From: Setoptus koraiensis
Lineage: Eukaryota > Animalia > Arthropoda
Length of the DNA: 64,000 bases
NCBI GenBank assembly: GCA_048013815.1
Contig: CM106586.1
Span: 21,638,001-21,702,000, forward strand
Direction of reading: 5' to 3'
This document shows, one piece after another, positions 1 through 64,000 of this stretch. The notes beneath the pieces were generated by a model, which ran no database searches, had not been told where the DNA came from, and saw nothing but the letters and a program-made list of their open reading frames with translations. The stretch's first letter is position 1; every line of letters begins with the position of its first letter. The position numbers were made by a program, and so were the translations under genes.

Positions 1-644
1 TTTATCCTTTGAGACACAACAACTTTTAATCGAAACTTAGATTCTCATCTATCGAAGATATGGACATATCTCATTCGGAGCGATTCTCTGGCAACGACCT
101 GAATTAGGAGTGTTCTATCTTTAGACTTGTCGAGATCCTCACTTTAAAAGCAAAGAGTACCAATAGCTTAGACAAGAGTTATGTTGAGTTACGTCCACTC
201 TATCTAACTACACAATAATCTGTCTCGGCATATATTCTTTATTCGATTGATCGGCACAGCATCATCGCTTATTGCTAACTGGTGCACAATTTATAAATGA
301 AACGTTCATGTCCGGATAAATATCCATCACTAAGACATCTATCCTTTCACTGCATCGATCTGACAGCCAGTAGGCGTAATCAGGTCCCACTGAGTCGGTA
401 TTTCACCGTCGATAGATTGAAAAAATATTGCAATCAGGAGAAGAGATCTGTTAAAGTATCAACTGTACTGCTATGTGTTTAGTGAGTGGTAAAAAATAAA
501 GCGCAGATAATCTATGAATATTCACTCCTGTGTCTCATTCTCTTCCTCTCAATCTATCACCGTAAGGTAGTTTTCATATCTCACGCATTGCTAACCAACA
601 GATTCCTCCTCTACTGAATAAACAAATTCGGATGAATAGATTGA

Positions 645-672
645 GTCTCAATATATATATATATATTGAGAC
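645..672. repeat. 28-bp perfect palindrome GTCTCA-(AT)8-TGAGAC
   Basis: Read directly from the sequence; fully self-complementary. Confidence 0.9.
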
Positions 673-1067
673 GTCAACACATATATGCTAACGTAATATT
701 CAGTTTAAAAATATTCTCTCATCGATTATCTTCATTGAACATGTGACAAAAACAAGCTCATTCAGATTACTAACTTATCTACATGAGGCGAAGATATGAC
801 GTCTTGGAGATAAGATGGTTTTGCAACAACACATATGTGTATGTGTGTGTTTCACATGGTGATAAATAAAACTTTTATTATTATCAATAGTTTAGTATTA
901 GAAATAACAGTTATTCGTCTTTGCAAAATATATCGATTGATACATTTATTATATTGGGGTGATTTTAAGCCAAGTTCACTCATAGGCTCCATATTATCAT
1001 ATCTGATCATCTGGAACCGGCCCGATCGACAACGACTAATCCTTTTCACACTGATCATTCGCTAAAC

Positions 1068-3002
1068 ATGAATAACAAGAAAGCTGAAAACACAACAGAG
1101 GTTGGCAATAAGAATGAAGATGGTCAGAATTCTTCAACAAGTGATACTCATTCCTATAAAGGCGAGACTGTTCGTGGTATCAATTCGAGCGAACTCGACC
1201 ATGTTGTTTATTCAAATACAATCTCTGATGCCGATACATCTGAAACTAAAGATATCACTGTTACGGATATTATCGGAGAATTTGGTTTATATCAGTGCTC
1301 ATTGAGTGTCATAACATTCATTCGTTATGTTTGTGTTGCCATGATGACCAATACTGGGCCACTTATTGCACCCGACATGGATTATTTCTGTCAATTGCCA
1401 GATAATTTAACCAATATTTTAACCATTAACGGCTCCATTTACATTAAAAATCATCTAAACAATTCTTGCCAAGTTTGGATACCTCCATGGACAATAAACA
1501 GTGATTTTGAAAATAAAAGTAAAACTATTTTAACAGAGAACAACACATTTAATTGTATTAATTGGACATATAACACAAGCCTCGTAGGTAGAACGATGAC
1601 AGATGAATTCAATTTAGTCTGTGATAGAGACTGGCTGAGATCCTTATTCCAGAGTAGCGTATCCATAGGTGTAGTGGTAGCATCACTATTCTGGGGTACT
1701 CTATCCGACAAGCGTGGTCGTTACTATACAATGAAGATTTGCTATCTAGTCTCATTCATATCCGGTTTAATATCATTTTTGGCGCCAAATTTCATGATCT
1801 ATGTTATGGCACGATCAATATGCTCATTAGGTGATTTAGGTTTAGTGGTATCATTGGCCACTATACTTGTGGAAAGTGTCGGAAACCAATACAGAGGGGC
1901 AGTGTGTATCATAGTTTATTTGGGTTGGGCAATAGGTGTAATGATTATGCCATGGATTACAGATTATTTTAGAGATTTTAGAGTGCTAATGTTGGCGACA
2001 GTTTTTCTGCACCTTATTACCCTTCCATGGCTTCTGATAAAAAATGAATCTGTCAGGTGGCTATTGATAAATGGCAGATTCTCGGAGGCACTCATAGAGG
2101 TCAAGAGAATAGTACAATGGAACAAATTTTTAGAATTGCACAGATTAACAACTCAGGAATATGCAATCATAGATGATAAATTTGAACAATTAAAGTTACG
2201 TTTTAAGCCAGTCAACGATGGTGAACCCGAACATTTTGACACTGAATCATCGCCATTCAAGCATTGTGGTAATCATGACAAACTGGGTGATAGTTTTGGT
2301 CTAGGTAATGCCAAAGAATGTAAAAGAATGGAGGCCGCAATGACTGTATCTCATGAAACAAAACGACATAGCAATGATGATGAGGATTCACTACTTGCAA
2401 GCTTTGGTAAGATGCGCCAATTGTTTCAGTCAAAAGAGTTATCAATAACAACACTAACCCTTGTTTGGGTTACATTCAATTCTGAGCTTCTGTACATGTC
2501 ATTTATATTGATCAACTCGGACGTTGGAGACAATCTTTATGCTAATTACGCCATGGGTGGACTCATGGAAATTCTCGCTGCCCTCATTAGCTGTGTGATA
2601 ATATCAAATGTAACAAGAAGACTATCATTGACATCGTCATTGTTGTGCATATCTCTCATATGCTTCACCTTGGCATTCGTTTACGAGGATGCAAAGTTAA
2701 TTTTATGGCTACTCCCAGCAGCAAAATTGGCCATATCAACTCTATCGTCATTAGTGTATGTTACAGCCACAGAAATGTTCCCGACTGACTTACGTCAGAC
2801 CGGTTCTGGCGCTTGCGCAACATTTGGTAGTATGGGTGCCGTTGTCGCCCCTTTCATTTGCTCGCAATTAGTCAGTATAATTGGTATGCACTATGTTCTA
2901 ACGCTATTTAGTATATCACCTTTGACTGCCGCCATACTTATACCATTCTTTCTACGTGAGACAAAAGGTGTCGAGCTGACAGATAAATTGGATGAATTGT
3001 AG
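1068..3002 (+). CDS. SLC22-family organic cation transporter (Orct-like, MFS), 644 aa, intronless
   Basis: Single ORF with SLC22 hallmarks: Cys-containing, N-glycosylated first extracellular loop ending 'FNLVCDRDWL', 'GTLSDKRGR', 'ESVRWLL', 'ATEMFPTDLRQTG' and C-terminal 'LRETKG', plus about 12 hydrophobic segments. Confidence 0.93.
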   Translation: MNNKKAENTTEVGNKNEDGQNSSTSDTHSYKGETVRGINSSELDHVVYSNTISDADTSETKDITVTDIIGEFGLYQCSLSVITFIRYVCVAMMTNTGPLIAPDMDYFCQLPDNLTNILTINGSIYIKNHLNNSCQVWIPPWTINSDFENKSKTILTENNTFNCINWTYNTSLVGRTMTDEFNLVCDRDWLRSLFQSSVSIGVVVASLFWGTLSDKRGRYYTMKICYLVSFISGLISFLAPNFMIYVMARSICSLGDLGLVVSLATILVESVGNQYRGAVCIIVYLGWAIGVMIMPWITDYFRDFRVLMLATVFLHLITLPWLLIKNESVRWLLINGRFSEALIEVKRIVQWNKFLELHRLTTQEYAIIDDKFEQLKLRFKPVNDGEPEHFDTESSPFKHCGNHDKLGDSFGLGNAKECKRMEAAMTVSHETKRHSNDDEDSLLASFGKMRQLFQSKELSITTLTLVWVTFNSELLYMSFILINSDVGDNLYANYAMGGLMEILAALISCVIISNVTRRLSLTSSLLCISLICFTLAFVYEDAKLILWLLPAAKLAISTLSSLVYVTATEMFPTDLRQTGSGACATFGSMGAVVAPFICSQLVSIIGMHYVLTLFSISPLTAAILIPFFLRETKGVELTDKLDEL

Positions 3003-4599
3003 CATGAAATTGAAATGGATTGATATACAAGTTGACACACCTTTGCAGAACCCCTTTTGTACAAAACTACATCTATTGTTTAATAATAAATATAGCATAC
3101 AATTGACAATAATTGATCTTCGAGACCAATCGATTTTACCCATATATTCAAGTCTCGGAGTCTCATTCTATTTCTGTAGATACACTTGTGTAGTAGATTA
3201 TTTTTATAGATTTTTGTATGGGGTGGTCGCAAATAGAATTGCATTTGAATTGAATAGCCTTGGCTACCTTCCACAGGGCCACGGTGCTCTGTCAAATGCA
3301 ATTCTCTTCGCAACTCCCCCATATTTGGCTTTTATCACTATATATCATGTGTTTCCAAACTAAATCCTTTCAGTTGCTTAAACTTGCTGTACTAACTGCT
3401 GTTATTCATCTACCTAGATGCAATATTCCTCCTCCATCGAGGAGATACAAAAATTTAAACGGACCAAAGACTGTTACTACGCTATATACATATACTGTAT
3501 ATCACGTGCTGTCCACCGAGCCTTATTCATGTACTTACGCGTTGAGCATCGCATCATGTGACACAATGCAACTGCCTGGATGTATTCGCATTGGATGGGT
3601 AGGAGTAAATTTATGGATTTCATGATTCATCCAGTATTATACCTTCTTATCCTAGGAAAGTATTTTAGGCGATCCTATTCTTAACCTAAAATTGGCACAA
3701 AGAAAAGAGAGAAAAGAAGAAAGAGGAAGAGGGGAATAACGAATAAGTGTTATCAGGGGAGGAAGTAGGAGGGAGGAATAGAGTGATGGAAGTACTGGAA
3801 GAAGTAGATTTGCTAGGGGAGAGGCAGAAGGGAGGAGGAGAGAAAAGGTTGGGAGTTACAGTGAGTTAGAAACAGTACAAGAGAAGATTAGAAGAAGAGA
3901 GAAGGAAGAAATAGAAAGGAAGGAGGAGCATTGAAGAGATAGCAGATAAGGCGAGACAGGACCGTGAAGCATAGAGTGGGACTTGGGATGAAAGCGAGGA
4001 AGGGATAGTAGAAAGACGACAAGGCGGATTAGCGCAGAAAGCTTCCCATTGGAACCGGGCAGGGCTAAAACTATCAGCGGAGTACATGGATGAAGCGGGG
4101 GCGCAGGAACAGACCGAAGTCGATGAAACAACGCAGAAGGGTGAAGAGGGTCAGTACCAATAGTGCTGTTGGATCGGCAGAATTACACAGTGACGCCGCC
4201 GGCTGGTCCGTCCGCGCCTACGACGAGCGGCTCACTCATCCTCAGCGCAGGAGGGCGGACGACGTCGCGTGACTACGAAAAAAAAAAAACACGAGCCAGC
4301 CACGTCCTTCTGTCGACGCCGGTGACGGCCTACCTGACCTAGCACTGGTGCTGTATCGCGACAGGACGGACTCAACCACCAAACGCAGGAGCAAGCCTTG
4401 CGCCGGCTCGCGACAAGCGCGGAGCACGGCGCCGAGACACCGCCAACAGCATCCGCGAGTTCCAGATCCACAGCGGCTCGCAGAGCGCGCGTGCGGAACG
4501 GCGGAAAAAACACCTCCCCAGGCCGCGGCGACGCGCCGCGAGCGCGCCATCGATCCCACGAGAGCCAAGACGAAAGCAGGACGAACAAAGTCCGCTGTG

Positions 4600-7460
4600 A
4601 GCATGCTGGTGTAACGCGGCTCGGAATAGCTGCTTCTTCCCGGCCCCGAAGAATGCCAGCCGAGTCCTCACGCAGGAGCAGCCGGTGACCTTATAAGGCT
4701 ACTAACCCAATCCCCTGGCCCCCCATGCCTAGAGGGAGCTGGCGCCGTGTTAGGCCGATCCAGCGGGAGCCCACAGCGCTATCCCCGCGCCCGCTTTATC
4801 GAGCGGACCACGGGGCCCTGCGCGCTCGACGCTCCGCCATTCTGCTCACGGCCAGCCTTCGCGCACAGCTCTTCGCCTGTGTTGTCTCCGGCATGCTCTA
4901 CAAGGGAGACCTACGATTATCGACGAGTAACCACCATCCACTCTCTGCTTATCGCGAACGATTCGCCCGCCAGTCGTAGTCTGCGCGAAGCATACTCCTA
5001 GACGACATTCCGCGAGCGGCCACTGCCAAGCAGCACGTCACCAGAGCGCCGTCTCCCCGGTAAGAGCCGCTCACCCCCGGCCGTCAGCTTACGCTAGCGA
5101 CCAGGCCGGTTGCTCCGCGGCTGCCACCGCTCGTACAACCGTACCCGCACTTAATGCGCGACGACGGATCCCCTCACGACCTTGATCGCACGGTGACCTC
5201 CAGGGCAGCTGAGCGGTGTCTCACCGACCGGTCTACCTGTTGGCATCGACTACGACCCAATCCAGCTACTTGGGAACCGCAGACCCCTCCTGTAAGCGCG
5301 GTCTGCCATCTTCCCACGCCGGCTCGTGTATGCTCCCTCTCCTCAATACGCAGCAGCACCTACTGCAAGCCCTACCGCCGCGTGTTTCAGGGTTGTGAAT
5401 GCGCCACCTGGCAGCTCTCTGCCGACTCCACCCTATCGGCCCGCGACGGCAGTAGCAGTACTACCGAACTGAGAGATCCCGATCCATCGGCGAAGCCTCC
5501 GCTGCAGACCGGTAAAGTTCTCGCGCCACGTTCGAATAAGCTACGTCTCGCCGCAAGTTCCGCGTGCTTCGTCGCACGGAGCGACATCTGACTCTTTTGC
5601 TGCGGCCTTTGTGGTAAGATCCGCGGGTCAACTATCGGCCTTCCATCACCTCGCGAAGAACGACCCGGCCCTGCCGCGTGAAGGACCTGACAGAGAGAAG
5701 ACAGAGAGAGTAATGCGCGCAAAGACGGAACGCAGACATGAAGAAGACCGATGCAGACGCCATGAGCGGCCTGCGAGAAAAACTTAAGTGTGTACAGGGT
5801 AAGCGATGGAGCCAAGTCGTAACTCCGAGCGAGAGCACAGAAAAGAGTCACGGCGCCGCGCCAGCGTTCATCGACTCAGAGCGGACATGCGTCACGCATC
5901 TCGACCCTTACAGGGCCCATCACTTGTCGAAGTAGCCTCTAAGGCGCTGCTAGTTTCGCAACTGACGACTGTCGCTGTCCCTGCGAGACCCGCATCTAGT
6001 CGCAGCCGATTTCCTTCGAGAGCACACCGCGCAGGATACGTGTACGTGTACTAAGCGGCCCCCTCAAGGTCCCGCAGGCCAGCTGATGACCCATCGAAGA
6101 CCCACCCGCACCACTGTGCGCGCTAGCATTTAGGACCCGCGACACGCAGCGATACAGCTCGGGTGACCCGGATCGCGCTCTCCTCGCCACCAACTGTCCG
6201 TCACTCCCAATCCTCGATACCCCTGCGGGAACCTGAACTCGCCCTCCCTCGCTTCCTAACCCGTTACTGCTCCAGAAGGTTCAAACTCGCCGTAGCCTCT
6301 CCTGCACACCAACTTCTGCGCGTACTTCCGACCCCGGTGGTCGCGAACCGTCGACATGTACATCTGAGTCGCGCGCCCCAGAATAGTCCACGTGCGGCCT
6401 CTCGCGGTCGCTTCCAACTTACGTCCGTCCCTCTAACCCAGTTCCCCCGTTCATACGGCGTCGCAGGTCATCCACGGAACGCCGCGCGGCGTGACGCGAC
6501 TCCTCCCAAAACCCCCCCCGCTCGGACTCGGCTGGACAAAAAGTATCTCTGCGGCCACGTTATACCAGCTACCAATCATTCACACATCCTTCGCCATATG
6601 TTAACCCTTCGACTCTACCCATGAAACATCGCCCAGAGCGCTGGCCACAGTCACAAGGCGCGGAACCATGCTAGTTGCCTCGTATGACCGACTCCAGTCT
6701 ACCTATTAGTGGATATCTCCTCTTCCGCCGCGCGGAAATCATGCTCCTAAGGCCGCACGGCCCCGGCCTTCCTCCTCACGGCTCCCACCCAGCTCCTCTT
6801 CCTACAAGTAGAATAAAAAAAACCTGGCGCGGCGACTTAGACGCACGGCGTAGACCTGTTTATCCTCCGTTTGGCCCTCCTCCCCCTTTTCCCTCGAACA
6901 GCAGCGCTACACCTCCGCGCTACCGTCTACCTGCCGCCGACCCGGGCGGCAAGCATGAATCTCCGTCGCGAATACCCGGCCATGCCTCTACTACGACGAT
7001 ATGTACCCGGCACCCTAACAGGCGAACCCAACCTGTTGTTAAATCAGGCACGGAACTCGCCGACAGTGCTCGAGCCGACACTTTCGCGCGCGCGCGCCCT
7101 CGTGAACCTCGCCGCCCGCGTGTCCTCGGCTACGAGCGTCGACCCGCAGTTGTCCGGCACGACGACTTATGCATGGCACGCCAGCCCGATAGAGGCACGG
7201 AGCGATTTACGACATCTCACGCATGTAGGACGCATTACAAGCTACTACGCCGAAATCTTTCAGGCATAAGACGGAAGCTATTAGCCCTACTCGCTCGCCC
7301 AAAGCCTAGCAGAACGACGATGTACGCAATGACCATCAACATGCGATTGCAGACACGTTCAAACGCTTCGGACTACCGATACCTCATGGCTCGCCAGCTG
7401 CCCTCCCGCGGGCAGGTCCCGTCCGGCGGGGAGCATGCCCTCCGCTGGCCCGTCTGAGAA
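4600..7460 (+). mobile_element. Degenerate LINE ORF2 remnant (APE endonuclease-RT-RNase H; I/R1/Tad-like architecture)
   Basis: Colinear motif ghosts across frames. APE: 'VLTQE' 4664, 'GDL..SNHHPL' 4905-4943, 'LDRTVTS' 5181, 'GIDYDPI' 5242 (cf. GSDHxPI). RT: 'GK(D)PRVNYRP' 5613-5641 with a 1-nt deletion, 'EVASKA' 5929, 'KVPQAS' 6066, 'IAL' 6172, 'YCSRRFKL' 6265, 'KYLCG' 6541. RNase H: 'MTDSS' 6684, 'AEIMLL' 6732, 'RIPGHA' 6969, 'GTELADS' 7047. Spacing is irregular and motifs are imperfect. Confidence 0.55.
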
Positions 7461-7609
7461 CGCATCGAGACAGCGCTACAGCCGCGCTCAGCACTTGTGA
7501 TCGTTGACGCAACGATCACCAAAGGTCGTCAGTCTTCCCACTCTTCCATTCAACGCCTGAACATGGCTCGTCCATAGCTACCATTGCCTATGTCTTCACT
7601 CCCGATCCG

Positions 7610-10020
7610 AGATGACGCGTCCCGGAGCTACGGACCTTTCCGGTTGCCGCCCGCCATTTGACCATCGCCCCCCTTCTCTAAGCGAGCCCGGCTCTATATC
7701 GCGCATACTATCAGACTGTACTGCTCAGCTCCACGGGCGTACGAGGCGCGAAGACGCCAGCGCCAGTGTTTCGCCTCCTCATCGAGGCAACTCGCCGCCC
7801 CCCCGCGGACGCCTACCGCGCGAACGGGAGGCAGAGTGGACTACGTCGCCCCCCATCCGCGCACGAAGCCCTCTCCCCGTCCCCTCCCAGGCATCTCGTC
7901 CAGACTGCCTAATCACTCGTGCAGGTCGACGCCGAGAAGAACTGAGTTCCCCCGAGCGACTCTCTCTAAGTGAGGCGTCTAGCGTTCTGTGGCCCGCCCT
8001 AATCCAGAAAATATATCTCTACGACAACACGCCATGACGACTGCTATTGACCACCGACACGCCCGACTTACGCACGCGGCTACCCTCGCAAGAACGCCCG
8101 TAACCGAAACTGAGCACTCGCCGGCATTCGCCTGGCTCTGAGCCTGTTGAAACCAGAGACGAATTCTTAAAATAAAAGTAAAAAAAATTAAAAAAAATTT
8201 TAATCGATACTCGGCCTGAGACAGACTCGGGGGACATGCGTACCACCCCTACGTCGCCCGCACGGAACTGCCTGCGGTAGCAGCCGCCGGAGCGACTGCC
8301 GGCAAGCTCCGGGTTTCTGCACGCAAAGAACACGAGGCAGATCACGCTAGCCCCACGCAGTGGGAGTGTGGTAGGGAACTTAGTCGCAATACCACCCCGC
8401 GACGAGAACTTCGAGCTCAAATCCAGCCACCTGCGACCAACGTCCTACCAACCTCGCCGGAGGACGCGTCCGCGCTGCGGGGCGAGTCCGTCCTTGTTCA
8501 GACTGACGCCTCTTCACCCGCCTACGCACTCGGAGAGCGGACTCGGCTTTCCGCCATTTCACGCCGTAAAAACCTGCTAATCACCTCTAATCAGTCACCG
8601 TGCCGATGGCTGTCGCACCACTTCTCCGATCGTTACGCGTGCCATGGCCCAACGTACCCAGAGAATAGGGAGACCACAGCAGTCGCGGCGGACGGCTTCA
8701 AAGTTAACGCGAGATGTGATCGCTCTGAAGGGAGCACGCACGGGACGGCGCCCCGGCGACGTGCGGTCGACGGAACCACTTACTAAGTAGCTGACTCTAA
8801 GGTGCACTAAGTCCAAGATTCCGGGCCTCCCACTTCTCCCTGCCCGGAAGCCGAGATCCCTCGTCGCGCCCCTAGTCGATACCGCTCGCTGCGAACAACT
8901 ACTAGGCAACCAGCACAACCCGACGGCGACACAGCGACCTACCCCCGTCCCACGGATTACACCGAGTACGCCATAAGTTATCGGCAGATTGAGGGCATCT
9001 GAGCGCGCGCTGCTTGCACATCGGAACGTCACCGGCATATAGACGAACAGAGTTGAAGGTGGCTGGGAATTCCGCCTGGTTGGACAGCGCTGTAGGGGGG
9101 CCCCCGGGGCACTGTTAGCTGCTTAGACGGCGGATCCCGGATTCGACGGTCGGCCAGCCGCTCAGGGTCTGACTTTGCGCGTATGGCTCTCAACACACAG
9201 TAGGACCAGACCCTCTGGCTGTCGCTTAACACACCCACTCGCGGTGCGCAACGCGCTTACGCGTGCCGGAGTCACTCCGAATAACCTTAATATCAGTTCA
9301 AGTGTCAGCAATAAGGCCCGGTTCAAGAACCGAAACGACGAACGAAGGACTCGATGTCGACGGCGTGCGAAAAGATCCCGCAGGCGGGACAATCGTCGCT
9401 CGCGGTGAGAGCCGACACGTGGAAAACTCTCAGTAAGGCACCATTACCGGCGAATCCTACTCCACTCGCCGCGCGGTACTCCGACGGTGCGAAAAGGGCC
9501 TGGTCGTATTTCCTCAGCGGCCTCGCATATAACAGCCGGCGCTTGGGAGCCGTCCCCAGACGGCTGCAGAAAGGGACCCCATAGAGACCCATTTCGAGCG
9601 ATAAACTGAAGCGCCCCTAGCATAAAACTCAGAGAGAAAGGAGAGAGAGCATCACGATACCGACCCGCCAGAAGTACCTGCACGCTAGTACGTAGGTTGC
9701 GGCACGGAGACCCCTACCGGGCGAACCCGGCCGACCATCCTAGGGCTTCTAACCCCTCGGGGTCAACGGCGCCGTCACCCCGGAGGATGCATGCGTTATG
9801 CCTCCAAACTAAACGCCGATTCCGCGCAATGAAGGCTCCGAAACCCGCACTGAGAGCCTAGCCTTAGTTGCGGATAGCATCCTACCCACAGAACCACGCG
9901 GCACTTGCGCGCACGCCGCACGGATATGTAAAGGCCGTCTCACGCGAGCTTAAGGTAGAATTACTCGCGCATACAGGCCACCTTCTGCATGGAGCCGAAT
10001 CCCAGCAGCCGCAGAGTTCC
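7610..10020 (+). mobile_element. Degenerate Ty3/gypsy pol remnant (RT-RNase H-integrase)
   Basis: 'IYLYDN' 8011 (cf. VYLDD); RNase H 'VLVQTDASSPAYALG' 8490-8534, 'ENRETTAVAA' 8661, 'FKVNARCDRS' 8697; integrase-like 'QTKRRFRAMKAPKPALRA' ~9805 (cf. PQTNGxxERFNRTLK). Order and the ~1.3 kb TDAS-to-integrase spacing fit gypsy. No LTRs seen. Confidence 0.5.
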
Positions 10021-10329
10021 TGCATGTCGGCGAGCTAGCCCGAAATGTCCGGCCGACCCCTCGCCAATTAATCCCACTTCTGGGCCCTACGCGTGCCAGG
10101 CCGAATGCTGGGCGCACCAATACGACCCGCGTCCCGCGCGACGGCGCCGAACCGACTGTCGCAAGAACAGGAGTAGGGACATGTTCCGACACAGCCGTTC
10201 CCATTTCGTAACGTGACACTCGCCCTTTCTATGAACGCGGTATCGACGATACGCCGCGCCGGCCTTCACGCAGGGAAACGAACGCAGCACTTCCAAAGGC
10301 CTGCTCCCTCATCCCGCAAGGTCTAAACG

Positions 10330-12800
10330 CACTAACCCTCTTACCCACGCCGTCGCTGACTGTGGCGGTCGTCGTCTAAGAGTCTTGCCATCGTCGCAGC
10401 CTACGCCCAGTTTTAGCCCTGCTCTCCCCTCTGCGTCGATCGCGTCCACCCTATACCCGTGCCATTAACTCCCGCGGATCTCTCGGCCGTGCTACTGTCC
10501 TACAGCTTCTGCAGATCGTCTGTTCCCGCGTATCCTCGGAACGAACGTCGCACGAACCGACGCTTGCCGCCTCCTGACTACGACCCAGGCGAGCCTGCCC
10601 GAGACCTGCCTCCGGACGCCCGCTCGCAGAGGCTCGGCAGGCCGACGCCTCGCTGACCTTCGTAATCAGCTCGGGGCGCACCCGCCGCTCTATGTATAGC
10701 CGCCGCGGTGCGATCCCACCCACAGCCTGGCGACGTCTCCATGTCACGTGAATATGATGCATGCTGGTCCGTAGTCACTAACCGGGCCTCTTGAATGCAA
10801 TAGCGTTCTCTACTTTCCCACCCTGAATAGCCGCACCTAATTCGTTAACCCTGTGTACCTTCTAGCTATGCCGCTTTGGCTGCGTAGCACATCCTCGGTA
10901 TACGACCTCCACCTCTTAGTCGTCCCCCCAGTACAGACATGAACTAACCTCGTCATGGACAGCCGCACTCGGGCACTCTACCGCGCCACGCAACAGGTTT
11001 CGCGCGCCCCCCTGACGCCAAACCTCGAGCCAGTCAGAATCCGTCCATCCCCCCTTTCTCTGCGCTCCCAAGATCGCTAGCGGAACGCCACGTCATCCGC
11101 AATTATCCTCCACCCAGTGCCCGAGGCCGCTCGCGCCCTCATACTTCTACTGCTCATGATCACCCACTCCCTGTCTAGAGACAATGCCTACGCGGTTGCC
11201 GGCCGACCTCCGCTGCGTTCCCTAGACCCGTGCTCCGCGCATCACGGACGACCGGCTCCCTGACGCGGAGGGCGGTCTCGAGAACGACTCGGCCGCTCGT
11301 TCGACTCCGCGTCCCCGACCCACCCGTCCATACGTGTAATCGAGAAGCGATCTGAGCCGAACGTGCCGTGATAGCCGTGGCTCAGAGCACGACGACCACG
11401 CTCAAACTATGATCCCCCGCCCTCCGCTATCTGATCAGGCTACTCACACGCTCTGGGATGTATCGCACCGCCCACTTGACTGACAAAGCCACCGGTGCCC
11501 CGGACGCACGGACCGCGTGCTGCCGAGGGCTTCCACTGGCAGTCCGTCCCGATCATCTGTAAAATAATCACAACGGTCGCATCTGTACGGCCGTTTCCTG
11601 TGCTACTCGATAATATCATGCTCCTCATCTAGCACAGTCGCTCGTAACTTGCGAAATGTAATCGCGCGACGCGGTGTTCCGTAGTGGTCTTCGCCCAACG
11701 CTAAGGATAACACCTTGACGACCACTGACTCTGTGGAGTCGTACACCGAGAGATGTGATCTCCATGGGGCGGCCCCCGGAGTCTAAGACAGAGCCGTAGC
11801 AAACCACGGCGGCGCCCCGCCCGCTCCAGCGTCGCGACTCGTCAAATGCGCATTGAGTAGGTTTGTTGGGGCAGCGAGTTGGGTTGAACGGGCTACGAGA
11901 GACGATAAAAACCAACCCGTACGACACCTTCCACGCGGCGCTTGACCTCACCCAGAGGACAATAATACTGCTCCCCCTCGGCTGACCCGCACCTCCAGCA
12001 CACTGCCACTCAACAGGAAGCCGACGGCGTCGAGACATTGCCGTACCCGAGCGTGCCACCGACAGCGACGCGAGGCAACAGTCACGGAAAAGCGAATCCC
12101 AATTGGCATCGTTCCAGCGACGGGCGCGACACCTCGCGTACCGCCGGCTCTTCGCCACTGGAACTCCTAAACGCCTCTTACTACCACTCCTGAGACCGGT
12201 CAGGTGTGGAGCTCCTCAATCTCGACTTAATACTACTAGGCTCCACGCGCCTGTTGGAGTTATGGAAAAGCCGACGCCCCCCGACCGCGCGTCAGCCCGC
12301 ATCCTCCTTCTGCGCACTCCCCTTGGCTCCGCAAGTCCCTCTGCTATGCGTCCATAGACATACCGGACGTACTATATCTGAAAAACGCTGCGCATTCGTA
12401 CAACGGAGTAGCAACGCGCGGCCGAACGACGCTGCCTGAGCTCGGTCGAGGCGACTCTCGGGCGCCCTATCCATCGCGTGACCGCGCGACGAGCCAGTCC
12501 TTAACGCACGCGGAATACTCCACCGGCTCATCTGTACTGACAATCCGGTTCCCGGTTCAGCTCCGCGAACATTCCTGACACTTCGCTATTCGTCCCCGCC
12601 GTCCGCGCTATCCTCTCCGACCGAGTCTTCCATCGAGTCCTCCAAGCAACCAGCGCGGTTACGAGAAGCAAGACTAGTTGAGGACGTCCCGCTCACGCCG
12701 CAAGGAAGACTACGAGTCGCGCGCCGACTGACTCGCCAGCGCCCGAACGACGCCAGTCAAGCCAGCCGCGGTGCAAACGACATTCAACACGCCGCACGAT
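10330..12800 (+). mobile_element. Degenerate BEL/Pao pol remnant (RNase H-integrase)
   Basis: 'HAVADCG' 10346 (cf. HxFxDAS), 'AAYA' 10396, 'DRVHPIPVPLTPADLSAVLL' 10438 (cf. SRVAPLKxLTIPRLELxAA), 'WRRLHV' 10728 (cf. WRHV), 'HP-IIL' 11094, 'RNVIARRGVP' 11652, 'HGG...RLVKCAL' 11805-11855, 'EY(L)HRL' 12513, 'RLVEDVPLTPQGRLRVA' 12671 (cf. GRIxxVxPGxDGxVRVA). Order matches BEL/Pao. Confidence 0.55.
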
Positions 12801-14599
12801 AGCGCGCCAGCAAGCGGCTGCAACACGCTAGCCGCCGCACGCACGCTGCCCAGCCGCTAGACGCCACATATCCTCGACGCCCAGGACGGAATCTGCAGTC
12901 CACCCACAACACCAGTCAAGCCCGACGGCGTCTAACCGCTCTAAGTGAGCACTGGCAAGCACTCAGCGCCGCTCCTTCCGACCGAGCCCCAGCCCGGCCC
13001 TCCCTCTCGTGCCTCCCCCCTCGTCGGTCTCCTGTCCGACCGCCTCCGATTCACGAAGGCTAGCCCTCTGGGACCGCAGAGAAGCCCCCTTAGCCGTGGC
13101 TTAACGAAACTGCTGCTACCCGTACAAGTCCACGAAGTAGCGCCCCAGAAGCCGGCGCCGCCATTTCTCAGCTCGGCTGATTGTCCGCTCCGCTGCGTGG
13201 CCACCGCTGCCCATGTCACCAACTCCCTCGAAATTTGCTCATAGCCCATCTGTTCGCTTCGCCTAACACCCGCAACGGGCCTAGTTGCTATGCGTCCACC
13301 CATGCGAACCTAGTACGCGGGCGGCTATCTCTGCGCAGACCTCTGCACGGCCTCAAAACCCCTACCTCGCCCGTCTCGCGTGCGGCCGCCGCCCCTGCGC
13401 GCGCACACGCCGAGAGGTGGTCCGCTCGGCGAGCTCACGCGCGATCGTCCGTCTCACCGCAGAGCCCTGCGCGTGGCGCCTGCGCCGCATCCAGACCTTA
13501 ACTGAGTAAGCTCCTCGCTTCTCGACTATGCTTACAGCGACGCTCGCGCCCTCGCAGCTGCGCTACGCACGCATCTCAGGAGAGCTCCGTAGATGAGGAC
13601 CCACGAGCAGCGTAAACGATCGAGCTAAGCTTTACCGCGCGCGATACACGACAGCGTAAACGCACTCTACGTACAACAGTCCTAGGCCTGGTCCAGGACG
13701 GATGCGGGAAATACATGAAGCTCAATCGGCATCAGGTGTAAGGATAGGCGGCACACGGCCAAAGGGAGCCTTCGCTTGCCGCGAGTGCCGACGCCGGAGC
13801 CGCGAGGAGCAGCATAGCGCCGTCTCGCCACCAGCCTTCGCGCGCCGCATGCGCCACGTGCAGGTCCAGCTCTAGCTCGCGAGTCGCTTGCTCGTAGCCA
13901 ATGCGTAACGGCTCAAAAGTCCGGCGTCTCACAGGCCCGCGTGAAGTTACTAATAAGAAACCGTCACAGTAGGGAGCAGCCACACGACGTGAACGAGAGT
14001 GGAGGGAGCAAGAGCGAGATCCTAAGGGGGCTAAAAGCCGTTAGGAAAAGGAATAATAGAGAGGTTACGTGACAACGCGAGAAGATACCGTAGATGCCAG
14101 AAAGGAGCAGAAAGAGCTAGGACGTAAGGCATCAAACGAGATGAAGACATGAAGCAACACGGAGGCGCGGCGGCACGAAGGGAAGCAGAAGCGTCCAAGA
14201 ATATAGTGAAAAAGACAGCTCAGGAGAGGTAAGAAACTACGACCGATTCCGGACCTGAGCAGGCCCGACAAAGACAACGAAGGAACAAGCCGAGAGACGA
14301 AGAGTGGACGAGGGAGGCGGTACAAGGTCGCGAACCCAACGCGTAAACCGCAGGCGTTCGTGAGTCCCGCGAAGCGCGCCTCGCGCTACAGCTACACGAC
14401 CTGACAACGCCACCTAAGACAGCTCCTACCGACCGCCCGCTTCCGCAGCGCCGCGAACGCACTCCAGAACGGCTCGCCAACGGACGTGCACGTCCCCGCC
14501 TACGCGGAATCAAAGCTCGAGGATACAAATAGCCCCCCTGAAACCGCCGCAGAGCCCCGGACGCCCGAGCCCACGCACCCAAGTCACGTTAGACGCACG

Positions 14600-17500
14600 T
14601 CAGCCTACCCGTCTTCCCCACTATTCGCACCGCGACCTCCCGCTCTCCGGACGCCCCAATAAATAAAACCCTACCGCCATCTCACGCAGGAGCGGAGCTG
14701 CACGCCCACACGTGCGAGCGCAGGAAACGCGGCTGACCCTGACACCGCTCCGTCAGCTTCAACAACACCGCGCAACGCCCTAGCACGACGCGCACGGCTG
14801 CGCTAGACCGCCGAACCCCGGCTCCGTGGCCTCTCAGAATCCCGGCAGGGTGTTCGGCCGCCCGCCCGAAGGCCGTCCTTCTGCACGCCCCCTCTACGAA
14901 TCACGTCCCCCGAAGCCTCCCGACGTAGTCGCCACGACGGTACCGCCAGTTATCAGCATATACCCTACGCCTTCTCCTAGTCCAGGAAAGTCTAGTATTC
15001 CGAGGCCACGTGCACAAACCGGCCCGAGATCGGAGCCGAGGCGCCGTGGCGTTACGACTCACGTGACTCGAACGCTCGTCCGCCACGTCATCAATATGCG
15101 TGAGTCACGCGCAAGGCGGGCGCAGGGCGATTGACGCTGTCGAGTCCTCCCCACACCCGTGTGCAATGGCGTCGCATCAGCGGGCCCACCATACCGCCTC
15201 TAGCACCGAAGCTTGCCCGCGAGAACGCACACTTGAACTGAAGCGCACAATGGCTCCTAGCATGCGCACGTAACGTGCCTTTTCGTCCGCATCCTCCCTA
15301 TCCGCTAGCGATCCCTGTCGCGCAGTCGAACCGTTGCAATACCGAGAGGCGCCCTTAGACTCTCTCCCTGACTGAAAGTCTCCATCTTCTCCATGTATAT
15401 AGAATCAGAGCGGCCACCAAGAACTTCGCCCCGACCAATCAGTTAGAGGGAGGTGGGTGGGTTGAAGAACGCGCCTACGCCATGGAGATGAACGACAGCA
15501 TACCAGCGGCATTGTCGCCCCGTTGCCACGAGAAAGACGCGCACACAGACACACGTCAGACCCTACTAACTCTCACCGCGCGTTACGTCCGTGCACGCAT
15601 ACGCCCTGAAGCACCGCCGATCGAACTTGCACCGCCTCCGACAACGCACCGGCGTTCTCGATCGCGATAGTGAACCCTCAATCGACGAAACGTTTCTCCG
15701 TCAGCACACTGGGGCACACGTACAGAACCGCCACCCCCCCGTCATGTGGGCGCTTAGGCATCACCAGGCGACGCCTACGCCCCGAAATACTGCGACTATC
15801 TGCGATACTACGCTTTTCAGTATCAGGCTACCGTCCCCGAACTGATGTCTTGCTGGTATGCGGACTAGCGAACGTACCGAGACGGCCTGGCGCCGCCGCG
15901 TCGGACCTGTAGTCGAAAGAGAGGGGAATGGGCTCGCATGCGCGGCGGCACAGGTTTTCCGATACTTCCAGCTACGAGACAACGCTCAACTCCTGCTATC
16001 CTAAGGACGCCACCGCCCACAGTTAACGCAGACACCGTGCCCACTGTGGAGGATCAGCGTGGCTTCGACACGCGCGATGCTCGACTCGACTGCGTACGCT
16101 GAGAACGCGCGTGAACCCCTCGTCGAAGCCGCTCAAAGCACTCATTCGAACGAGCTGTAGTATCTAACCATGCGGCCGCTGCCTGTAGCCTAGCTCCCAA
16201 GCTCCGCGCGCATTTCAAAGCGAGCCCTTCTAGAAGGCCAATGCCGAACCCGATTTGGCCGTCTACCGCTTTGTCCTCGCCGCCCTCCTGGCCCCCTTCC
16301 TAGACCTGTCGTCGATGACTGACCGAGTTCTCCTTGTAGTCTCGTATACGAGCAGTGAAGCCGTTCTCGGCCCCTAATCACGAGCGCCGACCCGTGCGAG
16401 TACCACCTGCCACTCGTCCCGACTCCCTCCAACTCGGGCCCCTGTCCTCCCCTCGGCGCCATATCTGGATGATTACACTGGAGCATCTAGCGCCCTATAG
16501 CGGCCTTGACCCTTGTCGACCACCCCTCCTCCAACAGCCGCTACGCCTACCTGTAGCGCAACCGGATCGCCACCGACGTCGGTAATCCGCCGCCCCTGAT
16601 CCCTTTAGCTGTCCAACAAAGAACAAAACGCACCCTACTATAATTGGCCTCCGAGCTTGTACTTAACGGGACCTCATACTATCGCGCCCCTCCTTGCCTA
16701 TGCGGACACGACATATCCAAATACCAGCTTGCCCCGCTGCGGTGTTTAAGCAAGGGTAACGACCTCAGAGCGATCGCCGATCGCGGCAGGTCCCTGCATC
16801 GCTATCGCAGCTTTCCTGACATCACACCTACCTACCGATACTACAGAGCTACTTGATTCCCAGAGCGGAGACGAAAACCGACCAGGGAATTGCTCCGAGC
16901 GAAACGGGGAAAGCTCCAGTCGGCGCGCGTTCATCACCGCATAGCGTACGGAAGTGGCGGCACCGACCGACTTACCCGAGCCTATCTACGCACCCCGGTA
17001 GATCGCCAATGTCCCTACACTCCCTTTAAGCGCCTGCACGAACCGACGTACTGCACGAAGTCCAGAACACACTCTCCTGGCTACAGTAACCGTGCCTAAC
17101 GTGTGCCCGTCTGTTAAAACCATCGACACCGCTCACACGGCCGCGATCAATGGCCCTACTACGATAGCATGTTCTACGCGGCCATGGAACGCCGAGACTC
17201 CAAGTTCTCAGTGCCCCTACGTCACTCTAATTAATCATCGAGCCCTACAGCTCAGTTCGCTCCGCTAATCTAAACCGCGTGGCTCCTTCACCGGCCCTCC
17301 GCCGCTCATGCTGCGTCGGCGAAGCATGCGGCCGCTGATACCATATGCGTACTGTAGGAGGGGCTGCACGCCCTGACTGAACACGCAGACAAGGCCCACC
17401 CTGGATACAAGTGAGCGACCCGCAACGTCACCGGGACCAAGCGCCAACCACCTACGACAGCGTCGTCTCAGGAGAGAAGAAAACATAAAGAAAGCCAGGG

Positions 17501-18000
17501 AGATGAACGTTGAACCATGATCAGCAAACCGTACTATCCAGCCCGACGCTTTTGACGGTAGCGCTCGATCCGTCGAAAAACTAGTTCGTGCAGCATTAAA
17601 ATAACGGCGGGTCTGGCACTCGCCGCCACTGCCTTGCTCGGCTTAATATCAACCCGACGCGACCGCAACGAACCTTGCACCACGCGTCAGTGTCATTCTC
17701 GTAACCCCCTATATTAATCGTCCTCCCCCTTCCCCCGTCCGAACAGGACCCACATCCCTCTGAGAGGTCAGACGCTTATAAACCTTCATCCGGCCTTCGC
17801 GAAATCCGGTTAACCGCACTCAACTGTGCACACAGCGTCGTATGATGCGCCGCCCAACCTACCGCACCGGAAAAAACGATGGACGACGAGCCCGAGATCT
17901 ACGGATTAGCGAAAGACACGGAAGCAACAGTCGTCAAAAGTGGAGGGACAAGAGACTCGATGAGCGCCGCAACCCGCGCCAAGGGGATAGCCGTAGACGC
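14600..18000 (+). mobile_element. Second degenerate LINE ORF2 remnant (APE-RT-possible RNase H)
   Basis: 'LTQE' 14681, 'VISIYPTP' 14949, 'GD-x-NA'-like 15126; RT 'APFLDLSSMTDRV' 16291-16329 (cf. AVFLDLSKAFDRV), 'LGPL' 16433, 'YLDD' 16462; 'FDGS' 17551 (possible RNase H YTDGS). Confidence 0.5.
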
Positions 18001-18285
18001 TATGAAGAACTACACTTAATTTTATGAGGAAGTTGCAACATATACATCTCTGACTATTCGCTAGCTGCTCAGTCAGATTCTGGCCGATTACCGATGTTTA
18101 AGTGAAATTAGGGTTGTACTCATGCAGCGTCGCAAACAATCTAATATTAAGTCTATTATATTGATAAGTAATTGACGATCCTCCAGTTCATGTTGTCATT
18201 TGCTTATTTAGCTAGTCCAATTTCAAATCCTCCCACTCAAGTTTTTCGTCAAGTTGGTTTTGATAAGAATTTCTTTAAGGCGAAT

Positions 18286-18952
18286 ATGAGGGCAATTGAG
18301 AGTTCGATAGTAGCCATAGCTACTCTAATAGCACTTTCCAGAATAGTGGAGAGTGACTATAAGCCATTCAGGGTTGAAGAATGTTTAGGTAAGTTTACAA
18401 AATTCTAATTGTTGCTATGACAAAAAGCATCGCACCTTTATTAAATGTATTCATCATTTTTTTCCATTTCCAGATCACAAAACTAAAGCATTAGCTTTTC
18501 TGAACACAGTATACATATCAGATTGCCCTGGAGGTATGAAAGATGGAAAATGTATTTTGAAAACTGGCAGTTCCAGATCAATCACCATTGAATTCACACC
18601 CAGTAAGTTTGTTCATTTACGTTCGTAGTGATCTCAAATAGAGGCTATGCCATGAATTTTATATTTTTTGTACTGCACTTTTTTCTCAAATTCAGAGACA
18701 GAATTGAAAAGTGTTAAAGTGGCGATCCATGGAAAAAAATTCATGTTAGCGATACCTTTCAACCTAAAACCTGACGAGGCCTGTGGCAACTACGGGCTGA
18801 ACTGTCCTTTGGAACCAAATGTGCCGGTAAAATTTACGCTATCATTACCCATTCTGCAAGAATATCCGAAAATTTACGTAAAAGTTCAGATAAAATTGTC
18901 TAGCAGAGGCAAACAAGTTTCATGCATTCAATTTGATGCTGAGATTCAATAG
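18286..18952 (+). CDS. NPC2: NPC2/MD-2-related lipid-recognition (ML) domain protein, mite group-2-allergen-like, 162 aa, 3 exons
   Basis: Exons 18286-18388, 18474-18602 and 18696-18952 join in frame through GT-AG introns. N-terminal signal peptide, six Cys, and 'ACGNYGLNCPL...LPILQEYPKI' ML-domain pattern. Confidence 0.88.
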
Positions 18953-19114
18953 GAATATAGCTGGGATAAGAAAGACAAAAAAGATAACAAAGACTTTACT
19001 GAAATTCTGTTTCTTTATTTCATTAGTAAACTTATCAAATTAATCAATAAAAGTTCGATTCAACTCTTGTTTAGTAACTCGTTCCTTGTTAACTACATTA
19101 ACAGATTATACAGA

Positions 19115-22100
19115 TTATAAAGCTGTGTCTCCGGGCTGGTATTGATAGTCGTTCCAAACTGACGGAGTTAGGGGCTCTCTATCTACCCCACTCTTAGGGG
19201 GTCGTTTTCTAGCGAAGAAACCAAGCTATAATCAGGAAAGTTTGTGAGTAATAATTTCTAGTTAGAATACAGGTAGAATATCAAACATTAAATTTAGCAT
19301 CGCTTAATCAGTTACTTACCCATCTAAGAAATAGTGCCAGAAGGATGAATAATAAAATACCTGCCAGAATAGAAACAAAAATTACCCAAGATGGGACGAG
19401 ATCTTGAACTCCGAGGCCAGTTGTGTGGATTTGCGTCACAACTGAATAAGTGTAAGGAGGATAAGTTAATGAGCTCACATTGTAGGGTAAAGATTTCACT
19501 TGCGCAACTAGTTTTGAGGATATATCAAACTCCTCCATTGATATATAATTCAGGGTATCTTCATAGAGACGCGATCTTATTTTGATGTGCACAATCTCAT
19601 TGTTCCCCAGATTGAAAACATTACACTCAAATCTTGTGCATTCTGTTGGACCACATGAAAGTAGATTTAGGTTTTGTAGAATTGAATTATCTACAGTTGT
19701 CGTTGTTTGCCTTCTATCTCTTCTGGGAGGGCTTGGAGGGGGCAAATAATTAGAATTGATGAAATTTCCGCGTTGATACTTGAGATTTGACGGGTTTATA
19801 GCATTGTTAGGAGCCGGTTTACACTTTACTTTTTCGCTCGTTAGAGGTTCATCTACCAGGTACAAAAGATAGCGACCATCTTTATTCATTGTAGGCCATA
19901 GAATTGTTAGAGCTATATCGTTTATAGTGCTAGGGCCACGATTTTGAAGCTGATAGATATGATACACTTCCGGGCCTATGTCTGTCTCAACATCCTTATT
20001 GGGGTTGATGTTTTTTGTTGAGTTGTGAACAACAAGCGCTGGCGCCGAGTTACCACTTAATGTGAGATCTACATGAACACGAATAGGGATGCCAATAGCG
20101 ACCTGATTGTCCTCAATATTTCGTTCAGATTCAGCATTAGTACTATTAACATTAGCTACGAATGTGAAGTCAGGTGCCGAAAATACTCCACGGGCGGGCT
20201 CAGTGAGAATTGAAAACTTAATAGCCTCGCCGGCCACTTGGGGGTTACCTAGTTCGCAGGTGAGTATATTCACCCCGGTTTGATCTGGACGGGAGCCATA
20301 ACAGATGGGGTATGCTTGATCTGGCCTCGTTTTGTTGATTGTGATATAGTTGATAGTGTGAGGCATATTTAAGTAAAACATTGATTCGAAGGCATCCTCT
20401 CCATAATTCTTTACATTCACATCGAGAATCAATCGCTCGGCACTTCCTATTGTATATTGATCAAGATTGGGGTTTATGCTCAGCTTCAAATCTGGAACAC
20501 ATATATTATCCGGTCCACAGTTTTTTTGAATTGTTGCCACTTTTGTCAACTTATTGGGCACAACCTTATTCAGAACTGGTCTCAGCTTTGTTTCATCCAT
20601 ATATGTGCGGGGTTCTACTAGATTGTATTCGACATCGATTTGAAGAGGGGTCAGCTTGTCGCGAACATTTCGCATCAAGTAGGCCTTGAATGCCTTGCAT
20701 GTGTTAGAATCTTTCGTAAGCATTTGAGTATATTTGTCCTCATTAACACCCTCGTTGTTCAAGAAAAACAATCGTGGAGTTTCTTTGGTGGCAGAATCTA
20801 ATTTAGTTTTGAATGAGAATTCTAACCTTTGGTCTGTACCATAGCCGTTATACTTGACGCAATACTGTACATTTATGCAAGAAACAGGTGTGCTGTTACT
20901 ATTCAAGATGCACCTTTTATCATCCAGATTGAAGTTTTCCGGCTCAAATCTGAACGATGTTGTCACATTCACAATTGGTCTGGCCTTGAAAAAGAAAACC
21001 CTATCGGAATTGTAATCACCTACAAGTAAATCAGGATAATTGTTGTTATCAAGGTCTAGACCTCCTGACAGAGAGAATCCGAATGCTGCCAGACCTGTTT
21101 CGCCTTTGATGTCCTCCGCGTAAATAACTTGATCGTATTCAGATTTGAGTCCTGATCTACTACCGTAGAAAATGTAGATGGCGCCATGATTGTTTGGACC
21201 GTCATAGGGAGCGCCAACAGCTATATCTTGATATCCATCTTTGTTGAGGTCGCCACAATTAGCTATTGCACTGCCAAATCTGGCCTTGTTCTTGTGTCCA
21301 TCAATGGATCCTTTGATGGTCAATTCGTGTCTCATGCTTTGAGTAGCTATGTAGATCCTCCCTCTTTCGTAGTGAGGCTCTTTATGCGATATGTTATAAA
21401 AGAGAGGAGCACCGATAACCAAGTCATCAAGTCCATCACCATTAACATCAGCAGTTATCACAGTGTATCCAAAGTATGCACCCATCTGTTCTCCTGTAAT
21501 ATTTTGTGATACATTCATTTTAGAATTTGCAATGATCACCTTTCCTAGCAGATTTGCTCCGCGTGGCATGCCTATGGCAACATCATATTCTTGACTAGAG
21601 GAAAAGTGTCCGAGAGTCATTGAATAGCCCAGGTAAGAATCGTCCTCTGATTCTGGGCCGGGGGAATTCGTGGATATTCTTTTATCATTGACTAAATTAT
21701 GACTGTATACTTGTCCTTGCCAAACATGAGCACCCGGAGCGCCAATCATTAGGCGTTGGCCATCCTGGAAGTTTGAATTTGTTTGTTTAGTTGTTCAATG
21801 AATTGTTTACATTATTTATTTCTATTTCATCATATGCAAATAGCATTATTTTGAAGCTAACTAACCTTAGTTATAGCTGACGAGAATCCGGCTTGGCAAT
21901 ATCCTAATCTTTCGTGTCCATATTGGTCTACGAAAAATTGATAGAGAGTTGTGTTAGCGGCAACTACATACTATCGTATCAGTTATGGTGCGATGTGTAA
22001 ACATAGCAAAGAGACCTACCTACTTGTCGACATGGAGAGTATTCAAGAAAACCTGTAAAAGAACCTCTTGAAACCCAGCACGTTCCAACTGGATTCTTTC

Positions 22101-22807
22101 TTTTGAAGTTGACCGACGTGTAAACATATCTTGGTGCACACGCCTAGTGAAGATAGCAGATGTATAGTGAGTGATTTTACGCTTACGGATAAATCAATAT
22201 GAGCCTTTCTTTGGTTAGATGGCACTTGTTAGACACTTACCACAATGAAGCCAGTATCGCCAGAACTTTGAACAGTCGCTCCAAACCATTGATGCGATTT
22301 GTCGTCTGTGTGCTTGGTCTCGTTTCCCAATTGCATGGTTGCCGAGCCAGTTGGATCAAAAGGAATCTGTTGGCATGCTTTAGTGTTGTCAACAGTGCAC
22401 CTATAGACGGCGCCCGGTTTCTCTAGACCAGGTTGATCAGTCTGAGCCTTTGGTGCACCAACAAGCAGCCAACTTGTGCCCCTGTCTTTATGAAGTGCTA
22501 CCGAGTATCCAAAATAGGAGCCAGTTGGACCTCGTTGCACTATGACACTTGCGACATCTACATTGAAAGCGTCGGCGAAGCTCACTAAAGATGAGCTTGT
22601 CTTGAGATTGTGTAAATGATTGTTGTTTAAATTAAGCTTTTGATATAACGTTAGTATGTCGAGATTAAATCTATTATGGCAGTTAGTTAAAAGGAGTACT
22701 ATTGATAATAATATGAGAGATAATATTGATTGACATCGATGCGAATGTTCAAAATAAATCAGCCTCTTTGTGTTGATGGTGTTTTTTCGGTGATGATTGC
22801 TAATCAT
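19115..22807 (-). CDS. Integrin alpha subunit (PS2/inflated-like, no I-domain), 1102 aa, 5 exons
   Basis: Exons 22807-22241, 22143-22020, 21927-21866, 21764-19320 and 19225-19115 join in frame. FG-GAP repeats (VGAPKA, IGAPG), Ca-binding loops DVNGDGLDD, DLNKDGYQD and DLDNNNYPD, furin-like RRDRR, a TM helix, and cytoplasmic GFFARKR. Confidence 0.95.
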
Positions 22808-23903
22808 GGTTGTTTGCTTGTGATTGGTTGTTATCTTGATTGCATAGTAGAAATGATAGTGTTACCTTGATGATGCAATTAACAAGTTTGAGCTGCGACT
22901 TCAATAATTTGATGTTCAACTAGATTGATGACTAGACAAATTAAAAATTGAGGAGGAAATGAACACTGGACTATTGTTGACTGTTGCTGATTGCTTCGAC
23001 TACAAATTAAGCCCAATGATGATTGTGATATGGAATCATGTTCGGATATTAATGTTAATCAACGTTAATTGTGGTCGCTGCGTGCAATCAATCCTGTGTG
23101 GTGCAAATGTTACGTTGGGCACAAATCTTGCAGCGAAACAATATTAACAATCAATAGGTTTAGTTTAGTAAGAGTGTAACAGTATTTTGTAGTTTATGTT
23201 CGTGTGTGTATCGAGAATATTCTTGTTTGATGCCGATAAAACATGGGCCGACGCGCAACATACATGTATTGAGAACGAAGAATAAAATCTCATAATTATC
23301 CAAAGGGCTAAATTATGATTGGGATCGGGGAATCATCAAGAAATGAGCAAGGCGCTCACAGCATAGAACTTATAGCGCTTAGCGAACATTTTAGCTGGTG
23401 CAAGCTACAAAGTAAAGTTTTTCTCTCAATACCCCAAGGAAGTAAAACGCGCCTCCCCCGCGTTGCTGGCCCCCTGCATCATGGCTATTTAGCAGCAACA
23501 CTATAGGGCAAACTATGGCTACTACGGCAGTGCCATTCGTGCGTGCGAAACATTCGCTTGCTTCAATATGTATTGCTGCCGCATATTTTGTTGTTGCCGC
23601 TCGAGTCTCGAGACGGGGGCCGACAGCAAGACTCGAGGAGCGCCAAACAGCAGATGCCCGACACAGCTATCGACACGGAGAATTGTTGCGCAGATCGAAC
23701 CAACGGTCCCTGTTTGTTAACTGTGAGTGAGCCTAGAAACTGTGTGAGTGTGTGTGTGTGCCAACTCTAAACTGTTGCTCCACCCTAGTGAATTTCGCCA
23801 TCAGTTCGCCAATCGCAAGCTATCGCTGCGTCAAGTGCGGCGCATGTGTTGAGCGCGCACACTGGCCAGGCTGTGTTTACATAGTTCCCAGTAACAGTGC
23901 AAC

Positions 23904-23923
23904 AACAGAACAGAACAGAACAG
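23904..23923. repeat. (AACAG)4 pentanucleotide microsatellite
   Basis: Direct tandem repeat in the sequence. Confidence 0.85.
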
Positions 23924-24567
23924 AACAAAACGAACAAACTCAGCTCACTCAGACATGCAGAGAAATGGATGCGCCCGCAAAACTCGCTTGTTGTACCATG
24001 TTATGTGTCTGTTGTGGCAGCTCATTGGAAGCAGATGTCTTTTTATAATGTTTGCATCGTGACATCGAACGAGAACAGAGACTCTCTGACCGTGAGCCAG
24101 ATGCGCTCGCGGCTCACAACACAAGCCCCCTCTTGAGATGAAGCATTGCCATCATTATTATTCACTAGTTCTCTAGGCATCTCGATGGCTGATGGCCGAC
24201 ATTGCGCACACAAGCTTGTTGTTTCTAGCTTTGCGTTCGATTGTTGCTAGCAGCTCTGGTAACAACATCTGCAAGTCGAGTGTGTCTCAATTCGAATGAT
24301 TAGGCATTACTGAGATTTATGCGCGATGCTCTATAGTACGTCTGCGAGTTGAGTCACCAAGTTAGCTGGAAATCTTAATTGTTTGCGGCGGCCTCTCAGC
24401 TGGGAACCACGACAAACGAGTCGCGCATCTCCAGATGCACACTAGTGCCGTCGCAACGCAGCTAACATATAAACCTCGATGGTTGACAAATATGTAACAG
24501 CCATGGAACTGGGCCATCTCAGGTCTCAAGTTCCTAGGAGCACTAACCTCACTAGCTTCCCCGATCG

Positions 24568-24592
24568 CTCTCTCTCTCTCTCTCTCTCTCTC
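24568..24592. repeat. (CT)12 microsatellite
   Basis: Direct tandem repeat in the sequence. Confidence 0.9.
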
Positions 24593-25035
24593 GCAAATCG
24601 CATTTTATACGGTCAACATGTGTGCGAAATGGTGACAATCCTCTGGAGCCTCTCCCTGCGCTGCCACACACAAAACTCTTGATGTGCTCTTGTGAAACGC
24701 GGAAATGATTTTGAAATGGGAAATATTGGAGATTATATAATATAATGGATTCATTTGAGACGCTAAATGCGACCATACTGTTATCATACCCATATAGGGC
24801 AGAGGGGTTTCCATTGATAAAACACAACAAATAAGCTCATTTGTATGAGGAAAACAAGAAAGTGTTCAAGACACATCGCGTTTTTGTGCGCAGTCACGTC
24901 TACTGTGCCAAATGCAGCGATTCATGCTGGCTATATTGGCGACTATTGGTCTCATGTAGACAGAATCAAGCCCGCACACACATGATTGGTTTGGACTCGT
25001 ACCTTCTTGTGTCTTCACAAAAGTATCCCCGATTA

Positions 25036-25157
25036 CTGATGGGGGGAGCTAGAAAACCGTTGCTCCCCGATTTGCTCCCTTCTCCCGTCAAGGAGCCAGC
25101 TCCCTCCTCCCCGCGGGGAGGAGGGAGTAGCCCTGCTACCCCTAGCTCTCCCCTCAG
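25036..25157. repeat. GC-rich nested inverted repeat (MITE-like or hairpin RNA candidate)
   Basis: Outer arms CTGATGGGGGGAGCTAG (25036-25052) and CTAGCTCTCCCCTCAG (25142-25157) pair with one bulge and one mismatch. They enclose a perfect 28-bp palindrome CTCCCTCCTCCCCG|CGGGGAGGAGGGAG (25100-25127). Confidence 0.75.
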
Positions 25158-25507
25158 AGTGTGTCTCAACATGAGTTAGGGGCAGAGACATCTGGTGCAA
25201 GATCATCACATCGTTCGTGAATATTGTTTCTGTTATTCATGAATATACATTGCAGATATATATTGGCTCTCAGAGCACGCCACCGTGTCTGCAGCGGCCA
25301 GAAAGGTTCAAATCGCGCGCCTGCCCAAATGCCTATAGATAGAAAATTGCCACCAAACTCAACAACGTACGTAAAGTGCACAAGACAAAAACTCGCACAG
25401 AGACGAGCTATTTTAATTGCCCGTGTGCAACACATGGTAATGTTTTATTATTAGCAATATCAATGACAATTTAATCATTTATTCCTTCCTATTTTAATAT
25501 TAATACC

Positions 25508-26644
25508 ATGCCAGCCAAAAAGAAAGCCAACCCAGTCCCCTACAAGGTGGGCGATCTGGTCGCGGGAAAGATGAAGGGCTATCCATTTTGGCCAGCTGAA
25601 ATAACTGAGGTCAAAAAGAGCAATTGCTACATGCTATCTTACTTTGGAACCAAACGATCACAATCCAGCTTGAGCGTGACCAAAATCAAGCCCTATTCCA
25701 TGATGACTCAAGAGGAGAAAAACATTGGTGCCAAGACACAACGACACAGAGATATTGAGGTAGCCATCCAACAAATAGACGCCTTACTTTCCCAGAGAGA
25801 AAGAGAGAGAGATAGCGAGAAAGAAAGAGAGATCGAGAGAGAACGACAGGTCGAGAAGGAGCGAGCCATCGAGAAAGAACGAGCCATCGAGAAAGAACGA
25901 GCCATCGAGAAAGAACGAGCCATCGAGAAAGAACGGGCGATAGACAAAGAACGAGAAAGCGAAAAAGTAAGAGAAATCGAAAAAGATAAAGAAAGAGAAA
26001 GCGAGAAAGAAAAACAATTAGAAAAAGTAAAACAAAGACAAATAGAAAAAGAAAAGGACGACCAACTTAATGTTAATACAAAAGAACCTGAAGCTATGAA
26101 TGGACCAATACCCGCCGAAGTCTCAACTAGACTTTTGGAGCGTGTAGTATTAAAAGAAAAAGAGAAAATGGCCTTGAAAGAGAGGAAAAAACAGAAAAAG
26201 CTCCAAGATAAAAAGATGAAGAAACATAATGAGAAGAGACTAGAGTACATATTAAAAGAATTTCAATCAAGCACATCAGAGATTCAGGCGAGCTTTCCCT
26301 CGGGGGCGGAACCCGACTTCAAGAGGTACAAAAAGGCAGTAGACAAAGTCGAACAACTCGTAGACGAGTTTATGGACATAACGAAACCAGAATGTTTGAA
26401 ATTGCTCAACCACGACTTGCTGGACCGCAGTTACGATATATCTGTTAACGTAATGAAGGCAGTAACTATTGGTAAAAAGTCCCTTCCACCAGTCGCGACA
26501 TATTGTCGCCAGAAGATTTGTGTTTTAAAGAAAAAAAAAGTATTAGAATTCATAAAAGAACATTTAAAGCCGTACAGTAATAATACCAATATCGAGAGTA
26601 ACGGTGGTGGTGCAATGTCTGAGATCAAAACTAATCATAATTGA
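25508..26644 (+). CDS. PWWP-domain protein, HDGF-related/LEDGF-like, 378 aa, intronless
   Basis: N-terminal PWWP 'YKVGDLVAGKMKGYPFWPA...YFGT', a charged E/K/R linker, and a C-terminal helical region resembling the LEDGF integrase-binding domain ('EIQASF...DFKRYKKAVDKVEQL'). Confidence 0.8.
   Translation: MPAKKKANPVPYKVGDLVAGKMKGYPFWPAEITEVKKSNCYMLSYFGTKRSQSSLSVTKIKPYSMMTQEEKNIGAKTQRHRDIEVAIQQIDALLSQRERERDSEKEREIERERQVEKERAIEKERAIEKERAIEKERAIEKERAIDKERESEKVREIEKDKERESEKEKQLEKVKQRQIEKEKDDQLNVNTKEPEAMNGPIPAEVSTRLLERVVLKEKEKMALKERKKQKKLQDKKMKKHNEKRLEYILKEFQSSTSEIQASFPSGAEPDFKRYKKAVDKVEQLVDEFMDITKPECLKLLNHDLLDRSYDISVNVMKAVTIGKKSLPPVATYCRQKICVLKKKKVLEFIKEHLKPYSNNTNIESNGGGAMSEIKTNHN
25851..25950 (+). 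repeat. 18-bp coding tandem repeat (ATCGAGAAAGAACGAGCC; IEKERA x ~5)
   Basis: Near-identical units read directly, in frame within the PWWP gene. Confidence 0.9.
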
Positions 26645-26915
26645 TTCAGAACATAATAAGCAATGTAACATTTGTAATCTTGTAAATCTTATGTATTTCG
26701 AACCTGGCGCCTCTTTAGTGCGCATCACTAAATAAGCAAGCTTTGTACAATATAAAATAAAGTCATGTGTGAATCGTTGTCCTTCAACCTATCTCAAAAC
26801 ATTCACATTATTTTATTCTCAGGGAAGCTCCATTTTCTCGGTGCTAATATATATCAAAATAAATTTGGATCTATCAATCTAAACTTTGAAGTATCCTTAA
26901 TCGAAGGCAACAATT

Positions 26916-27281
26916 ATGTCGGTCATGGCAACCCGCAGACTCGGAAATTTAGCCCAAAACTTGATGAACCATCAGGTTAAAAGGAACGCCTCGCAAGCAA
27001 AAGCACTTTCATTACTACAATCGTCTAAAGTTACTGGTGCTAAAGCAGCTCGAATCTTTTTTCACTACGCTAAAGTCGAACTCACACCTCCGATGCCCCA
27101 AGAATTACCCCAAGTGTTTAGGGGTTTCCGAAATCTGATTGTCGGAGCAAGAACCGGAGCTTGGAGAAATGTCACAATGCGTGAAGCTTGGCTCAATACG
27201 CTGGTCACAACAGAGGTTATATGCTGGTTTTTTGTTGGCGAAATCATAGGAAAAGGTGGTCTGATAGGCTACTCAGTCTAA
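26916..27281 (+). CDS. ATP5MG: Mitochondrial ATP synthase subunit g
   Basis: 'YAKVELTPP', 'TMREAWLNTLVTTEVICWFFVGEIIGKGGLIGYSV' are characteristic of subunit g. Confidence 0.93.
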   Translation: MSVMATRRLGNLAQNLMNHQVKRNASQAKALSLLQSSKVTGAKAARIFFHYAKVELTPPMPQELPQVFRGFRNLIVGARTGAWRNVTMREAWLNTLVTTEVICWFFVGEIIGKGGLIGYSV

Positions 27282-27384
27282 TCTTGTGGTCAACATGCTT
27301 AGATGTCAATCATACGTTTATTAGAAAAATAGTACATTAAAATTCTGTTGAACAACAATATTAGCAACCAAATCATGGAGAGTC

Positions 27385-28152
27385 TCAAAATCCATACTTT
27401 GAGCGTGACTGCATTTTATTTGTCTTGCCGAGGGCTGCTTCGTTCTTAAGTTCTGATTCGAGAATTCTCGCACGTTGCGCCAAATATGTGATCTGATTTT
27501 TGCGTTTCTCTGACGAGCTAGGTCCTCCTTTTTCTACTCCATGATAACTTCGATGAGTGTCCTTTTCAAGAGTCAAGTCCTTTAACCAACTGTTTGGGTC
27601 ATTATTCAGATGCTTGTTAACATCAACATCAATAATTGAAATGTCGTTTCTATCCGCGACGCTTCCAAAGCCTTCGACCAATATCCTATTGATCTGATCG
27701 TCTGTTGGCGAAGGGCCATCTTCAACTATAGGACTGTCTGAAATGAGTTGAGTAGGATCTGGAATTTCGCTCGTTTTTGCTGATTCGGGCATCCTAAGCA
27801 TTGTCTCGAGAGGCAAACTTGCCCCGAATAGTGAGGCTTTCTTGGGCTTAGGGAGCAAAGCGCTTAAGCTGGAGCCTTTGGGATCTTTGACTAATCGTGA
27901 TTCGAGTCTTTGTTTGCGAGATTCATCATCGTCATCACTACTACTGCCGCTTGAGGTATAAGGTCTTTTCTTACACATCAACTCCTGCATAGCTTTAGAT
28001 CTAAATTTATTTCTTATAGATTCTGTACCTGCTTTGACAACCTTACTTGGTGCTTTCTCAGTTGTTACTTTATGCGTGACTTTTTCATTATCTTCAGGTT
28101 TAGTTTCATCTTCTTCCGAATCGCTGTTGTCGCTGTATTGTACAAGTGACAT
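27385..28152 (-). CDS. PRCC: Proline-rich protein PRCC homologue
   Basis: N-terminal 'MSLVQYSDNSDSE', 'LSALLPKPK', and conserved C-terminal 'RKNQITYLA...SRSKYGF'. Confidence 0.88.
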   Translation of the reverse strand: MSLVQYSDNSDSEEDETKPEDNEKVTHKVTTEKAPSKVVKAGTESIRNKFRSKAMQELMCKKRPYTSSGSSSDDDDESRKQRLESRLVKDPKGSSLSALLPKPKKASLFGASLPLETMLRMPESAKTSEIPDPTQLISDSPIVEDGPSPTDDQINRILVEGFGSVADRNDISIIDVDVNKHLNNDPNSWLKDLTLEKDTHRSYHGVEKGGPSSSEKRKNQITYLAQRARILESELKNEAALGKTNKMQSRSKYGF

Positions 28153-28384
28153 GGTCAGATAAACTTGTCAAATTATGTAAAGAACAGTAAAAATTCCTGT
28201 AAAATCATTTATTGTACGTGCGAGTCGAGATGGAAATGAAACAAAATCATATGTTGTCCTGCGCTGCGCGCAAAACAAACAATAACTGATTCTTAGAATC
28301 TTTATTATTTTTTGAAAGAGGTCTAAAGTAAATGGAGTATATTGAAAGATGGATCATTTTTTGTATGGTTATCAATATTGTAAA

Positions 28385-29062
28385 TTAATCGCGACGCAGC
28401 TTATTAAGGCGTTCTTGAAGATCAGCGTCGGCGTCCGCAGCCATAGGCTGACTTTCAGCTGGTGTTTTGGCTGCTTTTTTGGCAGCCGTTGCAAGAGCCT
28501 CTTGTGTCGTAGGCAAGGCTGATAATTGTTGATTCAATTGTATTCCTAATTCATCCAATACTTGGGTAACAATCTGATCGCTCTCTTCTTCATCGTTTTC
28601 CTCATCAAAAACTTCGTCCATTACATCATTTATCATCTCTTCCTTCATGTCTATCATTGATGTTTGTTTCTCAAATTCCTGTATTATTCTACTGATTTGT
28701 GGAAGGTTCATTTGTCTGTTCATTTTAACAAGGCCCTGAGTGACGCCTCGCATGGCTTGAGCCATCGAATTCTGCGACTTAAGTGTTAACGTCTTCAAAG
28801 AGATAGCCTGAAGATTAGCTTTCATCAGGTTGAATTTTTTCACCTGATTTTTTGTTCTCACTAGATCTTTGGCCATAATTTTCACCGCCTCCATCTGGTT
28901 ATTTTTGGCATTCTTCTTTATCTCCGCAATAAGCTTGTGTTCTTGCTCCTCCATGCGATTCTTTTCACGATCCAGTTCCCTGATTGCTCGGTCTAGAGCA
29001 CGTTTATTCTCTTTCAAAATCTCATCTGGCGTTTTCTTACGCCCAAAGAAAAATTCCATCAT
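28385..29062 (-). CDS. CHMP2A: ESCRT-III subunit CHMP2A/Vps2
   Basis: 'FFFGRKKTPDEIL..NKRALDRAIRELDRE', 'MAKDLVRT', 'RQMNLPQI', and C-terminal MIM 'DADLQERLNKLRRD'. Confidence 0.95.
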   Translation of the reverse strand: MMEFFFGRKKTPDEILKENKRALDRAIRELDREKNRMEEQEHKLIAEIKKNAKNNQMEAVKIMAKDLVRTKNQVKKFNLMKANLQAISLKTLTLKSQNSMAQAMRGVTQGLVKMNRQMNLPQISRIIQEFEKQTSMIDMKEEMINDVMDEVFDEENDEEESDQIVTQVLDELGIQLNQQLSALPTTQEALATAAKKAAKTPAESQPMAADADADLQERLNKLRRD

Positions 29063-29452
29063 TTTTAATCAACCAGTTGTGTTGTTCACGGCGTTTTTAT
29101 ATTATGTGCTCCTCAAATTCTCCTCTCTGTGTCTTTTCAGTGGATATAAACTTGAAATGATTCCTTTCAGATCAACGGTTATTAGGATAAAATAGCAATC
29201 ATCTGGTGACCAGCCAGTTTTGCCGTGAGTCATCAATGTGATATGGAAAATGGCATCTAGTAACAACAACAAGATTGCGCAGTGCAAAGAATAGCGCGCA
29301 TTTGCTAACGCAACTTGAGAGCATGCTGATAATAATACAACGAAATGTTTTATATTTTTATGTAAATAAAATCTTGAAGCTTTATAATCTGTGTATATAC
29401 TTTGGATATTATAATTTATATTGAACTCATTTGCTGATGGTTATTGGTCATA

Positions 29453-31303
29453 ATGGACTCACCACAAGTAGTAGACACTCCATCAAGATTCCATGCCATA
29501 TCCATACCTGATGATTATGATTTCAAGGACGATGATAACCCCATCCCTGAAGATCTTGTCTTTGAAAGGATTCAAGATGCTAGTAAAATTCTCAACAAAT
29601 ACAAAGATGCAAGAATACGCATGAAAACCTTCCGTAATCGAACGGATGCAGTTGCTTTCGCCGTATCAGGTCAATCAAGCCAAATGAATAAAACTGTTGA
29701 TAGTATAACATTCTCTCCACGAGTGAAACAAGAGAAACAAGAAAAAGATTATCCTTCACCTAGAAATCAAGACATCATTCAATTGAAGAGGGCCATTGAA
29801 ACGAAAGACCATGATAAAGTCAAGAGCATGATCTGGAACAATCCTAGACTTTTGATCACCGATTGTGATCTACCTGTTATTCTGATGGCTGGCGCTCGTT
29901 ACAACGCCTGTCACATTGCTGCACGTGCAGGAGAAGCAAAGATCTTAAAACTTATACTGGACACGATATCAAGTATTGAATATATGAAAAAACTTGACCC
30001 CCTGGCTTCGGAAACTACATTGATGGAACGTATAAACCTTCTAGTAGATTCATATCTGAACACGCCTGATAAATGCCTAGGAAATACATCATTACATTTT
30101 GCTTGCAGCAAAGGTTTTGAAGATGTGATCAAAGTTTTACTATCTTATAAAGATTGCAATCGTGATTGTAAAGACGTCCATGGGAGAAAACCCGAAGAAG
30201 TCATCTGTGAACGGGCAACTCAGCGGGATAAAGCAAAAGAAGAACGTATTAGATGTTTGTTCAGAGCAAGTCTATTCCTACCTATATATAGGGATGGTGC
30301 AAGTGCAAAAGTTGGTAAGCCAGTGCCTTTTATTAAAGAAGATTTTTGTGTGCAAGAGATTACTAATGTATCTGTGAGTTATGATCTGAATTGTTCTATA
30401 AATTCAACAACTTCTTCCATCAGTGACAAACCACGTTTAGTCGCTTTGGCTGGTCCAATGCTACCTGAACAAGCTGAAGAACTATATAATATCTTGAAAG
30501 CTCCAAGAAAAGCAGGAAAAACTCCGTCATCACCTATAGCGAATGGAAATAAAGGTTCACCAAAACAAGTTTTCGACGAACACAAGCGTATCCGATGTTC
30601 CGATGACCAGAAAGGTGTTGAGCGCATAGCCAGAGAAATGTGTCACAAGATGGATATTCAATGGGTCGAATATTGGCCTTTCTTGGACGATCTAGTGGAT
30701 CTATCAAGCGAAATGGGTTTGAATATGTTAGAAAGATATATGCGCTCCGTATATGACAAACTGAATCTCTATAATGACCTAGCAGATCTATTTTCCATGA
30801 TGAATATTGACAAAGACGTACAGAGTAGTTTCACAAGTAGCGCTTTCTTCGAGAATAGTTTTGTAAAGCAAGATGAATGTCACACGAGCAAAGAGCAAGC
30901 TAATGGTTCAACAAGCGAAGAGCAAGTTAATGGTTCAACAAGCGAAGAGCAAGCCAATGATTCGACAAGTGAAGAGCAAGCCAATGATCCGACAAGCGAA
31001 GAGCAAGCCAATGGTTCTATAAGTGAAGAGAAAGATGTAGGAACAGTTGAGGATGTTGGCGATGATATGCACGAGGAAGTCGAGCTTGTAGATGATGAAA
31101 AGTTTTACACCCCGCCTGGATCACCTGTCATGGCGAAAGAATTCTATGTAAATGGTACAACTAAACCCAGTAAATGGGACTTTCGCGTTTTAGTAGCTTT
31201 AAATGATACTGTCCACCTCGTCGATGACAATAACTACTTCTTTGTCAAAGATTGGCTCAAGCGAATGAAAAAAATTTCGAATAAGAGTGTTGTCAAAGAT
31301 TGA
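29453..31303 (+). CDS. ANKLE2: ANKLE2/LEM-4-like ankyrin-repeat protein, intronless
   Basis: 'IWNNPRLLITDCDLPVILMAGARYNACHIAA', 'YLNTPDK...NTSLHFACSKG', 'LAGPM', 'DDQKGVERIARE...WVEYWPFLDDLVDLSSEMGLNMLERY'. First ATG is 29453 (the ORF track starts at a TTG, 29444). Confidence 0.9.
   Translation: MDSPQVVDTPSRFHAISIPDDYDFKDDDNPIPEDLVFERIQDASKILNKYKDARIRMKTFRNRTDAVAFAVSGQSSQMNKTVDSITFSPRVKQEKQEKDYPSPRNQDIIQLKRAIETKDHDKVKSMIWNNPRLLITDCDLPVILMAGARYNACHIAARAGEAKILKLILDTISSIEYMKKLDPLASETTLMERINLLVDSYLNTPDKCLGNTSLHFACSKGFEDVIKVLLSYKDCNRDCKDVHGRKPEEVICERATQRDKAKEERIRCLFRASLFLPIYRDGASAKVGKPVPFIKEDFCVQEITNVSVSYDLNCSINSTTSSISDKPRLVALAGPMLPEQAEELYNILKAPRKAGKTPSSPIANGNKGSPKQVFDEHKRIRCSDDQKGVERIAREMCHKMDIQWVEYWPFLDDLVDLSSEMGLNMLERYMRSVYDKLNLYNDLADLFSMMNIDKDVQSSFTSSAFFENSFVKQDECHTSKEQANGSTSEEQVNGSTSEEQANDSTSEEQANDPTSEEQANGSISEEKDVGTVEDVGDDMHEEVELVDDEKFYTPPGSPVMAKEFYVNGTTKPSKWDFRVLVALNDTVHLVDDNNYFFVKDWLKRMKKISNKSVVKD
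30884..31030 (+). repeat. 27-bp coding tandem repeat (TSEEQANGS-like x5 plus a partial unit) in ANKLE2
   Basis: Units of the ACAAGCGAAGAGCAAGCCAATGGTTCA type read directly. Confidence 0.9.
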
Positions 31304-32036
31304 ATCTGTGGTAACAATCATTGTTTATATGTGGGACTGTTTGAATCTGTAAGGTTTTTATTTATAAAGTGTTGCAATCACCTTTTACCAATGATAATTG
31401 AAGTGCACTCAATGTAAGAATGAGCATGTGCGAACTCTCAAATTTAATCGATGATCTCTTCAGACAAGTTTGATTCTACAATTAGTATAAAATTAGTTCA
31501 CTAGGGCAAACCTTTACATTTTTTTCAAGGTAATCTAGTTAGGTGGTAGTGTCAGAAGGGGCTGGCTATGGCCTATCTGTTTCCGGCTGGTTTCGAGCTG
31601 AGCAAGAATACACTATTCCCATGCCCGTTTTTTGACGACTTTTTGCAACATTCTACCAGATTTTTTCGACATAAATTTCGGTTATTTCTTACAGAATCTG
31701 CATTATCGAGTCGTTAAGAAACTTATTACACGATAGGTGAATGTTTCGAGAGGTGAATGTTGACAAGCTTGCAGCCCAATAAAGTTGTCAACTGTGCACT
31801 CCCTGTAGAGTCATCTGGTGGGGTTTCATTTAACCATATTGTAAACATCTTGCTGATACACACTTGAAATTTAGATGTGTAAAGCGACTACAACTCACCA
31901 TTTCTTGAACTAAATTGCTCACATCATTCCTGCTTAGTCAGAAGCCAGAAACTCTTTTAGCTTTTCTTTATAATCATTGCTAATCTTCATTGATAAACAA
32001 GATACTATAGCATTTTACACTTCCTATTCTATCACA

Positions 32037-32846
32037 ATGGCACTACTCAACAAAATGGTAAGACACACGCTTTACGAACACCTAACATATGAACCCTGCT
32101 GGTTAATATCAAATCTAGCTCCAATTTCTCATTCATCTTATCTATCTATCACAATTTCTATCAAACTTCAATAGGGTGCCCTGGCTACGGTCGCTAAAAG
32201 GTCAATTGTTATGAATCAAAGCTTCAGGCCCCTGTCTCAAGCTGTCTTCTCAAAGCACGTGGGTGCTCAAGTACAAAAGCCAGCTCCAGATTTTTGCGCT
32301 ACGGCTGTCGTTGATGGAGCATTCAAGCAGATCAAGTTGGCGGATTATCGAGGCAAATATCTAGTTCTGTTCTTCTATCCGCTCGATTTTACCTTCGTTT
32401 GCCCAACGGAAGTTATTGCATTCAATGACCGTCTCGAGGAATTTAGACAATTGAACACCGAGCTGGTAGCTGTGTCAGTTGATTCTCATTTCTCGCATCT
32501 TGCCTGGATCAACACGCCACGAAACAAAGGTGGCCTCGGAAAGGAAACTAAAATTCCCATTCTGTCTGATCTTAAGAAGACTATCTCACAAGATTATGGC
32601 TGTCTGCTACATAGCGAGGATATTGCATTGAGAGCATTGTACATCATCAATACAGAGGGAATTATTAGACAGATAACAATCAACGATTTACCGGTGGGTC
32701 GATCAGTTGATGAAACACTCAGACTTATAAAAGCCTTTCAATTTTCAGATGAGCATGGTGAGGTTTGTCCAGTCAACTGGCAACCTAAGTCAAAGACTAT
32801 AGATCCGAAGAACGCGTCGGAGTTTTTCGCCTCTCAATATAAGTGA
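32037..32846 (+). CDS. PRDX3: Typical 2-Cys peroxiredoxin, mitochondrial (Prx3-like), 230 aa, 2 exons
   Basis: Exon 32037-32057 plus GT-AG intron plus exon 32175-32846 are in frame. Basic amphipathic N-terminal presequence, '[13 protein letters not shown]', 'GGLG' and 'GEVCPVNW'. Confidence 0.9.
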
Positions 32847-33691
32847 TGTCACCCTGAACACTAAACAATCAGTCACCAGAAATCATAGCCTTAAAAAGTG
32901 CTCCGTCATTAGTCTCTCTATTCACAATTCTGTTGGTACATATATTGGAACTATTTTCAATGATCGCATGGCACGGGAAGGAACACTCATCACAGATTGA
33001 GTGACCTTGTCACAAACTGCAGTTGAGACTCCAACGTTGTGTCGTATTCTGCCTGCTGTCAGGACATGAAAAATCTATTACGGAAATGTAATAATTCGCG
33101 AAAGAATCCAACAATGTGTGAATCTTGACTACTCTTTCTTTCCTCGTCGTCCTTTTTCTTGTGTTGTATTTGCCATATGTTCATTATATGTCTGTTGAAA
33201 TGTGACTCCAAAATAGCATCCAGATATACGACTCCCAGCGCGAGGCTCCCATCTCCCGTTGGCCGTTGCACCATTGGGGTTTGGAGTCTCGGTGAGTTAT
33301 CAAAATCTCTCAAATCTGTTCCTCTTGGGATTCCGATAACTCACAAGATCTCTCACATAAGATGATTCGAGAGTACGTCACCTGAAGTGAGCACAACGAA
33401 GCCTGGAAGTCTCCCCGGCGGGCGAACAGAGGAGCTGAAAACATTCCACACCTCCCGCGTACTGCAGCAGCGAGTGGAGAGGAGTGCCAGCGAACACGAA
33501 AGTCACATTTTTGAACTGTCTGTTTTACAAGTGTCTGTTTGTGCGTGCGCCATCTTACTATTTTTGTTGTTGATGCTATATCAATCAGTGATATTGTTGT
33601 TGATTGTATATTTATTTATATCATTATCATCATTTTTATCATATCATTAATATTATTATTGACATCATATATCATATGAGTTAAGACAAAC

Positions 33692-34547
33692 ATGAATATT
33701 AGAATTCCATATTTATTAGCGTCTAAGTTATGGGCATTCATTTGCAATATACTCAAGAAACAAACGAGGACTTTAATCCAGCATCAAACTATTAAATATG
33801 ACTTACCACCAATATCACCTTTATCCAGGCACAGATTGAGCATTGTTTGCAGGAAGACATTAGTTTTAGATTTGGATGAGACATTGATCCATTCGCATCA
33901 CGATGGTGTCGTCAGGCAGGCAGCAGTTAAGCCTGGTACGCCGCCTGATTTCGTTCTTAGAGTTCTAATCGATGGACATCCAGTTAGATTTTTTGTACAT
34001 AAACGACCGCATGTTGACTTTTTCCTCAGCGTGGTAAGTATGCAAATAAGGACGCTGTGTCATAGGCCAAAATCGATCAATCGTGATCGAATTTTCAATT
34101 ATTATTCACCAAAGAAAACATAACTCATTCCAACAACCCTTTCTCTATTATCCATTCTTACGATGACCTTAGATCAGCCAATGGTATGATCTAGTTGTGT
34201 TCACAGCAAGCATGGAAATATATGGCAGCGCCGTAGCTGATCGTCTAGACAATGATCGAGGTATATTGAGAAGAAGATATTTTCGCCAACATTGCGTATT
34301 AGACTACGGCAGCTATACCAAAGATCTATCAGCTATAACTAATGACATGTCCAAAGTTTTCATACTTGATAATTCGCCATCAGCCTATCGGGCGTACCCT
34401 GACAACGCGATCCCGATAAAATCATGGTTCTCAGATGCCCATGATACAGCTCTGTTGAACCTTTTGCCCGTTCTAGATGCATTAAGATTTTGCACTGATG
34501 TCCGATCTGTACTCGGCCGGAATCTACATCTTCATAATCTGTGGTAA
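33692..34547 (+). CDS. CTDNEP1: CTD nuclear envelope phosphatase 1 (dullard)
   Basis: Exons 33692-34033 and 34173-34547 are in frame. HAD motif '[12 protein letters not shown]', 'KRPHVDFFL', 'FTASMEIYG', 'DNSPSAYR'. An alternative micro first exon ATGATTCGAGA|GTACGT at 33362-33372 is possible. Confidence 0.93.
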
Positions 34548-34709
34548 ACGCACTTATAGAAATTTATTATCATTGCTATTACTATAGAAGAAAGAAAATT
34601 ACTATCATCAAACATACATTTACATAAACTTTCAATATTTAAAACCCACCAGAGGAGGAATCTATTTGAGAAAGAAAAACTGTTGAGCTCTAGGCGAAAC
34701 TTAGATTAA

Positions 34710-35492
34710 TTATTGCTCTTGTTGACCCAACTCTCCTTGCAGTAGTTTTCTCACATGGCGAGCTATCTTGACTCGTTTCCTTTTTCTAGTATGAGATCGT
34801 TGGTCTTGAGTCTCATCCTTGGTGTCGGTCTTGGAGGGGAGTTTCTTCTTTTTACATGATAGAGGATTTGGTCCCCGAGGTCCCTTTCTTTTTTTCTTCT
34901 TCAGTTCCTTGCTCTCTGTTCGCTCTTGGTCACTATCTAGTTCTTCTTTTTTTAGGATGTCTAACAGTTCTTTTTGATCCGAGCTTATACAATTTGTGAG
35001 AGTTTTATGTTTAGTTTCTACAGTCTCCTGCAGAAGCTGGGGTGGTTCTTCCATGATCATGGTGTTATTTTTCAGTTTAAGCAATGGGCAAACAACATTC
35101 TTCCTAACCATCTGCCTTAGCTTGTTATCTTGAGTTGCAATAAAGTAGTGGTCTTTGTTTCCATCTCTCGAAACCATGGATAACAGACATTGTGTGGCAC
35201 CAATAGGTTTATCATGATCACATTTTCTGGTTGAAAATTGCTTTATGATTAGCGTTGCTCCATGGACAGCACTTCCGAGTGATTGGCTCTCATTAATAAC
35301 GCAAGCAGTGGTTAGTAATTTGCATTCGCCTCCAAGATATTTTGTTATCTGCTCCTGAATATTCACTTTGTTATCTAATGCTACCTGACAAAATGTGCCG
35401 TCTAGCAAAACTTGATAGGGTGTGCGGAAGCCGAAATTGTTCCTAAAAAGAGACATATAACGTCCGACACGCTTATACCTTTTTATTTTCAT
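34710..35492 (-). CDS. UTP23: rRNA-processing protein UTP23 (PIN-like)
   Basis: 'MKIKRYKR...FGFRTPYQVLLDGTFC', 'YFIATQD', and C-terminal 'KGPRGPNPLSCKKKK'. Confidence 0.95.
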   Translation of the reverse strand: MKIKRYKRVGRYMSLFRNNFGFRTPYQVLLDGTFCQVALDNKVNIQEQITKYLGGECKLLTTACVINESQSLGSAVHGATLIIKQFSTRKCDHDKPIGATQCLLSMVSRDGNKDHYFIATQDNKLRQMVRKNVVCPLLKLKNNTMIMEEPPQLLQETVETKHKTLTNCISSDQKELLDILKKEELDSDQERTESKELKKKKRKGPRGPNPLSCKKKKLPSKTDTKDETQDQRSHTRKRKRVKIARHVRKLLQGELGQQEQ

Positions 35493-35880
35493 CTCGAAAT
35501 AGGGATTTGTATATTGGATTGATAAGCTAAGGCCGAGGGATAGTCATTGTCCGACGGGATTGATAAAACACGACATGTGACACAAAACCTCGTGCCACGA
35601 ATGACTAATGCACACCTCTCAACAGATGGCGTCACGACATGTTTCAAGGCGGTAAAATTGGATAGAATCGGACGTGACTGTCAGCAACGAGAATAAGTAG
35701 TGATGGGCCGCGACAGATCGAAAGAACGAAGTCAATTATCGAGTACGGAGAAACAGATGGGCACTGGGAAGAAATTCTTTCTATGGATGACTCAAGAGAA
35801 TTGGAGATTTTTTTATATTCCTATAACTAAGACGAATAATAACGCACATACATATCTCAACGATTACCTACAGTGAGCAC

Positions 35881-36483
35881 TCAACTGTAGTGCAACTTCT
35901 TTGTCTCCTCCCAATCCTTGAGGGCAGAAGGAGTCGAATAAGGTACAGGGTCCGGCTTAGCGAATTCTGCAGCTTGCTCTCTAGTTAGACCTGGTGATTT
36001 CTCATAATGAGGAGCAATACTAGGTCTTGTGTGATGCAGAGACCAATCAGGGAAAGTTAGCGTGAAATCCTCTAAATTCATATCTTTGACTGGTATCATC
36101 TTTTCGAACTTTTCCTTGATTTCATGTGCCTTCGCGATTAAAACTCGTGATTTTTCAGTCGCTGCCTTCAATTTTTGTGTGTGGTCATCTTGGATTGCCT
36201 TCAATTCTTGAAACCTTGACTCGGGGGCAACTGGATATTCCACTTTCACCGATTTAAATGATTTCTCAAGTTCATCCACTAGTTTTGGGTCAGAGGCATT
36301 AGCCCGATAGTAGCTCCAATCAATAGCTGGTAACTTGTCTGGTAGGGCGGCCATTTTTTGAATATTACCATCGCAAAAAGCCTTCAATTTGTTCAGCTTG
36401 GCCTGCTCTTGTTTGGGAACAAGAGATGCCAGTTTAGACCAGTCCGTCTTCAACTTAGCGACAGCTCTAGCTGCGGATGCCAT
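35881..36483 (-). CDS. ATP5PD: Mitochondrial ATP synthase subunit d
   Basis: 'DWSKLASLVP', 'LPDKLPAIDWSYYRA', 'VDELEKSFKSVKVEYP', 'IPVKDMNLEDF'. Confidence 0.92.
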   Translation of the reverse strand: MASAARAVAKLKTDWSKLASLVPKQEQAKLNKLKAFCDGNIQKMAALPDKLPAIDWSYYRANASDPKLVDELEKSFKSVKVEYPVAPESRFQELKAIQDDHTQKLKAATEKSRVLIAKAHEIKEKFEKMIPVKDMNLEDFTLTFPDWSLHHTRPSIAPHYEKSPGLTREQAAEFAKPDPVPYSTPSALKDWEETKKLHYS

Positions 36484-36765
36484 TATCAGTAATATTTAGC
36501 TACAATTATGGAGAGGTTCCTAGGTGTGAACGAATCGGCTGCTAACGATCTATGATAAATCAAGAATAGGTTTGCTGATGAGGTCCCCTATTTTTTATTG
36601 AAATTATTGAAGGACAACTATCACTGTGTGCTTTTATTCGCTGTTGTTTTCATGCCGTAGAAGCTTTATCAGCTCTCCTCACAGAGCATGCGCGCGGCAA
36701 GTTCAAATTCGAATAATTTTTTTTTTTTACAGTTATGAAAAAAGAGAAGTTTGAATTCCATGTCG

Positions 36766-37521
36766 TCAGTACCAATACATTGGGTATGGAGTTCTGTGAT
36801 CTCTAATACCATGTTGCTCACATATATCCATCTCGAAGGTCTTCACTTCTGGTTTGAATGTAACTTTAGTAACTATATCAGCTGGGGTATCTTTCGGTTG
36901 TTCATTGTATTGTTCCCTTTTAGTGTAGTCATAAGTCATGTGGGCTTGCTTCGGAATAGGTATGCTTCTACCAGTTCTTACAGATAATCTGACTCTATTT
37001 CCATCAGCGTCATATTGCCATTCTATGTCTGTCGGCATAAGATCGGTCGGGTCCACAAGTTTGACCTCATGGTTAATGAGAAGCGGTTCCTCTCTTGCAA
37101 CTATCTGACCGTACGACTCATCAGATTCCATAAGACGCTCTCTAGACAAATTTAGTCCCTCAACACACACCCAGTTTCTCTCGTGTACTATGTATTTGAC
37201 AAGTCCCTGTTTTCCTTTATCCTTGCCTTTCAAGATCTCAACACGATCCCCCAGATACATTGGAAAGTATCGAATAGGTTCAACGAATACTTTCCTGATC
37301 TTCACACCGTTTCGATTTAGAAGTTCAAACTCTCTTTCCCAAGGCCTCCAAATGTCATAATATGCATTTCTCTTGTATCTGTATACTTTTTTTATAAATT
37401 GAGGGAGATTTGGCTTCTTCGTTTCTATAAATCTCGTGTGCCTCTTGACGTAACGCGATGGCATATTGTGATATGTCTCTGGAAGGCGTGAAGCGCATTT
37501 CAGAAGTTGGGTGAACCTCAT
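36766..37521 (-). CDS. MRPL24: Mitochondrial ribosomal protein L24
   Basis: KOW motif 'GDRVEILKGKDKGKQG', 'ERNWVCVEGLN', 'EEPLL..EVKLVDPTD', and C-terminal 'YWY'. Confidence 0.95.
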   Translation of the reverse strand: MRFTQLLKCASRLPETYHNMPSRYVKRHTRFIETKKPNLPQFIKKVYRYKRNAYYDIWRPWEREFELLNRNGVKIRKVFVEPIRYFPMYLGDRVEILKGKDKGKQGLVKYIVHERNWVCVEGLNLSRERLMESDESYGQIVAREEPLLINHEVKLVDPTDLMPTDIEWQYDADGNRVRLSVRTGRSIPIPKQAHMTYDYTKREQYNEQPKDTPADIVTKVTFKPEVKTFEMDICEQHGIRDHRTPYPMYWY

Positions 37522-38064
37522 ATCCGAATCCTTTTTTGGTATGATATGGTAGTGATGATTAATGATCCAATTATTAGATAATCAATATAACTGTAAGAGA
37601 AAATTCAACGAAATCTTTAAAGCACTCGGCCCTGACGCTGCAAAACTTGAATGCGCCCTCTTCAGTATATATATCGAATTATATGAAATAAGCATGGGAG
37701 CCTCTTTTTTCTTTCAAATCAACCGCTTCTCTTCAATTCATTAATACATCACATGTGCAAATCATGTGTGCAACAATTTCGTTCTTCACAGCGTCTTCAG
37801 TTATCCATGGTTAAGCTGCACGATGAATTACATGCCGCCGAATGAGCGCTCAGATTAGTACTTTGAAACCCAACTAATTCTGTCACCGGTTGCTATCCGC
37901 ACGTGTTGTACAAAGAAGAATTGTCCTCGTCGATCTATTGCCATTTCAGATGTATTAATCTCAATTCACCAACTGCGTTATTATATTACTCTTTATCATA
38001 TAGATGATAGATATTATTCAACCGATTAGTTTACTCAAGAAATTCGTTGCAACTGAAATCAAAC

Positions 38065-41000
38065 ATGGTACGCAGTATCAACCCATTTGATGTTCAGGTG
38101 AATGATGTAACTCTGGTAGAGTTAGAAAGATGGCTTTCATCTGAATATTTGGAGAAATTCTTTGGAAACCTCAACAGATATTATTCTGCTCTGAGAAGTA
38201 TCAAAACGGACTTGAATGTCCCAACTCTGTTACCTCCGCTAGATATGCCGTCCAAGCATCTACCAGATGAGCAAGACCAAGAAAAAGCTCTAGATGATTA
38301 TTGTTCCTATTTGAAAATAATTGAACAGGTTGTATCTAAGAACAGGATTCATAGTTTAGCCATTGTTGAGAGCTCAAGATTCAACTGCATCGCCACATTC
38401 GTTGGACTAATAATGTGCCCGATTCCTAAAAAATTGAAAGTCTCTCTCATAGACTGTTGTGCAGCCTCAGCCAAAGCGGCTCCAGAAACTGCTTTGGCCC
38501 TTTGGAACAAATTAGGAGTATTAGTCCCCGCATTAGCGAATAACAAGACAGGCTTGCCGAGTGGATCTTCAGAATGGCAGAGCGGCATCATGATGGAAAT
38601 AGAAGACCTTGAGCCCCGTGCACAGCAGTATTCTCTCACAATCAGCTTCATCAAACTATTAGAAAATGTTTTGGGTAGTATAGCTCATCATCAATATATT
38701 CAACAGCAAGCTTCATTAGAAACGTGCCTCAATCTAGTGATCAATCTGGTTATGTTGAAGTTAAACTCCAGGCAATTCAACAAGAAAGAGGAGAAATGGA
38801 TTATTTTAAACTCATGCATCTCTACACTCTACTACTTTGTTTCTATTTATGATCCAGCAACTGATGGGACATCCAGCAGATGTTCATTTCGATTGATGTC
38901 TCAGATACTTCAAGATGGGGCTATATTCAAATGTCTGATGTTGAATATTGAAGATGTCGTTGATGAAATGGAGTTTGCTCTTGTGAACAGTACACAACCG
39001 AACGAGGATGGCATACAGAATATTAGCCTGAGCGAGAATGGAAACAAAGATCAGAATGAATGTAACTCTTTAATGGATAATTACGTTGTGCTAGCACTCA
39101 AATTACTCAATTGTCTATTCGAAAAACAATCTGGCTTCATGGAGATAATCAGACATATACTTGGATATCCTACTGCTTCAAATGTTAAACTCAACGTACT
39201 TCTAAATGGTGTAAACTACAGGGCCGGCGCCGTCGATCGGCTAGCAACTCTAGTTAGAGTCGTTGCTCTTTGCTCTCCAGAATCTTGCAACCAAGCACTA
39301 CTTCTACTGAGATCCGTCATGGAAGAGCAACCTAATCTTGCCCAACAAATTTCCTTGCATTTGAGCTCGTCTAAATCACAATTAGTTCATGGAGACAATC
39401 TAGTCACGATATTCGTCAACTGCTTATCATCAGAGACGAAAGAAGTTAGAATTGGCGCATTGAGGCTTATATCATCTTGCTTGAACTACAAATCTGGTAG
39501 TGGAAGAGCTTTTTACAACTTGGGACACGAGTTATTAGGTTTCGATCACCACATGACAACGTTGCGCCTGCCAGATTCAGAGGGAAAGACGTTCGATTGT
39601 CTTCATTCCATAATCGGTCTTTTTAGTCCTGAATCATTTACTCACCCTGAAATCAAAGAAGAACGAACCTATGGCCTTGAAATTCTACATAAGATATGTG
39701 TTGATGGTAAGACTTGTGACATATCCTTGCGATTCTTGCGCACAAGTTATGAATTCATAACAAAATACCTCAACAGCCTTTATCGACTTTTCGATAACTC
39801 TTCGCCGTCAAAACTTATAGAGGAACGACTCGATGAGTTAGTCTGGTTCCTCAGGCTAATTGCGGTTGAAGTGAAACTTACTTCAGAGAGGAATATGCGT
39901 TCGATTATAACAAATTATATGAATCTACTTGTGGCCGACAAACCTCGCCGCCTACTGGAACTATTACCAAGCTCAGTATGCGCCCATTCTCACCCTCCCA
40001 TGCCTAGTTGGGAATGTTTTGACAGTGATGAAGTTTGGCAACTCATCGTAGATCAAGCAGACAACAATGTAGTGATAGATCTGAAAAATCTTCGCCATAA
40101 ACTACTCAGTGAGGTCAAGATTATTCATTCAAGATTGGGAAGCGCACAAAACGATATGGTCAGGAATGAAGTTGAGGAAATTTCCGCATTCGCCACCCAA
40201 CTCAATGCATCATATAAACAGCAAACCATTAAATGTGCTTATTTCAATGCCTGGCGCGAATTGACAGAAACCATAATGACAGTCAATGCGTTGAAAGGTT
40301 TCGAAGAAGATCTCACAGTTAGAATACTTTTCGAAATTATCCATGAATTGATGTCGAGGACTAACTTGCCCTATTTTAGCTACTCCAACTTATTTACTCC
40401 TATTACATCTACAGTTTTAATTGCTTCGTCAACTTTACACGACATTGGCCCTAAGACTTCTACAACAACCGATTTTGTAGCAATTGTGAATACAATCAGA
40501 GTTCTACTTGAACAAACATCTGGATTACTGTGGGGTCAACTCAAGAGAGCCCGCGTGAATCTATATTCTGCCTATCTACATGCGTCGAGAGCGTTACCAG
40601 GAAAGTTATTAGCGGACCTCAAGTTTAGTCCGTCACTTATTGAAAAAATTTGCAAAGACGCGATACGAGGCGAGACAGTTACAAAAGTAGTCGCAATATC
40701 CATTCTGACTGAGTCTGATCTATCTTGGGTGAATGACGCAACTCGCGATGGATCTTTACGACTGCTCCTTGAAAGTTTACTTGCAGACGACGCCGAGATT
40801 GTTGCTACAAAATGTGAAGTGGTTACTAAAGCGTTTTATGCTTTCGAATCTAAAGTAACACTGTTCACCAAGATAGCCTCTACTCTTAATGGAGCCAAAC
40901 AACTAGTGCATCTCAACTTGATGGATATAATCACATCTCTCAAATCAACTGAATCATACTTATTCGTCTTGAATGAGAAGAATATTTGCCAGAAGCTATT

Positions 41001-41691
41001 CATATCAGTTGTGCGTCTGATGAGGACTCTTAGTATAACTTTGAGGGCAAACAATCGAAATCTATTGATGATGAAGTACCCTAAGATCTATAGTGAAATA
41101 CTTCGAAATATTCCAGTCCTCACGAAGCACCATGAAGGTCTTGATTCCTTATTGGTTATGACTTCTCTACTTTCCCAGATCATTGTGCATGCTGATACCA
41201 GGTTGAGGCACGATTTTGTTACTACTTTGCAACACTTTACCGACGGAATCGGAGAGATGGAGATGAAGATACTGGCAAATGTATTAATTGGATGCATGAA
41301 AATACTCAAGGCAGAGTCTTACATGGTGGCACCACTTTTCGCACCAGTTTGGAATCCCTCAAATCCATCCGTTATGATGTCTCAGCAAGGTCTTGGAGTA
41401 CTCATCACTGTAATCAATAACGTCTCAGAACAGCATCCAAGCAGCCCAGGAGATCATACAGTAAGGGAAACGGTTTTGGATATTTGTATCTATCTTATTT
41501 GGTTTCATATGAAGTTATACACAGACACTGATTATCATTCAGAAGTATCACGAGATCTTGATGCATTCAAAAGCGAGACTCAAGTGGTGTTGAGTGATGG
41601 CTTCTTTAACCGAATATCGTCCTGCAAGAGCGACTTTGTTGAGGTTTTTTCCCGAAGATTGAAAAAATTAGTACGAGCAAAAACACAATGA
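38065..41691 (+). CDS. NUP205: Nucleoporin NUP205/Nup192-like, shortened (~1208 aa), single exon as seen
   Basis: Long alpha-helical ORF with NUP205-like segments ('GIMMEIEDLEPRAQQYSLTISFIKLL', 'YNLGHELLGFD', 'LRFLRTSYEF', 'WFLRLIAVEVK', 'RARVNLYSAYL'). First ATG at 38065; an in-frame stop lies shortly upstream. Confidence 0.82.
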   Translation: MVRSINPFDVQVNDVTLVELERWLSSEYLEKFFGNLNRYYSALRSIKTDLNVPTLLPPLDMPSKHLPDEQDQEKALDDYCSYLKIIEQVVSKNRIHSLAIVESSRFNCIATFVGLIMCPIPKKLKVSLIDCCAASAKAAPETALALWNKLGVLVPALANNKTGLPSGSSEWQSGIMMEIEDLEPRAQQYSLTISFIKLLENVLGSIAHHQYIQQQASLETCLNLVINLVMLKLNSRQFNKKEEKWIILNSCISTLYYFVSIYDPATDGTSSRCSFRLMSQILQDGAIFKCLMLNIEDVVDEMEFALVNSTQPNEDGIQNISLSENGNKDQNECNSLMDNYVVLALKLLNCLFEKQSGFMEIIRHILGYPTASNVKLNVLLNGVNYRAGAVDRLATLVRVVALCSPESCNQALLLLRSVMEEQPNLAQQISLHLSSSKSQLVHGDNLVTIFVNCLSSETKEVRIGALRLISSCLNYKSGSGRAFYNLGHELLGFDHHMTTLRLPDSEGKTFDCLHSIIGLFSPESFTHPEIKEERTYGLEILHKICVDGKTCDISLRFLRTSYEFITKYLNSLYRLFDNSSPSKLIEERLDELVWFLRLIAVEVKLTSERNMRSIITNYMNLLVADKPRRLLELLPSSVCAHSHPPMPSWECFDSDEVWQLIVDQADNNVVIDLKNLRHKLLSEVKIIHSRLGSAQNDMVRNEVEEISAFATQLNASYKQQTIKCAYFNAWRELTETIMTVNALKGFEEDLTVRILFEIIHELMSRTNLPYFSYSNLFTPITSTVLIASSTLHDIGPKTSTTTDFVAIVNTIRVLLEQTSGLLWGQLKRARVNLYSAYLHASRALPGKLLADLKFSPSLIEKICKDAIRGETVTKVVAISILTESDLSWVNDATRDGSLRLLLESLLADDAEIVATKCEVVTKAFYAFESKVTLFTKIASTLNGAKQLVHLNLMDIITSLKSTESYLFVLNEKNICQKLFISVVRLMRTLSITLRANNRNLLMMKYPKIYSEILRNIPVLTKHHEGLDSLLVMTSLLSQIIVHADTRLRHDFVTTLQHFTDGIGEMEMKILANVLIGCMKILKAESYMVAPLFAPVWNPSNPSVMMSQQGLGVLITVINNVSEQHPSSPGDHTVRETVLDICIYLIWFHMKLYTDTDYHSEVSRDLDAFKSETQVVLSDGFFNRISSCKSDFVEVFSRRLKKLVRAKTQ

Positions 41692-41805
41692 AATTTATCT
41701 GGATTTGTGTAGATGTATATTTATATCAGATTAGATTCAGCGTTTGGCCAAGATGTAATTGACAATATGTATATATAATTATATTAGTAAATTGGATAGA
41801 AATGT

Positions 41806-42009
41806 TTAAAATACGACGCATTTGCCCCTATCAATCCAGGGATTGTTTTTCTTGTCCGGAGGGTGAATCAGCGGGTCATTGGGCTCGTTCTGTTCAATGA
41901 AATCCTTGATGGCCTTTATTGATTTTGATGATTGCCACCGTTCCATATTAGCTTGGAAGGTAAGGTTTTCAATTTGTAGCCTGAGAGCTTCGCTATCTAG
42001 ATCCATCAT
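41806..42009 (-). CDS. Heterotrimeric G-protein gamma subunit (Ggamma30A-like)
   Basis: '[18 protein letters not shown]', '[15 protein letters not shown]', and CaaX 'CVVF'. A probable 5'-UTR intron spans 42339-42022 (GTAAGC...CCTAG). Confidence 0.92.
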
Positions 42010-43540
42010 TGGAGAAGATTTCTAGGATTTCTTATTGTCTAAATTATTATGATTATTGAATAGGTATAGAGTACAAAAAAAAAACTCTGTATGTTTAAGC
42101 GGATTGGATATTTCGATTGATCGAGAGTGGATTATTTATGAAAATGGCCTAATATCTATGATTGGGCGTGTTCGAGAAGATGCCAAAGCTAAATGTTCAC
42201 TCGTGACGCTTCTATCGAGGTTCAGCGCAAACACACAGGCATACATAAGAACTTTCTTTGAAAAAATAATTTATTTCTGCGCTGTGCCACTAACAAAAGC
42301 ACTACCAAAGGCAGGAGTTGTGCCAACAACTGTGCTTACTTTGTATAATTCAGCGAACACAACATCTACAGTGAGGCACGAGGTTAGGGAGATTCGATGG
42401 AGGCCCCGCGAAGCTATAGCGGACCCGTATTTGTGCCGAGCAGTACAGGGTGTAAACTGTTCGCAAACATGGCGAACAAGGCTAGATTTGTTAGGTGAGA
42501 CCATCAAATCAGATGTCCGGTGCAAGGCGAAACAACGGTCAGAGGAGGCGCCATTTTTGAACCAATTTTGAAGTGCACCGTTATTGCATCGATGATTGAT
42601 TTTGTAGCCGACTTGGAAAATGTTACATCCATTCTCCTATGATACATGAATGCGGTACGATCGGATCTGATCTGCAACTTTAATCCTGCAGCACATCTGA
42701 CCGCAACGCCAAAACAAAACTTTGTCGTAAACAAGCGTGTTTGCTATCATCACGTTATCAGATTTGATCATCCGTCAGTTTCTTCGTCATATCTACAAAA
42801 TGAAGTTGTAAACAAGTAGATAAAGTATTACTGTCACCTATTGTTGTTCAAATTTCAGATGGATAAATGCAGATAATGCACTTGTGTGATCGCCTTTCAA
42901 TGTCTAAAACATTTGAGCTATGTAATAGAGGGGGCAAGGTGCGCCAGCGTCACTTTAGATTCTGAAGTTCAGAATACTCAATGAAGCTTGGAGTGTTTCG
43001 TTAAATCTTATTCCTGTATTTCTTTGTTTTGATTGCGCGGTTTACTGCGAGTGGCCGGTGGTGACGAGAGGGTCGCATCCCCTGTGCCGCCTTCTTCGGA
43101 TTCCTGCTGCAGACAAGCATTTCACCGAACTTCTTTCATGGTGCCACAGGAAAGCATAGCAGCGCCGCCTCTGCTGAATATTTGCGCACCAATGTTTTCG
43201 CCATGACACATTGCATAGGAATTGCTGATGGTGCTCGTTCGGTGTACATGTTGAGCCCCTTTGCAGATATCAAACTAGATCTATTTGTGGCACCATCCAA
43301 GCTCCAACAGCTCCAAAGAAATATCACCGTAATAAATAGATGCCACACATAAACAGATAAATCTATTGATAGCGAGGACCAACTTAAAACATCCACTCAA
43401 ATGCATGTGGATTTTTGCACGACAAGCTGTAGTTGCGATACCATATAGTAAACAGAGATAAAGGATTGTTCAATTAGTTCGATTCGGTTGTCTATAAAAC
43501 TGTGCCAACATTATTTAATATCAAAATTTGCCAGACAAAT

Positions 43541-45475
43541 ATGAGTATATCACGATGCAAACAAATCATTTGCAATCGTGTCATGTTCGTTGCCCACAGT
43601 ATCGCCTTATCAGCTTGCATCATCATATTAGCCGTATCATGTCAAGACTCATCACCATCCACCTGTCCTGTATCGAGCAACGCCGTTAATGACGACCCAT
43701 ACATAGCGGAATCGTATGATTTGCATGGACCAAGTAGTAGCTCATACTATTACACAGAAACACAACAAAACAATGCCAATGATGATGAGTGTTTTGTAGC
43801 GGCAGTTTATGAACACGTTAGAGTTGATCTGCCCAGAGAAGTTCAAAAAGGAATTAACATCAATTTAAACGCCTATGCGGAAGCGGCTAGAAGGGCCTCA
43901 CAAAATGTAAGTGTCACTGATTGACCAATTGTGCGCAACATTCTCTCTTTATCCAGAAATTTACTGGTGAATTGTCGACCATCAATACTAATGATAGTAT
44001 TCTCTCTAACATGCTATTCTTTTAAGGGCGCCTCCATACTTGTGGCGCCAGAGGATGGACTATTCTACAGTTCACGCAGTCAAATGAAAACTTGGGAAGA
44101 GATCGTGCCCGAGCCAGAGACGCTGACAAGTCAAAACAACAACCCCTGTGTACATACAGATCTTTATAAGGAGTCTCCCATATTGAGAAGATTGAGCTGT
44201 ATAGCTAGAGAGAATAATATATATTTTGTGGCAAATTTCGGTTCCAAGCAACCGTGCAAAAGAGGTACCACTGTCACGAGGAACAGCCAAGATGTGCATA
44301 CTGTTATTAGTGATAAGTGCCCCAGTGATAACTATTTTCAATATAACACCGATGTGATATTTGGTCCAGATGGTACTCTATTAAGGAAATATAAAAAGTT
44401 CAACATTTTCATTGAACCATTTGACAGGGCACCCACCGCGGAACGTGTTGTATTGGATACACCATTTGGTAAAGTAGGTATAATTACTTGTTTCGACATG
44501 ATGTTCAAGAACCCAGCCATAGATCTAGTGGAAAAAGATCTTGTTGATACTATTTTGTTTCCAACATGGTGGTTTGACGCTCTACCCTTACTGAGTGCCA
44601 TACAATACCAAGACTCTTGGTCTAAAGCCATGGGGGTCAATCTGTTGGCGGCTAATTTGCACAGGGCACGCTTGGGGTCCTCGGGTAGTGGCATCTATTC
44701 CGGAGCTGGAGGAGCACAAATTTATCTTGGTCAAAACAACAACCAATCTAAGCTCATATTGGCCAGCATACCAAAAAGATCTGGCAAGAACTATCCTAGG
44801 CAAGAACAGATCGAGACCTCTAGCCGTTGTAGATCAAAATACAAGCCCAGACTGTTCAACATAGAAGTAGACGGTCTAAAAGAAGATACGACCCAATATA
44901 AGCACGCGGACGAGGTTATTGAATCAGGAAAAGATATAATCGTTCCGCTAGTATGGTTTTCAGACACTATCTCCAAATGTAAAGACGGCTTCTGTTGTAC
45001 GCTAACATACTCTATATCTAAAAATGACAGCAACATAAGCCAATATATAGACAAACTTGTTTTGGTAGTGCGCAATGGCTTGCGTCCAGGAAAATTCTCT
45101 TGGTGGGAGCAAACATGCTTCCTGGCCACTCTCAATCACCCCATGGAAAATGGACCTAATGTAACAAAAAATATCGGTCTCGTCGATAATGACTACTTGT
45201 TTGCTTTGAATGGGCTATTCTCATTTGAGAATTTGGAATTGAGCGCAAACTTTGCGACAGATTATGTTTATCCTATAGCGGCCCATAACATTTTTACATT
45301 GGTACCGGAAAAGATGCGCAATATGTCGTGCAAAAAACAGAAGAAGGACTCTGGTGATGAAAATGAATGTAAATTCACTTACAAAGGTAGAGATTCACAA
45401 CCGCTTCTCATTGCTTCCATGTATGGTCGCGTTTATGACAAAGACCAAATGGGTAAATGGAATACCGGTAAATAG
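43541..45475 (+). CDS. Vanin/pantetheinase/biotinidase-family nitrilase, ~604 aa, 2 exons
   Basis: Exons 43541-43906 and 44027-45475 are in frame. Hydrophobic signal; 'AAVYEH', catalytic E (APEDG), K (YKKFN) and C (ITCFD); 'FPTWW'; C-terminal 'YGRVYDKD'. Confidence 0.92.
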
Positions 45476-46107
45476 CCCATGAAAGGTCATCTGTGATTAC
45501 GACACATATATGGAGTAATCCATATAATACTACCCGTAATTGCGACACTTTAAATCTGCAATAACAAGTGATAATAAAAATTACTAGCGGAGGCGATTGT
45601 CTTCATACAGAGCCTTCTTCCCTTAGGCTAAATGAAGGCAATTTCTATTTTTCAAGTCAAAGCATTTAATTATAATAAACGATCGACTAGCTCGTATCAA
45701 TAACAATAGATCATCACATTCATCAATTGAATACACTTCAAGAATGAAGAAGTTTCTTCTTTCAATCACAGCTCATTTTTGATTTTGATTTCAAAACAAT
45801 GCGGGGGTTAGTTGTTACAGTGTGGATCAATCTGATGCTAGTTGTGGGTAAGATCTTTTATTCGTATCATGAATTATCTCGATCTAAATTGATGCAAGCA
45901 CGATGAATGAGTAATGTCGAATGTTTCACCGAACGAAATTTGGAATTGTACTAGGAAATTATTCAAGGAGGATCAACCTCAGAGTCTAGCATAGGATTTT
46001 GTTCGAGGCTGGTTCTGATGAGACTCAGATGAGATTTATCAATAAAATAGGATCCAGAACAAAAGTTCAAATTACCTGGAAATTCTAAATAGTGAAATTG
46101 CGTTACG

Positions 46108-49100
46108 ATGCACAGGATGACTTATACAATATCTATAATTCTAATCGGGTTACTTTCGTTGGTTGTTTATTCAATAAACATATCAGCTCTGGGTGAAATC
46201 TTACCAGAAGCAGAAAAACCACTTCCTGCACGACTCAGAATAAATGCACACCTGAGGATTGTGACCGGGGTAAGTAATAGGTCCCATCATCCGGAATAAC
46301 TATCATATAACTGATGATTCTAATGTGTGCTTTTCATGATTGTTCTTTTATTAGGCAGACGACGATAGTGACTATCGAGTTGACGAGTATATTGATGTGC
46401 CCAATTCCCGATTGACTATTAGATTACAAGATGACATTACCGGCCGTTATATAACCTATTATAAAAATAGCAATCACATGAATTATAGAATAACACGATA
46501 CGATGAAAGCAAACAGGAGTGCCAAGTTGAGGAATCAAGCTTTAATTGGCGTTTACATGCATTCTCTAGATTAGTGGCTTTATTGCCCGTCGAGTACCAG
46601 ATTAAATCAGAGACGATATTACGATCAACGGTGATAGGAACAGGCTCGATATTGTACATAGTGATGACCAAACTGAACAAGCAGCTCAAGTTTGAGGGGA
46701 GAACATTTGATAATGATCGCTATATCAATCTGAACTACTATTCTGTTTTGTTTGACCTCACAGAGGAAAACAAGAAAAATCATGGCTTCAATTCTGATTT
46801 GGATGTTGTGTTTCGTATTCTGGTCGGAGTTGTTGGTTCGGAATCGGCTAAGATTGGTGACAGTATGTACGACACAACACGAGCTAATAAGGTGCCCCAT
46901 TTTATTATGCTGGACATAGTGGACAGAAAAGCGATTGATGAACCCAAAGATGACACTTTTTATGGTGTCACAATAGACTACTATCTGACAAGCAAACTGG
47001 GCACTGTGGTCACTGGCGAATCGTCCAATGGTCAGCTAGTGAATCCGTTCATATTACCTTTGGGCTTATGGTGTTGGAGAAAGACAGACGCCTTTAGTCT
47101 TGGATCGGATCTTAATCAATTCAGCGCTCTGTACTACGAAGAGGCCTCAGATGAAACCAAAATGCACTACCTGGCATATGATGTCAAGACTAAGACACTT
47201 CGTTACGATTTGCCTGGATCAAAAACAATTATGGATCTGAAACAATTTTGGGCCTATCACATAACGAAAGGCACAACAGAGTCTTCGGGGCAGCAGAAAT
47301 CACAACAACAGCAGCAGCTGAAAAAAACGGGCTTCGCAGAGGCCAAGTGTTCGCTGATAGAGATGGACATAGAAACAGTCAACAGTCAATACAAGGATTT
47401 GGCGAAAATTCTTGGCTTTAGCCTGAAAGAGTCTCTCTATTGGATAGGTCAGACAGAAATAGATGGATTAGACTGTAGCGTATACGAGCGTCACCTAGAT
47501 TATATACCTAAGATATTCGGTTACAGGCCCATGGAGACCCACTTAGAATATTTTTTAGTGGTTTATGCAGTCGGTAACAGTATGCAAGCCGACGAGCAAA
47601 TCTCGGCGCAAGGGAATGGCCAATGGATTCCAAAGCGTCTGTCCATCATATCTTTCGACAAAGAAAGAAAGAAACGCTCTGTGGAGGCTACACTGGTGTT
47701 CACACAATTCTCTTGGACGCTACAGGTGAGTCCGAACGAGGACGACTCTGGTTCGTCGTCGGCACTGACTCCAGTGCATTTGTTTGATGTGGGCGAGTGT
47801 GCCCCAATTAGAAGAGGTCGAGCCAGATTAGAATTCTACTTGGAGCAAGTGATGGAAACAAACGCCAAGAGTGACTTTATGGTTGAATCTCGTTGGACAG
47901 CACTGATAACGAAAGCCCAATCACAATTGCAACAATGGATAATGGAGCACATAGTCAATAGTTACGGAATTTCTCGCGCCAGAGTGACCAATTTAGAGGT
48001 TAGCTTTCGCCAGCGGGCCGTGTTCGTGCGAGCAATCCTTATCGACATTCCCGCTACCCTATGTGAGTAAACGATCATAGCTCTACACTATTTATTATAA
48101 CATAATCACTATCAAGTGTATAATGTCCCGAACAATTGCTTATTTCATCGTCCGAAATGACAAAAACAGCGCACCGGAAGTCGTATGGCTATTACGACGA
48201 CAATGAATTTGTTGCAGAGAAGCCAGAAACAACCATCATCCATCAGTTGTCCCTAGAGGAATGTCACCTAGAGGCGATGGCTCGCCAGAGCCACTCAATG
48301 ACCTACTGTCCAAACTATTGGGGCACGTGCATCATCAAAGAGTTGGATAGCCAGGTGACCTCAAGTGACAAATTCATTAGAGGTTCTATTAACGACAGAT
48401 CATTTTGTTCAGTGTACACAATAACGGAAGTCAACTCTCACAATGAATACTCAATGGAATCTTTGGGGTACTTCCTTGACGAGGCCGATTCGGCCGCCAA
48501 GAGGCTGCTCACCGACAATCTCATCAGAGGCTACCTACAGTTGCCCGCTGATGCGGCCGATGGATCAGCGAGCAAAAACTTGATCAATTTCAAATATTTG
48601 GCAAGAGTTTCAAGTGTCAAAGTAATTCCATTAGATGCCGTTGAACAGGATAAGGTCTTGGAAGGACTTGGTTATGTTACTTCGCCCACAGATGATAAAC
48701 ACAATGACGACGCTAGTGGTTTTGCGTCAAAAATGAGCCGAAATCATCATGTTGAGGATGTTCTTCCTGGATTTGGTTCAAACAAAAAATCCGTAGGCTT
48801 GCTGTATTGTCACAAAGCATGCCAATTGAGTGATCGCTGTCATTCGTGGTCCTTCTGTCGGAGCGATCTGACGAATTCTTGGTGCAAATTAGCCCAATTG
48901 GAGCTAACTAAGCCCGTTATGGAGGCCCTATCACAATCAAAACCACAATCAGGAGTTCAGGGCTTTCTCATACAATATCCGCCCGATGATGGCGCCGTGG
49001 ACAATGTCAATGTATACAATTTGGAGAGGAACAGACAATGCAGCTTGCACTCAAAGGACTATTATCAATTGTATCAGCAACATCAGGCCAATTTTGTTGA

Positions 49101-50187
49101 CCTTGAGCCGGCCCAATTGAAACAATTTGCCTTCGTTTCTCTGGACGAGTGTGCTCGATTGTGCTTCAGACACGAGCTGCCAGAAGCTGATGCGGCTGGG
49201 CCCAGCATCAGACAGCCAGTTTGTGTCAGATTTGATTATTGTCCCGTTATATCATTGTGCCACTTTGAGGGCCTGAGCGAAGGCGGCTCCGACGGTGCCT
49301 TTTACTCGCAAGGACTCAGTGGGCACGGTAACGGAGCTAGCGATCCTTTGCAATTGTTCAAGTCACGAGATTTAGAGCGGCAATTCGAAACCAATCAACA
49401 GTGTCACCGTTACGAGCGCAATTATTTCCAGTATTTCAATAAGTTACCATCGCAGCGTTTAATCGTCACGGATCTAGAGAATGGACGAGATATATACATG
49501 ATGGAAGTGGAGATTAAATTTGAGAATTTCGATTTGAATCAATGCGTTCGTCACTGTATTCTGGCCGACGAGCGGTGTGTTGGATTTGATTATTGCCGGG
49601 CGGCCCATAGACCGCCGCATTCGACTTGTGTCATACTGACAATCAGAAGTCCAAATGTTTTGACGAGCGCCTTCATTAACAAATATCCAGAGCGATTGTC
49701 CAAATTGGAAAAGAAATATTATTTGGAAAAACAAGAACAGCAACAAATAAGCGCTCTCAAATACCAGATATCGTTTCGCGATCAGGACAGATGCGATCAT
49801 TATGATCTAATAGAGACATACGCCGATATAAAGCTGGCTATGGTGGCAAACAAGTACTTGGCTGATGATGTTATCATGAAGCAAGACCAAGAGATCAGCG
49901 CTGAATCGGACAGCCCGTTTACCGGCGACGCCACCGCCACCGCCACCGACGGGCCTCTCAATGACGCTCCTTCGCCAGACCATCGCCAGAGCGGAATCTC
50001 GAGCACCATGTCGCTCGTCATTGGGCTCGTGATGGGAACACTGATTTATTTGGCCGGGCCGGCACTCGTGCAACACGTGCAGGATTGGCGCCAAGAGCGT
50101 TCCGCCAGAGCGACCCAATCGGCGCAGAGTCTTCGGTTCAGTGTTTTGAATTTGGCCCAAAACGAACAACTTCAACAGTGCGAATAG
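46108..50187 (+). CDS. Large type-I membrane protein with several PAN/apple-like Cys modules, ~1295 aa, 3 exons, unknown function
   Basis: Exons 46108-46269, 46355-48062 and 48170-50187 sum to 3888 nt in frame. Signal peptide; four 'C-x3-C...C..(F/W)x(Y/F)C' modules (e.g. 'CHKACQLSDRCHSWSFC', 'CVRHCILADERCVGFDYC'); C-terminal TM 'LVIGLVMGTLIYLAG'. Confidence 0.78.
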
Positions 50188-52162
50188 ATGCTGCGGATAT
50201 TCGCACATCCACCGTGCCCTCTCAGATAGACCGTCTATCATAAACGAGCCAATGGAAAGGAGAAAGCTGCAATTGAGGGCCCCACTTTTGTCTTGCGAAA
50301 CGGGCAAGAATTTGTGAATTTTTGTGTAGCCTGAGAGTGGCGCCATCTTCAATTCAAACTAACTCACGGTGATAGATTTGGTGACGAGATTGCGCGATCG
50401 AATTATCTGATGATTGTTTGAGCTGTTGGTGCCACAACTGCTAGTAGTGATTCGTCACTATATATAGCAATAACAAATGCAAAACCGCGATGCGACACAC
50501 ACACACACACACACGAAACGGCAAAAATACACACATCGTGTCCTACATGTTCTATCAATTTTCATCCATCTATTGTCTATTTGCCTTTATCTTTTGCTCC
50601 ATGCCTCTTTTGAAATACAAACAAAGTAGAGTGTTTAGTGCGATGGATGGATCGCCGTAGTGTTTTATTTTGAGCCGCAGTACACAATGTTAAGGTTGTT
50701 GTTCTGTATCTGGCATAAATCACAAGTGAGCCTCTGCCGATAGAGCCAGCTTAAGCTAGAATTGTCTTTTTTTAGCCGAGCGCTTTGTGGCAAGCTAGTT
50801 GCGTTTGTGATATGACTGTCTGGAAATAGTCAAAGTCTTGTCTCGTTGCGTTTTCACTAATACGTGCGTGCTTCGCGGGCCGTTTATCGTTGGGCTGAGT
50901 GCACGTTTCTTGCAACATCGTCGGTGTGCCGATTTCCAATTTAGTGCGCCCTAACCAGGCCCGAAACTAGGAGGAAAACGCGCGTGAAAAGCGCAACTGA
51001 CACCGTGCCACAACAAAGCAACAAATGCAAAACGCTCACCGTGTTGCTCTCACCCTCTGGCCAACGAAACGAGCTTGCCCTCGAAAGGGTTTACCTGGCA
51101 GCCCATTGATCTCGCTTGGCAGGTTGGCCGATGGCGTCGTCGAGGCGGTTGTTGGCGACGTCGTTGTTGTCGAGGCTGGTATCGTCGACGTCGATATTGT
51201 CGGTCAGGGCTTGTTGCTCGCATGGATAGAACGGAGCGATAGAGCGAGTGAAAGAGTGAAAGAGAATGGAAGAAAAGTGGGAAAATTACCTACTTGTTGC
51301 ACATTATCGCGCTGCGCTGGTGATGTAACCATGCCAGTGTAACTATCGGCGAGTGTCGCTATCACTAAAGTGTTGGACAAATGGCTGATGCTAAATCAAA
51401 TTTTAGAGGCTACAATTCATCTTGTGTGAAGGATGTGTGTATGGCGTATTTCTTAGAAAAGAAAGTCAGTCGCCTCGTCAAACATGCGCTCACACTAACA
51501 AGAAGAGAAGAGATAATGTTTGTTGCGTTATCTAATCTTTGTGTAGTCGTGTGCGCCTTGCTATTATCACTTCCTTAATCCGTCATTTCAGCAGCGTCTA
51601 TTTTTGCCAGTTCTTTTCTGTCACATCCAGCCCACTTGTTGTTTATGTGTAAATATAAATAAATTTAGTTCAAATAATGGTAATGGTTCTTCTATTAATC
51701 TAGACACACACACACACACTCACAACTATTGCATATGGCATCCCTTTTCCCTATGCAACTAGTGTTAACATTGAACAAATGGCAAAGAGTTGCTCTCCGG
51801 CGCCGACGATGCAACAACCTGCACACACACACACACGCACAATACAGTTGAGGTTACCACTAGCTTGATAAAGAAGCCTATGACGTAACATGTAAGGTGA
51901 GCCAGGTAGTTTGGTTTTGTGCGGTGTAAGCCATCGGCGGAGAGACAGTGCCTCTCAGTTAATTTTATCAGAAGTTAATTACGACTGCTGCTGCTGCTGC
52001 TTAGTCTGACGAAGGCAGTTGATGGCTGTCGCAGCAGAAGCAGCAGCCTGTGCGAGAATAACGCGTCGGTTGTACGAGTCAGTCGATTAATCTTGATACT
52101 GACGACAACAAGCTGCCGCCCATGTTAATGAAGCCATCGCGCTGACACATAATGCAGCGGCG

Positions 52163-52169
52163 GCAACAA

Positions 52170-52200
<31 letters not shown>

Positions 52201-52240
52201 AACAACAGCAACAGCCACAACAACAACGACAACAACAACA
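52163..52240. repeat. Imperfect (CAA/CGA/CAG)n trinucleotide microsatellite
   Basis: Direct reading; non-coding context. Confidence 0.85.
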
Positions 52241-52687
52241 AACAACTTGGAACGCTCGTCAGCATTTCATTAAGTCGCACAGATAATCTCAGCGCGTAGA
52301 TATCAGGCGAGCACGATTAAAACAATGAGGGGAATACACTTTGTATCAAAAACAAATTGCCTCATTGTTAAGCTCACTGCTGCTGCTGGTGCCTACTCAT
52401 CACTACTACCGGATAGACTGTCGCTAATACTGTCCATTAGTGTCGTCGTATCGGCACACAACAGCTACCACCTTTACGCCACGCCGTCGCACATATCTAG
52501 ATCTAGGTATATGACTTGAGATTAGACGTTTTATTGCGATCACCTCTCTCGGGCTTGGCGTATCTGCGAGTGTCAAATCCAGTCAAATCTCTCTGACTTT
52601 TTTGGCCAATGGCTGCTGCATTGTTGTTGTTGTTGTTGTTGCTATCTTAATCTTGCCATTGTGTTGACAAACAACAGCACTACGGCA

Positions 52688-52785
52688 GACAACAACTGCA
52701 ACAGCAACAACAGCAACAGCAACGACAGCAACGACAACAACAACAGCAACAACGACAGCAACAACGACAGCAACAACAACAATAA
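52688..52785. repeat. Imperfect (CAA/CAG/CGA)n trinucleotide microsatellite
   Basis: Direct reading; the Gln frame ends in TAA. Confidence 0.85.
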
Positions 52786-55700
52786 CGTCAACAATGTGGA
52801 AGAAGCTGGCTAGACGTGCGATGCTCACAGTCGGCGTACAGGCGCATCACTCGCGAGTCGCGATTGACGGCAATCGCGCAACTCGATAAATATAAATAAA
52901 TCTAATGTCTATATGAGTTCTATTTAAATTCCTTCAATTCGTGCTCGAATCGTGCACGAACGGCTCGAATGATGACGATCGCGCAAACCCACACACATAC
53001 TCCCAATGCAAAATACTTGTGAGGCGATACATTGGCTCCACTATATGGCGACAAACGCAACTCGACGACTAGCTTGTGACTGCCAGCAACTGCTAGTCGC
53101 TGCCGCCAACAAGTGGCACTGGCAAAAATTGCTCAAGTACAGCAACAGGTTGCTGGGTACAGGTGATTTGGCTTTCTTTGTGTCGCTATCATGTGAACCA
53201 TTTATAACCTGTCGCAAGTTGCATTGTATATCACATAGCGCCGTCTTGTTAATCTGATCTGCGCCGCCTAGGCACAGAACGTGTCTAAAGATTTGTGTGT
53301 GCCAATTGTGACAACTGTGACGAATTGTCACCAACGAGTTCATAAAATAACGTGCATGTATAAATATCTGGTTGTGTTGTGGCCCGTCTGTGCCCAGGCA
53401 CAATCTGTGCACAAACGGCGCACAACTCGCCACTGATCATCATTTCAGGGGGTGCACCCGCAAATGACACAACGCGACGATATTGCGCAACACCAATAGC
53501 TTGCCAAACAATAGTATTTATTGCACTCATTGTGTTACATTGTTGTACTATGCAGTTGACGCATATTGATTGGATTGGCCCGGTTTGACGTGTCAAACAC
53601 AGTTCAACTGGGCGACCAAACCGGTGCAAGCCGATCAATATTAACCCTGGGACAATATGTGTCCCGATTGTGTGTTAGCGGACGACGAAATGTGTCCACG
53701 ATATATAGTCTAAAAATAGTGATTGACGGTCGTTCTAGATAAACGTCCTTGTGGCCGACAACATTTGTTGCCGATAGAGTCGGGTTAGCATGCAGCGGGT
53801 CACATTTGCAAGTATTCATACGCGAGTCTCAATCAGCCATTTTCTCAACCATTGTGAGCCCCGAACACAATGGGCTCACATGGGTTGTCCGCGAACATTC
53901 AGATGGACATTATTTATACATTAGTGATGAGTGTAACATTAGTTTGAATGCAATGCACCCTGCCACGACGGATAATTCGGGCGCGTTGGTAATATGAGTT
54001 CGAATGCGCATTTAGATCTCCGACAGGCAGAGTTCCAAAAGTCTCGAGCGATCTCATTAATCACTGTTTGCCTATGACAGGTGATGTCAGTTGATCTGTA
54101 TTATGCGTCCGTTTCTAGACTTGCGAGGACACAAACGAGTGGCGCCAATCATCGGCCATGACATACAATTTGCATGATACAAACAGTTACGAGTTGCTGC
54201 AGAAGAATTGTACGAGCCCTGTCTTTAAACAGGAAGTCACAACTGCACAATTTTGCTTGGCGCTTGACTAACAATCATCAGTTCATCATGATATCGTTGG
54301 ATATTCACGAGCAAATATCAAGCCATAGGTGGTGAATCAATTAATCGAATCGTGTCGTGTGTGAACTATTCATGGATTTGTCCACCGCACAAACAACCTG
54401 TTGCAAGGCACACACGGTGCAAATTAGAACCTTGTCAATGAGAGCTGACTGAATTTCACTAGAGGCGGCGCCTGTTACTTTAGAGTGATGCACGTTTGTG
54501 CAACGTATCCCAATCAATTGATGACATCAATTATCGACACTCGGCCTGCATGAGCACCACCTGAAGCGAGTTTTCATAGGTATGTGTCGCTCAGTTTACA
54601 CTGTCACACTGCACATGATTCGAGTCGGATCATCCGACATGCTAACAGGCGCACTTGTTGTGTTCACTGACAGTATTCAACGACACAGTAGATCATCTAA
54701 GGTGCACTTCATCGACGCCATTCACGCAGTTCACTTTGATTGGGTGCTCGGGGCAGCGACGGCGAGCCTAGGCACAGGGCACGCCCCAAACACTCGTCTA
54801 AGGGCACTGGGCATGCCCTCATCCCAAGCGAAGCCAATGGGCAGTTTGCCGATTGGCAGTGATTTTTATAGCAATGGGCGCGAGCACGCCCACATGAGCG
54901 AGCTCTGTGGACCAACACTATTTGAACTAACAGTGGCACGGGTAAACTGAAGCTCATTTTATTCATAGCGACGGGTAGATGTTGCGACAAAATGTTGCAT
55001 CTCTCCCGCGCGGAAAATTTTCTCCCATCTGCTGACAGGGAGATGGGTCTCCGCCTATTACTATCGGTTGCATCGTGTGTAACGCCGAGGCACTTTCAAC
55101 CAGTTTTCGGCATACGATTCAGGGCGGGCATGCTTCGCGCCTCAACGAGTCGAGCTCCCTCCTCAAAATGGACCGATGTCTCCAGAAGATGGGAGGGTAG
55201 CGGGCCGGTTTAAAAGGGCGGGAGTGGAAGTGAGCGGTGGTTTATGGGGGGGTGTTTTTGAATAGAATGAACGGTCGTGGACGATAGATGGTCTTATCGA
55301 TGGGTGATTTTCGTCGGTGAAGTGACCTAGTCGGTGTCTTATCATTAGTGGAAACGATAACGGCCGAATTTCGACAACAAGTAGCTGACAAGTGAGTTGT
55401 AAGCAGGCGTCAGCAGCAGCAGCAACGGCAGCGAAATAAAAATAAGCCATAGTGCATATTTTCTCGATCATCGAGATGATTATTACTCAAATATACGGTT
55501 CTATTATTACATTAACATGCATGTAATATCTCCATTACATCTTCATTATGTATTGACAGCGCTTTTAAAATCTTATTATATGTATACCGCAAACGTTTGT
55601 ATTTATAGATATATCCATATATACATAGAAATATATACCGATAAACCATACCACTAATGGCATTATGAGCACACAAAGACACAATCGTCCTATCAACTAG

Positions 55701-56731
55701 CAAGCTAGCCGGCGAACAAACAAACAAGCAGCGAAACGTGATATGCAATCAGTGTTTGCGTGTTTATCCTATTCTGTATCATCGTATCATCGATTAAAAT
55801 TGCACTGCAACTGCAGTTAGTTGCTACTGCTGGCAACAATTCACAAGATAGCTGGGCGGCGTTTGTGTGACTATATCTTGGCAATATCCATCCAAAGAGC
55901 AGCAACTCGCACAGTCACTCACAATACACGTATGTCGGACGGCCACAATATATGTATCGGCCACACTGGCCCCAAGACAACCGCACAATGAACCGAAAGT
56001 AGGCTCACTGGCCTCAGGATCCATACGTAGTGGACTGAGGACAATTACAACGGGCCCAAGATATTCATGCGGAGGCCCGCAAGCTGTTTACCTGCTTTGA
56101 GAGTACACTAGTGGAGTTGCGTAACAATAAATAGCAGACCACCAAACATTATTGGAACATCAATTTCATAATAGTATTACAACAGATACGCAAACAGTGC
56201 CAATAGTTGCAGCAGTGATAATAAATATATAAATATTAGTATAGTAATATGATGATAGTGATATAAATAGTCATAGCGCATATACATACAGGCACACACA
56301 ATTATTATTATCGGAGAGAGGAGGAGGAGAGAGAGAGGGAGAGAGAGCGAGATTGCAGCTTGTGGATCCACACACTGCAATCTCGACACACAGAGCGACT
56401 GTGTCATCTTCACTATCTTTGCACTTTGATCAAATCAAATTATTATCACCAAAAGCATCATCACATTAGCTGGAGAGTTGTCACCATCATCACAACAAAT
56501 TATTCAATTTGTGCCAATAGTAGTAAGCAGGCACAAATCAATCAGCCAATCTATATCTGGCAATAGCAATACACTGATAGTAATTGGCACTAGTTAGTAG
56601 TAGTAGTGGATATAACAATACCGATAATAATAATAATAGTAATAATAATAACCAGCATTGTAATAGACAGATATATATTGTTACTAATGTTATTGGTGAT
56701 GTTTAGTAAAGCGCGCTAACTTTTAGAGATA

Positions 56732-56810
56732 CCCACCACCACCACCACCACCACCATTAGCACCACAACAACCACAACAACCACCACCACCATCACCTTC
56801 ACCATCACTA
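56732..56810. repeat. (ACC)n/(ACA)n low-complexity tract
   Basis: Direct reading. Confidence 0.8.
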
Positions 56811-57903
56811 CTAGTACGACAAATGCATTGATATGATATATTCACACTGTAAACAGATACAAACATTGGGAAGCGACATACTCTCTTCAGTAATATTCAC
56901 TTTATACACATTGGATACATCATCGGATCACACACATACGGCTGACTTGCATCCATCCAACAAACAACATAAACAGATCCTTGAGACTTGCTAGTTTGTG
57001 CTCTTTTGGCCGATCTAGCTCACTTACTTTTTTTATTACTACATTATCATTATTATTACAACTACTACTACTATTACTACTATTACTACTATCATCATCC
57101 AGATATCTTGCACATCGTTCATCCGCGGACAAACAATCAACAGTACCAATAATATATATCCAATAATATTAATAGTAACAATAACGAATAATAATAATAT
57201 TTCTTAATGGTAATAGTAATAGCGAGCACCATCATCAATCAGTAGTAGAACAATAACCATCACTATTTACTTTTACTCATTCAACATCTACATCCACCAT
57301 CAATAGATAGAGAAATTTGCAAATCATTGGCTCTCTCGACAATATTGGCAATTGCTGTTGTCGTCGTCGTCGTCGTTGCTGTTGTTGTTGTTGGCTAGTT
57401 TGTACAAACACCCAATAAGAAAAATTGTTACCATTAATATTATCGCCAATACATCATCAAACGTTTTTGTTATTATCAGTGCTATGATAATACAACAATT
57501 ATATATTTATATGATATAATAATAATATTATATCAACCAGTGAAATGTTAGGAGCAACAAGTGACATTTATTATTATTACTACCACCAAACTACACTGTA
57601 GGCAGTCGCGGCTGTTGCTGCTGCTGCTACTCCTGCTCCATAAACTATACAAATTATATATAAATTATTATATATCACATTGTTATATTTAATATTATAT
57701 ATTGATAGATGATAATACAAAATATTGGATAACAAAACAACATATTCACATGCATATGAAAAGTGCGTTATAAAACAATAAGTAAACACATACACACAAA
57801 TAGATAACAACAAAGCAGTCGTTTGTATCGTGAAGGAATATTACCAATTCTCGATCCATTGAGACACAGAACAGCCAGACCTGTGATTATTATAATAGTA
57901 GCC

Positions 57904-60261
57904 ATGAACAAAGTCGGTCAGCCCCAATTCGAGACTATACACAGTGGACATTTCATGGTGTCCAGGTTGGACGATGACGACAACGGCCAGCACGACCAAG
58001 ATGAAAGCGACGTCGATCAAACAGACAATGTTGAAATTGATGTCAACAATCAAGAGGACGTTGATGTTGGATACTTAGTAGATGTTTGTCCAACTTCCGA
58101 AGCTCAATTAAGACACAAACTGTCCGATTGGAATGATTTGGATAAGCCAAAAAGTCAACGAACTCATCATTATCTAACATATTACTCACATGGATCTTCA
58201 AATACATCGCTAGATTCAGCCTCGTCGCAAACCTCACTCAAACACCATCATCATCACCATAGCAATCCCTCTGCGGTTCTCACTAACACCCTATCTGGGG
58301 GCCTGTCGGCTTTATCGGCAAGATTGACCTCATCACCGAAAAATCACCACCATAATCAACTTCATCATAGTCATCATGCTGTTACTATAGACGCCACATT
58401 TACTAAGCTATTCGAATGTATGTCGTTAGCTTATTCAGGAAAATTAACTTCGCCAAAGTGGAAAACGTTCAAAGGATTAAAATTGCGTTTAAAAGACAAA
58501 ATAAGATTGAACAATCTTATATGGCGAGCATGGTTTTTACAATGTATCAGGGGCAGAAAGCCCCCTGTGTGCCAATTTTCAGCCCCAGTCGATCCAGATA
58601 CTCACAAGAAGTCCGAGACTATTGTTCTTGAGGGAAAATATTGGAAGCGTAAGATAGCGGCCGTCATTGAAGAATACAAAAAATGGAGGGTGTTCCACAA
58701 GCAAAAAAGTCGCGCCAATTGTTATCGGCCGTCGTCTTTTGATTGGGATCATCGTATGTCATCGGCAGCATCGGCCTCTTCGTCACTGTACACTTTTGGA
58801 TGTTATGAACAAGAGTACGGCATGGACTTTAGTGAGAGTATTTATGATCTACCACCCATGATTGATTTCAACCCTCGCAACATAGCTCGCTACGGTGTCA
58901 GCTCGGACTTGATTCAGCCAGGTTTGCCACAGCTTCAGGCGGGCTCAGATGAATTTATGGACACTGAGCCAATAAGAGATCTAATTTGGTCTCAATTAAA
59001 GAGGGACGATTCTATAAGTGCAATGTATCAGCAACAACAAGAGCAACAACTACCAACATTAATAGAAGAAGAAGAAGCGACAACAGCGACAGCCCAGATA
59101 GGTCAGACTGGGAACAGCCTAGCGACCGCATCGGTAACTGTTATCGGCAACGAAGCAACTTCCAGAACAACAACAATGACAAAATCAAAAACAAAAACAC
59201 AACCGAACAAACAACAATCGAGAACAACTAATCACGTGGATCAATTAATGAAAAATAAACGAGTTGTCACAACGACAAATAAATTGCGCTCAATATCGCC
59301 AGTTTTGACCAAAATCAACAATAACAACAATTTTGATGCTGTGTGTCAGATGCCTGTGATTACCAACGATTATCACTATAACAACATGAACAATTTGTTT
59401 TCAAATGAGCATGTCAGCAACAGTGGTCAGCTGGACTGTCAATCCGACACGGTTTGTGTCCCGAAAGAGCTCAACGCCCATCAACCCGTTAATGTTGTTG
59501 GTGGTCAATCGGCCACTCCAACGTTTATCCACTATGTAGACAGCCGTTTAGACGGCCATCTAGACAGCCATTTGAATAATCAGCAGCAGCAGCAGCAGCA
59601 CTACAACTATTGTGCCACTACACCTGTTTGCAACAACACTGTAGACACACGGCCTCACACACATAACCACACACAACCACAACCAACATATAACAACACC
59701 AATTACTACCAGCATGACAATCATCAGCTGATAATGGAGCCAGCGGCAGTTAATCAACAACAATATAGATACACTAACAGGGGCGGCAGTAGTGAGTTTG
59801 TTCTAGCGGCCCCAACAGGCAGCTCGCAGACTGCACCAAGAAGAATAACAACAAGTGCAATCGTTTCGACAGCAACAACAACAACAACGTCCAGCACTCA
59901 ACATTGCTCACCGGCTACAGGCATGTCAACAAACTGTCGGCCTAGCAACCTGTCCACTACTTTGCAGTCCAGCAGTCAAAAGCCACACAACGATCGCGGT
60001 TATAGCAGCCAGCATCCAGCGGTGGTCCACTACAGATCGGTTGAGACACAGATCAACCAATCAGCGAGACATCAGCAAACGACACCAGCGACAAGTGACA
60101 CCAATTTGACACACCAAAATCAGATGATCAACGGCCCCATAGAGCACCAAGACAATCGACAACAACTCCAACAGCGGCAACAACAGCAGCAACAACAGCA
60201 GCAACAGCAGCAGCAACAGCAGCAGCAGCAACAACAACAGCAACAACAACAGCAACAGCAA

Positions 60262-60354
<93 letters not shown>

Positions 60355-61233
60355 AGATCGTCCGCTGCATCAAGTGCTCCTATAACTTTGAATAATAGTA
60401 GTGGTGGTGTCAATAATTGGGTGACGCTCGACGAACAGCCAGGGCCCTCCAGATCACCGCCAATGTCTCTATCGCCTGGCGATGCCATGTACGGATTAGC
60501 TGGAAGCGATGAGGACAAGACCCATTATAAGGAACATAGGAGAGTGAGTCATATAAATGCCGAACAAAAGAGGCGTTGTAATATTAGAAATGGTTTTGAT
60601 ACACTAAAATCTATATTGCCCTCAATAAGTCAAAATGTAAACACTAAAATAAGTAAGGCTGCCATGCTTCAGAAGGCTGCCCATTATATATCTAGTTTAA
60701 AAAGTGAACGCCAACAACAAACAGAGGAGCACACATTGTTGAAACAACAAATAGAAACATTACATCAAACTATTGCCTTATATCAATCTCAATTGCCAGC
60801 CTCAGGTGTGCCAGTAATTTGTCAGGGATCGGGGCAAGCCAAAGAGATGTTGCAGGATTACGTGAAACAGCGCACTTTATCCAATTGGAAATTTTGGATA
60901 TTTAGCCTGGTGATTGAGCCTTTATTTGAGTCATACATGAGTTCTGTATCCACCACTAGTCTAGAGGATTCGTGCAAAACAATTCTGGCCTGGTTAGATA
61001 GGAGTTGTGGCTTAATATCACTGAGAAAGGATGTACTAAATTCACTAACCTATTTGAGCACCTCCACAAATATATTGACGACACCTCAAACGTTACGTAA
61101 AGAGGTGACTGATATAGCGGAGTCCATGGCCAATTCTAAACAGGCTCAAGCATCATCATCATCTAGGCATGAGAGGAATGATTTTTCCAACTCGCACTTT
61201 CGTATCCATTGCGAGACCTCAACTTCCATCTGA
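57904..61233 (+). CDS. MLXIP: Mondo/MLX-interacting protein (MondoA/ChREBP family bHLH-ZIP), ~1109 aa, intronless
   Basis: Mondo conserved regions 'IHSGHFMVS', 'LFECMSLAYSGKLTSPKWKTFKG', 'KIRLNNLIWRAW', 'LEGKYWKR'; bHLH 'RRVSHINAEQKRRCNIRNGFDTL'; DCD/WMC 'WKFWIFS'. First ATG is 57904. Confidence 0.95.
60178..60354 (+). repeat. CAA/CAG repeat encoding 59 consecutive Gln in Mondo
   Basis: 177 nt of uninterrupted CAR codons. Confidence 0.95.
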
Positions 61234-63045
61234 CATCTGCAAAGAATGCGATAGAAGCAATGTTTTGCCCGGCGGGCTTCTTTATCTGTGAATTTCAAAA
61301 TAAATTTGAGATAAACATTTTGTTTGAAAAATTAAGCGACACGCATCATGTTGAAACCTCAAAGGTGTGTTCAATTTTGGGTATACTTAGAAAGTCTTTG
61401 CTTCGGGGGTCTCCCGTCCGGTTTGAGCTTTGAAAGCGCGCATCTTCGCAATTTTACATTTTCTTCCTGTTAAAGGGTTCGAAAGTGATCTTCACATAGG
61501 ATCGAAGAGGATTTCACTGTGACATTCTTCTTGCTTGATCTCTACAATATATATTTAGTTCCAAAGGTAGTCGTCTCTCGACAATTTAGGTGACGATCAA
61601 ATGCAGCCCTCTGATTGCGCCATGCCCACCGTAAATCGTGCAGTTTTCGTTTCAAATTGCGTAAATGAACCGCTGGGAGGCCTTAAAGAAAAAACTTCCA
61701 AAATAGACCTAACGTCCAACATATTCCTACATAGTCGATTAAAACCAAATCCCTAGCCACGGACTTTTTTGATTTTACTATTACAGTAGCGCATTCGTTA
61801 AAAGGCGCAAGATGGCGCCTCGTTGGCGAAAATATCAATTCGAATGCCGATTCTCGGTGGCGGCTATGATTTTCCCTTTTTCTGCTTGGATTAGGCACTT
61901 GTCATTATCTGTTAGTTATTTTCTCTACTTGTTACGCAACAATAATGATAAGTAATTAATGATTGTTGCTAATAAGCGAATGATTAAGAGTGTTGTTGGC
62001 CAATTCGGAGGCGAGTCGAACATTGCGCAACATACGAACAATAGTGATTGATAAAAGAAGCGAAAAATGCAATTTATTCTTGCTTGTCGAAAATGACTGC
62101 TGAAGAAATTGTGCTCAATATTACAGCAGTGCTACTCTGATACGGCGCCACACACAATTCCTCGTGATGTTGAGATTCGTATGAACGTGCCGTAACTATA
62201 ACTAGATCACATCGACGATTGATATTCTCTGCTGTTTGTTGGCCCACACCAACCATTGATACATTGCATTGCGCAACCATTGCAGCACCCATTAGTTGAT
62301 TGTAATTATGCAAATTAAGGATGTTGTTCTCACATCATTAACGCCAACGCGTATGATGCAATATCTTGTTAATATCTAACTTGCTGGCTGTGAGGTCATT
62401 GAGTGTGTCGGTGTGAGTGAGTGAGTCGATCACGATTCTCACACTTAACGTCGCGCTAACTCACTGAGCCAATACTCACTGGTCAATGGATATTGCGTAA
62501 TTGCTCACTATTACCTCGAAGTAACTTCGAATCTTGTTGGCGCTTCTCACACACAACACACACGATGGCAACAAGTGTGCTGGCCAAATTACCTCACACC
62601 GCCATCTCGGCCACCATGAATCCGAAAGCGCCCCGTCCAATCCAATCTGGCCAATTATCATTTATCCATTATTTATTATCTCTAGCCCCATACTAGTCTG
62701 AGGGTCAGAAATGGTGCCGCTGGTGTCAATACAGACAGATTGGTACCCACTGGTGAGCGAAATCGCGCCAAGGTCAGCGCCAGAAATCCATTCAAATCTA
62801 GAACTGGCCAATTCTCGAAGGGCGCTCTGTTGTGCCGATCAAAGTACAAACATCGTTGCTTTTGCAACTGCAAATCATCTGACTGAAATTGAACGCTGTC
62901 GCCGTTGTCGTGGTTGTTGGTACGCCAACAGAGCGATCAACTGTCGTCTCGTTTGATTCTATTTCATCACGTTATGCTTGATCAAATTGGATCAACATCA
63001 ACAGTGACATGGCGCGTCCAATCAAGCGGATAAACTCTTATTTTG

Positions 63046-63067
63046 ACGCTTCTGTCGACAGAAGCGT
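63046..63067. repeat. 22-bp perfect palindrome ACGCTTCTGTC|GACAGAAGCGT
   Basis: Read directly from the sequence. Confidence 0.9.
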
Positions 63068-64000
63068 TTGAAAAACAACTGACCACTACTTATGCACCGA
63101 CAATCTCGAACGTCTTTCGGTTTTTGTGTCGCCGCGATGGTCAGCGCAACAAGCAAACAGTGGCTTTGCTGCTCGCTGACCATTTGAATAATCCATTGTT
63201 GCAAACAAAGGCCAACAAGGAGGCCAGCTAACGAACTCACCTATTTCCCCTCTCTGTTTTCATTTGTTGTGTGCTCATGGCTGCACTTCCATTGGCCTAC
63301 TTGCTGCAATTTATCAGTTGCAATTTATCCTCTCTGGGTGCCCGCTAGTGGACACTGTTCTCTCGTGCCACAGACTCTAGGAAACATGTTTAAATTGGCG
63401 TAAAAATTGTATAGGTAAGCGAGCATGTTACAATGAGGCCAGACACTGAATTTGCTTGACCAAATGAAAATAGTTGGCGGACAGGTAAAGAAAAAAGAAC
63501 AGCAACCAACGAATATACAAATGAGCATTCACAGGCTAATTCACAAACAATGATGGCACAAATTTGCAAATTTTGCACAAACACACGACCAGAATAGTAG
63601 TAAAAATGGGGAGAAATTTGAGCCGGCTTGTAGAGCGTAATTGCGTCGCTGTTTGATCACGACAGTTGAATTTAAAATGAATTGGATTATTATTGAATTG
63701 TAAATTGGATCAGGCTCGTCTTTGTGTCCATTCATTTCCACTGACATGGAAATAAATCATAAATGTCCGCTGGCGGCCACTATGGAAATTGGACTACTAT
63801 TCTCGTCACAAAAACGAGCATGTTTTGACACGAAACATCCGACAATAACTCAAATCCAATATCGTCTTTTGCCAATGCATTTTGTGTCCGCCGCGATAGC
63901 TAATTGTTGCCAATTGTTTGCCTTTGCTGTGATTGGCCTAAATTGGCTCGTCTTGTTCTCTTCGACTCAGACCAGTTCGAATGAAAAGGATATTTCATTG

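What the first reader, a model, noticed from the sequence alone, without database searches (positions are those of the whole stretch)
3690..18030. 14-kb compositionally foreign, gene-free block inside a gene-dense, AT-rich genome
Seen: GC jumps from ~37% to ~60%, CpG is abundant, no intact gene is present, and the block is far larger than most intergenic gaps here (often 100-500 bp). Knowledge: old resident TEs usually drift towards host composition. Inference: sequence this decayed yet still GC-rich probably did not decay in place. It is either acquired, already-degraded DNA from a GC-rich donor (tick-like or fungal) or a chimeric, noisy or computationally generated segment.
Basis: partly seen in the sequence, partly recalled or inferred. 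Interest (0 to 1): 0.8.

Follow-up and report, generated by a model that had tools for sequence, protein, structure and literature searches.

The report
Unsupported 14-kb junk block in assembly
The 14.3-kb GC-rich, gene-free block is real in the assembled sequence, but it is missing from every public read set examined and reads like patchy random letters, so it is most likely an assembly artefact and not mite DNA or a foreign acquisition.

Summary
GC steps from 0.39 to 0.61 and back to 0.36, CpG o/e is 1.22, and there is no gene. The exact block is 3702-18008 (14,307 bp).

The block is not supported as part of the organism's genome.
- Contigs from four public runs (up to four studies, at least two data sets) match 18009-21000 with no differences.
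- Leftwards they continue with 27 letters that occur once in the whole genome, at 3675-3701, plus 'TAG'. So they join the two flanks directly.
- No indexed run holds more than the flank half of the test stretch.

The block's statistics are not those of natural DNA.
- It fits a first-order Markov chain, whereas eleven natural control stretches all show clear higher-order structure.
- It has no repeat excess, no codon periodicity and no Pfam domain.
- It breaks strand parity.
- Its tetranucleotide signature is uncorrelated with both the AT-rich flanks and this genome's own GC-rich non-coding zones.
- Nothing similar was found in plasmids, phages, GTDB genomes or JGI metagenomes.

The genome is probably Setoptus koraiensis, assembled from PacBio CLR reads with Flye. 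The likeliest origin is a junk stretch from one raw long read that polishing could not remove.

Biological interest is low. The result is useful as a quality flag.

The parts
1068..3002 (+). Left flanking gene: single-exon MFS / SLC22-like transporter (644 aa)
   Evidence: Pfam Sugar_tr 7e-28 and MFS_1 7e-27; period-3 signal 8.5
3675..3701 (.). Last 27 letters of genuine left flank. The public contigs carry exactly these letters, then 'TAG', immediately before window position 18009
   Evidence: Loose-end consensus in X1-X4; the 27-mer occurs once in the window and once in the whole held genome
3702..18008 (.). The block: 14,307 bp, 61% GC, C 35% / G 25% / A 22% / T 17% on the + strand, single copy, absent from public read contigs; it stands in place of the 3 letters 'TAG'
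3702..4200 (+). Purine-rich onset (80-85% A+G) with GC rising gradually from 0.42 to 0.62: a composition ramp, not a sharp junction
4278..4289 (+). A12 run, longer than any run in 100 first-order Markov simulations (maximum 9)
8160..8205 (+). AT-rich islet containing the only tandem-repeat call in the block (8167-8199, score 50)
13950..14330 (+). Second large purine-rich patch (A 0.37-0.41, G>C). Together with 5700-5850 it makes purine content three times more variable than in a homogeneous chain
18009..21000 (.). Genuine right flank: matched over 2,992 bp with 0 differences by one contig in each of runs X1-X4
   Evidence: table 8
18286..18952 (+). Right flanking gene: two-exon ML-domain (NPC2-like) gene. 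Exon 1 starts at ATG 18286; exon 2 lies in ORF 18668-18952
   Evidence: Pfam E1_DerP2_DerF2 3.9e-15 on 18668-18949; ATG and GT donor read
19308..21749 (-). Integrin alpha gene (context only)
   Evidence: Pfam Integrin_A_Ig_1/2/3 and FG-GAP

Best explanation
The block 3702-18008 is not part of the mite's genome as it exists in the animals. It is sequence in the published assembly that no reads support. In the organism, the MFS/SLC22-like gene and the ML-domain gene are neighbours 979 bp apart, joined as ...GGCACAAA-TAG-ACTACAC....

Most likely route (inferred, not shown): the assembly was built by Flye from raw PacBio CLR reads. One raw read that crossed this site carried a long junk (non-templated, very low quality) stretch, and it was used as backbone for the draft contig. 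No other long or short read aligns inside the junk, so neither Flye's polishing round nor NextPolish had anything to correct it with, and it survived unchanged.

The ramped purine-rich start, the loss of only three true letters, the strand-asymmetric base use and the lack of any structure beyond neighbouring letters all fit a signal or base-calling process. They do not fit DNA that evolved in any organism.
For: Reads:
- A test stretch made half of block and half of flank is held at a share of exactly 0.50 by the four best runs and by no run at more.
- Their contigs match 18009-21000 with no differences and run on leftwards with CTATTCTTAACCTAAAATTGGCACAAA+TAG. The 27-mer is unique in the genome, at 3675-3701.
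- Depth is zero over 15100-17857 in all four runs.

Statistics:
- Likelihood-ratio tests for the block give order 1->2 z=1.9 and order 2->3 z=0.5. Natural controls (three AT-rich flanks, five native GC-rich zones, phage D29) give 8-95 and 3.3-21.
- The ratio of trinucleotide to dinucleotide signal is 0.03 in the block against 0.11-0.72 in the controls. Simulated 15-30% read error leaves that ratio almost unchanged.
- Repeated 12- and 14-mers are at Markov expectation (8 vs 7.7; 0 vs 0.7). Native GC-rich zones have 124-325 repeated 14-mers against about 1 expected.
- Reverse-complement parity of 3-mers is r=0.34, against 0.79-0.98 in controls.
- The tetranucleotide signature has r between -0.07 and 0.04 with all native DNA, while native GC-rich zones correlate 0.85-0.92 with each other.

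Content and similarity:
- No period-3 signal, no Pfam domain, no RVT_1 match in a six-frame scan of the genome, no Rfam family or tRNA.
- No similar DNA or protein in plasmids, phages, GTDB genomes or JGI metagenomes.

Assembly history:
- Contig C2 is 24,533,333 bp. This equals the N50 of 24.53 Mb reported for the two-chromosome Setoptus koraiensis assembly, which was made from Sequel II CLR reads with Flye 2.6, one long-read polishing round and NextPolish (PMC11920263).
- Raw long reads are known to carry highly erroneous regions unsupported by other reads, and these degrade assemblies (bioRxiv 10.1101/674036; PMC6833143).
Against: - Logan contigs show presence, not absence. They prove that the empty site exists, not that a filled allele is absent from every animal.
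- I could lay reads on one junction only, and only contigs, not raw long reads.
- Run ids are coded. That X3/X5/X7 are the project's own Illumina, Hi-C and CLR runs is an inference from three runs sharing one sample in 2025.
- X1 and X2 look like one data set filed twice, and X3 and X4 give contigs of equal length, so independent support may be as low as two data sets.
- At about 496x long-read coverage it is somewhat surprising that an assembler kept a single-read insertion.
- I know of no published description of CLR junk with exactly this composition.
- The weakest natural control (26000-39800) has order 1->2 z of only 8.3, or 4.6 after 15% error. The statistical gap to poorly structured natural DNA is therefore moderate, not absolute.
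Confidence: 0.75

Rival explanations
1. A real but rare (private) insertion. In one or a few of the more than 100,000 pooled wild mites, a double-strand break between the two genes captured 14.3 kb of exogenous DNA with loss of 3 bp. One long read from that molecule was built into the assembly, so the insert is seen only as an unpolished raw read.
For: Losing 3 bp ('TAG') at the site with no target-site duplication is what end-joining capture would leave. The sample was a large wild pool with 1.13% heterozygosity. Contigs cannot exclude a rare allele (tool note).
Against: The insert does not look like natural DNA. It has no structure beyond dinucleotides, broken strand parity and no repeats. 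Natural GC-rich DNA keeps an order 1->2 z of 10-45 at 15-30% simulated error. There is no domain relic and no match anywhere. The 500-bp composition ramp at the left edge is not how a captured fragment begins. Block words are absent from the contigs of all indexed runs laid here.
Confidence: 0.1
2. Sequence generated or altered by software, for example a filler, a shuffled stretch, or a block planted as a control. It would have been put into the record after sequencing, not derived from any molecule.
For: The block is statistically a first-order Markov chain, the kind of output a dinucleotide-preserving shuffle or simple generator gives. It is absent from all read sets.
Against: The composition is patchy, with purine-rich patches, an A12 run and a 45-bp AT-rich islet. 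A homogeneous generator or a global shuffle would not produce these. The length of C2 with the block (24,533,333) rounds to the published N50 of 24.53 Mb. Without the block it would be 24.519 Mb. So the block was already in the published assembly. No step of the described pipeline writes random letters.
Confidence: 0.08
3. A chimera with contaminant DNA: a stretch from a GC-rich microbe, fungus or the host plant joined into the mite contig by library ligation or by the assembler.
For: Mites were collected in bulk from pine needles, so foreign DNA was present. GC of 61% is typical of many bacteria and yeasts.
Against: Both flanks are adjacent in the real genome. A ligation or assembly chimera would not return to the same base. 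GC-rich microbial DNA is mostly coding, yet the block has no period-3 signal, no ORF beyond chance and no Pfam hit. The control phage D29 gives a period-3 signal of 16 and an 853-aa ORF. There is no match in 7.3 Gb of plasmids, GTDB genomes or JGI metagenomes.
Confidence: 0.04
4. A native feature: an island of decayed retroelements on one strand (a piRNA-cluster-like archive, as another first reader proposed), or one of this genome's own GC-rich non-coding zones.
For: Consistent C>G and A>T skew along one strand and A-runs that could pass for poly(A) tails. The genome does hold native GC- and CpG-rich gene-free zones of 13-53 kb.
Against: No reverse transcriptase or any other domain was found, and there is no other copy in the genome. 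The signature is uncorrelated with the native GC-rich zones (r about 0), while those correlate at about 0.9 with one another. The block lacks their large repeat and palindrome excess. It is absent from the read contigs.
Confidence: 0.03

Closest known systems
Unsupported (zero-coverage) insertions in long-read assemblies, caused by very low quality or junk segments of raw PacBio/Nanopore reads. This is the problem addressed by read 'scrubbing' tools (DASCRUBBER, MiniScrub, yacrd).
   Same: A stretch present in the draft that no other read supports, with correctly polished sequence on both sides that is contiguous in the real genome. It is immune to polishing because nothing maps to it.
   Different: At 14.3 kb it is very long for such a segment, and it survived about 496x coverage. 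I could not inspect the raw read, so the link to a specific read is inferred.
Horizontally acquired DNA or captured filler DNA at a repaired double-strand break (for example NUMT- or EVE-type insertions)
   Same: A compositionally foreign block at one site with a small deletion (3 bp) and no target-site duplication.
   Different: No donor, no coding relic and no natural higher-order sequence structure. It is absent from the population's read contigs.
This genome's native GC- and CpG-rich non-coding zones (earlier notes s1-318879, s1-321327, s1-367145)
   Same: Similar GC (0.5-0.63) and CpG o/e (1.1-1.5), and gene-free.
   Different: Native zones are strand-symmetric, full of short direct and inverted repeats, and share one tetranucleotide signature (r 0.85-0.92). 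The block has none of these, and its Karlin delta* distance from them is 0.20-0.24.

Membership tests
Long-read assembly artefact (unsupported insertion) | Independent reads join the two flanks directly | tested here: met
   Contigs of X1-X4 run from 18009 leftwards into 'TAG' plus the unique 27-mer of 3675-3701
Long-read assembly artefact (unsupported insertion) | No read support inside the block | tested here: met
   Zero depth over 15100-17857 in four runs, and no indexed run holds more than 0.50 of the words of a half-block, half-flank stretch. Caveat: these are contigs only, and only the right 2.9 kb of the block was tested
Long-read assembly artefact (unsupported insertion) | Assembly built from raw noisy long reads, with polishing that cannot act on uncovered sequence | tested here: inconclusive
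   PacBio CLR + Flye 2.6 + NextPolish according to PMC11920263. The genome's identity is inferred from C2 length = N50 and the two chromosomes, not from an accession
Long-read assembly artefact (unsupported insertion) | The block is traceable to one raw read | not testable with these tools
Horizontal transfer / acquired foreign DNA | Recognisable similarity to a donor lineage (DNA or protein) | tested here: not met
   No Pfam domain. No hit in plasmids or phages, GTDB genomes or JGI metagenomes. Eukaryotic donors (tick, fungus, plant) could not be searched directly
Horizontal transfer / acquired foreign DNA | Present in the recipient's genome in independent samples | tested here: not met
   Only the empty site was seen in four runs
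TE island / unistrand piRNA cluster | Fragments of transposon proteins (RT, integrase, gag and so on), or copies elsewhere in the genome | tested here: not met
   A six-frame RVT_1 scan of the genome gave 60 matches, none in the block. No Pfam family in 64 segments. The block is single copy, with no LTR or TIR
Native GC-rich non-coding zones of this genome | Shared oligonucleotide signature and excess of short direct and inverted repeats | tested here: not met
   r about 0 against 0.85-0.92 among the zones, and repeated 14-mers 0 against 124-325
   TpA o/e 1.03, CpA 0.85, TpG 0.91, CpG 1.22: mild and not RIP-like

The most novel reading that the evidence does not exclude
The block is a real, very rare insertion in the wild mite population: 14.3 kb of DNA with no natural-looking sequence structure and strong strand asymmetry, captured at a break with a 3-bp loss. 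That would point either to a donor of a kind absent from all collections searched or to long non-templated DNA synthesis in an animal germ line.
Probability: 0.04. Interest if true: 0.75.

Novelty: not a real feature. Interest (0 to 1): 0.1.

Why it matters
As biology it matters little, because the two flanking genes are ordinary neighbours about 1 kb apart.

As quality control it is useful. A chromosome-level public assembly, probably Setoptus koraiensis GCA_048013815.1, appears to contain at least one 14.3-kb stretch that its reads do not support. Blocks like this invite false claims of horizontal transfer, foreign islands or piRNA clusters. Three first-stage readers each built a different story on this one.

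The case also gives a cheap recipe for spotting such blocks without reads:
- no signal beyond first-order Markov;
- broken reverse-complement parity;
- no correlation with the host's oligonucleotide signature.

A zero-coverage scan of the whole assembly would show whether there are more.

Tried and rejected
- Search of the whole 14.3-kb block against the window's own genome: not scored, too many letters. Repeated in three pieces, which found only self matches.
- Repeat searches: no direct repeats, LTRs or TIRs inside the block; one weak A-rich tandem array.
- Rfam at E<=0.1 and ARAGORN: nothing.
- Pfam on the 7 longest ORFs and on 64 stop-free segments of 80 aa or more: only DUF575 at E 0.003-0.005, below its cut-off and consistent with chance for that many tests. 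Segments under 80 aa were not scanned.
- RVT_1 six-frame scan of the genome: 60 matches, none in the block.
- blastn (distant mode) against plasmids and phages: no match. One search failed on a length slip and was corrected.
- Longest stop-free segment (260 aa) against GTDB genomes and JGI metagenomes: pattern hits, but no tblastn relative.
- An exact 28-mer from the block in both collections: none.
- A GC-rich plasmid control by accession was not in the collection. Phage D29 was used instead.
- Earlier notes of this scan were searched for similar blocks elsewhere in the genome. Only the native GC-rich zones turned up, and they proved different.
- The large protein searches, structure prediction and complex prediction were not used, because nothing in the block looks like a protein.
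Full report
**1. Observation**

The composition step is real and large.
- In 1-kb windows GC is 0.35-0.39 up to 4000, 0.57-0.63 from 4001 to 18000, and 0.36 from 18001.
- The right edge is sharp. The left edge is a ramp: from 3702 the sequence is 80-85% purine, and GC climbs from 0.42 to 0.62 over about 500 bp.
- Inside the block the + strand has C 35%, G 25%, A 22%, T 17%, and the skew keeps the same sign in every 1-kb window.
- CpG o/e is 1.22, against 0.88 in the rest of the window.

No gene is present.
- The longest stop-free stretch is 260 aa. That is what first-order Markov simulations of the block give (232 +/- 45; 18% of simulations reach 260).
- The period-3 signal is at noise level (median 1.0), against 8.5 for the neighbouring transporter gene.
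- No Pfam family reaches its cut-off in the 64 stop-free segments of 80 aa or more.
- No Rfam family and no tRNA were found.

The flanks are ordinary genes: a single-exon MFS/SLC22-like transporter at 1068-3002, a two-exon ML-domain (NPC2-like) gene from 18286, and an integrin alpha gene at 19308-21749.

**2. Is the block in the organism?**

I gave look-up of sequencing runs a stretch made half of block and half of flank (15100-21000). The four best runs hold exactly 0.50 of its sampled words, and no run holds more.

Laying X1-X4 on the stretch gave these results:
- One contig per run covers 18009-21000 with no differences.
- Depth is zero over 15100-17857.
- Each contig continues leftwards for about 3 kb. 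The last 30 letters before 18009 are CTATTCTTAACCTAAAATTGGCACAAATAG.

The first 27 of those letters occur once in the window and once in the whole 48.8-Mb genome held here, at 3675-3701. The reads therefore join 3701 to 18009 through the three letters TAG. The block is 3702-18008 (14,307 bp), and it stands in place of those three letters. Without it the two flanking genes are 979 bp apart, which is typical for this compact genome.

Caveats:
- These are contigs, which show that the empty site exists but not that a rare filled allele is absent.
- X1 and X2 look like one data set filed twice, and X3 and X4 give contigs of the same length, so independent support is between two and four data sets.

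**3. What kind of sequence is it?**

It is single copy in the genome and has no internal direct or inverted repeats of 30 nt or more.

Repeated k-mers are at the level of a Markov simulation: k=12, 8 observed against 7.7 expected; k=14, 0 against 0.7.

Likelihood-ratio tests of Markov order:

| Sequence | order 0->1 z | order 1->2 z | order 2->3 z | tri/di ratio |
|---|---|---|---|---|
| Block | 62 | 1.9 | 0.5 | 0.03 |
| Three AT-rich flank stretches | 61-68 | 8-24 | 3.3-7.7 | 0.12-0.39 |
| Five native GC-rich zones | 113-146 | 58-87 | 11-21 | about 0.5-0.6 |
| Phage D29 coding DNA | 132 | 95 | 15.5 | 0.72 |

The order 3->4 z for the block is 1.0.

Adding 15-30% simulated substitution and indel error to the controls halves their scores but leaves the tri/di ratio almost unchanged. 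The GC-rich controls stay at z of 10 or more. A noisy read of natural GC-rich DNA therefore does not reproduce the block.

Reverse-complement parity of 3-mers is r=0.34, against 0.79-0.98 in the controls. That range includes D29 DNA, which codes on one strand.

The block is not a homogeneous chain either. Purine content in 150-bp windows varies three times more than in simulations. There are purine-rich patches at 3702-4200, about 5700-5850 and 13950-14330, an A12 run at 4278, and a 45-bp AT-rich islet at 8160-8205.

**4. Is it native GC-rich DNA?**

Earlier notes of this scan report many GC- and CpG-rich gene-free zones in this genome.

I fetched five such stretches. They have GC 0.46-0.63 and CpG o/e mostly 1.0-1.5, with GC skew mostly near zero. 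They carry a large excess of repeated k-mers (124-325 repeated 14-mers against about 1 expected). They also share one tetranucleotide signature, with r 0.85-0.92 between zones and about 0.4 with AT-rich DNA.

The block correlates with none of them, nor with the flanks (r between -0.07 and 0.04). Its Karlin delta* is 0.20-0.24 from the zones and 0.13 from the flanks. So it is foreign to everything native that I sampled.

**5. Is it acquired DNA?**

No support was found.
- No protein-domain relic.
- No reverse transcriptase in a six-frame scan that reads through stops. The scan gave 60 matches elsewhere in the genome and none in the block.
- No blastn match in 7.3 Gb of plasmids or 2.3 Gb of phages.
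- No relative of the longest stop-free segment in GTDB genomes or JGI metagenomes.
- No exact 28-mer match in either collection.

The argument against such a source rests on the statistics in section 3.

Two other first-stage readings of the same stretch are not borne out.
- "Four retroelement classes head-to-tail" (s1-341935) fails on the absence of any domain.
- "RIP-like signature" (s1-341949) fails on TpA o/e 1.03, CpA 0.85 and TpG 0.91.

**6. Where the block probably came from (inferred)**

The genome held here has two pieces, and C2 is 24,533,333 bp. The only published two-chromosome eriophyoid assembly with N50 24.53 Mb is Setoptus koraiensis, GCA_048013815.1 (PMC11920263). Earlier notes call the host an intron-poor eriophyoid-type mite.

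That assembly was made as follows:
- More than 100,000 pooled wild mites.
- Sequel II CLR reads (about 496x), Flye 2.6 with one polishing round, two rounds of NextPolish with Illumina reads, then Hi-C scaffolding.
- Three runs were deposited, which fits the three runs of one sample seen here (X3, X5, X7).

C2 with the block rounds to 24.53 Mb; without it, to 24.52 Mb. So the block was probably already in the published record and was not added later.

Raw long reads are known to contain highly erroneous stretches that no other read supports, and these harm assemblies built without scrubbing (bioRxiv 10.1101/674036; PMC6833143). A draft contig that follows one such read keeps the stretch, because polishing needs reads that align to it.

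This route accounts for the following:
- the precise return to the adjacent base;
- the loss of only three letters;
- the ramped onset;
- the strand asymmetry (nothing ever copied the other strand);
- the absence of structure beyond neighbouring letters;
- the absence from all short-read contigs.

The depletion of GG, CC and TT (o/e 0.72-0.89) would fit merged pulses, but that is only a lead.

What is shown: absence from the read contigs, direct joining of the flanks, and non-natural statistics. What is inferred: the species, the single-read origin, and the failure of polishing.

**7. Rivals**

| Rival | Odds | Main points |
|---|---|---|
| Real private insertion captured at a break | about 0.10 | Fits the 3-bp loss and the pooled sample. 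It needs an insert that looks like no natural DNA. |
| Software-generated or planted sequence | about 0.08 | Fits the Markov statistics. It does not fit the patchiness or the contig length. |
| Contaminant chimera | about 0.04 | Does not explain the return to the same base or the lack of coding signal. |
| Native TE island or GC-rich zone | about 0.03 | Contradicted. |

**8. Verdict**

I class the block as not a real feature, with low biological interest and some value as a warning about this assembly.

Noticed in passing
L005, L006, L007, L009, L010 (G000:C2 10.74 Mb, 18.04 Mb, 18.42-18.46 Mb, 5.13 Mb): The genome's native GC- and CpG-rich non-coding zones share one strong tetranucleotide signature (r 0.85-0.92 between zones millions of bases apart, about 0.4 with AT-rich DNA). 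They carry 100-300 times more repeated 14-mers than a Markov model predicts. This points to a common, genome-wide process shaping them.
   Followed up: partly
The genome scanned here is probably that assembly. If so, other read-unsupported blocks may exist in it.
   Followed up: partly
runs X1 and X2: Two runs filed under different organism labels (A and B), different studies and different years give almost the same number of contigs (393,237 and 393,260) and the same 8,128-letter contig at this locus. They are probably one data set deposited twice, or one species under two names.
   Followed up: no
runs X6, X8, X9: Three 2023 runs labelled with a third organism hold 7-28% of the words of 15100-21000.
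   Followed up: no
window 3217-3323: A 32-nt inverted repeat (84% complementary, 43 nt between the arms) lies just downstream of the MFS/SLC22-like gene's stop, in genuine flank DNA.
   Followed up: no
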